A DNA stretch of 63,957 bases, counting the filler, from Choristocarpus tenellus KU-1152 (Eukaryota > Protista > Phaeophyceae), in assembly GCA_964200185.2 (NCBI GenBank). It is 11 parts of 11 records of this genome, joined end to end, with 100 filler letters (N's around TTAATTAATTAA, not from the genome) between each part and the next. Parts side by side here need not be neighbours in the genome. Positions count along the whole stretch, not along the records: positions 40,057 to 45,924 come from CAXNAD020009550.1; 10 more parts are not named here. One strand, 5' to 3'. The position numbers were made by a program, and so were the translations under genes. A model generated the notes under the pieces. It was not told the DNA's origin. It saw only the letters and a list, made by a program, of their open reading frames with translations, and ran no database searches. Shown one piece after another: positions 1-63,957 of the stretch. Position 1 is the stretch's first letter; each line of letters opens with the position of its first letter.

Positions 1-344
1 GTGTGAAATATTAGTGGAGTCTATCCATGGTGTGAACAAAGTCCCCTCCATTTGTTCTTGCTACCCCTGGCATGTCTCCTTTTGTCCTACATGCTAATAC
101 AGTGGGGGTAGTTTGTTCTTCCTTCCATCATTTTCGACAATCTCCCCCTCTGTCTACAATCTGTGCTCTACTTCTACACCATTGATCTACTAACTGGTCC
201 TCCCAATGTGAATCCGTTACTAGATTGATTCTTACTTCTTAGTCTGCTTTCTGCCCACCTCTCATCTTAATTCTACCTTTTAACTCCTTGTTAATCCTGC
301 AATATTTGTCCCTCCAATAATTCTTCTTTGTCACCAATGAATGC

Positions 345-727
345 ATGGGCGCATTGCAACAGGCCTCTCAGACTTGCCTATTGCCCCACATCATTCCACC
401 TTTTTCGTCTCTAGTGGACAGGTGGATTGTAAAGGAGCCCTTCAGACTGACACATTACCTACATCCTTTCACTTGTTAAATCATTATTAGACAGGACATT
501 GCAGTTGGCTTCTTTCTTTGTTCTCCCCTGGTGAACAGACACATTGCAAAACGAATTTCAGACTGGCGTATTGTCCACATCCTTTCATTTCCACGCCCCT
601 TAAAGATAGGCACACTGCAAATCGGTCTTTCAGATCGGTGCGTTATTCGCATCCATTCACTTTTATTCGCCCCTAGTGGACAGGGGCATTCCACAAACAC
701 CCTTCGGACTGACGAAATATCCACATC
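345..727. repeat. Degenerate tandem array of about 72-nt units (about 5 copies)
   Basis: Recurrent ttgca....ttcagact....attg.ccacatc and c.ctagtggacag motifs at about 355, 445, 545, 615 and 690. Confidence 0.6.
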
Positions 728-2316
728 TTTGCGCTTCCTGTAGCCATGGTGGACGCACAGTTTACATCAAACAGGCCTTTAACCTAACCAACCAACCCAA
801 CAATATTGCCCGTATCCCCCGTTTCTTATACTATCTTATATTTCATATGCATTAACCTTTGTGGGGTGAGAGGGCATTTTGTTTAATAATTCCTTTAGGC
901 TACTGCCGACTTTCTATTGTCAGAATGGGGACAGTGTAGGGAGGGATGATGCGATTGGGGAACTGGGGGGGACTGACCTGAGGGGGAAAGAAGAGGGGAA
1001 GCTTCTCCAGTTAGTAGGCTCCGTGCTCCAGTAGCCCTAGGAGGAAAAAGTAGTGGGGGTTATGTGTCTGGGTAAGCCCGTTGGCACACGAGGTGGAGAA
1101 TATCGGCCACTAAGTAGCCAGGCCCATGAGCAGCAAGGTGGAGGACATAGAGGAGGGCTGCGTGGTCTGTGCCCATGGAAGAAGAGGAAGAGCTAATTAG
1201 GTAGCAGTCACGGTCCTTCAGCTGTACCAGGAGGAGGAATAGCACAGGGGGGAGGGATGCCTGGGTAGAAGGGGTGAGGTATGCTATGGGGGATCTGCGC
1301 ATCCCTACGCGAAGTTTAATGATAAACCAAAATACATACATCTGTAGCTGTAGGATCTATGTCAAGGTTTGACTTAAAATTGTCCAACAGGGTTATTCAA
1401 ATTTGAAATAAAAGAATCACAGAAGGCCCCTGTCAGATAGTATCAAGACAAATCATAGTCTTAGCCAACCATGCACTCAATCATATTATCTAAACATCAT
1501 TGGAGTTCAAGTGGAAGGGAAAGGAAGTGGTTGTCCGACAACAGTTATACCCACCAATCGGTCTGTGTCGCCGGCAAGTACTCATAATTTCTTCCGTCAC
1601 AATCCTATAGTGTTGATTTCACGAGGTCACCCTTCACATGTACGTGTATGTACACGGTATGAGTTTTTCGTTACCTACAAGTGTGCTTGCGGGCGCTCGA
1701 GCAGCAGTTTTTTCTCGCACACGTCAACGACACAAGTACTATTTGGTGAGTGAATTGTTTGAATCCCTACTTTCTTACACATTATCGTGTGCTTAAACCC
1801 ACCCTGAAGGGTCCCCAGCATGCATAAGAACCACCATTATAGTTCTTTCGCACAGTGTAAGTGTATCCAAATGTAATATATATTCCCTTGAAAGATGAGG
1901 CACCGTTGCCACAAACAACATAACATGTTGAGGCGCATAGTTAAGGGAGGATATAGGTCGCCCTTGTAACAGAGACAATTGTTGTGTTCTTATCGATATT
2001 CCCAATAGTCTGGGAAAAAAAAAAAATCCCCACGTTGGGAGGAGCTAATAACATCAAACTTGGGAAAAGTGTGAAACAGGTGGAAACAAGCCGACAGGAT
2101 CTTCGAAAAGAAGGGGAGCGGGAAGACCCACAGGAGCACAGATCAAATAGAGACAAAGTCAAAGAGGGAGAGCAATCCCTCAGAAGATCTCTCCGGCAAA
2201 GAGTGAACAAGTGGAAAAGTGAAGGCGGGGGGATTTGAAAGGGCACTCCAAACCACCCAATCTTACTTCAAGCAGATGTTACCTTCAACATGCAAAAAAA
2301 AATGTCACATGAATAT

Positions 2317-2395
2317 CATGATGTTCAAGATAGGTCACCTTCAGGGTATACCTTATACATGATGTTCAAGATAGGTTACCTTCAGGGTATACCTT
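2317..2395. repeat. Tandem duplication of about 41 bp
   Basis: catgatgttcaagataggt.accttcagggtatacctt occurs twice. Confidence 0.85.
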
Positions 2396-3316
2396 CTGTG
2401 AAATATGGCTCTCACAAAAGGTGAATTTAAAACCGATAAATTATTCAGCGTCTACAAACAGATGGGTATCACCTCCTCCTTGGAGAATGGAAGTCCCTGT
2501 ACCATTAACCGCAATGTTCTGTATGGATTTGGTATTCCATGTGGAGGCATCCTCAAATTCAGTCTGCCCCTTACCAGGAAAAGGTTGACCTCTGGATGTG
2601 GCCTTTTCTAAGGTTCAAGCAGACTGCCACCTTCAACAATTCATCATCAAACAATGCTATCACTGCTGTTGCCGAGGCCCAGAAGTACACAACAGCAGAG
2701 CAATTTCTAAATGAGCTGGCGACTTATGTTGTGGGTGGTAGGGGGATGAAGGGCTTCAGTCAGAAGGGAGCTGTGAAGGCATGCCTGACACAGATTGTGC
2801 CAGTAACTGATCAAATTGTAATCTCTACATGTCTCATGGTGTTTCATACTGGAGACATCAGGTCAATGAGTTACAAAGAGGGGCTTGGCTGACTCATGAG
2901 ATTCTTCCCCTGATTCATGACCGCCTGCAGAATGTCAGTCTAGGAGTAGTTTCGGCTATGTGCTAGTTGTTTTATCAGCTAGCTATCACAGCTTCCTTAA
3001 CTGCTACACTTTATCGCGAAGTGCAAGAAGATATTGAAGAAGGTCGGAGCAAGAACACACTCCTGTCGAAGGGCGTATTCAACCTCGAAGGAGTCTGTGC
3101 ACTCGCCATCATCAGTGGGAACACATGGTCATATCTCATAATGGAATTGACGGGCGTGACACTGATCTTGTTCAGAGGTATGCCAAATTCGGCGAGCATG
3201 ACCCGCAAACATAGCCATTGACAAAGTCATTATTAAAACATAGGCTATTTATTTGCTTTTTTCTTGATACGATACAGTGGCACCAGTCCATATTGATTGT
3301 TGATTGGTCCGCTGTA

Positions 3317-3364
3317 GGCTCAAAGTATCTGGGGGGGGGGGGGGGGCGGGGCAGATGGAGGGAG
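3317..3364 (+). mobile_element. MITE family A left terminus at contig end
   Basis: ggctcaaagtatct followed by poly-G, then the spacer. Confidence 0.7.
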
Positions 3365-3464
3365 NNNNNNNNNNNNNNNNNNNNNNNNNNNNNNNNNNNN
3401 NNNNNNNNTTAATTAATTAANNNNNNNNNNNNNNNNNNNNNNNNNNNNNNNNNNNNNNNNNNNN
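3365..3464. other. Artificial contig spacer (N44-TTAATTAATTAA-N44); identical spacers at 7917-8016, 33749-33848, 36920-37019, 39957-40056, 45925-46024, 48881-48980, 53444-53543, 58329-58428, 61352-61451
   Basis: Ten identical 100-nt blocks. The palindromic 12-mer places a stop codon in all six frames. Confidence 0.98.
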
Positions 3465-4182
3465 AGCATACCTGACGACATGTGCATCAGGAGTCCTATA
3501 CGTACATCAGTATCATCTATTGGCCCGTAGATTGGAGCTATACATCCTGTGGAGGTAAGCTTTGAGGGGCGCCTGTAACATTGGTCCTTGCCATACAGTT
3601 TTGGTTTCGTTTTTTTCCCTCCCCTCGCACATCATGAAGAACGTCATGGAGGGATAATATAAATATATTTTGATACCTTCCTTTGAGGGAGGAGATCCCA
3701 GGTCTGTACTCGAAAACGAGATAGTGAATAATATAATTGGGGATTGAGATACGTACAAGATGGTGGAATACATTTTGTAATGTGAAATATGAGGTCCATG
3801 TAACGAAGTCTCCGTTACTTTCTGACATGAAGGGGAAGGTTGTTAAGTTGTATGAAAGGCATGAAATGGTCTATACTACGAAAACTTGAAATAAAAAATA
3901 AAAATAGGAATTACTAAAAAGAAAATATATATAGAATGACGTAAAGTGTCATTAGCTCATAACTGAAGAAATAAGATTTTGATTTCTAATATAGAATCCC
4001 ATTCATTAGTTCCATCAATGATCGGGGATTACCTGTGTTCTAGTCAAACGGTGTAGTGCCCATGGACTCAATCTTGGTTATGTGGGGTAGAATATGGAAA
4101 CTTGGTTTGTCCTACCTACAGCAGTTAAAATTTTAGGTGTAGACTGAGCTTTCAGTAAATCTTGACAACTGTACACCGCGGG

Positions 4183-7156
4183 ATGAACAGTGAAGATCTG
4201 GAGATATCATGGAAGCCTGGCACAATATGCTTGGCAGTATTGTGCTCGGTGGTTTCAGCCTATTCCGCCGTGTCCATCCTCGACAATGCCAGGTAATACA
4301 AAATATTGGTGCAAACAATCTCGTTCTTCTCAAAACTAGAGTTGAATGTAGCCTCTTCATGAAGTGAGATTCGCCAACTCCTGCTCGTGAGACTACGAAT
4401 GTGATTAAGTCCCAGGTCGAAATGCAAGTGACTCTCATAGTATTGGTGAGAATTTCGGATGGTGTGCACGGCAGTCTAGACTAAACTAATTCCATTATAT
4501 TGCGACGGCAAGGTGGACAGCTCGCAAGCATGAGAGCCATACTGTGATCTACCTTCGTAAGACCAACTCAGCTGCTGCAGTTGTCTTGGGTTGTGGAGGG
4601 GTCTGGAGCATGCATCAGGTTGGCAACATGGCCTTCGTCCTGGAGGACGTTGATATCGAAACCAATGTCCTCCTAACGCTCTTGTCGATATTGGCTATCG
4701 TGGCCTTCACTCACAAAGCTTTCTCCATCGCTGGGGCCGATGTGTTTGCTGGGTCTGATCGACTGGAGGTAGGGAACTCTGTGTTGTACGAAGGGCAATT
4801 GTTTTGTTTCAGTACCAAAACACAAATCCAGGTAGAGAAGGTGTGAGAGGTGAAAATTGCATGTGCAGTAAAGGCACCCGTATTTATGGCGAACAGGAAT
4901 AGCAGCAAGTAGAAGAGACGTTTCCTCTATGTCGCCGAGTACTGATGCTATCTTTCCTTATCATACGCATCTCGTTACTATTCCATCTCGTTTCCTGCTG
5001 GACAAACAGGTACTCCGTTCAATACTCCTAGACAAGTACACCCTCCATGAACTCAAGTTGCAACCTACGATAGGAAGTCGGGTTGCTTTCTTCTGGAGGC
5101 TTCAACACATCTGTTTGGCTGCAGTGGTAATGGCTGTCGGTGTGGCGACCATGCACTTTGCAGGCATGTTCGCACTTAACGGAGCATTCCATGTAAGGTG
5201 ATGCTAAGCTAGGCGTTGCCTCAACCTACAACATATCATTGATTACCCCCTAAATCAAATTGTAGATATATCCTTGTTGTGTGTAGTTCAAGTAGATCTC
5301 TTCACAGTACATCTGCCTTTTCCTTCTAATAGGTTTGCGGCAGGGAGATGCCCACCTGACTCATGCTACGCCTACAAGTGCCTCGATATATTTCCTTCAT
5401 ATTGCAAGAAGCTTGTGATTTGGTTCAAAGTATCTGGGGGGCGTGGCGGCTGTCCATTTGGGGTCAATTTTTTCATGTCGCAATTTTCGGGTGATTTGGT
5501 TGCATACGTTGAATGGATAATGTGAGTGCACTTTTCTTGGTTTGGGCCAAATGGATACCCTGGTGTAGACCGCCCGCCCCCCCGAGATACTTTGGGTCAT
5601 TATCATCACTGGGGCATAGATTTCCAGGGTGGTTCCAGAAGAATGACCACATATCAAGGGCACCTTAAACAACATTGATTTAGAAGGGAAATATGTTCCT
5701 TGAATCAGAGGTCTTCGGTAAATGCTGAGCTTAGTATTTTGATGTGATTTCCTCGGGCTAAGTTACAGAATGAACACACTTCACCCTTTGCACTAGCTCT
5801 ACCGAGGTCATAGAATGTTCTCTCTTCTGGTTTCGAGTTTTTCAGGAACTATGGTATTTTATTGGTAAGAACAAAGTCGATTGTTCTGACTCAAAGAATG
5901 ACAAGAAATAGATGTTTTGATAAATATATCATATTCAGTGTCCCTCATTATAGCACAAACTATCCAAAACTGCTTGCTCAAGCTTGGACAGAAATCTGTG
6001 GGCATCTTTTCCGGACAGATTATTTTAGTTCTAGGCCAACCTAGTCTGTAGTACTTTCACAAAACTCTTATTTGAAATACACAAGTTCACTACCCATACC
6101 ACCCTCATATCACACAATATCTGCCCATTACTGAATCACCTGCTTGGAAGGTTGTCTATCTGGCGAGTTTTCCTAGTGGTTGTCGCAGCAATCATAGTGT
6201 GCTTTGTGGGCCTGTGGATCCTCTTCCGCCTACTGCTTTGGAGACCTACCAAGGAGATATATCGTCCAGTGGCTGGATTGATCATAGGGATGGCAGTTTG
6301 CTGTGTACACTTTTTTGGCATGCACTCTGCCACTTACACAAGAAAAGGCACGGATGAATCACCATTGCCGCTAGGTTCCATATCAGTCAAACTGACCAAG
6401 GGGGAATACCTGCCTTTCATTATTTTTTTCGTCATGTCACTAGCTCTCCTTACTCATGCTGGAATCGCAACCCAGGTGAGCATATAATATATTTACTTCC
6501 CAATCACAAGGTTGAAGTCGTGATGTGGTTTTGCCTTTGTGCAACAATCATCCACATCCCCCTCATCCTCTTATGTTGTACATCATTTTCTTTTCTATTA
6601 ATTATATTATGCTACTCCAGTACTACATTATTCTGCATTACGAGACTCTCCATCCTCCCCACTTCTGTTTCTCCTCTATGTGCACAAATAATGCTCTTTC
6701 CATCTCAGCTCAGAAAGGCTTACAGGAAACTTGAGGATACAAAGCTGGGGATAAACATATTCAGCGATCGCCTGTTCAATGGCAGGTCAGAGTGGTGCTT
6801 CTCTTGTGAACAGGCAGTAGTTCCCACACCAATGAAGGCTTAATGTATGAAGTACTTCTAAAGATTTCTCATTATCAACTAGTCATAACCACATTTGAGG
6901 GAACAGGGTGTACACTGAAGACTTTCAACAAACCCTACTTTCTTATGCCTTCTGCTACATCCCCTCTTGGGCGTTCTTATCTTCTAGTTCTGCAATATCC
7001 TCTTCGGAATCTGCTTTACGGCGTCAACAGCAGCAAGATACTTCGGATGTAGTATCACTGCAAGAGAGCAAGGATGGGATGCACGAACCGATACACAAAA
7101 TGGGAATAAGGTGTAACAAAATTATTGCTCAGCCTGATGAACAAGGCGATATATAG
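4183..7156 (+). CDS. MHYT-domain integral membrane sensor protein, no recognisable output domain. Exons 4183-4292, 4513-4768, 5010-5197, 6151-6475, 6709-6785, 6907-7156
   Basis: Phase-compatible GT-AG splicing gives MNSEDLEISWKPGTICLAVLCSVVSAYSAVSILD, then three MHYT-type repeats (GGVWSMHQVGNMAF; VGVATMHFAGMFAL; MAVCCVHFFGMHSATY) separated by hydrophobic helices. The last two exons are less certain. Confidence 0.85.
5422..5598 (+). mobile_element. MITE family A, full copy in intron 3 of the MHYT gene
   Basis: TIRs ggttcaaagtatctgggggg ... cccccgagatactttgggtc; the internal sequence is homologous to 45220-45453 and 58429-58567. Confidence 0.85.
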
Positions 7157-8339
7157 AGTCAGTGTGAATGAGAGGTACCTAGAGTTGCAGTTTAAGGATC
7201 TTAACAGTTATGTGCAAAATTTGAGTTTTTTTCAAAGTGTGTAAGATTTTTTTCTGAATTTTGTTTTGGAGTTTCAAACACAACAGAGAAATCAACACTC
7301 TCAAGTCAAACTGAGCACTTCATCTAGAGAAATTATGGATGAATATAAAAACAAATCCTCAAAAATGCAAAACCTGGGTACCCCTCGTTTACTTTGGCTC
7401 ATGGTTTGTTGGATCAACTGGAGACCTCGCACGTTGTATATTGAAATAGAAACTGTTGCTGAGTGGCATTACTGAGGAGGGCTCCTTGAGAAACCTTGGG
7501 TTACCCTCTTGCCATTTAGGTGAAACGTACACTCCACTGTGGTGGTGAACCTGTTCTTCTCTGAGAACTGGGATTGGGACAGTTCTGTATCAAGGTTGTG
7601 ATTGTCAAGTAGTATTAACTGTGTACAGTGATATCGTGTTGTTCATTCTCAATGGTTTTGTTGTTGTTATGGCCATATTTTGCAAGATGTTGGGTTTAAA
7701 ATTAGGTTTAAGGTAGTGGTTGGGTTGGTTTGGGTGGCATAGGGTACATTAGCTGAATGGCTGACTGGTTGACTAACTCCAAAGTGATTCCACTGCTGTA
7801 CGGTAGGGTAGGATGCCTGTACTGGGTGGCTGCCTACTTACTGGCCGACTACCTGGTTGACTCTCCGTGGGTGAAGTCCCAACGCTGACATCTCTGTGAG
7901 CGTGTGCTACACCCATNNNNNNNNNNNNNNNNNNNNNNNNNNNNNNNNNNNNNNNNNNNNTTAATTAATTAANNNNNNNNNNNNNNNNNNNNNNNNNNNN
8001 NNNNNNNNNNNNNNNNGTAGCTAACGTGCATGCTTCATGATCAGGGGGGGGGGGATGAGGAGGGTGGGCGGTGTTTTTCGAAGGCTGTGATCAAGGTGTT
8101 GCTCTTGTGGTTGTGCTTGGGCATTCAAATCGGAGACAGGGCCTTGCCAAATATATTTTCATTTTTAAACTAGATACATCAATAATACAATATGCCAGTT
8201 TTCACAGTATTGTATACTCAATCAAACTTAGCTCATTTTCAGAAAAATTGAAGAAAATTACCCTGCCATTGTATTTCACTTAGACAAGGAGTATAGCAGG
8301 CATGGAGTTTGGTCCATGAGAAAAAATTGGCACTAGATT

Positions 8340-11300
8340 ACCTGCAAGAAGAGGGCATTACTTTTGGGGTCAGTGCTATCCTCCATTATCACGACTAGTG
8401 GATTGACCAGGGTGGCTTTGACAGTCAAAGGCTTCCTCCTGCATCCTGCAACTTGAAGGTAGCCCTCAAAGACCCTGAGCAGAGTGCACAAGAATTTGAG
8501 TGGCATTGATTTTGGTGTATTCTGCTTGCAACAATTATGTGCACTATGTTGTGTTGTGATCAAAGCGATCCCTAGCTGCAATGTGCAAACTTCTTAGGTG
8601 GAGTTAAAATTAGCACACCCAATAGTGCATACTTTTACCAACCTTTGAAGTGGAAGGATGCTTTATTTCGTGCATGTGATGTAGTGTATTATGGGTGAAT
8701 ATTGAAAGAACTCTATGGTCTTCTGACAATGTTTGAGCAATTGAAATGACTACAAACCAATGGCAAGGTGACAAGTAATAGAAGTCATTCACAGCATGCA
8801 AGGAGAGTAAGTACAATGTGAGGTCCGGTGGGCAAGAAGACACAACATAATTGGGAAAGGAAGCAGTCTAGTGACTCGGGTTACGGGTTATGCCTAGTCA
8901 CAAGCAACGAAGCAGAATTCTTGCCTGAACAGTGATGTAAATGACCAAGGGAAATGACCAAGGAGGACTATTGACTGTCTCTAGTATTCAAGGCATTAGA
9001 AGTCACATGCTTCAAAGAAAAAGAAAAGCAACATAATTCCCTCACCCATTTTCTTGAAGGGCGGCGAGGTCATGCACATTGAGACTGCCACTTGAATTCG
9101 TCTCGTGTGGTGTTAAGGATGCAGCATAATCTCCACCTGCAGAAGAGCTGATTGCGGAGTTTCCCTAGTGATTCAGAAGATAGCAGCACAATGCCGGAGA
9201 TCAGAAACTACACCAATGCTCACGCCCAAAAATGGAATATCAAGTTAAGGGGATGTTCCACAATGCCCTTACCCACGCCTTCCCCTAACACAGTTCATCA
9301 CAATGAGTGTAGAAGTCCTTACCTTGTGCCTTTCAGGACCTAACAATGGGGATCAAGAACTCTGTGTGCCTTAGAGTTTATCACACTTGATAATGGCACT
9401 TATACCTAAGCTCTATTCCTCATACATAACACAAGCAATTGTCGGATCACATTTGTGCAGTTGTACCTATCTTGACACTTTGACCTTCTCTACCAGATAT
9501 AGAACCCTCAAATACCAAAACCGTAACCTTGGCGATCCATCTATGTCACTGCATTTGCACAATTTCCAGCCCTGCCTGAGGAGGTTTAATCATCACGTAT
9601 CCAGAGATATCATGTAGCAGATCTGCTTGCCACAAAAGAACAAAAACCTAAACCTATGATTGGTCATTGTATAACTTGACTATGCTACCACTTTATCAAT
9701 GGTGCATGATAGCAATTTTCTAACATTGTACTTCCCAATCTCATCCAAGGGCCAGAGTGGAATCCAGTCATAGAGTCCCAATTCCATCCTGCCACAGGTA
9801 TGAGGTCAGGACATATCTACCAACCGTCAGGCTGACATAAGATCTATTCTCTCAACAAAACAGAACCTCCTCAGTTGGTGATGAATGCCCAAACCCAAAT
9901 AATAATCACTTCTACCCTTTAGGAAATACATGATAAAAATGCGATGTTGTTGGCTAGAAAGCAAGACCCATCAGATTGAAACAATTCCAGGTGGACATTT
10001 GTTACAGAGCGGTTATGGCAAAAAAATTGTTGAACTTGAGAGTTTCAAGTCTGAAATCTGCCACAGGCAACAGGAATTGAAAGCTCAGAAGTAACACACA
10101 GGGTTTTTAAAAGTATCAATTTTCTTCTTCACAGAGTAAGCACTGCTGAATGCACATAGTTGAGTCTCGGTACCTGGCTAGAGATGAGTCTCAACCCAGT
10201 CAAGCCACGACTAATGATGGGCCTGCTTACAAGGCTGTGATCCCTGCACCCATCCCTGTCCTGTGGAGCTGGACTTCAACTAGACTTATCTGAATAGAAT
10301 ATATATGCGTACTTGATTCTAAGGGAAAGAAAACCTCTACCACCTTGACACACATCAAAATAAGCAACTTGGGGCTTGATGAAACCCTATGACATGCCAG
10401 TTCTCCTGGACAAATGTTCGAGGAAGTCCAAAACCATGAGTGATATCATTTTACCCAGTCTCAGCGAGAGCTGGAAAGTAAGAAAATATTAAGGAGCCTG
10501 AGTGCTGATTTTCATCGAGACCAGGTTGGTGGCAGACTTGACTCTCCATATTCCCAGAATAGAAATCAGGCAGACATATGTTGTCGAAATGTGGTCCCAA
10601 AAGAACAAGTTGGATACAGGAGCTGCACCCATAAAGGTGGGCTCAGTACTGGTTATGGTTTGGGTGGACAAAAGCTGAGCAGCAGGCACCCAAATAGGGC
10701 TACAAGCACTCAACTGCCTGCTACTTGCCATGTGTGATACATAAACAAACAATCCTCCTGGGGTACATAAGAACAGGTACGGCTTTAGTTTCTTCCTGTA
10801 CTAAGGAAAATTAACAATATTGTAGCAAGGGGGGGTATCAAAGGAGGTAAGGTACACACTATTTTTCATAAATAGCTTAGAAAAACCAAACCTATACCAA
10901 ATACGTTTTACACCTAGTGCCTCTCCAGCCCCCTAATCCAAACCAAGATAATGAATATTCTACTTTGACCAACGAGCTGTACTTGTCTTGTACAAAGAAT
11001 GTGGATATCTCAAGTTGAACATACCATATCTCTCAATAGTTCATCAATTTACATCACCTTCCATCCCCTCTTGGTCCGAATATTGCCGGAGGATTCCTTA
11101 GCAATTCGATGATGGTCCTTCTTGTTACTCTCCACTCCCTTAGCCTCAAGGAAGTTTAGCAGATGGTGGAGTGTGGAGGGCACCAATAAAACCTCAAGGT
11201 GGTTAACAACCACCTACCGAATAAGGATAGATTGACAAAGGACAGGATAAAAGGAGATGTTAGACTTACCCGTGCGAGCATGTGTTAAGTACTCCGGAGT

Positions 11301-14300
11301 AGTACAAATCTGTGAGGGCTGTCCAAGCTAGGCCAGATCTCAACAGGTTCCGGTGACAACAGGTTGTGCCATGGTGAGATAGCAAGGTAGGTGAATCAGA
11401 GAGGTGTAAATGAAAAGGGTCCCCCTTCTTGGTAAGTCCTTTATCACGGCCCCAAAACTATAGAAAGTGGCCAGGTCACTTTTGTTAGCTTTTGCCACAG
11501 AATTATGCAAGTGGTTATAGAATTCACGGATCCTCAAGCTCCACACGCTTCCCCTAACGTTTTTGAGAGTTGTAATGAGGGTCGTATGTTACTGAGAAAT
11601 CTGTCATATGCTTTTTGCACTTGTGTGAAAGGAGATTAGGTAAGAAACAGTTGATGGAAAAGAAAAATATAGAGCTTTGAAGGATACGGGATAAGCGTGG
11701 GTTGATGAATTAGAGAAAATAATTCACCGATAGGAAATGTTGCAACTAATGGGTGACAAGTACTTGGTGATTAACGGATTGATGGCAATGAATAATTGTG
11801 GCAAGGGAGCACCCTCTCTGGAGATGAGGATGAATTTGTTCTACTTCTTCATATTAGTCCTTCCATTCTAGTTAGGAAGTAATCAACATATTAATATACA
11901 CAAGTCTTGGGAAACAATAGCTTGCTTAACAAGTTACAATCCAAGGCTAAGGTCGATTGACTGAGAATTTCTCAAGAACTCTCCTAGCCAAGCATTTCAT
12001 TATTGCTGCATGCCCAGATTGCTCATGTACCTCACAATATGAACTCAAGGGTCACATACCCCTTATCATCCATACTCTCTAGTTGCCCCAGCATGGTACG
12101 ACACCAAAAATGTGATAAAGAACGACCCATCGAGTTGTGGTGTGTTCATTGATCACAAGTCTTCCCAACGAGATGCTTAACCTTAGATGCAGATTAAGAA
12201 TTTTTTTCATTACTTCAATCCTTGCAATCCCCAAATATATTGTACTTCACAACATACTACATGGCAATGCATTCTTCCACCTTCACCATTACCATGAACC
12301 TTCACAACATCATACACCACACTGCTTGTTTCTTCCCTCAACAGGATGCTGTATGTCCTGATGTCTCACTGAAAGCGATAATATTACAAAGTAGGAGTTA
12401 AGGGACAGACATTATTTTGAGGAACTGGAGCATACACCCCCCAAAAAACACTTGCATCTCAAATATTCTCGATGGTGAACACATACCAGAAATATATGTT
12501 TGTACTTTTTGAACGGGTATGTGACTTTTGTCTTTTCTTAGCATTAACATCATATTTAACAGTGACTGTAATGACAGAGTGCAGTCAGCTTCAGCACATA
12601 TCTTGCTGATGCAGACATACCACATACAAATAAGTAGTCTTTGTCAACCTTGATGTTGAGTGCATTAGTGTGCTGCATGCTACAGAAGAGAGTGTATATG
12701 GAAGGTGTCATACCTGGGCACTGGATTTTCCCCCGGGAGAGAAGTGGTAGCTCACCACTGACATTGGGGATTCCCTCTCCCCATCGTTGTGAGAAGAATC
12801 AGGACCACCTGTGAATTCGTTGAGGAGGTGGAAGAAAATCGAATTAGTCACCCAAGCTCTTGATCACGCGATATTACAACAATCTGTATGGTCTTTGTCA
12901 ATAATCTAATGAATTGCACATCAGACAACGTGTTCAATCCTAGGGTCATACATTATCACGTTCTTTCAAAATGAGAGCATTAGCTACGCCAATAAATAAT
13001 CATTGGTACCTTGAACTTTGAAATATGAAATTGAACTTCAGTTGCTATAGCTTCCCACCAACCTCTCCATAGGCTCATCTCCAAACCCTTATCAAAAGGA
13101 CCTCTTCAGACAATGAGTGATTAAGTAACCAACGGAAAAATCAGAGAACGTATAGCAGCTCTTGCAGACCATCAGAATACACTATCACACTACCCAAGCC
13201 CGTAAAGAGATTGTTTCTTTAATTAAGTGACCCAACAGGGACAAACCAGATGCTTCAAAATAACAGAGCCCTGCCACACATGGTACCAATTGCATCTCCA
13301 TCATTTCTTCAGATCCAACAAGAATATGGTGAACGCATTTCCAAACCTTCATATTCTCACAACCCATTACTTTCAACCTCATCCTGCCACTCAGTATTTT
13401 CTCTGCAACCTCAGCATACGCACCTTGCCTAGTTTAATGAAGAGGAAAGAGTTCCAAATAAGCACAGTAGTTACACCTCTAGCCATCCAGCCTACCTTCC
13501 CACATACACCCAAAGAAAATTGACAAAACTGTGAGTCACAACAGTAAGACAACTATTTGCATTCCAAAGTTCCACCAACTCATACTACTGTGTTCCCTGT
13601 AGTTAAAACAAACTTTCAAACATTCCAGTCCTCCTTCAACAGACCTGGTGAAAGCACATAAGGAAAAGCCAGCCCACTAGTGTTGTCCTTGACTCGAAGA
13701 GACTCCAAGGACATCTCCAATGACCCACAGCGGTCCATTGCACGATCTAAGACAAGTCCCAATTCGCCTGTCTCTACTCTCAGTATGTAGTCAAAGTCGT
13801 CTGTTGGCCAAGCGCAAATAGCCAACCAATACACACAATTTCAGTGGTCCAGAGCAAGGAAATGTATCATGCAAGTGGGAGCAGTTGCAGCAGTAACCCA
13901 ATCCGAAAATAATCATGAGGGGGCAGGGCGGGCATGTGGTGGGCAAGGCACACAATGCTACACATAAATACATGTTAAAAGCATAGGTATCAATCCATTA
14001 AAGTGGAACAAAACACTGCAATGTCTACTACTACGTATCCTTACCATAGTTCAAGAACTAGTCAGGGTGATGAGGTACGGATGCTTAATCATGTTCATTA
14101 TATCTCAAGAGTTACACTAAACAATACTATATATGTTTGCATGTTATGAGTCCAGCACTACTACTTTGATATCCAATTCAAAATATGGAACATATTCACC
14201 CCAGATGTGCTGGAGTAATGTGTAGGAGCTCAATAACTGAATGAGAAAAATGTCTAATGAGGATCGCCTTTCGATAAATTGTGATTTGCTAGGCTCTACT

Positions 14301-17300
14301 TTGGTGGGTAATGTGGAAGCTGTCTTCTCTTAGCTTCCAATAAGCAGCCTTAAAGAGAACAGAAAAAGTGCATTTAGGACATGGGCTGATACACTACCAT
14401 AGCACTGAGAGTATGGTAGGACAACAAATACACTGTGAGGATGCAGCAATTGCAGGAACAATAGCAACAACTGTATTTTAAATTCCTGATGGAACCAACA
14501 TTGAGATGTCCAGATAAAGGAAACAAAACCTTAACATCGAGAAAACAGAATATCTGAACCGGTCACATCTCATTACACACCTCCTATAGATCCTCCGTGG
14601 TCTAGCACTTTCAGTAGATCAACCTCCAAACCCGGTAGTTGCAGATTCAATCTCAAGGGAGTGGTTACACCATCGTCCCCATATTTGAAGCGTATCATGT
14701 GATGTTTGTTCACAGAGAGACTTGGGAAGGCGCACGCAGCACATGGATCACAAACCAGGAACACATTGAGTCCTGCCCGATTGCTGGTTGTTCTTGACTT
14801 CATTGCTGGGGGATGGCCTTGGACCTTTGCAACAATACGTTCATTTCAAAAGGAGTGAGAAGGGTGTGTTACATACACAAGGCTTTTTAGGGTGGAATGC
14901 ATCGACTAACCGAAAGTGTATTCAGGCAATATGCTCCCGCACTCAAACACAAACATTATATATTATGTCAAGTGCATGAGTCGCAATATGATGCCTAGGA
15001 TCCCCCTTGACTTCATATCTCCTACAACAGGAACAATCAAAGAGTGCTATAGAGCAGATAGGGAAAATGTAGGCTCTTTATATGGTTAGAAATTGAGGTA
15101 GGATTGAGGATAATGTCAAATACAGGTTATTATTGGGATGAAGGGAATGATGGAGGACAGGGTTAAATATGATGGAAGTAGCAACCTTGAACGTAGGAAT
15201 GAAAATATGGTCTTATTGGTAGATCCCTAGAAGGTTGGGATCACAAACGCTAGGCCATTAAGACTTGAGTTTGGTACATGAGAAATCAGCATGTTCTCTC
15301 AAGCTTCTTGGGTTTCGATTTGGGATAAGATTTGCACATAGAGGGTACACTCAACTTGCCTTGGTGTGGAGACAGGGGCGGCAAACAAAATTCGCACATG
15401 CCCCACATCGATGCTGGGCAACTATGTCACTGAAGGCCTTTCCACAAGACGAGCATGACGCGCAAGACTCAGCTGCCCCATTGTGGGGCGAAACCAGAGG
15501 AGAGAAAGGAATCGATGATGTTCGCTCCCCAGTTTCCATCCCAAATCCATCTGATAGTCCTGTTGTCCCTGACCTATTCCATGCCTTCACCCCTGACCTG
15601 CCCTGTGCATCTAGACCAAGCCACTTGTCCAGGTCTCTCAAGGGAAAACTGTCTGATGCTTTTCCATGAAAGCCTGCCGCTAGGATATTGTTGCCCCCCA
15701 CAACACTTAGGAGAGCCTCCAGGCTAGCAGGTGTAACTTGTAATTTCAACTTTGGAAGGGACAGACAAAGCTCCATTTTCTGGTCTTGTGGAAGATCCAG
15801 ATCACTGCTGCTCTCTTCGGGAGAACTGCATTCACTCATCTCTCCACCATCATTCACAGGACTACTATCGATATATTCACCAGCCTTGCCACTCCCACTC
15901 CCACTTCCATCACTACCACTGGCATCCCCTTTCCTCCAATGCACAGAGCTTTCATGCTTCTCACCTTTCACTTGTATATCTACAACATCAACCACAGTCC
16001 CACCACTACCACAACGTGGTTCTGTAGCACAGTCCTCTATTTTCTCACAACTTGGCTCAGTCAATGAAGTTCCAGATTTGACTCCTAAGGTATTCAGTCT
16101 TCTCACCTCTAGGAGTAAGTCCACTGGCTCTTTTAAGTATGTCGCACTAGTCCATCGTCCTTCGCTCCCTAAATCTGAGTGGGCCTTTCTGACATTTAAC
16201 TCTGCATCCAATGTCTTGCCCTCAACAGCTGGTACCCTTGTTGTAGAAGACGTTGTCTGATGCTCCACCTCCAAAAACATTGATGATACTGGACTATCCT
16301 TTCTCATCTCCTTGATTTCCGTCATTCCTACATCATATGGGCTTGACCCTGCCCCGTAACTTTCCATTGGTGAGGAAATACTGATGGTGGTTTCCTTCCC
16401 AAGCAAGACCTCATGTTTTTCATGTGGCAAAAGAAGCATGTCTGAAGAGTAAGGTGGTGATGGTCGAGGAGAGTCAGGTGGCCCTTCAAATCTCATCCCC
16501 CTTTTCCGTGGGCTACCATCGTCAAAGAAGAGGTGTATCTGGGGTATATTCAGACACATATGTCGGGCCTCTGGACCGTTCTCAGAGCAGTTTTCAATAG
16601 CAGGAGGGGATGTCCTGCCATAGTTCCAATGTCATGCAGAAAATATGGAATAATAGGAGAAAGGGTTCAGACATGCAATGGTGGGAAGAGTTGGAAGGGG
16701 AGAGATTGGGTAGAGGTGTGGAGTTGGGAAAACATTGGAACAATAGCAAGACATCTCCTCAAGTCGTCATTTTGTGAGAAACACTCCTTTGTTGTAATAT
16801 CTGTATGAAGTAGTTGTCGAAAAATAATGTATTCTAGGGCTAGGCTGCTTGCTCTGATTGGTCCATAGCAGCATACATCATGGCTGAAACCCCTTCATCA
16901 CCTCCAAGATCACACATCTAAGTGTGAAGCTCATGTAAAGATTTTATAGCAACTTCAATCATCATTTATCACCGTCACAGAAGCGTAGTGCTACATGGGA
17001 CTTTGCGGAGTTAGCAATACAATTGGCCAGGACCTCATTGGGGCAAGCAACCAGCATGCCCAGACTCTTGGTCACGGCTGTGGGTCAGTCTGAAGAAATA
17101 ACTGAAAGCCCTTGATCAACCCGATTAGAACATATTGGTGCTGGGTCTCAGGGTGGCGCTGGGCATGTTTAAATATCTGATGACCTGCACTGGCAGCACT
17201 AACATTGACCAGGTTCCAGGGTGGTCTTGAACATGATAAAATAGTAGACGAACTTGGACCAACCCTTTTAGAATTTCTTTTTCAATGATCGGCCCAGCAA

Positions 17301-20300
17301 GATATACTTCACACATTGGCTATCTTGGCCAAAACAAATCAGGCCAACCTGCTAAGCTGTATGCTGTAGTAGGTAGAAATATGAATATCATGCAGCATAA
17401 AATCACAGTATAAATGTATGAAATACTCTAAAACAGAGAATTATCCATGACCTTTGAATTTTACATGCAATCTCACTTGACATGTTTGGGGTATCAACAC
17501 TTCATTCTCCACCAGAATAGCATCACTCTCCTAGAATTTCTACATCCCTCCCTTTTAACATGTTTAGTGGGATCAGACCTGTCATTTGCACCACCTGTCC
17601 ACGTCCTGTATTGCAGTAACCTAGGCTCCAGTCTGATATGTTTACGAGCAGACAAGCTCCCAGGTAGTGCCACCACAGGTGATGTGATTGAAATTTCTAT
17701 CATGGAAACACTGCGCAGTAAATCTGGAGTGGCCCTTCCCCCACTCCCACCTGTGTCAACTTCAACACCATTTGCACAGCTTGGAGTGCTCACATCGTTA
17801 TTCCAATCTTCAGGCCATATACCCCACACAGCTTCCCCAAGTAGTCCTTCCCAAAGGTAGTCCACCACCTCAAGCCATAAGGGTTGTACATACACCACTC
17901 GGCACTGGGACACAGAGAGGAATAGCGAAGATGTCTCCCAAGGCACGCAATGCACATTGCCTTTCCATTCATCCTCAGAACTTGCCCCCTCCTTTCCCTC
18001 GCAGAGCATTGAGCACAGTGATTCTTCTTGGGCATTCCTGTGGTCTCGCCCTTCGGATTGGACACTGCATGGACTACTGCCTATGCCCCACGTCTTATTG
18101 TAGGTGAAGAACAGGGATACGGATTTACCTCCATCTGGATGTGATGTCTCTTCTCCTGGCTCAGAACTTGCGACATTTGGTATTGGCCCAACCACCTCGC
18201 GGAAGTGGATATTGGAGAGGCAGGGGTCCATAGCACCAAACCCTGAGAGTGATCCACTCCACACCGTCTTCCCTAGGAGTAGGAATATGAGGAGGGGAAT
18301 ATGAAAGAACTTGGCATTACAACATGTGTTTCACATGAATATCTACAGAGTACGTATGTGTCCAAGTGTAGGTGTGAACGGGTGAAATCTTTTCATCCCT
18401 GCATAGGTGTATCTTTGTGTTCATGTACGAGGAGGGCAGTTGAACATAGTCAATGATTGAAATATACTTCCTAAAAAAACACAAGGGATGGGACAAACGG
18501 ATCATAACAATATGTAACATAGCAAGGAGGCTAGATATCTAATGATAGAATTCTCGGGTTTTTACTCTATCAAAGAGGCATGCTATCTCAACCACAGGCA
18601 ATAACTACCACCCCTTGAAGTTGAAGATTGTCAATTCTTGAAACACACGTACTAAAAAATGCAAGGGCTGAGACAAATGTATCATTACAGTGCATAACAT
18701 ACCAACGAGGCTGGAAATCAAATGATAGAAGTTTCTATTGTATCAAAAGTGACATCCTATCTCAATCACAGGCATTAACTATCCACCTCTTCATCCAGTG
18801 TAGAAACTCTTGTTCCTTTGGTTTAAGTCTCTTGTGAACATAGATATCTAACATTACCCTTCAGCACTTGAAATTCCCTCCCTACCCTTTTTTTTCCCTT
18901 TAGCCACTATGTCACCTGTTTTACAAAGGGGGGTGCACTTTAAAACCATACGGCATGAAGTACTACAACGACATTGCACCATTTAGGGGGCTCAATGATT
19001 TGGATACACTAGGAGGCTGCAGTAAATACATTCTTAGGCTGGTACAGTAAAACGTCTGATCTGGTCTCCAGAGAAACAAAGAAATATGATTGGAATTGCC
19101 CTAAACAATACGCTGCTACTGTGATAATCAATGAATGCAATCTACATATTTTAAAGCTAATCCTGCTGGCACTCCATCTATATCACCAAAGCCGAGATCA
19201 CACTTGTTCCACATAGCTGTGGCAAACGCCAGCAGCAGTAACATTTTCCACCATTTAATTCACTCATCAAACCAAGAAAATAGTGGCTATTGTACAGCAC
19301 AAGCGAATCAATGTGCGCCCCATCCTAGTTTGAAATCACTCACAGTATTAAAACAAAAGAGCAACATCAAAGGGAAAGGTATGAAGCAAGGACCATAGTG
19401 TGGATGGTTACCTTTTCCCCAGCTGCACCTCTCGTTGTCGACGCTCAGAGTTAGGGAGGAGGCGATGGCATTAAGAAGGCATGTACCTTCCCTCTCCTTG
19501 TTTAACCTCAACTGAAAAAAAAAGAGAATCAAAAGATGTGTGGTAGGTTCTCGATAGGCTCAGGGTGCTCAGCAAAGTATGTAGAATGTGGAATCTCGAC
19601 TATACCCAACGGATTGACTAACCTATTGCATTGACTGCTTGAAATGCCTGCTGTAAAATAGAATCTACCTCATTGGTTTACTCCTTCTTGGTTGCTTTCT
19701 GTCCTCTTCCTCACCTCCTCCACATTCACCCAGAACATTTAATTTTGAACCATGGACAACACTACAGTGGCATCCTATTACATCCACTTCAGATTTGGAA
19801 ACCCCCCAACAACCTAAGCAATGGTGCAATAAACATCGCAAATTATCTTCCCGAAGTGAGATATGCACTATCAGATCACATGGTGAGGTATTGGGGCAGA
19901 AGTTTGTCGTGGTGGGCATGGCATTTATCATCAGATTTTCCAATGCTAAATTCACACTAACCATTGCTTTGCTCCAAATCCACAAAGCAATTCCCTCCTC
20001 CTAACCCTCATGCTGCCAAAATTTGCACGGTTGAAATACTTCCTCAATCTACCCCCAACAGTACCTTGTTCACAACATTCAGAGCACAATATACTCGGAG
20101 TATTACGTTCCAAAACACAAAGGATGAGTAGCCTATTTTTCAACACAGTCCAGACCTTCAAATATAACTCATCTTACGTAAACGATTCTGAGGAATCCAA
20201 CCAAAATCCGTTTTGAAATCGGAGGCCATCCTGAAGAGGTACATGCATAAAGGAACAGACTTATGGGACAGAATACTTCAAAATGTAAAATGAACAAAAG

Positions 20301-23300
20301 GAAACATAGTTAAGAGGTGGTTTCACAACCTCACCTCCAAATATCACAAAACATCAACACTCAAGTTAAACACTAACCTCAACTCCATCCCGAGCTTCCA
20401 CATGCAGCCTCAGCGCATGTTCCAATCCTTGTTTCACTCCGTTATCATTCTGGGATGGATAATTGGTTCTTTCTTTTTCATTGGCCTTATCTTGTTGAGA
20501 TGACATCTTGCATGGTTGGCAAGCTGATAAAAGGGCAACATTTAGGCTCCATAAGGCAGCCACAGTAGATGGATTCCAATTCAACTGAATTTGTCCTAAA
20601 GCAACTGAAATTTCTGAAGAGGAGAAAGATATGGAGCCTTTGGAGTTCATATGTCGGTTACGCTCGTGATCCTGGTCATGATGTTGCAGAGGTCCATGCT
20701 CAGCTTCAAAATGAGGAAACAGCAACTTGTGAGATATGGTGCGGCTGAAGTCAACCTTCATAGCAAATGTCGATTGATCGTTGGCGACAAATGTCACACC
20801 ATCCGCAGTCGTGGGCACTGTCCCAATGCCACTGACCCCCCCCCCTTCTTCCCCTGACCTTGCCCTAGCCACTTCATCCATCTCCCGATGTAGCAGGTCC
20901 TCTTGTGTCACCCCTTCCTTCCGAGGACTCACAACTAGAAGCTCATGAAAAGGAGTGCGGCCAGGTGAAGACTGCAGGAGGTCCACAACCCTAAGTGTTG
21001 ACAGCCAGCATACAGCACTTGTAACCTCTCTACTACGTTTTTCACCATTCTTTCCTTTTCTGTTTTCTCCGTGATAAGTCTTGTTGCCCTGAGAAAGCTC
21101 AAAACCCCACTTGCCTGCCTGTACCATAACAACCTCCTGTGAATGGCGGGAAGGAACCTTCCCCAGCTCATTGTCAGTAGTCTCTGTCGAAGTCCTACCA
21201 GTAGTATTTCGGACACGCTTTCTATCTCCTGTTCCCTCTCGAGGCTGCCAAGCTCCCCCGTCATCTTTTTCATCCACCATTTTATCTACAACACCGATTG
21301 GACCCATCTCCACCTCTCCTTGACTGGGCAGGGAATCATCAGTAACGCTGGGTTGGTCACGGTTGCTATGGCCTCCACATCTTGATGGAGGCTTGACAAA
21401 GTGCAATTCCGAGTCATCCTCAAGTATCAGTGTGAGGCTCTCGCCAGAGAGGCTCACCTCCAGAGGGATAACCTCTGATACCTCTCCACAACCGTATTCT
21501 GCACCTATATCCTTGCTTTTATCTTCCACCCTTTTGTGAAGTTCCCTGATATGTCTTTCTCCATTATTCGTTGTGTTGGCTGTGGGTTTTTCCATGTCTC
21601 TCAATGTTGTAGATACTGCAGACAGGTCAGAGGGGCGTAGAACAAGTTTTACAGGTGCCCAGCCTTGACATGTGACACTGCATATTCCCCTTGATCCCAA
21701 TTCCTCCTCCTTTCCATCATGTCCGTTCTTTCCCCCTTGAGACAGTATTGGATCTCTCCTTAAGCCATTGCTGGATACATAAAGAATTTGACCAGCAGTC
21801 CGTCCCAAAACCTTTCGCCACGTGCAAGTATTTGATCTTTCCCAGCCTTGGGAGTGAGGAAGTTCAGCGAGAGAAAACACCTCCAGACAGCTGACATTGC
21901 ATCCAATGAGGGTGGCTGCGGGATCAGCTGCTGTTGGCAATAAAGACATGCTGGCAAGGCACAAGCAATACATGCAAAGTCAGTTGTCAATTTCTGAGTC
22001 AAACTATGAAAATATATTATGGGTTGGGAGAATCAGGGAGATCATGGTCAGTACTACAATGACTAGAAGTGTTAACTTGAATGAAAGTGTGGGTCACCTG
22101 TTGAAGAAAGTGCATGTGAGAATGACCCCACTCAAAGAGTGTCTAGCTTCACCAAAAAGATTAGCGGTCAATACTCATGTCCTAAGGAGTAAGATTCCCT
22201 AGATGGTGCTATGGTATGGAATACAGACAAACACAATAGATACTACGGATAAAATGAACTGCTGTAAGGATACATCATGGAAAAACTGTTTCAGTCAACA
22301 AGGGAATGGGAAATGCTTGCTCCCCCAACACCAAAAAGCTCTACCAAACACGTCCAGACCAACCTCTTTGTTACTGCCTTCATGACTGAATGCTCTTCCA
22401 TGAAGAACGGGGTGGTCAGGCGCAGGGACATGGACGCACGAAGTGCCACAGAAGTTCCAGAATCCTCACACAGGTTGCTTCCATCCCTACACACATTCTC
22501 ATATTTATCCATGCCGGCTGCACCCTTTGGATCCTGGGGCTGTAGCACAACACTGACGTCCTCCAACACCACATTGACCATGTAACTATGATCTGAAATA
22601 GAGGTCTCACTCCTGTCTGCATCTTGCCCCTCATCTCTTGTCATTGGCTTCATCTGTTCCCCATCCAACACACCTTTGTGTTGGTGGTCGAGTTTGCCGT
22701 TGGAATCATCAGTGGTGTGGTTATCCCCCTTGGTTGAGGCCCAAGTATTCCAAGCTTCCCACCCGCTAGGACAATATCGGATTGCACCTCCCCTGATCTC
22801 TAGGTTATCAACCTTGCCACCATCTGGCCATCGATGCCGTTCCCAGGAAAACGAATGTCGACTCTTGCACCCTACCATTTCCTTTGTCCTCAGTTCAGCA
22901 ATAGAATCTTGATGTGACCTGACTCTACCCTGATGCTGGTTCTGGTAATGGCTGTGGAGACAATGATATAGGTCAAGACGTTTAACAGGATCTGGATCAT
23001 TATTGTCACCAAAGGTTTGTCCAAGGTCCAGACTGTCCCCAAGTAAGATTCTACTGCCTCTGCCAGCCACTGCTTGCGTCATTAACGGGTGTTCAAGATC
23101 AATGGACATGCAATTTCTCCAGTTCTTGCACCTGATGAGTTGTCAATATGTTTTGAAGGGGACAGCAGATGGGCGGAAGTGTAATGGGACAGGTGGTTCA
23201 ACATTTGGAGGTACAGATGGAGAAAAAAGGAAACAATCAACAGAGGTACAAGCGTGTGATTTATGGAGTGGCATACCAAAGGGACCTGCGGTAGCTGATG

Positions 23301-26300
23301 TATACCTTCCCAAAGTAGCAGGTAAAGCAGCCCAAGCAACCAACACCACCAACACTTTCTCCTGAATACTGATTTTTCATTGTTGAACTCCCTTTGGGCT
23401 GGGTTTTTTTGTGTCCTCTTTTTGGTATGACTAAAGTCTCGCAAGTGCTGTTGAATTATACCAGCTGGGTTCACTTTGTTACACTCAGAGATACACAGGG
23501 TTCTCCCTTCTTTTTTTCTTTCTTTCCATTGCTTTCCTCTTTTTCTATACTTGTATTCATCAAGCAGTGCAAATTGCCTTCCTCTGACTAACCTTCAACA
23601 TTGGGTCTAGACCCTTCAATCCAATGTGATAAATAATAACAGAAATAGTATTAGTAACTGTATTGATGAGGAATAATGAATATATTTAGATACCTGAATA
23701 ATTCAATGGAAAGGAGATAGATGGCCGCAGCAACAGAAAATGTCACTAACCACAAAACTAGCAATGAATAATGTATTACCAACATCAGAAGTATCAAAAC
23801 CAGTCCCAACATTGAACGGTCGGTCATCACTACAAAGTTGGTGATAAACAGGACGTGCCTCTAATGTACCCACCTGGTCATTTTCCACTTCAACAGATCA
23901 GCTGAGATACTCCCCAAGGGAGCAAAGGTAGCGTCTGCGTATCTGCACCGCTCAAGGCTAAGCTTGCCCACAGAAGAAGTAGACTGGTTCCCAGGGTTGA
24001 CAGAAAAGGCGCATTTGTTGGCAACAGAATCTGAATCAGCTCTCCCAATTTTGTCCTCAGAGATCCCACCAAATGATGTTGCAACCACAGGCTTGGATGG
24101 ACTTGAAAAGCTTGATCTTGGCACCTTTCCACTTTGCGAATTGGACTTCAGTGGTGTAGAGGACACGTCTGTAACTGTCTTGTTCAGGGCAGTCACAATC
24201 AGATTGTGAAAGGAGAGAGTGACGTCGAAGGAAGTGGCCACCTTATTCGCCTTCTCATACGGGAACTCCACAAGCTGTCTCCCAGTAGGGGAAGGGAGGT
24301 GACAAGGGGGGAACACTATGTGAGTTGCCCAACACTGCTGCCGTTGTTGGATGACAATGAGTAAAAGATTATTTGAGTTAACTTAGATTTTCTTCGTACT
24401 CTTGCTTTGCACTTTGATTCCAATCACAATAAAAGAAATTGTAAATTGGGGTAGTTCGCTGAAGAAATAGGTGTAGTGTATCAGTTAGGGAAAAAACCAA
24501 GGGGGGGAAATTTTGTTCCAAATAAAAGGTTTTGGACATTGATTCGCAATGCCCTTTACTTCTTGCAAATATAGTTTTTTTTCTGTATCCCCGCAACATA
24601 AGGCACCTTAGGACAAAACTCCACAACGACAAGCAGAAAAATAAATTCATGCACCACAGTAGACTGTCTTCTACAGTGGTTGGTCTGACTGGTGTTGACA
24701 GGTTTCAGGATCATTCGAAATCGGGGAAAAATGCTATCTTTTGTATCATTGTTTCGGTGTGTATCACCGAATGTTTTGACTGTAGAACTCTCGGAAGGAT
24801 CTGAATAAATTGAGTAATACTGCCATGATTTCGAGGAATATGTCTCTTACCTCATTTTCCCAATATAACACATTATTCTATCGAGTACCTCGGAATGTTT
24901 TATTCTGGACTACTCCAAGTACTCATCTTCAATGTTTATGCATTACAAATAGAGACAAGCCTGGCTGTGCTATAATATCAGACATACCTGTCTCCTGTTC
25001 AAACCATGGCAAGGGTGGCAAGGGTCCATCCAACCCTCAACCTGATGAGGCACCTCACCCGCAATATTATTGCTCATTACCTAAACATTAGCGTTGGAGT
25101 TAATTTCTACATCAGTTCATTTTCCTCTGGGAAAGCGAAATATATTAACAAAACTCTATGCAGTCTGGTTCAGACGAGGTCAGTGCTGCAGCAACATAAT
25201 GTAGTAAATGTATAATTTGGAAAAATCACCATGGCAAGACCAGCTTGAAAAAAAATTGCAGATAAGTCAATCCTCCTGGCAAAACAGAGTATCAAGCAAA
25301 GATGAACAGACTCAGCATTATTGTCATGAAAAAACTCAGAGAAGGGCTGCTCTTATTCGGAACAAAATCAACATGTTCATTGCTGTGACACTCATAATAA
25401 CACACAGGATAGTAATTTCATTCCTGGAGTCATTAAGGCGTGACTCAAAAGCAAATTGCCACGTCTACGGTAACCCATTGCAGTTTTAAACCGGTACAAT
25501 AGGAGGAGGCAATCTCTGACTGTCCATGAAATTGCCTATTCAGATGTCCACAAGAATAACCAACTTGAAAATTGTGCAAGAGATGTTGAAGTTTAGCCGG
25601 CAACTACTTCAATTGACACGACTTGATACCAACAACAACATAAACGACAAATTTCAGTTACAAAATAATTCATTGGGTGACAGGGTCCATCACACACCTG
25701 ACAAGCTATAATATAGTCTTCCTGCGGTAACTCCACTGAAACACTCAATATGTTGCCAATTATCATGTAAGTAAAGTCTTCTAGGCGAGCCCTCCCTGGA
25801 ATAGAACACCAGTATGCCTGTGAACAAGAGACAGGATCAGGGGTGATATACTTCAAGGCTGAATTTGATTATTGTAGAACTTAGCAAACTTGGAAGGGAA
25901 CCCAAAGGCCCTACAAAAAATCGCAAAACAAACTGGGTACACTACTATATAGTGCGATTTGTAGGGGTATTCCAACAAGGAAACGTCTCCCCAGTCAAGC
26001 ATCATATATACATGGTTGCACATCAGGGACAACCAACACAAACTAGGGCAAATATTGAGCTGAATAAATACGTATACACATTTCCAAACAAGAAAAAGAA
26101 ATATAGCCATAGACATATGTCAGCAGCCCGCTGGGTTTTATGACAACTAGCTGCAAAAAATTATTGGGAGATTAGGGGGTTGGTACGCTGTAATATATAT
26201 CCATGACATTATAAGCAGAAAACGCCATACTGCCGCGGTTTCACATACTCCAGATTATATTTCCCTCAGTCACAGAGATCTAACACTTTAAAAAACAGAG

Positions 26301-29300
26301 CTACAAGGTTGTACATGCAAGCAAAATTCCAGTCTGCCTTAAAGACAAAAAATGCAACACCTACCTGATTTAGCATACTCTTCTAGAAGACCAGGAACAC
26401 TCACTTTTTTCGCTCTGTCCCCTTTCAATTGCGGAGTGCTCTGAGCATATATCAATGCAAAATGTTGTCCTACTGCTACAAAAAAAGAAGGTAGCCATTT
26501 TTTTTGTTCTGAGTTAGTAGAATTAATTATGCACAAGCAGACACCTGGTTGCATAATAAGAAAATATTGTCACTTACCCTGAAGACTAATGCTGTTTCAT
26601 AAAAGCTGGAAAACTGTGGACTGCACCAACTCATGAACCTTACTCACACCAACATCTGCAAGATGCATTTCTCCAGCATTACGTCGTATTTTGTTGAAGG
26701 TTCATATTCAGAACTTACAATAGAAACACCAGACTGCAGAGGAAGGCAGATATTCACGAACGCTACAGCACAATGTTTTCATTGTCCTAGTTCACTCAAA
26801 GCTGTTTTTTTCTGGGATGCTTGGTGTCAAACACCACTGAGTAACTGAGTACTCATGAGTAGGTGTGATCATTTTTCCACTCACAATGTATTTCACATAA
26901 TGTAGTCCACAATTTCAACCAATCGAATATCAGTCTGAGTGTAGGGTCTAGGTACACCATCAGAATGAATAAAAATACAACACAGGATGCATATTCTTGT
27001 TCACATCTAAACACCAACATGTGAATGGTCCAGTTATCAAATGCAAAATTGCACTTCATCTCATGCGAGATCAATTCAGCAAACATACATAGCTCAGATG
27101 CATCCACCCCACTGCAACCTCCTGGGCTATCAAACTGTCCAACCATTGTTATAGCCTATTTCTCTACTCTTGAATCCTCTGTGTCAATTTTGTATTTCCT
27201 TTCTTGCATCATGTCACACTCTTTCAATGAGCTGTCAAAAAATAGAATTACTGCGCAACCATAACAAATATGGAGCCCTCCTGTTCTACCCCTAAAACTC
27301 AGTCATTACAGTGCTGAGAGCGAGAGAATGCCAAACCTCACCTCCAAGTCCAAAGATGTAGGCTCAGGTGCAGCAGAGGCCTCTCCCACTTCCGGAAAAG
27401 CTTTAAGAACAGGCCCAGTCCTCGCTGCCGCCTCTACTTCCACCCTTCCCTTCAGTGGGGTTGCCACCAGGTCTGAGAGAGGAGTCAAAGGTTGATTGGG
27501 TGAAGTTGTGGTGGCCGTCTTGCTAGACCAAGTTCTGGACAAATTGGAGGCAAATTCCAGTCCTGCACCATGTATTGACCAAATGTGACACATCTCCATC
27601 CGTGATTCCTTTCCCATCCCCACAGGGCGATTCTGGAAGCTGTTTAAAAGGTGGGAGATGCAAGCAATGAAAAAAAATAAGAAAGTAAAGGGGTCAAGAT
27701 AGAGTTTCGGTTAGGGCTAGAGAGCTGCAGCAAGAGAGACAAGGCACAGAGGTGACACAGCAAAAAATCTAGGTCTAAGATTTCAGTCAGATCTGGTGCA
27801 GAGGTTGGGATGTTTGGGTCAAGTGAGGTACTACTTTGGCTAGAATAAGAAAATTTCAATCTGTAAGAGCATATGACATCTGCACACAAGGTATGGTAGG
27901 AGTGTGTGCAAAATTGTGACAGCTACAGTGAGGGATATAACCTGTGCAGGTCAGAGAGAGCATGAAAAATATTGCAGCCCCAATTTGATGTTCATGCAGT
28001 ACCAACTAATCTATAGATTCTTACACCATATGCAAAGGTTTGGTAGTAAACAAAAAGCTTTGAATCGCTTCCAAGCGGTAAAACGCCACCAAATACAAGA
28101 AATACATAGCCAGTCTAAAATGGAAAATAACTGGGAATGTAACATAATAGGGTCAAGCAGGAAAAAAAAGACATTCATAATACTCTGCGAGGTCCAACTG
28201 CTCACAACCTGCAATTGTGAACAGAAACGTCTTGCAAGACTAGAACTGTGCACATTTTGTGTAGCTGAGTCCATTACTTCTGACAGCATACCACCAAATA
28301 AATGATGTAAGAGGAAAACTTAACGAGCATTTCCGTCGAAGACATGTCTTGAGCCCCCTCTAAGCTAAAGAAAGGTAGATACCACTCTTCTCGGCATGAT
28401 GGCATCACACGATATCAGAGGAAATCCATCAATCTCCTAGTGGAAAAGTACCATCACAAAGAGTGTTGGCCTGTAGCTACATTCCACTTTGGAACGTCTT
28501 CACACACTCATTGGGATATCTCTTGCCAACCATGGTACAGAAAATATCTAGAAAATATGATTTAATCAATCCGGGATGTGTCATTTGGTGATGAGGAAAA
28601 ACAGCGGCCTTACATGTACTCTCCTAAAACACACACAACTAGTCCAGATTTCATGTAATCTTACTTCTGGAGCAGAATGTCACACAGTTCATCAGTATTT
28701 TCTCACTAAAATGCGTAAGGCATACATTGTTACCCTGATCACTTTTGACCATGACACTACAGAGCCTTAATATAATGGTAAGGCAAGTATCGTGACAAAG
28801 CTCAACAGCACGAATAACGGATTGAACCAGAGATCAACATGCCAAATTTACACCCCACTAGCAAATATATGTGTGGTTCGCCAAGTGACAAAACGCCCAT
28901 AACAAGTAAAATCTCAACTCTTCCCTTCAACATTGCTGTCGCCATAGCCCCCTTCCATCCTTTGCATTCCCTAAAATAATATTGAACAATTGTGGCAGCT
29001 GCTGCACATCGCCCGTGCACTTCTTGAACACTCCCTGAATACCGTTTCCCCTCCACTAATCTTAAAGCCTACATACAATTCAGCAAATAGAAGCAAGATA
29101 ATCACCTGTTCTCAGCCTCAATTTTATGCCCCGCAATAGATACCCAGTCCTTGGATGTGTGTCCTGCTGGTAGCACCACATCAGGGAGTTCCAACACCAC
29201 CCGAAGGCGCATTCGATCAGTCATATCTATGTCATCACCATCACACACACCACTAATGTTAGAGGTTTCTGAAGTGCCAGCAATTGGGGAAGAGAGTAAC

Positions 29301-32300
29301 CACGGTCTCCAGGGTCCATCACCTATGCAGGCAGATAGAAAATAATCGATGACCTGTAGCCAGACCTGGTTGAGGTAGACCAATCTGTAGTTTGGTAGTT
29401 CCACCAAAAGGTTTGAGTTGAGGTACTCCTGTAGAGAAATACGTTGGGGGATTGTTGGGGTTAAGAGAGGAAGAACTTTTGTTCAGACTGGTTTTGATAT
29501 GGATGATGGGTGAGATGTAGGGTTACGATTGGTGAAATCTGAGAAAAATGATCGTTATTGGAATGAGGATTTTGTTACGTCCTTAGTACCAACACAATTG
29601 AGCTTCAAACTATAAAGTACATAGAAGCACTATACATAAAATGGTAATGGTATAGTAAAAATAACCCCTTGTCACAGATACATACTCACGTCGACAGAGT
29701 ATTTTAAAAAATAGGTTAATTCAGCAAAATATTGAAAATACCAGGTAAGATTTCCAGTAGTTTCAAAGACAATGTTGCGAAAAGGCTGTCTCCAGGAAAA
29801 GTTTCACAGCCACGTACAACAGATTCATTATCGCAAGAAAGTATGCTCAAAATGCCACAGCACTGCTTAACCTTCAGATCCATCCACCCACTAGCAATAA
29901 TTCGGACATTGCTCAAGCACCCTGCCTCATCCTGCATGATTACATGCAGGCAACAGAAATGTAACACTCCCACAGCAACCACGATCAAATTGATCTACAC
30001 AACCTTTGCGTCCTTCGGGGCGCACCATCACTGCCAGCCCAATCAGCTAGTCCTTTCAGGACAAACCCAACAAAATGATCAGAATGCAAACATGTGTGAC
30101 GAGGAAAATACTTGAAACACACTGTAAGTGGTAGTAGAATGATCTTCCGATGTCTTGACTGTTCTACACCAAAGAAGAAAAAAATCAACTGCAGAAGTGA
30201 GGGGATGGGTGCAATATCATGAGAGAGAAATTGAGGTTCGCCTACAGTATGAATTCCAAGGCTAAGAATCAATACACCCAATCATAGTAGGCAAAACATT
30301 GCATTGTTCTTTCGAACATTATCCATCAAAACAGACTTTCGGTCTGTGCGTCATTCATAGATGGGGGTTGGTGAGGGCAGGTTTTGCATAGAGTGTACTC
30401 TTTCCTTGAAAGATATTTTTACTATAAAGTACCTAGCTGGGGGATTCAAAAATTGACACATGGACTCAAGAGAGATATCCCTTGGTACAGGGTTGTCAAT
30501 CCAAGGGCCATCGCATGTACTGACAAATGACAAAACCCCAACTATTTCTCTGTATTCCGATGCATCAGTATTCTACAAGCACTCAACCCGACCACCTTAA
30601 AAAATAACATTCAACAGAGAGTTACCAATGTGGTATGATTTAAGGATTGCTCAAGGTCATATGATCAACGTTCAAGCATTAAAAAGATACATATTTCATT
30701 AAATAACACTCAAGATGCTGACCTTGACCATGCAGAAACGTAGCACTGGCGCTAGAGAGGTGGTAGATGGACTAGAGTGGCGATCACCATCCATAGATCC
30801 CACTCTTCCATCTCCTTCTGACCTCAACCCTGAGCCAAAATTAGGTATTGACCCTGAACTTAACCTCAGTTTTTTTCCTTTCTGTGGTTCTGAATCTGAC
30901 TCTAAGCTAGTCTCAGGGCGAGGGCTAACCAGGGTGGGCCATGCAGAGTTCTCTGTGGCAAGGTCAGTGAGAGTGGCGGAGGCAAACGACCCACTGTAGG
31001 AGACCTTTCCACTTGGCCAATCATTGCGCAGCTCTACCTGTGAGGGGTGAGATTAGGTCATACACAAAGAGGAAAGAATGAGGAGTCACTTCTTCTCATC
31101 TACACACATACCAAGCCATGGTAATGCCTGGACATTTTTTTTGTCACAGCGCTATAGAGTAAGAGCATCAGGTTCAAGGCAACTGGAACGCGGGGACAGT
31201 GTTGCAAGTGTTCACATCAAAGTGTACACTACAAAGTATTGAATACTCTCATTACAAGGAACTTCAACTCCCGACCAAACCTTCGACAAAATGTCCAAAC
31301 CTGAAATTGACCCCTAACCACAATCTGAATTGTAGTCTAAGCTCCAAACAGAAAACTTGATTCCCATCTCAACCTCCAGTCATTATCCCATAGACACTAG
31401 GTTCAACCTAAACCTCGACTGTAAGTTAACCCCTAATCAAAACCTTTAGCCCCAGACAAAACACCACAATATCAGTCCCAACTCTCACACACACCCAAAC
31501 GCTTACTCACTCTCGACTCCATTGCATCCAGAACCGCCAATCGCCTCCCAACGATCTCCTTGTTGAGCCACACCTGCAACCTTCCTGCTCGCACCACCAC
31601 AATACTGCTACCTTTTCCCAACCTTGCCCCTGAGCCGCCACCAGGTCTCAAGGCATTTTCAACCTTCTTTTCCAGTTGAGTATGGTTGACTACCCCTTCT
31701 GCTTCAAACCTTTCCTCCAATTTCACCCTCTTCACCGCCTCTACAACTCCTGGTACCACTTGTGGTCTTGGAGGATCTGCTTTAGCCTGTGACGACGGTG
31801 TGGTTGGAGAACATGGTGGCTGCTCAGGTTCGCTTAATGACATCCCATGCACAAAAATGGACAGAGCTGCCACAGTTTCTGGGTTCCAATTAATCGACAC
31901 CGACCCGAACATAACCTCAGTCCTTGAACCACTCCCCCCCACACAATTGGTACCATCAACTTCTTCCTCCTTATCTGTGTCATCATTGGGTCCAATGTTT
32001 GTATAGATCACCCTCATAGCCGGTCCATTCCTTGCCCTGTACTCAACCTTTGTCTCACACCCCATATCAACTCCTTCCTCTGCTCTTCCTCCAAGATCAA
32101 AATTATTTTCATCTCCAGCGAATTGCACAGAAGGGCTGAATTTTGAACAAACACCACCACTATGGACAGAGACCTCTTTCCTACCTATACCTATATTCTT
32201 TGTATCAACCTCACCACCATGCCCTTCCTTACCACCCCTGCAACCTTCTATGCCTGATCCATGATCCTCTCCCACATGGTGCCCAGGATGAGGGCTGAGT

Positions 32301-33300
32301 GAGGGTTCTGGGAATGGTGTAACAATCTTTCCACAGGACAACAGGTGTTTAAATCCATCCCCAGCCCCTTGGTGCATGTCTTCGACACACAATGAGGCCA
32401 CGCTCAGGGACAGGCCAGAGCGTCCCCAGCCTCCAGCTCTTCGGGATAGTCCTCTTTCAAAGTTCTGTACCTCCTCCAACCCTTCCCTTTCCCCATTTTC
32501 CTCGATTGACCGTGATGCTGGGACAGCTTGTACTCCTGGTCCTCTATCTGACATCTGACCTACACAACGCCCCGAACCACCAAACCACCCCTCTACCTCT
32601 ACCCCCTCTACACGGAGTAGAATTAGTGCTCCTGTTTTGTTGACATGGCTTGATCCTCTAGATCTTACTTCTCCCGACCTCACATCCGCCTGAATATCTT
32701 TCCTTCTTTTCCCCAAAACTTCTCCATCCAATCCTGATGTTTCCCCATCAGCACCTGCCACTTCCCCTTGATTGGGCCTCCGCTCCTGCATAATCTCACC
32801 TTGTTCCCCTCTCTTCTCGGCAGTGTCTTGAGCGGAAGAGGTTGAGTCATCGCTACCATACCCCCCCTTACTCTCCCCCTTGCCCCCACAGCTGTTGATG
32901 CTTGTTGATGGACTGTCATGAACAAGGCGCACCAACAACAGTGGTGCAAACACAACCACCTCAATCCCTCTCCCCTCCCCAGCCCCATCATCTACACCTC
33001 CATCCAATCCAAGGCAGCTTGGTTTGGACATTGCCTGTTCGCCACTCATGCCAACTCCCTCCCCCTCCTCATCATCATCCTCCAATATGTTTGTCACAGG
33101 TTCAAGCTTTGAGGACAAAACCATATTCATGCTTTCAGCTCTTCCTCTGTGGTCCTCTACTAAATGTACATCCATATCTTCCTCAGGCAGAAACCTCTCT
33201 TCGAATGGATGATGTCGAGTCATGTTTTTTGAGGTGCTTTGAGGGAGTTGGAAGCGATGGGAAGGTGGGGGATCTGCTGCAGGTGATGGACGAGACAGCT
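8340..33300 (-). CDS. VPS13: VPS13-like (repeating beta-groove) bridge lipid-transfer protein, internal multi-exon fragment with a FYVE-like zinc finger; both ends missing or uncertain
   Basis: Long minus-strand exons (about 31510-33300, 29107-29430, 27310-27640, 23870-24280, 22300-23130, 20380-21950, 17500-18270, 15360-16560, 13620-13800 and smaller). They carry recurring stramenopile-VPS13-like motifs (INWNPETVAAL / LNWNPSTVAAL; WLNKE / RLNKE; VYLNQVWLQVIDY / VYVQPLWLEVVDY; SLCVEDM / TLRVVDL / SLRVKDN) with low-complexity insertions. Exon boundaries are approximate. Confidence 0.7.
14735..15460 (-). other. FYVE-like zinc finger within the VPS13-like gene, split across an intron
   Basis: CSSCGKAFSDIVAQHRCGACANFVCRPC (exon ending 15360) plus LVCDPC (about 14740-14760) gives four CxxC pairs in FYVE order. 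Confidence 0.65.
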
Positions 33301-33403
33301 CTGGTAAGGACCAGAGGTGGGGTGGGAGAGGGTGAAGAAAGGAGTTAAAAGCATTACAGTCTTGATGACTTTGACAAGAAAGAGTAACAGCATGGAGAAC
33401 GCA

Positions 33404-33659
33404 GAGCCAAAGTATCTTAGAGGGTAGAGCCGCATCCATTTAGGGACCAAAATCCAATGTTACGATTTTGATGTAATTTTGGCTATGGTGTTTGTTATGA
33501 AGTGTCAATATCTATGTTCTGGACACACCTTTCATAACGTACACATTTCCCTACTCCCAAAATATTGGAGTAGGAAAGTGTCATAAAAGAATCCATGGGA
33601 AGTCAAGCCCCAAATTGACAAACAGGGCAAAACTTGTACCCTCTAAGATACTTTCACTC
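33404..33659 (+). mobile_element. MITE family B (about 256 bp), CGCA target-site duplication
   Basis: cgca|gagccaaagtatcttagagggta ... taccctctaagatactttcactc|cgca; homologous to the copies at 43763, 60657 and 63904. Confidence 0.88.
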
Positions 33660-33729
33660 CGCAGTAAGCAAGCAATTAAATGGTACGCGTTTCAACGTTA
33701 CTGTACAGCACAATGGTGCTACAACAAAT

Positions 33730-33748
33730 GGGTCAAAGTATCTGGGGG
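33730..33748 (+). mobile_element. MITE family A left terminus at contig end
   Basis: gggtcaaagtatctggggg immediately before the spacer. Confidence 0.7.
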
Positions 33749-34108
33749 NNNNNNNNNNNNNNNNNNNNNNNNNNNNNNNNNNNNNNNNNNNNTTAATTAA
33801 TTAANNNNNNNNNNNNNNNNNNNNNNNNNNNNNNNNNNNNNNNNNNNNCACATGAAATACACGAAAATTAACTGACACGAACAACATAGATAAAATTCAC
33901 AACAAAAATAAAACCCACTATTAAAATCCCCCAAAACCAACCAAACCCTACTCCCCTCAACACCAAAGCAAATCATACACAGACCTTAATCGGCCCAAGA
34001 ACATGATACTCCAACACACAACCACACACAGCGCAACACCCCTCCCCCCCCCCACCCCCCCAAAAAACCCAAACAAAAATAAAAAATAGAAACAAACAAA
34101 AGACTTGC

Positions 34109-36919
34109 CCCAGTCTATCTGCAGGTGAAATCTCCTCCAGAACAGTTTCCACAGCCTTGGAAATCATAGTCTGCAGGCGCATGAGTAGATCAAGACGCTG
34201 AAGACCCTTCCGGGCAAGTCCTTGCTTTGTCAACTTCTCCACAAACTTTTCCTCTCTGAGCACCTGGGGGGTACCAAAATACCACCAATAGATACATGGT
34301 ACATGGAATAAAGTGAGCAATTAGGAAGGCGTGAACACTGGCGCCAACACAGAGGGGACAACAGAGTTTGAGACTTGTACACCCAAGGCATCCATCAATC
34401 CATCCATCCATCCATCCTATTGACTGAACGAAATGTATAGAACGTTTCATTGGTGCAAATGTTGCTCTTCATGTGTTCCGCCTTCTCCGTCATACCATAC
34501 CATACCATACCATACCATACCTGTGGTATGTCAATGGTCCTTTCCCCCTTGGCTATTTGTTCTTGTATTTTCACAGCGGCTAGCATTGCCTCACGAACAA
34601 ACTTGCTCTTGTTGTCAGTCTTAACCTTGTGACAATTGTCCTCCAACCCCTTCTTTCCATCATCAGCCTCCATAGCCTCCTTCTTTCCATTATGTCACAA
34701 CACAACCACACAACCATACACAGAGGAATGTCAACATTGGCCTCATCATTGCTAGCTAGGTCACAAACATCTCTACAACACCACCTAATCTCTACAATGT
34801 CTACAATACTATTTATAAACAAGACAAGACAGAGACAGAGACAGAGAGAGACTCTCATCTACAGCTGAGCAAACGTTCTCTAACATATTCTTATTACACA
34901 ATATCTAACCTGATGATTCTAACTTGTCTCACATAAAAACAAACTATAAAATAAAAAAGTATTTATGTATGTATGTATGTATGTATGTATGTATGTATGT
35001 ATGTATGTATCACCTTCTGCTCCTGCATTCTCTCCTCTTCCCTGGCACACACACCAGCCTGAAGCATGTAGCTGCGTGCAAAGCTCTCTACTTGCTGTAT
35101 GTATCATGTATCATGTGGTAGTACCCCAAAGTATCATCGTGAGAGGGTTAGGGTTAGGACAATGAAGGAGCAGGAAGTACAAAAAACTTCATCATCAGTA
35201 AGCCATCACAGGCATATATATATATATATATATATCCTGTAGACCATAGGTATCCTTGTCTAGACTTGTAAGAACCAGGGATAGACAGTACTTGATACTG
35301 TAGTCAATTCAACACAAAATAATGAAATCAACAACAATACCAACCTTTCCAAAATTAACCTAATGCTAAATATGGTGTCTATCACATGCAGCGTTTGCTC
35401 TGTTTCTATACATCAGGTAGGTTTTCCCCTCTGATTGTGTCATCCATCAGCCCTTCAACTCTAAGTGAAAGCCAAGTACTCCTCAACCCTTTTCTTCCTC
35501 CTACTCAATAACTCTAATATGGATGCACTTTGCATCCCCTCCGTGACAGTCTCCTCAATAATCCCCACTAAAACACTCAAACAAAAAACATCACACTAGT
35601 ATACTACACCTTAAAACCCAAAGTTACTTCACTCAAAAAGACAAAAAAAACACTCCCAAAGAGCCCAGTAAAAACACCACTCTAAACAACACACTCAACA
35701 CCTTCTCCTACAACCAAGCAACAAACAACAAACCAAACACACACACACACACACACACACAAGGAAACTGCATGTACCACAGGACCAAACATACATACTC
35801 ACACATACTCACCAGCAACAAACAAGTGGACAAAAGCATTACACCTTCTCAATGACCCACCCCACAGATACCTCACATTCCAACACCATACAACCAACAA
35901 CCGCCCTATCCTACCCCCCATCTCAGTTCTCACCTCCAGACTGCGATTGCCAGCGCCAGCCTCTTTACGTATCCTTTGCCATCGACCAAACCCATACAGT
36001 TGCAATGACCGAACCAACCGGTCCCTGTTGTGAGGACCCCAGTCCTTTGGAGGCCTGGGCGCTCGGGGCTGATTTCCCAATACAAATACAAATACAAATA
36101 AGAACAATAAATAAAAATAAAAAGTCAACGGAGACATCAACAGCACTATATATATAGTATATAATGTGGAGGGATAATAACCAAAGGGGAGGGGATGCAA
36201 ACTGCACAACAAGGGTTAACTACTGGGAAAAGCAATGAAGCAATGATCACACTACAGCACTAGTATGGTTGTGCTACAAATACTTACATATGTGTATGCA
36301 TAGACTATAGTGCACATAATAAATAAAAATTATCTAAAAAATAAAATTAGTGATAGTGAAACACTGTGACAGAAAAACCAACAAAAATGAAAATAAAAGA
36401 ATTAAAAAAAAATGGGACCATGAAAGCAAAACATCCCCCTCAACAAAAATCTTGCTTCAAACCAGAGCTGTACCTTCAACTTGACACTACAGACCTTTTC
36501 CCATCTCTATCAAACAAACCTTAAGACTACAAATTTGTTATTATAATATTACAATACTCTACAATACAGAGGGGTAACCTGCACAATATATATATTTTAA
36601 TTTGTTACATTCAGCCTCAACACACTATTGTGACATCCTATCACATCATAATAAATAAATATAAAAAAAATCATCCCAAAATGAAAATAAAATAAAAATG
36701 TTCACACAAATCTCTTCAGTACAACCTACAACACAATTTATCCACTAATCCAAGATCTACCCCCCCCAAAATCCCAAAATTTAATTACCTTAGGCTCCTT
36801 CTTGACCTTCTTGGAGTTCCCACGCTTAGCTCCGCCGCTGCCCTTCCCCCCTGTCCCTGCCCCTGCCCCTGCCCCTGCCCCTGCCCCTGCCCCACCCCCA
36901 GCCCCCCCTCCCCCAGCAC
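34109..36919 (-). CDS. CHD-family (CHD6-9/Kismet-like) chromatin remodeller, SANT-like region fragment. Exons approx. 36790-36919, 35935-36070, 34994-35071, 34521-34680, 34109-34263
   Basis: KDWGPHNRDRLVRSLQLYGFGRWQRIR resembles the CHD 'LLVYGWGRW' SANT-like motif. It is followed by VESFARSYMLQA and VLREEKFVEKL..ARKGLQRLDLLMRL, matching the order in subfamily III CHDs. GT-AG boundaries are visible. Confidence 0.7.
34964..35010. repeat. (TATG)n microsatellite
   Basis: Direct reading. Confidence 0.95.
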
Positions 36920-37639
36920 NNNNNNNNNNNNNNNNNNNNNNNNNNNNNNNNNNNNNNNNNNNNTTAATTAATTAANNNNNNNNNNNNNNNNNNNNNNNNN
37001 NNNNNNNNNNNNNNNNNNNTGGCAACAGGGAAATAGGACAAAGCCTGTATTCCAGAACTCATGGGGTAAGTCTTTGTGAGAAGATATATCATGATCAAGG
37101 ATCAAGTACTTAGCCCCAGTGAATATGGTCGAGGTTGGGTGGGACAACATACTCATCTTCATATTTAAAGCTTGCATTGTCGCTGCCTCCAAGCCTTGGT
37201 TGTGTGGAGTCCCCTCCATAGCTTCATCGACGATTTTCTTTGCGAAGGAATAGGACATGTGTATTAAGTGAGAGATTCCGACACTATCGAAGGGGTACCT
37301 GGGAAAATCCATAGAAGAAGAAAGTGCGAATCACGGACCGCGATGTTATCAATGTTATGGCGGAGTAGAACAGGATAAACGCGTAAATGACGAATCAGGC
37401 CGATCCCGACGGTAATGGTCGTGGCAGAGAGGGGAGTACATGTTTAATACTGCAGGTTACACACAATAATTTATAGGTTGGTACACAAAGCAGGACGGAA
37501 AAAGGTTGAGGGTCCTGGTGGTAGAGCGACAGTATAAGGGCAGTTGGGGACGAATAGTAGAGTGCGCCGTTTATGTCACTAAAATGTTTATCCCGTTGAG
37601 TTCACGACAAAAAGAGAAAAGATAATAGGTCAGGGTAGA

Positions 37640-37830
37640 GGTAGTGTACCTGCGACAATCTGGTAAAGTACAGTTTAAATATGGCCTAAAATGTAGAGCG
37701 GGGGCAGATATCAGGTCTGTATCGATCGGCGATAGAGGACGTAAGTTGTCTTCCACTGCTGACATGGGCCAACCCCACCCATATATGGCAAGAAAAACAG
37801 AACAGCGTGGGCGCATTGTAGGATGATGTA
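37640..37830 (+). repeat. Dispersed repeat, also present inverted at about 40990-41180 on the next contig
   Basis: ggggcagatatcaggtct.tatcgatc.g.gataga at 37702 is the reverse complement of 41073-41108; the flanks are also similar. Confidence 0.75.
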
Positions 37831-39225
37831 GGGGGGACCACCCCAGACAAAGGTCAAGCGCGGAAGGTACGAGGCTAGTAACGAAACCTTTTATTAGGCA
37901 GAGATACCTTGTGAATCAACGTTTATGTAAATATGAGTAGTCATACATATATTATGTATGTGAAAGTGTCAGAGGTGCCAAGAAAGTCGAGGTCCCGAGT
38001 TCGAGCCTGGGCGTGAGTACCACTGTGAAAGTGTCAAAGGTGCCAAGTTCTCTACTCAAGGGGGCAATCACAATCACCGGAATGAAACTCCTTCACCTCA
38101 GAGGGTGAGACCGAGTTTCATGGTCTTGGCTCTAATCTCATAACAGATCAGTAAATCCAGTACAGAACACCTTTTTCAGAACATGACGGATGTTTCCAGA
38201 ATGACAGAGCAATGTCACAGCAAAGAAATTGATTTGTCAGAATCGGAATGTTCTTCGTTCTGAGGATCCATTTTGGCTGTTTGGTCAAATCCGGATCTCA
38301 TGAGAATGACTGTTTCTTCGGACTGGTCGGTATGGATGAGCTCAAATGACGTGTTTGGCGCGCGCATTGTATCTGACCGCGCGTCTTATACATAAGGTGT
38401 GTGTCGGAGATCCCAAAAAAGAACCTGTCTCTGACATGTAGTATAGCTACAAGTTGGGAGAGGACGTGAGACGGAAGTAAAGAAAAATAGAAAATCTTTA
38501 TAAATAGGAGGATTGAATGAGGGATGTGGTAGTTGGAATTATTATTATAATTTGTTTTATTAGGCGGAGTGACCGCTACGAAAGTAGGTGGAGATAATAT
38601 AAAAGTACTGTATGAGGACACGTGGTAGGTGGGGGGTTGGAGTGGAGTGAATCCTACGGAAGTAAGAAAGAATTGGGGATTGTGAGTAGATGTACAGTCG
38701 GAAGAGATTATTAAAAATGAGATGTGATAGTTAAAAGGAATGGGGAGAGAGCATGATATTGGCAAATATGAACGTAAAGAAGAGTACACCAATATAAAGA
38801 GGGGGGTAGGGGAATGATTAATCGTAGCTCCTACACAACCCTGAGTAAAAATTTGAGGTGACCTTGTGAATAAAGGGCTACTGCTCACAAGGGTAGGCAT
38901 TATTTGAGGGCTAAACCTACGTTCTACAATAATGAACAAATCACCACAAGGAAAGAAAGTGACTAAAGAAGGGGCATTGCCTAATAGTGGGATAATCAGT
39001 CCAAGTGAATAAAAGGGGTGGGGGGGAGAGAGATTCAGACCGAAAAAAAAGAAAAAAAAGAAAGATATGTACTTGTATAATTAAAAAAAAAAGTTTTGGA
39101 AGATGTGAATTGCTTAGAGGAGACCTGAATATATCAGAAAAGTGCGCACCTTGATGATTGTAAGTGCATAATGTAGTGATGAAGGTCCCGTGTCCTGGTC
39201 AACTCACTAGCATCTAAGACTATTC

Positions 39226-39930
39226 TAGACTAATACATGCCCAATACACGATTGAGTCCTTACGGCACCCATCCAGATTAGCCTCTACCAGATTATACAA
39301 GACACTGATGAGGAGGGTACAGGACCATTGTCGGAGCAATGGGTTGATCCTTGACTAGGGGTGGGAAGGTGAACTTGAGAATATAGGTACGGCGCAGACA
39401 TTGGAGGGAGGTGATCCCCAACCTTTCCAACGTAAGAGAAGTCCAAGAACATAGAGAAAAAGGGGGGGGGGGGGGGGGTAGACATATGAAACTGGTATTA
39501 AAAACAAGCGAACAGGTGTCAAAGCATTAAGTGTTACAGATTCCATCTCAAACTGTTAAAAATATATAAATAATAACAATAATAATATATATATGAAAAA
39601 AAGAAAAGATAAAGGGGAGTCTAATGTCAAAGATATAAGGAGAGTATGGGTAGCTAAGAATTGGGATACTAAGAATGTGCTAGACTAATACATACATGTT
39701 ATATACTCGAGTCTCTACAGAACCCATCCAGACTACTCCCTACCAGATTACTCAAGGCAAGGCAGAGGAGGATGCAGGGACAACATTTGAGCAATGGAGT
39801 GAGCCCTAAATAGAGTTGGGAATATGGTCTCGAGAGTACAGGTATGTCACAGACATTGGATGGGGGGGGGACCCCCAACAGCCTGCTAAGTTAAGAGAAG
39901 TTCAAGGACGTATGGGGGGGGGGGGGGGGT
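39226..39930. repeat. Diverged direct repeat of about 250 bp (39226-39480 and 39681-39930)
   Basis: Shared collinear blocks tagactaatacat, acccatccaga, ctaccagatta, gagcaatgg, cagacattgga, taagagaagt.caag and a terminal poly-G. Confidence 0.8.
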
Positions 39931-40056
39931 GGAAAGAATTACGAAACTACTAATCANNNNNNNNNNNNNNNNNNNNNNNNNNNNNNNNNNNNNNNNNNNN
40001 TTAATTAATTAANNNNNNNNNNNNNNNNNNNNNNNNNNNNNNNNNNNNNNNNNNNN

Positions 40057-40088
40057 CAGCCGCTACCCCCTCCCAGATACTTTGAGCC
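40057..40088 (-). mobile_element. MITE family A terminus at contig start
   Basis: cagccgctaccccctcccagatactttgagcc. Confidence 0.7.
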
Positions 40089-43082
40089 ACCGCCATTATT
40101 CCTCTTTCCCTCCCTCCCCCACCCCCACCCCCACTCCCCCCTTTTTGAGCTAAATAGAGCAATGTAGCATATTAGTACATATATCCCCTCCTCAATCTAA
40201 ACACATCCATTTCCAACCCCTGGTTCAACTCGAAACTATTGCAGACGTTTGTGGCATACAACTATAACCATATGCATATATCCATCTCATTACCCACACT
40301 ATTCTATCCTGAATCCCCTCCCACTTTGATTGTCTTGAACTGATTATCCCGCTATTGGGCACCATCCAATGCGCTCCTGCTATCACTTTCTTTGACTGTG
40401 GTCACTGGTTGTTAATGCTCGTAGCAAAGATGGCAAAGTACACTCCCGAAAACCGTAATACATTATAGCCCCATTTTTTACTTTCTTGTCAACCATCCAA
40501 CCTACCACCCTATAATATAACCTACTATGATAAATTTCACCTTTAAGACAAAGGGGTATCCAAGCTTGCTTGCAAGCAAAGTGGCGTAAGAGGTATGACC
40601 AATCATTCCTCCCCCCCCCCTTTGATTGGCATGCACTAATTATCCTGCTTTTTTTTTTACAATACGATTTCTCGCACAGTCAATTTCTTTTACTGTCGCC
40701 CATTGCTGTTAATGCATGTTTCACAGAAGAGAAAGCCTACTGCTCATCCCTTTTTGCTCTTATCCCGAATTCCTCATTTTCGTGGCATTCACTCCACCTA
40801 CCATTCCACCCTACCAAGTGCCCTCATCTAGTACTCCGGAATATCTATACGGGTTTGTTCTTGTTTTTCCTCTACTAATGAAAAGTTCTAACTCAGCTTG
40901 TTGCTAAAGCTACAGAAAGACTATGAATAATCTTATTGACAGAACACTTTATTCAAAGAGTGTCTTTCACAACATAGTCACCTCTATATCATTCTATGAT
41001 GACCCTCATTGTTTGATTTTGTCTCAAATGACTTGGGGCGAACAATATTGGCAGCAGGAACAACGTACTCATTCTATCACTGATCGATATAGACCTGATA
41101 TCTGCCCCAGCTCTAAATCTCATGCGACATATAACTGGTAATCGCTCTAGAATTGGTCTCACACCTAAACGGCCCACTCTATGACTCGTCCCCGTGTACC
41201 CCTTTGACTACAATTCCGGTAGAGAGAACTTATTTCACCACCCATGTCGCAGTGCCATCATACACCAAGACCACCATCATCTCCATACCTCGTAGACTTC
41301 TTCATACCATTTTTATCTGGTTCTCATTCATCGCCACCTTTACTACCAGGCATTCCCCTTTCTCCACAGTAATAAAAAAATTCTCAGAGGTTGCTTTCTT
41401 CTCGTCCTGCCTGACCTGCCCCCATCAACCTCAGATTTATCCTTTGTTCTGTCTCATCCCTTCCGACCTCGTGCTTCCAACCCTACCACTCACTTCTTTA
41501 ACTTCTCTCCTACCTCTTCTGCCTTTTAGTCACCTAGTACTCAACTCTTCGTCCACCGTCTCTTTATTTTTCTTTTACCCCTATCAACACTCCGGTCCCC
41601 ATACATCATCCCTCACACAGAATTCTCCCCCCCACAAAACTCAGATTACTTCATACACTTCCACTTTCGTCCCTTCTTCCCCATTCGATCATAAAATTCC
41701 CTTCTAGGTACACTACAACAATAGAATTGTACAGATGTACTGGGACAATGTAGTTATCTTCAAACGTGTTAAAATGCCATCAGAGCGCGCGCTCGCATAC
41801 ATTACAGCATTAGACTGGTCCTCATTTCAACAATATTTGCACCAGTAACAAACAAAGAACACCATGCATCAGATGATAATAATTTTGTTCCCCTCTCACA
41901 GAACATGATGATCAGAAAATCAATTTCTAGAAAATAGTATTGTGGTTTTCAATTATCGACTCTATATTCAAAAGATCCTCCGTTAGATTTACAATCCGTT
42001 GTTACATGGAACAGCATCATGGAAACCACATGTTGTGAGAAGAAGTGTGGCGTCTAACAGGTTCCAACTGGGTAGAACTGTGGGGGTGTTGATGGGTAGT
42101 CGCCGACTTAAATCACTGATCCACAAGAATACTACAGAAGATAGTACGAGACCACAATCCTCGCCGCATCATGAGGTTGATAATATATAGTATTATGCCG
42201 TTTCACATTTTGGAGATGCGGCAGGAGAAAAGTCAGTTCAATATTATAAGAACCCCTTTAACAGTCACAGTTGTCGTAAATGTGAAAGACATCTCTCCAA
42301 AATCTACTACTTGACTACCAGCTACGCTACACCACTCCCCCGCTATGCCTCCGACCTAGCTTACCCCTACACCACAGTGTGAGGAGCTAGTGAAGCATCC
42401 CAAGAATCTGACAGGCCCCTCCTTCCCCATCCCCAGAATGTCTCTAGGCTAAAACGCGCGACACGCCTTGATAGAGCCACTTGCATTGTCATAAATCCAT
42501 AACAGATCTGTGTATAAGAAGTAAGGGTAATGTAGAAGGGGTCCACAGTCACCTCAACTATCAAGGCCAGAGGACATTGTTAGGAAATTGACGCATTATT
42601 GGTCAAGATTTGGACCTTTATAGGAGAACAAGTTTTAAACTTGGAAGGTTTTCAGAACCCAGATCTGAGAAACGAGATTATCTCTATTCTCCAAAAAAAA
42701 CTGGATTCAACGAAATCATTTGATTGCCTCTATCAACACAGATAGCCCGAGTAAAGTGAGGGCAACAAATATATTAAAATATTTATCTACGAAAAATGAT
42801 TAGCCATCATTGAGATTCCTCAACCTTAGAATGGAGCCTGTTAAAGAGAACTTTTAACATACCACAAAAGAGTAACCCTTACAGCAACAAATATTTCCAC
42901 GGAGATATCAAGATTTTGAACCACATTATTGCGGTCAAACACACCAGTATGTTATCCCCACAGAACAACTTCTCAATTGCTGGAGGTATCTAGTTTCCTT
43001 ATAGGGGAAATGTTTAAATTGTCCTCTTTTGTTATCTTGTTGCCACCTCAAATTACCCCCACTCATAACAAACTGTAAGATC

Positions 43083-45896
43083 ATGATGGACGTGGAGAGG
43101 AGTGCTGGTGCTGCCAGAAGTCGATCGGAAGCACGTGAGCAGTGCTTCTGGTGGGTTGGGAAGCTCCTATTCATGATCATCGCTTGCGCAGCGTGCATCA
43201 CACTGTATCTCGTTGGCACTTTCACGAGCTTCAACTCCGGCATGTTCTACGTTACGGGCTGTAAGTGTTGCTTTGTGTAGACTGACGAAAATATTGAGTA
43301 TCCCTTGCCCAAAACCATGAGAGTATAATGCAAACAAGAAAGGACTGAGCGAGAGTGAGGTCTATCATTCATGACCTCTCAGCTTCCTCGTCTGTATGGC
43401 ACTTCATGCCTGTCAATCATACGTGGGTTATCGGTTTGGTTATCCTGGCAATGACGAAAGAATCTGCTGATTAAAAGTTTGGGAAGGAATGATATACCAC
43501 ACATGACTGCTTTATATATACATCTCTGTCCACCAATAACAATGTCGAAACAAGAACCAAATGCCCAAGAAGGAGTCAGCGACCCGTACCGATCTATATG
43601 TACGTCGCTGTGGCAACCATGTGAAAAGCAACATACCCTCAAACTGTAGTAACAGGCTAATAATTTGGACAAAAACCATACCTAAATATCATATAATGGC
43701 TCAACCCGAGCTCAGCTCATTCCTACCAGCGCAATAAAGTCACACGTATCTGTTACCACGTAGAGTGAAAGTACCTTAGAGGGTACGAGTTTTGCCCTGT
43801 TTGTCCATTTAGGGCTTGACTTCTCACGAGATTTTTAATGACATTTTCCTACGCCAACATATTTTCTGAGTAGATAAAATGTGTATGTTATGAAATAATG
43901 CGCCCGGAACATGTGTATTGACACTTCCTGACAAACACGATAGCCAAAATTACATCTAATTCGCAACATTGGATTTGACACCCAAATGGACGCGGCTCTA
44001 CCGTCTAAGATATTTTGGCTCCTTATTTCCTTCGCCCAGAAGTAGTTGTGCAAGAAGCGTATCTACGACTGAGGTCCCTCAGAACTACCCCCTTTACCAC
44101 TCCAACCTTAAACTCCTTCGTTGATGATACTGCCAAAGAGCTGTCTGACTTCATAGTGTTCATCCTACCTGTCATCTCGACTGCCCGTCCGTCCATCCGC
44201 TGGGGAAGATGGGATCATGTCAGTATCATACTATGTTTTTACCTCTGTATTAGCCTACTTGAACCGTCTCAGGGTGGATAGACTATCCAAGTATGGTGGT
44301 GAGGTCAGCAAGGAGGATCCATGGAAGCCATCGGTTACAGTCCATGTTGTGGGATACAAAGAGGATCCAGTGTACTTCCTTAACTGTCTCCTCTCAGTCA
44401 AAGACCTCCAGTATTCCAACATTGGTGCCATCATCTTGGTGATAGACGGCAATGAGGATGACGATTGGTACATGGTGGACATTGCGAATCAGGTATTTGG
44501 CACAGAGGCACAAAGTATTCGTCTTGAGGACAATCCCCGACTGACTGAGGTGGGATATGAACAGTTGCTTGCCCAGCTGGTAAGCACTCCATCTGGCGAT
44601 CCAACCACACAGGTAAAGAGCAATTCTAGGAGGATGTAGTACAAACACCAGGGTGGGTTGGGTCACAGATAGATAGCCCCTAGCACTTACCTATTTATAT
44701 TTTGCTTGATGTGAGTATCAACACTCGTTGTGGACCTGATTGACTCAAGCGATCCACCAAACCCAAGCACTCACTCATCCACTGGTCTTTACCATGGGCC
44801 AAAGCATTGAATTTGAGTTAATTCAACCCTAATAGTGTGAAGAGGTGCAACGGGTTGCTGGCGCAGACTGGAGGATGTTATGCGGGAGAGCCAGCTCCTA
44901 AGATTGTTGTGTGACTATATTCTGATGGACAGAGGCAACCTAAATTGGTCCTCTAAACCTATTGCCATACAGGTCTATATCATTGCACAGCCGCACCAGG
45001 GTAAGCGGGAGGCCTTATATACAGCCTACAAGATTTCTCAGTTTGTGGGAACCGAGTTCTTCTTGAACACCGATTCCGACACTGTCCTACACCCTCATTG
45101 CTTGGATGAAATGATGGTGGTTACGAGAGACCACCCAGAAATTGCCGGTGTTGCTGGCATGCTCACAATCTTTAACGTTAGCAACTGGCTGTCCCTCCTG
45201 TCTGCATCAAGGTCAGTCAGGCTCAAAGTATCTGGGGGGTGGGGGGTGGCAGCTGTCCATTCGGGACCCATTTTTCCATGTCGCGATTTTTGGGTGGTTT
45301 GGTTGCATGCGTCAGATGGATAATGTAAGTGCACTTCTCCTGGTTAGGGCCCCAATGGACACCCTGGAGTAGACCCCCCCCCCCCACGGATACTCTGCCC
45401 CAAAAGCCCCCCCGGGGTCTGCCCCCCCCCCCCCCCCACGGATACTTTGAGCCTCGAATTTGGTTTACTGCAAATATGATATGAATGGTGTATTGTGTGA
45501 ATTTTGTGCATAATATATGAAGATCCTGAAAGTCCTTCTTGCAATAGGTGAAATATTTAGCACTCCGGAGTGGTTGTAGTAGTCATGTTCGGTTGCGATG
45601 TATACTGGTGTCAGTCCATATTTTCTGCCATGTGATTGAACTTGAGGTAGCGACGTCGCCTCTGTGTGTGCAATCTCTTGTGTTTGACTGTACTTTGGCA
45701 AAGTCAAACAAGTAAGAATTGACACTGCACAAGTGTGAGTATGACAATACTCTCAATGCGGCTGTCACTGCCAACACCCATTGATTGTACGTTTCATTGG
45801 AATTCTCAGGTACTTTATGGCCTTTCATGTTGAGCGAGCTGCTCAAAGCTTCAGTGGTGTGGTTGGATGCATCTCAGGCCCCCTTGGTCTCTACAG
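43083..45896 (+). CDS. HAS: Class I hyaluronan synthase-like GT2 glycosyltransferase, spliced, 3' truncated by contig end. Exons 43083-43260, 44209-44579 (alt. donor 44612), 44973-45211, 45810-45896
   Basis: Exons splice in frame at GT-AG sites: two N-terminal TM helices with the YG motif built across intron 1; [40 protein letters not shown]; [12 protein letters not shown]; NTDSDT (DxD); WLSLLSASR|[29 protein letters not shown]. These follow, in order, the HAS motifs Y[QR]EDP, VIDG, GKRE, DSDT and RY..AF..ER..QS....V.C..GPLG.Y[RK]. The GDD and QxxRW exons lie beyond the contig end. Confidence 0.9.
43763..44021 (-). mobile_element. MITE family B in intron 1 of the HAS-like gene
   Basis: gagtgaaagtaccttagagggta ... 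taccgtctaagatattttggctc; flanks cgta/ctta; reverse-complement homology to 33404-33659. Confidence 0.85.
45220..45453 (+). mobile_element. MITE family A, full copy in intron 3 of the HAS-like gene
   Basis: TIRs ggctcaaagtatctggggg ... ccccacggatactttgagcc, with an internally duplicated right end; starts 8 nt after the splice donor. Confidence 0.85.
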
Positions 45897-46024
45897 GCAA
45901 GTCACGAGTCACATGTGGGGGGGGNNNNNNNNNNNNNNNNNNNNNNNNNNNNNNNNNNNNNNNNNNNNTTAATTAATTAANNNNNNNNNNNNNNNNNNNN
46001 NNNNNNNNNNNNNNNNNNNNNNNN

Positions 46025-46735
46025 CAGCGACGAACTACCCTTTCCTGGATCAGGGGGGAGAGACCTTTTCCCCAGGTTTCCCCTATTCCCCCCCCCTCCG
46101 AAAAAAATGCCAAATGGTTGGATCCCTCCATATCTTCTCCCATTTTCAGTGCATGTACCCACATCCGATGATGTGCTCCAAGACTTTGACATGAGTATGA
46201 GTGAGGGACCCCCAGGAGAAGGGTCCACCTGTGACTTCAGCAGGGATGGGGGTTCAGTGGAGTCCTCTTCAATGGAGGGTGTGGAGGCAATGAGGAGGTT
46301 CAGGTTAGCATCAAATCCAGGATCGAGGAGTTGACAGCAGTTACGGAGGATTGCTGAGGAGGACTTGAAGTTGGAAGCAGAGCCAAGAAAAAAAGTAGGA
46401 TGGACGACCACATTATTAGTGCCCTCATATCCACATTGGATTATGCGTCTAAAGACATGAGGAGACATATAGAAATCATGGAAGAAAATGCTACTGCTAC
46501 GGAAGATAGGAAGGAAAGGATGGAAGACAGTTGCAAATTTGACGGAATTTTCAAAACCGCTAAGCAAGCTTGGCAGACTTTTGAGAAGAGTGGCGATACT
46601 GTTCGGGCAGAGTTCTGTAAGAAACGGTATGAGCAACTGGTGGCAGTGAGGCTGGATGAGAATGTCAGTGGTGCTGGGGTGATGTTGGGAAATGGTGGGA
46701 CAGTGGCGAAGGGGGGGTTGACTTGCGGACTTTGA
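46025..46735 (+). pseudogene. Disrupted ORF convergent with the Harbinger transposase, possibly the C-terminal part of the element's second (DNA-binding) ORF
   Basis: Two charged, coding-like ORFs (46107-46334, 46400-46735) are separated by a stop and a frameshift. Their position tail-to-tail with the transposase fits the two-ORF Harbinger layout. No Myb/SANT motif is visible because the 5' part is cut by the spacer. Confidence 0.4.
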
Positions 46736-47458
46736 GGACAGACAGCAGTAGTGGGGGGATAGACTTAGGGAATCAGTTGTGACAACACAGCTGTAAGTGT
46801 AGTGCTCAGCAGTCTTTTACAGCGGTGACATGCACGTGGGTGTACCATCATCAAACTGGATGGCATTGGCAAATCTTTGTTTAAATTTGAGGTAATTCTT
46901 CTTAACGGAATTTATTTTTGTCTCAAGTCCTCTTATCTTGAGCTTCTGATGCATAATCAAACAAAGCTGTCAACCCTGACCTTCTATCATGACCTCGAGC
47001 AAGGTTAAAGTAACGATGGTGATCCCAGCGCTCTTCAGAAGGTTGGTTAGGGTATAATATTATCCACTACTCAAAATAAAGTGAGCTGCTCTTGTCCATG
47101 AGGACAATCTTTACCTAAATACATTGTCAACAACCAGTGGCAATTAATTCTTCCTTTTGAATGTTGACTCTCAACCACTCTCTACATTGTACTGACAGAT
47201 GACTCTTTTTCCTGTATTGCATCTTCCTACCTCTTCTTCTATGTACATTGCAAACATTAAATACCAATTGTACCGTTCACCATCACACAGAGTATCAATA
47301 ATGCAAAATGCAAAGCACTGTTTGACAAGCAAGATTCCATCATCAGGACCTCATCCAAACAACCTCTCCATTTTTCCCTTGTACTTACAGTGTGCTATGA
47401 GCCTATTCCTAAGCTCATCAAATCCCATCTCCCTCTCCACATACTCTTCAGACCCACC

Positions 47459-48800
47459 TCACCCCTGGTCCCTTGGCATGCCCATCTGTGTGAAATCAGT
47501 GTAAGGGTCACTGTAGAAGGCATCATGCAGACCAACATCCCCTGTCCAATCAGTGTTACCCTCCAACTCTCCAAGGCCATCATATGAATGAAGCATATTT
47601 TGCAATATGCAGCAAGTGAAGAATATGCTATCTATCTTCTTCCTTTCCGAATATAGTAGTGACAGCTTGAGGATTCTGAAGCGGCCCTTGACTCTGCCAA
47701 AAAAACACTCGACATACTTGCGTACACTCTCCACTCGTTCGCTCCACCTTGCCTGTGCCTGTGTGACAGATGCCCTCAGGGGGCATATTGTACACCTCCA
47801 CTGCAAATGCAAAGATCGGGTTGGGCAAAGGAATGTTGACTTGCTAGTTTGATGAGCAGTCATTTTCACAGGAGCTAACCCTAACATAGGCATGGCCGTA
47901 CAGTCACGTTTTTCCAGTCACCATGTGGTAGCCCCCATTGACAAAGACCTAGGCACCTTTCTCGGTGTTACAGTTTCCGACGGAGTCCTTGACGTTGTAC
48001 TCCAGCTGTCTGTATGTGGGGTCATTCCTAAGTTTCTGGATAGCACCATCATATCGAATGATTGTCTTATCATTTTTGGCTCCCGGAAACCCAGCCGTCA
48101 CTCCCCGTGCAAATCCAGTATGATCAACGGCCACTTCATAGGCAACCGTCGCGTAACCCTCCTTTCCGATGTAATACGGGGCATCACTAATGGGCGCCCT
48201 CTCCCACCGCACATTTGTCACATCAGTGGAACCCACAGCACCAGGAAACACCACACATACGTGCGCATGACCTCCCCCAAATCTTCGCCCTCTGGTAGAT
48301 AAGTCCATTTAGAGTACATATCACGCTCAAAACACTCAGAGAACGGCGAAATGTGGTTTGTGCTGTGCTCTTAGATATACCGGAAAGTTGCTCGATATCA
48401 TCAAAGTAGTTTCCCCTGGCGAGGATTTGGAGGAACGATAGCACCTGCAGGCGGCAAGTCATATCCAGTACTGTCAGACCAAAGGACGGTTGAATCCACG
48501 AGCCCTATCGAGGTAGCCCTTTCACACACAAACTCTACTGGTGGGTATGCTCACCTTCAGCTTCACGGGTATGCCAGGGCGTCCGGTGACATCTGCGGTT
48601 CGACAACCAAACCACCCCTGCCTTATTACCTCCTTTACTAAATCTTCAAAGAAAACAAATGGGACTCGGAATCGCCCCCTGAACTTCAGCGCCTCCCGCG
48701 AAGTGACGTCTCTCAGATCTTCCTCTCTCCCCAGATAACCCCCCACAAGCTCGCCATGCAAACGGGCCGGTCTTGGGGGATGTGAAACCTGCGAAATAAT
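47459..48800 (-). pseudogene. Decayed PIF/Harbinger-type (HARBI1 / DDE_Tnp_4 / plant transposon protein) DDE transposase with introns
   Basis: Fragments KFRGRFRVPF; GIPVKLK|VLSFLQILARGNYFDDIEQLSGISKST; FPGAVGSTDVTNVRW; GKEGYATVAYEVAVDH; FPGAKNDKTI; (stop)VFVNGGY; ESVRKYVECFFGRVKGRFRILK..IFFTCCILQNML. There is a frameshift near 48300, an in-frame TAG at 47949-47951, and DGGY has become NGGY. Confidence 0.88.
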
Positions 48801-49401
48801 GGACGTTCTTTCTCCTCACCCTCCTTGTCCATCAAAGCGGAGATGAGCAATATCCCAGGTGCGTTTATCCTAGATGACGCNNNNNNNNNNNNNNNNNNNN
48901 NNNNNNNNNNNNNNNNNNNNNNNNTTAATTAATTAANNNNNNNNNNNNNNNNNNNNNNNNNNNNNNNNNNNNNNNNNNNNAGCAGCAGCAGCAGCAGTGG
49001 GGGAGGGGGGGGGAAGAGAAATGGTCGGGGAGATGGGGGGTATTTTGGTCGTATGCATCTCACTACACTGGATATTTACTGTGCATGCAAAAGAGGTATT
49101 TATTTATTTACTTTCACTTCCATTATTTTGTTTTTTCTTTGTTGTTGCAGGATATGAGATAGGGGGTTTGTTGACCAATTGCGTACGAGAGGACCCACGT
49201 ATAAAAATAAAAATGTCATGCGGGGGAGGGAGATTGTTGCGATGTAAGAAGGTAAACATTACAAAATAAAGGAAAATAAAAAATAATATTCATTTTTTGA
49301 AACAGTAGTTCATAATTATTCTTTTTCTAAAAAAAGAACTATAAACAGCGGAAAAATTAAAGAGAGGTCAAGATAATACTTATCTCTCTCATTCTAACCG
49401 T

Positions 49402-49533
49402 GGATAGTGATAGTGATAGTGATAGTGATGAGATAGTGATAGTGATAGGGATGAGATAGTGATAGTGACAGTGACAGTGATGAGATAGGGATAGTGATAG
49501 CGATAGCGATGAGGTAGTGATAGTGATAGGGAT
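49402..49533. repeat. (GATAGT)n degenerate microsatellite
   Basis: Direct reading. Confidence 0.9.
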
Positions 49534-49626
49534 AACATTTGGTACAAAAAATAAAAATTAAAAAACACTCTTTTCTCTTTTTTAGTGTGTTCTGAAACTG
49601 TCACAAACTTGAACCTTGAACCTCAC

Positions 49627-51647
49627 CGTGGGGACCGCTAGACCATCTGCAAGAGTCGGTGTGGATGGAGTTGCCACAGGTTCCCCTGCCCTTAACGCTT
49701 CCGTGAGGCTAGCACAGAACTCGGGCTCGACACCAATCACCTGCCAGGACAAAAAAATGAAACGAAGTGAAGGACAAGACAAGACAAGACAAGGCAAGCA
49801 TGGGGGAGGAGCTTCGAGCAAGGAGAAATGTTCTTGATGATACATACATATATATATATACACACACATTTATACACGTATTTCTTTTCTTCTTATTTAT
49901 TTGTTCTCTTTTTTATTGTTATTTTATGGCGTTTCCTGCCTGTTCTCAAGTGGGTGTTTATTACCTTACTTGGACTACCTTTTCCACCACGGGTCTGGGA
50001 TCCCTAACACTAATGTCATCAAAACATTACAATTAATATTGCTATTGTTACTATTAATATTGCTATTGTTACTATTATTGTGTGTACCATTGAGAGTAAG
50101 TGATCACAGTGTATGTACCATGATGCTGTCTGAGAGGATGTCAGTGAGTATTAACCCTAACCCCACGCCAACCACCTTGTGGTACATGTGCCTTGAACAC
50201 AACTGCAAAGGCCACTTTGCCCTAACAATGCACTACGTATCTATCCTACCATAAAAAAATTGGTAAATTATTTAGATTCAGAAATAATATCAATTGAAGA
50301 TGAGAATCAAGATGTTTCTGTAGAAAAAATACAGGAAGACGATGATGATATTGTTAAAAAATTATCAGAACAGCTAGGCCTTTAATAACTAATAATTGGA
50401 GAATGTTAAGAATCTAATCTTCTTGAACAGTCACACCCCTCCTAGGGAGGGGAAGAGGGGGTGGACTCCATTTCAGGCACGGGCATGTTACATGTTGCAT
50501 TCAAAAGAAACCAAAAATTCTCTAAGAAAAACTCAAAAAGGGTCAAAATCGACCCCCATATCAAATTAAACGGCTTCACCTCTTTACCTACCAGCAGAAA
50601 AAACAATATATATATGTATATATATGTATGTATGTATGTATATATGTGTATGTATATATGTATATATGTATATAGCTCAAGTCGTTGCACATGACGCAGT
50701 GGTGGGAGTTCCATACATTCAGCCTGGCGTCACACATTCCCAAGACGTACAAGCCTCAAGTACACAATTTCTATGTTGTTAACACAGAAAAGAGGTTAAA
50801 AGACAAGTCACAAACTACACTTCCAGACTCAGCACAGGCAAGTGTCGTGCGTGGACTTGCATCCCACCCACAAGGTGGCCACTGCATCGCCTATCAAGTA
50901 CTAGCAACAGAGCTCTGGTTGTGGCGAACGCAAACCAACACATGGGCAATGTTAACAATGTTCTTGGGTGTTTTCTCTGTGTCTGTGTTCTACACAATGC
51001 ACTTAAGTGTCTGCCACATTGTTGTAAAAAAAAAACTTCAATAATGCACCATATCCCCCACACACAGTCATAATAATAATGATAGTAACATTTTGTCAAG
51101 ATAAAAATAACGACTCAAGCACACTTCCAGGGGGGGTTCACAGAAGGAAGGCGTGCTTGTCTGTATGTCTGTATGTATGTATGTATGTATGTCTGTATGT
51201 CTGTATGTCTGTATGTCTGTATGTATGTCTGTATGTCTGTATGTCTGTATGTCTGTATGTCTGTATGTCTGTATGTCTGTATGTATGTCTGTATGTATGT
51301 ATGGAATTGTGTGTATGCCCCACGGACACCAGTCAGTGCGTGGGAATGTTTATGTGTGGGAGGATGTGCATAAACATGTGTGAGTTTGTGGAGATGTCCG
51401 ATGTAAGAAACACCTCCATTCCACAAACCCTTCTTTCAACACTCACCTCGCTCCAATAGGCCAGCCCTCCCCCCCAATCCCAAATCTCCCTCCACTCCTT
51501 TATTTTTCACTCCTTTATTTTTCAGACATTCTACTGTAATCTGCATCTCACCTGAACCCCTGGCTGCAAAGCTTTGGTGGCAAGGGCAATTCCTGCGATC
51601 AGACCAGCTCCTCCCACTGGCACAACTATGTAGTCCACATCAGGCAC
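49627..51647 (-). CDS. Threonine dehydratase / PLP fold-II ammonia-lyase, two internal exons (51552-51647, 49627-49740)
   Basis: VPDVDYIVVPVGGAGLIAGIALATKALQPGVQ|VIGVEPEFCASLTEALRAGEPVATPSTPTLADGLAVPT contains the glycine-rich PLP phosphate loop, the GVEP motif and the T.ADG.AV motif. Both exons are phase 0 with canonical splice sites. Confidence 0.9.
51158..51303. repeat. (TGTC/TGTA)n microsatellite
   Basis: Direct reading; intronic. Confidence 0.95.
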
Positions 51648-54600
51648 CTTGACAGGAACCAAGAAATCAGTCAAAGGTATGATGAGAACAACCACAGCAA
51701 TGGCTACCAGGCACAACAAAGTCAGGGATTGTCAGGGATGGTCAGGTGAAAGGGAATAGATGAAACAGGGGCAATAAAACAGGGGCAAGAGTAATGAAGG
51801 TGGATGTGGAGCTTTGTATCAGTCTACTTATAGGAGGTGGTGCAGTCATCTTTACAAATTAGTAAAGAGAGAAAGAAAAAAAATCAAAGAGCACCCACCG
51901 CATTCGAACCCTAATGAATTAACCATAAGCTAAACATAACAACGCCTGCACAATTTATGTCAAATTAGAACAGTACGATACAGGCACATGGTTTATCAGT
52001 AGCCACTGTAAAAAAAAAAGTAGTACAACCTGACAGCAGGAATATTGTAGGGACCCTGATGACAGCTGAAAAAATTGATACATAAATTTTAAATTGACAT
52101 GTAATACGTAGGGGGGGGGCCAAGTAAATTGTAAATATTTAGCCTATCACTATGCTTCACAGGAGGCAACTCCAAAAAAGTAGGAACAGAAAAATTTGGA
52201 AGACCCATGGCGTCCTAGAGGGGAGTCAGGTTTCCATTCAGGGTCTGTGTGGACTCGTAGTGATTTTGATGTTATCTGAGTGAATGCGTCAGATGTAATA
52301 GCAGTTTCCGTAGTGATTTTGATGCTATCTGAGTGGAAAGTATCAGATGCAATAGCAGTTTCCTATATCTGAACAAACCTTTCCTCTCCAATCCCCTGCC
52401 CCGAACCAATTCTGAAGTAAAATCACACCCAACACATTCATCATACTGTGATGTCAAATGTACAACACCCCATCAAGCGCCAAATGGACAACATGCCCTA
52501 AACACCCCCCCCCCCCCCTCTAAAGATACTATGGGTCGAAGGGCATGCTGAAGGTGTGACAGAGTGTAGTGACATAGTACCACAATGAAATGTTGATGAT
52601 CACCTTTAAACTTGTTGTATTCCATGCACAATGACATGTTGATCTGCACACCATTATTACATGCCCAAAGATCAAAAGATAGACGGTGAATGATCTATCA
52701 TAATAAAAAATAAATAAGTGGTAGTGGTAAACAAAACAAAAAAAATCTCAAATCTACTCAGAACTAACACGCTCAAAGGCCCTGTAGCAAATCCTTTTAA
52801 AACCTGAGATGAACACTGGAGGGAGCAGCCGATCCATCTTCAGGACAAGGCCAACCCTAACCCTGAACCTGAACCTGACCCTGACCCTCAACCAAGCCCA
52901 ACCCAAACTCAAACCCCAACAGTCAGTCCTCCGCAGCTGTAGCACATCCCCTTTTGTTTCCCTTGTCCTCCCTGCCGCTACCAACAACTAACTGCTACCT
53001 GGATATCCTGGATCTAGAGTGATGTATCCTAGAAGGGGGTAGGTTGTAGCCTACTTCAATCAATCGAGGCATTTTCAAGCTTGTGCCCTAACCCCCATAT
53101 ATATGCCCAAAATGTATGTATGTATGTATGTATGTACAGTATAGTGTATTATGTTCTGTTTGGTTTGCTGCAGTTGCGGCAAATGAGACGACCTTCTGCA
53201 CACATGTATACCATACATTGTCATGGGTTCAAGAGTGAAGGGATGTACCAGTAGTTGAAAAAGTAAAAATAACGCTCTCCCACAGATACCTATTGTTCAA
53301 CCATACCTCCTAGTATACTTCCACTCTTCCAGACACACCATTTGTTTCTGAATCCCCTAAACCCCGGCCAAACACCCTACCCCCCCCTCCCCCCCCCCAA
53401 AAAAAAATAAAAAAATAAAGCAAACCAATACACACGTGCACGCNNNNNNNNNNNNNNNNNNNNNNNNNNNNNNNNNNNNNNNNNNNNTTAATTAATTAAN
53501 NNNNNNNNNNNNNNNNNNNNNNNNNNNNNNNNNNNNNNNNNNNGGTTGTGGGTTGTGGGGGGGGTGTGTTTTGTTTTGGTTGGGGGGGGGTGGTCAGTGC
53601 TTCATCTTAATTTTTTGAAGTAATCTGTAATATTGAAATTCTTGGAGGGTTGAGATTTTTTGTGTGAAAGAGCCATTTTAAAACTACCTGGCTGCCTTGA
53701 AGTATATATTTTTCATTCTTTTGTAGTAAGGAGGTGTATTCTTAAAAAATCACAGGTTACGACAGCAGCAGAAGGGCGAACTTGTGCTGGGCTTCTGAGG
53801 GTCATTGATGTCAATGGATGGTTTGATGTCAATGGATAGTTTAATAGTAATAATATCAGGGATTGGTTTCGATGTTATTGTATGTTATTGATGTTTGTGC
53901 ATATATTGTATGCTGAAGAGTACGAGCAGAGAGGTATATATAATGTAATATAGATTGTATGCTGTGATTAACGATATATAGTAATGCTATGGGTTATACC
54001 GATGTTGGTGTATGGGGTATACATTTTTCTAATTTTGGTGTATGGGGTATCTATTATTCTAGTGTTGGTATGTGGGGTATACATTATACTGATGTTGATA
54101 TCTTTTTACTTCCATACTGTGTTGATGATGGTGAGTAATGAGTGATGGAAGCCTTGTTTTACTTATGTTCTAGTTATTTCAAATCTTGATGGTTATTGAC
54201 AAGGTTACGTGTTTATCGTGATGGTTACTGACATGACAGGTGCACAACAAAAATAACAGAAATGTATTATTGTGTTGTATATGTTGCGTATACGGGTTGG
54301 TGTTAATTAACTGTTAATTGACTGTTATTTTGATGTTAATGATAGAATTGACTGTTGGAAGTGCTGGTTGTTGCTGAGAATATATATATATATATATATA
54401 TTTACTCCAGTTTATTTTATACATTTGTTAGATTTTTTTTGGTGTTCAAAATGTTACAATAAAAGTAACATTTTTTTTTAACCTCTTCGTAATGTTAAAA
54501 AAAAAATACTTTGTGATAATTTCATACATTTATATTATTTATTATTTATATTAACTTTTTGACTTTTTGACTCTTTTATTTATTTGTTTTCCGTTGTTAT

Positions 54601-54650
54601 GTTGTTATGGTGATTGAATCGGTTCTCTTGAACACCAACCTCTTTTCAAG

Positions 54651-57505
54651 GTCATCGAGTGCAACCTCAGGGCCTCCCGTACCTTCCCCTTCATCTCCAA
54701 GACCCTTAACTCCAACTTTGTCACCTTAGCTACTCGGGTGATGCTGGGGGTCAATGCCAAGCCCTTCAACATCTCATTGCTTGATATAGACTACGTGGCT
54801 GTGAAGGTGACCCTTTTAAATATTATTATTTTATTTTATTATTGCTCTTATCGTTATGCATTTTATTATTATTATATTTATTAATAATATTATTGTTATA
54901 TTGGGGTGGGGGGGGGGAGGGTATAAAGTAAAACCTTTTGTTTTTTTTGAGATCGGGAGTGTATATTTTTATTTTTAGTTTTTCTTAATTATTTTGGTGT
55001 TCGGGTTAGGGTTAGGGTAGGGTCCTTGCTGATATTTTATTTTTAGGGTTAGTGTTAGGGATAATGTGCTTATTGATCTCTTTTTTAGGTTTGGGGTTAG
55101 GGTTAGGGTGTGCAGTGATATTCTTATTTTTTGAGAAAACATGCACTGTTTTTTATGTTTATGAGGTTGGGTACATTAGGTGTACACCTCAATACGGACC
55201 AAGTACTTCAACTTCATGCCAGCATGTGGTGAAAAGAGTTGTTCAATCCTGATTTGTCTCCTGAAATGTTCTTTATAGTGTTGTAGTTGATCATCAATGT
55301 TGAAGGGTTTTTTGTCTTGTTATTCATATATATTTTTTTACTGTTCAACTGATATTTTGATTCTTTGTGATGTTGAAGTATGTGTAACCCATGTCACAGG
55401 TTTTCTCTGTGAGGTGCTTGCTGTTGGATTTTTTTAACATATTTTGCTGGTAACATTAATATATGTATTTTTCACCTGTTACAGACTTTCTGTACCCTAT
55501 CAATTGGTGTACCCTAATTTGACAATGGTTTGCTACTACTTTCTGAGTTGTGCATTGTTTGTATTTACATTGTGTTGAGAATAAAAAACAAAAACACCTT
55601 CAGGTGCTCTCTGTATGTATTGATAGTGCGTACAGTGTACAAGTAAATATATATTTTTTGGGTTTTCTGTTTTCAAAAAATGCCTTCCATGTTGTATGAC
55701 TTCCCAATAACCACACCTTCAGTTTGTGGCAGATTGCTGATTTTCCCCCCAAGGAGTAGAACATTTTTGTCAACTATGGGGGGGTGGATATGTTGGTATG
55801 ACAGTACATCCCTAACCTTTATGGTGGTCCAGTAGTCTGTCTCTATCACAGTTGCTGTACCACCTGCTCACTCACTCAATTCATCTAAACTATCTATCAT
55901 GCACTTGTTAAGATGTCCCTACTGTATAGTATACCTTACCTCTCCTCCCTCCTCCCCCCTCTAAAAAAAAACAGAATGAAAAGTAATGAGCTTGCTTTTG
56001 TTTTTTTTGAAAATTAGTTTTGTTGAGCTATTTGTTGAAACGTTCTGGCTTACTTTAGTTATTTGTTGAAAAAATACCTATCTTATAACAAATAACCTAT
56101 TTTATTTGCTGTTCCTTGTGGTTCATTCGTGACCCCTCCCTCCCTCCCTCCTCTGCCTTTGTGTGTGTCTGTCTGCCTGTATGTCTATCTGTCTGTGTGT
56201 GTGTGTTGATAGGCACCTATGTTTAGCTTTACCCGCCTTCGGGGTGCTGACCCTACACTGGGGGTGGAGATGGCATCTACAGGGTGAGGTTTTGGAGTAG
56301 AAGTGTTACTGGAATGTGATGGATAATGATAACGGTTGGAACGATTATTATTACATTTATTATAAGTAAATATCAATAATATCCAATATCAATATCAATA
56401 TCAATATCAATATCAATATCAATATCAATATCAATATCAATATCAATATCAACATCCACGGGATTGATTCGGGACGAGTGCCGTCTAGTGGGGTGATAGC
56501 GCAGGACTCTTGATGTTTAGGGTTAGGGTTAGGGTTAGGGTGATAATGGTAAGGCTTGGTATGTAGGCACCATGCCGGATTGACTTGAAAGTGTTTTTTC
56601 AAGAGTCGGACTTGTTTTCTGTGACTTTGTATCATTATTCAAGTCTTTGTATCAATAATGATACTTGATGATAATGGTTCTGTGTGACTTTTGTATGGTG
56701 GAGTAGTGATACTTGATGATACAGGTAGTTTTGGGGGGAGGGGGGGGTATGATCGCAGTTTGATGTAAACAGGAATTCAAAGATCGGAATAGTTTTTTGA
56801 TTGACGGCTGTGATCGATCGATCGGGCGGTGAGGGGTACTGCTGTATTTGATTTTTTTGATCTCACCGACAGGCTTAAAAAAAAAAATTAACTTTGTTTT
56901 TGTAATAGGTGTGGAAGTTTATCTGTTGTAGGGAACACTGCACATGGCCATTTCAAAATTATTATTTATTAATTTTTTAATTTTTATAAAAAAAAATAAT
57001 TTGGTATGAAGTTATCTTTTGTGGTAGTGGGCTAGAGGACACTCCGGTGGTAGTTAGAGTAATTCGATGAGGACACTACACAAGGACTGAGAGTTGATGC
57101 AGTGTGTATCTAACAATACACCTTGATGAGTGATGCTTGATGAGGACATAGTCAAATTCGATTCAAACACATGTTCTTGAGTGTGTATATAATAATACAC
57201 TCGTACCTTTTATTGACTGTGTACCTTATACGGTATACCTTACAATGGTGTTTTCAGGTGTACCTTATACAGTGTACCTTACATTGACTGTGTACCTTAT
57301 ACGGTGTACCTTACAATGGTGTTTTCATGTGTACCTTATATTGACTGTGTACCTTATACGGTGTACCTTACAATGGTGTTTTCATGTGAACTTGTCACTT
57401 GTGGTTTTTGCAACTTTCAGGGAGGTTGGGTGCTTTGGCAGAGACTCATATGAGGCATTCCTGCAAGCCCTTCAAGCAACGGGATTCAAAATGCCTTCCA
57501 AGGAG
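54651..57505 (+). CDS. Carbamoyl-phosphate synthetase (synthetase domain, second ATP-grasp C-terminal part), three internal exons (54651-54806, 56213-56283, 57421-57505)
   Basis: [33 protein letters not shown]...DYVAVK|[24 protein letters not shown]|[25 protein letters not shown] contains the CPS signatures IECNLRASR and EM.STGEV. Splice phases are compatible. The ORF track mostly missed it. Confidence 0.93.
56370..56452. repeat. (AATATC)n microsatellite
   Basis: Direct reading; source of the spurious poly-IL ORF. Confidence 0.95.
57203..57388. repeat. Minisatellite, about 57-70 bp unit, three copies
   Basis: attgactgtgtaccttatacggt.taccttacaatggtgttttca occurs three times just upstream of a CPS exon. 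Confidence 0.85.
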
Positions 57506-58264
57506 GTACAAATATGTGTGTGTGTGTGCATATACCATATGTGTGTAATGAATAACTTTGGTAAAAGAGTTTGTATTATTGGTAAAGTGTACAGGTCTGA
57601 ATGGATTGTCTCATAACACTTTAATACATTTTTTTCTTTGTACATGTAACGCCTTCCACACTGCATATAAACACCACTAATTGTACTAATTAGTTAGTGA
57701 TGGTGATGGTGATGTTGATGTTGATGTTGAATAGAGAGGTGAAATTGGCCAGCCCATTCATTCAATGCTATTTTTGCAGATAGCTAGGTATTTTCCTGGT
57801 AACTTCTTACAGTAACTCCAAAAAATTATTAGGGGAGAGAGGAGAACAGTTAGAACAGGGGGTAGAGGAATGTGTCTCAAACTATTATATTAATTTAAAG
57901 CTTATGTATGTTTATGTATGTTTGACTTGATTCAATTAATTATCATCGGGTTACTTGAATGAGAGTAACTTGAATTAGAGTAACTTGAATGAGAGTCTTT
58001 GAATTAGCACATCAAGAGGCAAGCCCTACAAGTGACAGAAAATTTTTGTAGTAGAGTGCACGGGGTTTTTTTATGTTCTTTTGATGGTGATACAATGTAA
58101 TGTATGTAATGTATATAATGACAGACCAATTTGACAATTCTTCTTTTGATTAGAATTCTTCTTTTGATTAGATGTGTGGGGATTGAGTTTGTATGATTGG
58201 TGTACCTAGACCTAGACCTAGACCTAGACCTTTTGACAGTTTGTACTTGTAATATACGCCATTG

Positions 58265-58289
58265 GGGTTAGGGTTAGGGTTAGGGTTAG
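58265..58289 (+). repeat. Interstitial (TTAGGG)n telomere-like tract; others near 35145, 55003-55110, 56516-56540, 63750-63790
   Basis: gggttagggttagggttagggttag. Confidence 0.8.
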
Positions 58290-58428
58290 CGCACACCACA
58301 TCTCTTCTTTGTTCTCCCCCCCCCTCCCNNNNNNNNNNNNNNNNNNNNNNNNNNNNNNNNNNNNNNNNNNNNTTAATTAATTAANNNNNNNNNNNNNNNN
58401 NNNNNNNNNNNNNNNNNNNNNNNNNNNN

Positions 58429-58567
58429 GTGTCCATTTGGACCAAAATCAGGAAATATGCATTTACAGTATCCATCCGACATATGCAACCAAATCACCCA
58501 AAAATCGCGACATGTAAAAATTGACCCCAAATGGACAGCCTCCACCCCCTCCCAGATACTTTGAGCC
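58429..58567 (-). mobile_element. MITE family A, truncated by contig start, in an LRR gene intron
   Basis: Reverse-complement match to the copies at 5422 and 45220; ends cccagatactttgagcc. Confidence 0.85.
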
Positions 58568-58577
58568 AAACCCTCAC

Positions 58578-61249
58578 CTCAGTGAGAGAATCAGGAAGTT
58601 CAAGGAGGTTATTGTTGGATATGCACAGCTGCTGGAGTGATTTCTTGAGGTGAGGAAGGAACACATCATGTTCAAGGGTCTCAAGACAATTGTATGCCAC
58701 CTTTATGACCCGCAGCTGAAGCCTACCAAATCCTTCAGGAAGGTGGGTCAGCATGTTTCCAGTCATGTCAAGGACCTGTAGCCAATCCAAGCATGGCAGG
58801 TATCATCAACCATCAAGAGTGAGTCTGATGTTGGAGGGTGGGTCTCTTTGTGGGGGTAGGCGGGGCAGGGGTGATATAGATGTGATAAAATTAGGCAATA
58901 TGCGGTGGCCTACCTGCAGTGCGCAAGAGTTACAAAATGTGACCCAATCAAGAAACGTAACTTGGGGAAGGATATCAAGAACATGCGCCACAACTTAGGG
59001 GGGTCATGTTGGCATGAAAAACAAGGTTATGGACTCCAAGCATGGTCCATATATGTCTCATGGGATTTTCGTGGTATTGAAATGCTACGACTACACACAT
59101 ACTAGAGAGGTGGTGGCTCCCTGCGAACATTGCACAGTCAGTTCCAGCACAGAAATGCATTGACATCTCGTTCTACCAACCACCCACTAAGGGAGATACA
59201 GCATGTATCTACTCAATTACCTCTCCTCAAGAAACATGCAACACGGCAATGACTGATTTATGGAAATAAATTTCATGCCAACGGTTTTTCCTGGTATGAA
59301 CCCGAGGGCTTCAAACTCATCAACTATGCTTTCTAAGTGATTCCCACAACATGTTAGCTTCTTAGGGCACCACAGTATAGATAGCCTCACTTGGAGCTTC
59401 TCAAGAGACGTTATGCCATCAGGTAGGCGGTAGATATGGTTGGAGCTAAGTGTTAGGATCTCCAATCGGTGGAGTTTAGAAAGGTGGTCGGGTAGAAACT
59501 CCAAGCGATTACCTATTAGAATATCATCGTGCGTGCAAGGGTTACGACATTGGAGCTAGAGCATCAGAGATGTTGGGGGTTGAATGGGAACAAGGATGGG
59601 TGAACCTTCAATGGAAACCAAAACATTGCTGTTGTCCCCACAGCCAATTAAGTGCCAGAGGTAAGAGTATCAGGAGCATGGTCAAGACTCCTCAAGATCG
59701 ATTAGTAGAAATTAAATGGCTTATTAGTGGTGCTTTGGGGACTCCATGACTTTTTAGCACATTAAGGTGATGAAAACGCATTTTGAGCATGTTCAATGTC
59801 ACAACCCTACTTTGTTTATGAACTATGCATGGAATATCTTGATGTGACTAGCATTTGTTTTGGTACATGCAAAATTTACGGGGAATTGCAGTATACTCAC
59901 TTGTTACCAATAGATAACATTACAAATCAATCACAAATATAGGTCTCATTGTTCTCACCATCCATCTCTAGCCTCCTAAGTCGCTTGAGAGCACCAATGC
60001 CCTCTGGGTAATCTTGGAGTCTATTCTTCCTAATGTTAAGTACCTGATAGGAAGAATTGTGTAGTGGGTGCAGCTATGATGAGTCTGGTATCGTTCTGGC
60101 AAGGTTTGAGTGCTCTTCTTGGGTCAAAGTATCTGGGGGGTGGGGGGTGGTTTGTGAGGGGGCATCCGTTCGGTCAAACAACTCTTTTTTTGCTGACATT
60201 TCAAATCCGACACGTGTGACCAAATCACAATAAAAAAGTGAAAATCGAAAAAAGGGTAAAAACGGACGCTGACACCCCCCCCCCAGATACTTTGAGCCTC
60301 TTCCCTCTTTGGTGAGGTCCAGGGGGAGGAAAAGACAACTACAAACAGGACTCCTGGGTATATGCTTTCCGGAGGAAAAGGTCAAGAATTCCTTCAAGTA
60401 AAACAAGGACAGAGGTAGGGATATGTCTACCATCCAGCACACAAAACTTCATTGCTAAGCTGTCCTTGCACAATATATATTTGGGGAGTTTATCGTACAG
60501 AAATATTTAGAAGTGATTAGGCACAGACTCACCTTTAGACCTCTCCTACACCTGAGATTTGTTAATTGAAATGTGATAACACAGCAACAGCTCCATGAAT
60601 TTGTACATACTGTTGGCACTTACTCTGGTCACTGCAGAGTGCCCACATACATATGAGACCCAAACCATTTCAGACGGTAGGGCTGCGTCCGTTCGGGGTC
60701 AAAAATCCGATGTTACGCTTTTGATATAATTTTGGCTATCGTGTTTGTTAACAAGTGTCAATACCCTTGCTCCTGGGACACCTTTCATAGCCATACGCAT
60801 TTTACCTACTTCGAAACCTTTCGAAAACCGAAAAATGGTATAAAAACCTGTGGGAAGCCAAGCCCTGAACGGACAAGCAGGGCAAAATTCCTACCCTTTT
60901 TAATACTTTGACTCTGAGGAACAAAAGTTGCACCCTTGTAGTGCCCCCAAATCTTGCAGGAAATTTGCAATACTTGTACTGAAATTGGTCCCCCCTCTTG
61001 CTAGGGCCATGATTCCTGACAACCTCTTACAAATTGAAGACTCTCTTTGAGGGGCATGTTTCCAATATTTTATCTACCTTTGTACATAGAGTTCCGCTTA
61101 CCTGAAGGTTATTGAGTCTTGTGAAAGAGTCAGGGATGCTTACAATGAGATTGGTATCAAGGTAAAGCTCTCGGAGGGAACCCAGCTCAGCCACAGAGGT
61201 ATGCAACTCTTGCAGTTTACAGCTCTTGAGCGACAGGACCAGGAGGTGT
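58578..61249 (-). CDS. Leucine-rich repeat protein, internal exons 61102-61249, 59959-60043, 59391-59512, 58578-58775
   Basis: Successive LxxLxLxxNxLxxLPxxI repeats (LRELYLDTNLIVSIPDSF; LQVLNIRKNRLQDYPEGI; LRRLEMDGNRLEFLPDHL; LEILTLSSNHIYRLPDGI; LQVLDMTGNMLTHLPEGF), joined by phase-compatible GT-AG introns. Confidence 0.9.
60121..60298 (+). mobile_element. MITE family A variant (same TIRs, different interior), TCTT target-site duplication
   Basis: tctt|gggtcaaagtatctgggggg ... ccccccagatactttgagcc|tctt. Confidence 0.8.
60657..60914 (+). mobile_element. MITE family B, diverged copy in an LRR gene intron
   Basis: Collinear with 33404-33659 (aatcc.atgttacg.ttttgat.taattttggctat.gtgtttgtta ... 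cagggcaaaa.t...taccct....atacttt.actc). Confidence 0.8.
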
Positions 61250-61305
61250 CTAAAGGACACCTTCCATTCGAAGGAGGAAGCCCCAAAAAACCCCAACCCA
61301 CACCA

Positions 61306-61351
<46 letters not shown>

Positions 61352-63412
61352 NNNNNNNNNNNNNNNNNNNNNNNNNNNNNNNNNNNNNNNNNNNNTTAAT
61401 TAATTAANNNNNNNNNNNNNNNNNNNNNNNNNNNNNNNNNNNNNNNNNNNNCATCTTGCAGAGGTTTCCCGCGGCACAAGGCATGGCTTCCACTTTATTC
61501 CCCTACCAGCAACGTACTGTACTGTTGCTGTATGGTAGCATGACTGAGGAAGAAAGGCACTTTTTGTGAAAATTTTACGCGCGTGCTAAACTCGCGTGAA
61601 TAGATCTGGGAAATTGTGCCAAATCGCCCGAATACGAGAATTCCGGTACAAACTCCCATTTTTTGAGTATATCGAAAAAAGCGGTACAAAATTGCATATT
61701 TTTCGATTTGGTTCATAATATCTGGCCCAACAATAGGGGTACCTATTGTATGCACAGATCCATCCTTGTAAAAATTACCGACTGGATAGACACAGAGACG
61801 CACTCATTACAATCAACTGTTATTATTTTGATAATAGCTAGAAATGTTCGTGGAAAAACCGCAACAGGTGTTCCATCCCACCCTGTTTTCACACAAGATT
61901 TTCAAATTGTGTTCCGAAATCGTGAAATGTCATTATATTTCGAAGTATGAATCACCAGCATTGTTTGCACTCCCTTCCCGTGCAGTTCTTCACAAAATCG
62001 ATTGCAATCCAACCTTCCTTTCCTTATCTCTTCCTTCTTGTCCCTTCCGTCCAAAGAAATTTTCGAACAATCCTTCCTTTTCTTCTATTCATCGAAAGAG
62101 TCGAAGTAAGGGAGAGAGGGTTTCATTTGAAGGATTCTGATATGTAGTGTTCAAGATTCGAATTTTTGTGTAGATGTGTGAGGCAAATTTTCTCAGTTCT
62201 GTCGAAATTTTTCAAACCACAGAGATATGAATTATCTCGAGTCAATTCTTGGTAGTTCAGGAATAGAAAGAAGGACGAATTTCGAAATGTTTCGAACCAT
62301 AAATATGTCAACGTTCTCAAGTCGGTCTTGACACTTCAACAATAATAGAAAAAAGGTTGAAAAAATAATGTGATAAAATGCAAAACGACCAAAACCTGGC
62401 TACCTCTACCTTTCATTGGCTCAAACACGATCACCAGAGTTTCTTCCCTCCTTGGATGGACCCTTCGGACAAATCTCGGGCCGGTGACATGCTTTACGTA
62501 AGAAAAATGTTCCTCAGGATCATTCATCCCACTCAATTCAAGTATTTCGATGTATGGTATGTATACGTACGGTCTTGGAGTGGTGACATCTCTTCGATGA
62601 CAAACCCTTCTTCAGGACTGTTTGCCTCTAAATTGATCTTCCCCCCCCTTTTCCACACACGAAGTGACACCACAATTCAGCAAAGTCTCTTTCTGTAATT
62701 GTAGAAAAAATGGCGTATTTGTATCCTTTCTCGGGATCCTTAAAGTGCAACCCCGCCTACGTCTCAGTTGGTTTGACTCGGATGATGACCTACGTTCATG
62801 GTGAGACTGGGATTATATTATCTCTTGCCCTCAGACCGCAGTGGATAACACTATATCCCCCGCCACTTGGGGCAGAATTGTACTGATTGATTATTGATTT
62901 TAATTTTTGAGGTATTGCTATCACACGTTATCGGGTAACAAAAAAGACAGAGATGCACATACATATATGTATATATGTACTTCAGAGTATATATATAAAA
63001 CAAAAAAATGGAAAATGGAAAAAAATAGACGTGCTATTATTGTATCTCTATACAATATTGAAAATTTATACACACAGCAGGCATTATTATTGAGAGGTTT
63101 GTGTGATATTGGCAGTATCGTACATGACCATGCAAGAAAGAGTTGAGGGTATACCTTCAATTGATCTTACCTTCAGTCATGAATAAGATAATCTCACACG
63201 CCTCGGTCAACCTCCAACTCTCTTCCAAGTAGTCTAATGAATGTGATCAGGGGCCACCCAAAGGGAACAAGCAAAAAGAAAAAATCCTCCAATTACGTCC
63301 CTGATTACGATCAGGTGTCTTGCCTAGCAGGCACAACATCGACAATACCCAGCCGGCAGCATATGTAGTAAGTTCATCTGCAACAAAAACAGAACAACCT
63401 GTTGCCTTCAGC

Positions 63413-63584
63413 TCACACCCCCTTCGACAGCACATCCCCTCTACTACAGCCCCCCTTGTTTTGGCTCTTGTCCCTGTAACCGATATTTTCCAAGGCCTTC
63501 GAGGCGTTTGCAGATATCTGCTCTTCCCCCATGCGCTTCAGCTTCACGAGGTGGGGCACACCTCCTGCATCTATCAAGGCCCGC
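63413..63584 (-). CDS. Probable terminal exon of an armadillo-repeat protein
   Basis: After a CAG acceptor the frame reads RALIDAGGVPHLVKLKRMGEEQISANASKALENIGY...KGV*, matching the ARM consensus (i.daGgvp.Lv.Ll.....v...Aa.AL.Ni). It is too short for the ORF track. Confidence 0.6.
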
Positions 63585-63903
63585 CTGCCAGGTTTCCACC
63601 AAATATTGTGGAAGAAGGCAGTCTCAGTGATTGGGGAAACAAGGGCTATACTATGTGTTTCACTTTGAACTACGATTATATACTTCAGGTTGTACTGCCT
63701 TAGAGGACTGCACTAGTAATAGAGTTACTGGCTCTCTCAAGGGACTCGAGGGTTAGAGTTAGGGATAAGGATAGAGTTAGAGTTAGGGTTAGCATGATCA
63801 AGGACATTTGAGGCAATCATTGACAGGGCCTGGGGTAGGAAGGACAAGAATGCAACCTAGGTGTGGTTATTATTACTAAGGGATGATATTTGCTGCCCTC
63901 CCT

Positions 63904-63957
63904 GAGTGAAACTATCTTAGAGGGTATGAATTTTTCCCTGTTTGTCCATTTGTGGGG
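63904..63957 (-). mobile_element. MITE family B, cut by window end
   Basis: gagtgaaactatcttagagggtatgaatttttccctgtttgtccattt matches the 43763 copy. Confidence 0.75.

Follow-up and report, generated by a model that had tools for sequence, protein, structure and literature searches.

A probable nuclear, intron-bearing class I hyaluronan synthase-family gene, present as its 5' half, in a clade shared with phaeovirus-like giant viruses

Structure of the gene

The window analysed here is a stretch of 63,957 nucleotides, composed of 11 joined parts of the Choristocarpus tenellus KU-1152 assembly (GCA_964200185.2). The piece of it that comes from CAXNAD020009550.1 (positions 40057–45924) contains, on the plus strand between positions 43083 and 45896, four stop-free, in-frame exons that correspond to ~300 residues, the N-terminal part of a GT2 enzyme of the class I hyaluronan synthase (HAS) family (Table 1). 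The original prediction had described four exons joining in frame without stops and, in fact, the GT-AG borders and compatible phases of the introns agree with it, as does the presence, in the exon translations, of every motif that it had quoted. Full-length relatives, used as tblastn queries, recovered all four exons, arranged as in the relative proteins, and the three introns contain between 6 and 18 stops in every frame.

Exon 1, matched in tblastn by proteins P0005, P0131 and P0132 over positions 43098–43271, has an in-frame stop 5' of it, upstream of position 43029, and ends in phase 1 at T/GTAAGT. The predicted four-exon model was kept, but the acceptor of exon 2 was shifted by homology to 44208/44209, which restores the conserved TG-Y-G-I-M-S stretch; a later in-frame AG (44222–44223) is the alternative, and its use would lose five conserved residues. 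The acceptor of intron 1 has no pyrimidine tract. Exon 2 also has an alternative in-frame donor (44579/44580, GTAAGC), and the acceptor of intron 2 directly precedes the valine of VYIIAQPH. The end of exon 4 is putative: a consensus GC donor (CAG/GCAAGT) is found at 45897, the position at which the nucleotide similarity of this exon to metagenome contig L014 ceases, and the tail that follows shows weak similarity to the relatives. The contig stops 28 nt past 45896, in a poly-G run, cutting the gene before the GDD and QxxRW motifs and the membrane channel. A correspondence between the putative intron 4 and a supposed intron after GPLGMYK in the fragments P0007/P0254 was considered and dropped, as the read-through residues misfit a canonical donor.

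Table 1. Features of the gene and of the repeats in the piece (positions along the whole window).
Feature	Position	Strand	Remarks
Lone terminal repeat of the MITE-like family	40066–40088	-	left contig edge; the contig starts inside a repeat copy
Exon 1	43083–43260	+	start ATG, cytosolic N-terminus, TM helix 1, first part of TM2
Intron 1	43261–44208	+	948 nt, GT..AG, phase 1; 14–18 stops per frame
Exon 2	44209–44612	+	rest of TM2, first part of the GT-A domain, variable linker
Intron 2	44613–44972	+	360 nt, GTAAAG..ACAG, phase 0
Exon 3	44973–45211	+	QPHQGKRE, DSD (DxD motif), AGMLTIFN; ends in phase 2
Intron 3	45212–45809	+	598 nt, GTCAGT..CTCAG, phase 2
MITE-like element in intron 3	45219–45454		31-nt terminal inverted repeats, 87% complementary
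Exon 4 (minimum extent)	45810–45896	+	includes the switch loop; 28 residues
Putative intron 4 start or read-through tail	45897–45924	+	8-G run (45917–45924) at the contig edge

Relation to the HAS family

Judged by its sequence, the window encodes the N-terminal half of a class I HAS-family GT2 enzyme. The exons were handled singly, being searched one by one and each entered in the alignments and trees as a row of its own. In phmmer searches of the PDB, the chlorovirus enzyme Cv-HAS (PBCV-1 A98R; PDB 7SP6 and others) was the best match for exon 2 (2.5e-12, followed by Xenopus HAS1 with 7.8e-9) and exon 3 (6.7e-8), and Xenopus HAS1 (PDB 8SMM/8SMN), a representative of the vertebrate HAS1-3, for exon 4 (2.1e-7, with Cv-HAS at 3.4e-4). 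The chlorovirus and Xenopus HAS were the only meaningful PDB matches for these three exons, which are collinear along Cv-HAS residues 55–277. The match of the four-exon gene to the HAS family is far beyond chance.

The class I HAS architecture is common to Cv-HAS and the window gene, and the motifs GY(K/R)EDP, IDG(N/D)E, QPH.GKRE, DSDT and GPLG align gap-free over most of the length. Ahead of the GT-A domain two N-terminal TM helices had been predicted, and both were recognized: TM1 is clear in exon 1 (a 19-mer with the Kyte-Doolittle maximum of 2.36), and TM2, divided by intron 1, lies across the exon 1/2 junction, which aligns with the conserved TM2 of the relatives. In CvHAS, Tyr91, His174, Lys177, Asp201/Asp203 and the switch loop (residues 266–271) bind the substrate, and Lys177 and Arg341 recognise the carboxylate (PMC12987647). 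We identified, in CvHAS numbering, the equivalents of the UDP/uracil pocket residues Tyr91, His174 and Lys177 (GYKEDP vs GYREDP and QPHQGKRE vs QPHRGKRE), of the metal-binding Asp201 and Asp203 (the DSD of exon 3 aligns with that of Cv-HAS) and of the C-x-x-G-P switch loop (GCISGP in exon 4, SCISGP in Xenopus HAS1 and QCVGGP in Cv-HAS).

NodC and the chitin synthases are also processive, UDP-GlcNAc-using GT2 enzymes, and their Pfam and NCBIfam models match weakly, but the window gene is not a member of either group, as had been anticipated. Pfam Chitin_synth_2 gave 12.9 and 11.5 bits with the window exons, which are short, and did not reach its cut-off of 27 bits; the NodC model gave 20 bits with the exons and 145–166 bits with full-length relatives, far below the cut-off of 550 bits. 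The full-length relatives thus fall short of the family scores as the short exons do. Searched against the PDB, full-length relatives matched Xenopus HAS1 with 309 bits (5e-91) and no chitin synthase at E<=1e-3.

The missing half of the gene can be viewed in P0252, the closest full-length relative (66% identity to exon 3), which keeps GDDRHLTN, QQTRWSKSFWRE and WGTSSRK. GDDR is also present in the aligned full-length members of the clade, and QxxRW, in the form QQTRWSKS, is invariant in the full-length relatives. The predicted model of P0252 (pLDDT 88, pTM 0.89) has TM-scores of 0.84 to Xenopus HAS1 (8smn) and 0.80 to Cv-HAS (7sp8, ~30% identity in fold-search alignments), whereas those to chitin synthases and cellulose synthases do not exceed 0.51 and 0.56, respectively. 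Xenopus HAS1 has both GDDRH.TN and QQTRWSKS in common with the full-length relatives; identity to the vertebrate enzymes is 34–38%.

A clade shared with giant viruses

In the trees, both window exon rows, the Sphacelaria sequences and a core of intronless viral sequences form one clade with support of 100/100, the window rows standing outside that core and on long branches (0.7–1.1). All 20 members of the viral core are intronless. The interrupted copies (two Sphacelaria genes, the two metagenome contigs L014 and L015, and the window gene) are all on one side of a branch in the best tree, with an SH-aLRT of 72, in trees that are unrooted within the clade and have a polytomy at its base. The two lineages that come next outward are virus-borne. 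The HAS of vertebrates and lancelet form a separate, well-supported group. Another separate group is that of the HAS-like genes of early-diverging fungi (for example Anaeromyces, Basidiobolus and Bifiguratus), eukaryotic genes from outside the vertebrates that belong to this family too, with 32–38% identity and, for most, putative products. Cv-HAS, the sequence of which is not among the tree rows, probably belongs to a different clade.

The nearest relatives at five loci (L004, L006, L007, L009 and L011) are in giant-virus contexts. A Pox_A32 packaging ATPase, PCNA, a hybrid histidine kinase and ankyrins occur together at one locus; protelomerase, SET and C48 peptidase accompany another relative; and further contexts hold ribonucleotide reductase with an intein and EsV_1_7_cys and, separately, DHFR-TS with EsV_1_7_cys. 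The only named cellular member of the clade is the brown alga Sphacelaria rigidula (45–47% identity), whose assembly contains one intronless copy in a viral context and two annotated, intron-bearing copies. In IMG/VR, a single-protein scan gave no match, and an alignment of the full-length members found one distant locus, with 37% identity, so that this collection adds nothing on the taxonomy of the viruses.

Intron positions are partly common between loci. Intron 2 has the same place and phase as the single introns of L014 (1151–1266) and L015 (2092–2618), where the genes are otherwise intact, and the first introns of the two intron-bearing S. rigidula genes agree in phase with intron 1, which is offset from them by one codon in the 3' direction. 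Intron 3 is private to the window gene among the loci examined, L001, L008, L014 and L015 being uninterrupted there. The presence of spliceosomal-type introns, two of them with counterparts in other genomes, indicates a resident eukaryotic gene and bears out the prediction that it is not a bacterial or free-virus contaminant. With three GT-AG introns against an intronless viral core, these introns appear to have been acquired in the host.

We therefore consider, with a probability of roughly 0.7, that the window holds the 5' half of a nuclear, intron-bearing class I HAS-family gene, of a clade shared with phaeovirus-like giant viruses, that went through virus-host exchange and intron gain. A virus-linked synthase gene would then probably be resident now in an algal genome. 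Its most likely history would be a gene exchange between phaeovirus-like giant viruses and algal hosts, in which the host was probably the recipient; the gene would afterwards have gained introns and been retained under constraint.

Documented cases of the same phenomenon are the endogenised phaeovirus genes of brown algae, such as those of Porterinema fluviatile, which are resident giant-virus genes, some with gained introns and some expressed (PMC11890097). That paper contains no occurrence of a HAS-like or chitin-synthase-like gene (PMC11890097). Unlike the Porterinema genes, the window gene has no visible flanking viral genes: in the 3 kb upstream of it no ORF has a meaningful Pfam match, hence no recognisable viral or host neighbour gene is found there. 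This, together with the intron positions common to several loci, suggests that the window gene is older and more fully host-adapted than the Porterinema cases. Cv-HAS is likewise carried by a giant virus of algae; unlike it, the window gene has spliceosomal introns and is in non-viral, gene-poor DNA.

Putative product

Class I HAS-family enzymes are membrane-integrated and processive. The encoded enzyme would be seated in the membrane, would bind a UDP-sugar with Mn2+/Mg2+ through the tyrosine, histidine, lysine and DxD residues, and would build and extrude a polysaccharide that contains GlcNAc. If one product has to be guessed, the analogy with the two closest characterised enzymes favours hyaluronan.

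HAS relatives can make chitin oligomers, and both NodC and the chitin-making chloroviruses are precedents for a functional gene of this kind with another product, be it chitin, a chito-oligosaccharide or a different GlcNAc-containing polymer. We take this as a serious possibility, even if the lesser one. NodC is the best match for the relatives among prokaryote-oriented models (1e-42 to 1e-48), Chitin_synth_2 matches weakly, and none of the residues present in the window is known to serve GlcA use alone, Lys177 and Arg341 themselves being general UDP-binding and QxxRW residues; moreover, the literature searched gave no report of hyaluronan in brown algae. Nevertheless, the similarity to HAS is far greater in sequence and in fold, as given by the PDB scores of the full-length relatives and the TM-scores of the P0252 model, and the NodC scores of the relatives are far under the cut-off. 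The relatives also carry QQTRWSKS, as do Cv-HAS residues 338–345, and the CISGP of the switch loop is identical to that of Xenopus HAS1. The broader proposal, that a virus-linked class I HAS has been domesticated in some brown algae, or in related hosts of phaeovirus-like giant viruses, and serves them to make hyaluronan or a close GlcNAc/GlcA polymer, is put forward tentatively, and we hold it to be rather doubtful.

Class I enzymes have been shown to make hyaluronan in vertebrates, streptococci and chloroviruses and, by report, in Cryptococcus, and the matrices of brown algae have, to our knowledge, been described without hyaluronan. If that proposal is true, a glycosaminoglycan pathway would exist outside animals, fungi, bacteria and chlorovirus-infected cells, and the viral copies would change the surface of the infected host in the way known from chloroviruses. 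The clade described here raises the questions of whether phaeovirus-like viruses cover host cells with a polymer resembling hyaluronan and whether algae have retained the enzyme for their own matrix. Our literature search yielded no study of HAS-like genes in either brown algae or phaeoviruses, nor of this clade. A coherent HAS-family clade, in which phaeovirus-like giant viruses are joined by intron-bearing genes of one or more brown algae and of several eukaryotes, is thus apparently undescribed. The piece in the window is half a gene and its value is that of a pointer to this clade, which, with intron positions partly common between loci, offers a clean case for the study of intron gain after virus-host gene exchange.

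Alternative histories

A different history, which we regard as unlikely, is that of a decaying relic: a broken-up, unexpressed fragment of an old giant-virus insertion (EVE), in which the "introns" are mere interruptions. The EVE genes of brown algae are for the most part transcriptionally silent (PMC11890097); the contig is cut short and rich in repeats, intron 3 containing a MITE-like element; and the related fragment P0009 has degenerate motifs (GERE for GKRE, IYGD for IDGN). The long branches of the window rows also fit decay and could reflect relaxed constraint. However, all three interruptions have canonical GT..AG ends, their phases are compatible, no residue of the homologues is lost at them, and ~300 codons run without a stop or frameshift. 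Of 69 columns invariant across 22 homologues, the window keeps 63; of the six lost, two are alignment artefacts. The substitutions are conservative, and the annotated Sphacelaria genes reach an equal score. The sharing of intron 2 with two other loci that hold otherwise intact genes also argues against a relic.

The original prediction had described a resident nuclear gene and no viral contaminant. The gene is nevertheless not independent of viruses, its relatives linking it to phaeovirus-like ones. It is improbable that it represents an ancestral HAS pathway of brown algae that has nothing to do with viruses and builds part of the normal extracellular matrix: the introns, the apparent constraint on the gene, the two annotated intron-bearing homologues in a brown alga and the place of the interrupted copies, in the best tree, beside and not inside the intronless viral core speak for it, but the clade is shared with giant-virus genes, its next two outward lineages are virus-borne, the intronless Sphacelaria copy is within viral-type DNA and, in searches of 5.8 billion proteins, the named brown-algal homologues came from Sphacelaria only, so that the gene is patchy and not a general brown-algal feature.

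Repeats and composition of the piece

The original prediction had placed two MITE families in the introns; one MITE-like family was verified in the piece and the second was not. The element in intron 3 has internal poly-G and poly-C runs and a degenerate extra arm at 45381–45401. Intron 3 as a whole was considered as an introner-type transposon and rejected, the MITE-like element making up only 236 of its 598 nt and no target-site duplication being evident. The repeat was absent from all fetched loci, Sphacelaria included, and a scan of JGI metagenome contigs for its terminal repeat gave, at one locus (L013), a lone 21-nt match in a retroelement-like ORF with no further similarity, which we took as chance; the window itself is absent from that collection. 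The window's ORFs have no exact or near match: the product of the exon 2 ORF is missing from the assembly index, and exon 2 (134 aa) gave no hit in a word-index search restricted by a length filter. Neither the upstream 3 kb nor the intronic ORFs gave a match in Rfam, tRNA and Pfam scans. The MITE-like pattern occurs four times in the piece, against an expectation of zero. The GC content of the piece is ~43–44%, compared with 48–51% in the Sphacelaria contigs, and is also below commonly cited brown-algal values.

Gene model

In the 5,868 bp piece analysed (window positions 40057–45924; GC ~43–44%), translation of the four coding stretches yielded every protein motif quoted in the original prediction, and the four-exon order was recovered by tblastn with full-length relatives (Table). 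The introns (948, 360 and 598 nt) have a GC content below that of the exons and contain 6–18 stops per frame in all frames. The exon 2 acceptor was placed by homology at 44208|44209, which regains, in the alignment, a conserved stretch found in all relatives; use of a later in-frame AG (44222–44223) would remove five conserved residues. At the 3' end of exon 2 (44579–44612), the in-frame donors GTAAGC (44580, boundary 44579|44580) and GTAAAG (44613) are 33 nt apart and could allow alternative splicing in a variable linker. The end of exon 4 is provisional, since the contig stops 28 nt past 45896, in a G run; a perfect GC-donor consensus directly follows 45896, and nucleotide similarity to the metagenome contig L014 ceases exactly there. 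Two N-terminal transmembrane helices had been proposed: exon 1 encodes one clear helix (Kyte-Doolittle 2.36), and the second is interrupted by intron 1.

Table. Coordinates and neighbours of features in the window and at loci bearing relatives.
Locus	Feature	Position	Remarks
Window	Exon 1	43083–43260	donor T|GTAAGT, phase 1
Window	Exon 2	44209–44612	donor CAG|GTAAAG, phase 0
Window	Exon 3	44973–45211	donor AAG|GTCAGT, phase 2
Window	Exon 4	45810–45896 or further	possible GC donor CAG|GCAAGT
Window	MITE-like element	45219–45454	in intron 3; 31-nt terminal inverted repeats
Window	Lone MITE repeat arm	40066–40088	left contig edge
L014	Intron	1151–1266	GT-AG
L015	Intron	2092–2618	GT-AG
L006	Neighbours		Pox_A32 packaging ATPase, PCNA, hybrid histidine kinase, ankyrin proteins
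L006	Intronless HAS-like gene with DUF7197, PCNA	10001–20790	61-kb metagenomic giant-virus contig
L007	Intronless HAS-like gene with DUF7197, PCNA	2218–7303	CAXNAA020001611.1, Sphacelaria rigidula
L004/L005	Neighbours		protelomerase-type ResT/TelK, SET, C48 peptidase
L009	Neighbours		next lineage out, giant-virus-like contig of 548 kb; intein-bearing ribonucleotide reductase, EsV_1_7_cys protein
L009	Ribonucleotide reductase large subunit	12237–16157	split by intein with LAGLIDADG domain
L011	Neighbours		next lineage out; DHFR-TS, EsV_1_7_cys
L002	GDPD and/or EsV_1_7_cys	3833–4486
L009	GDPD and/or EsV_1_7_cys	9535–11655
L011	GDPD and/or EsV_1_7_cys	3136–4359

Family assignment and putative product

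Queried singly against the PDB, exons 2, 3 and 4 each matched, at meaningful E-values, hyaluronan synthases (HAS) only, and did so collinearly: exon 2 with residues 55–142 (E 2.5e-12) and exon 3 with residues 171–244 (E 6.7e-8) of the chlorovirus PBCV-1 enzyme (Cv-HAS), and exon 4 with residues 301–330 of Xenopus HAS1 (E 2.1e-7) and also with Cv-HAS 249–277. The sole non-HAS match was a DARPin, with exon 2 (E = 0.65). In Cv-HAS, the UDP-sugar is bound by Tyr91, His174, Lys177, Asp201/Asp203 and the switch loop 266–271 (PMC12987647). The equivalents of all of these are conserved in the window gene, whose switch loop, CISGP, has the form of vertebrate HAS. Among 69 alignment columns invariant in 22 homologues, 63 are kept, a score shared by the annotated Sphacelaria genes; two of the six differing columns are artefacts of a misaligned exon 2 tail, the others being conservative (F/L, V/I, A/G, N/H). 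At the level of the predicted protein, the GT-A domain is shown to be anchored in the membrane and to carry a UDP-sugar and metal-binding site that is intact and of the HAS type.

The GDD and QxxRW motifs and the channel helices lie past the contig end. They would be supplied by the absent 3' half, as they are present in every full-length relative, and the complete enzyme would polymerise and extrude a polymer containing GlcNAc, for which similarity to the two characterised relatives makes hyaluronan the leading candidate. The product may instead be chitin-like. On the exons, Pfam returned only sub-threshold matches, to GT2 and Chitin_synth_2, and NCBIfam gave NodC 20 bits against a 550-bit cut-off. 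For P0005, a full-length viral relative, the match to Xenopus HAS1 has an E-value of 5e-91, and chitin synthases gave none at E<=1e-3.

Relatives

Exon 2, used as the query of an exhaustive HMMER search, retrieved 128 representatives (best 48–51% identity), one match cluster including a protein of 476 aa from Sphacelaria rigidula, a brown alga; in protein look-ups, none of the window ORFs was matched exactly or nearly. Word-index searches with this protein and with P0252 delineated a family of three Sphacelaria proteins, ~20 proteins of 466–582 aa (mostly ~490–520) from ENA/Logan/JGI contigs, with ~47–55% identity to the queries, and four fragments of ~320 aa, with vertebrate HAS2/3 and lancelet genes (34–38%) and early-diverging fungi as further members. 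HAS-family proteins with ~35–38% identity were also observed beyond vertebrates, in the annelid Owenia fusiformis (P0010) and in a marine protist transcriptome (P0306, MMETSP0321).

P0252, an uninterrupted 514-aa ORF found on five short contigs, is the closest relative of the window gene (66% identical over exon 3, 41% over exon 2 and 61% over exon 4), and retains GDDRHLTN, QQTRWSKSFWRE and WGTSSRK. Its AlphaFold model (pLDDT 88, pTM 0.89) has TM scores of 0.84 to Xenopus HAS1 and 0.80 to Cv-HAS, versus at most 0.51 to chitin synthases and 0.56 to cellulose synthases.

The HAS family and its fold are already known, as is virus-borne HAS from chloroviruses; in the literature, we found no paper on intron-bearing algal members or on a phaeovirus-like viral HAS clade. 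The value of this truncated gene lies in pointing to its clade.

Phylogeny, genomic contexts and introns

Exons 2 and 3 were kept as separate rows, and in both the 64-row and the 37-row trees these fell in a clade with Sphacelaria and the intronless genes, with support of 100 (SH-aLRT) and 100/100 (bootstrap/SH-aLRT). In the enclosing wider clade (support 99–100) the other sampled lineages are virus-borne, and vertebrate and fungal HAS-like genes branch outside it. The only named cellular member of the clade is S. rigidula. When fragments were added, the 20 intronless genes formed a core (support 98), outside which were all interrupted copies: both window rows, P0154/P0007, L014, L015, P0156, P0009 and Sphacelaria A and B. 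The exon 3 row paired with P0154/P0007 (support 90), and in the best tree the 12 interrupted rows formed one side of a branch, with weak support (72). Since the rows are short and the branches long, only clade membership is firm for the window rows. P0009 (Logan contig, 4270 bp), a fragment in the interrupted group, has probably decayed: GERE replaces GKRE, with loss of the Lys177 equivalent, and IYGD replaces IDGN.

The intronless relatives occupy dense giant-virus neighbourhoods (Table), and the sister viruses have phaeovirus-like features. Together with the membership of S. rigidula, this makes a brown alga the likeliest host, at slightly better than even odds, though the low GC weighs a little against it. 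Because the outer lineages are virus-borne, the tree favours a putative transfer from virus to host. Endogenised phaeovirus genes with gained introns have been documented in another brown alga (PMC11890097).

Among the Sphacelaria genes, P0153 is intronless and lies in a gene-dense viral-type stretch, with DUF7197-PCNA neighbours as in L006; P0132 and P0134 have three introns each and are alone on their contigs. DUF7197 and PCNA genes near an intronless HAS-like gene are common to L007 and L006, which suggests that the Sphacelaria assembly includes an inserted or co-assembled virus of this lineage. On distant virus-type contigs (L002, L009 and L011), genes for glycerophosphodiester phosphodiesterase (GDPD) and for EsV_1_7_cys proteins are repeatedly found near the HAS-like gene, and may constitute a conserved gene neighbourhood.

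The metagenome contigs L014 and L015 carry one intron per gene and no other gene, and both introns are identical in place and phase to window intron 2, whose acceptor directly precedes the V of VY(I/V)(I/V)xQPH (phase 0). Window intron 1 (phase 1) falls in a Tyr codon after ...TG, and Sphacelaria intron 1, also phase 1, falls in a Gly codon one position before. Among the loci examined, intron 3 occurs in the window gene alone, and the other two Sphacelaria introns, after THRAT and after QQTR, are in the part missing from the contig. The positions common to several loci speak for spliceosomal introns that are genuine and inherited, and against random disruptions.

Repeats and flanking sequence

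Pyrimidines predominate in the 3 kb upstream of the gene, where GC skew falls as low as -0.64 and scans gave no tRNA, Rfam or Pfam signal. Within them, ~1.8 kb (40057–41850) are strongly C/T-rich on the plus strand, with a CCCACC hexamer array (40112–40138) and no coding, tRNA or Rfam signal. Both contig ends are in repeats, an 8-G run on the right (45917–45924) and a lone MITE terminal repeat on the left (within 40057–40088); the assembly probably broke at these repeats, and the terminal poly-G could be a sequencing artefact.

Two MITE families had been reported in the introns; one MITE-like family was confirmed, in intron 3, and a second was not found on checking. The repeat pattern of the confirmed family occurs four times in the piece, against 0 expected, and is absent from all retrieved loci. 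The contig itself is not among the JGI metagenome contigs. The contig L013 (Ga0075467_10023313) was rejected as a carrier, its 21-nt match being taken as chance. It holds, at 46–3767, ORFs of 862 and 365 aa resembling a retroelement with a tyrosine-recombinase-like protein, unrelated to the HAS gene.
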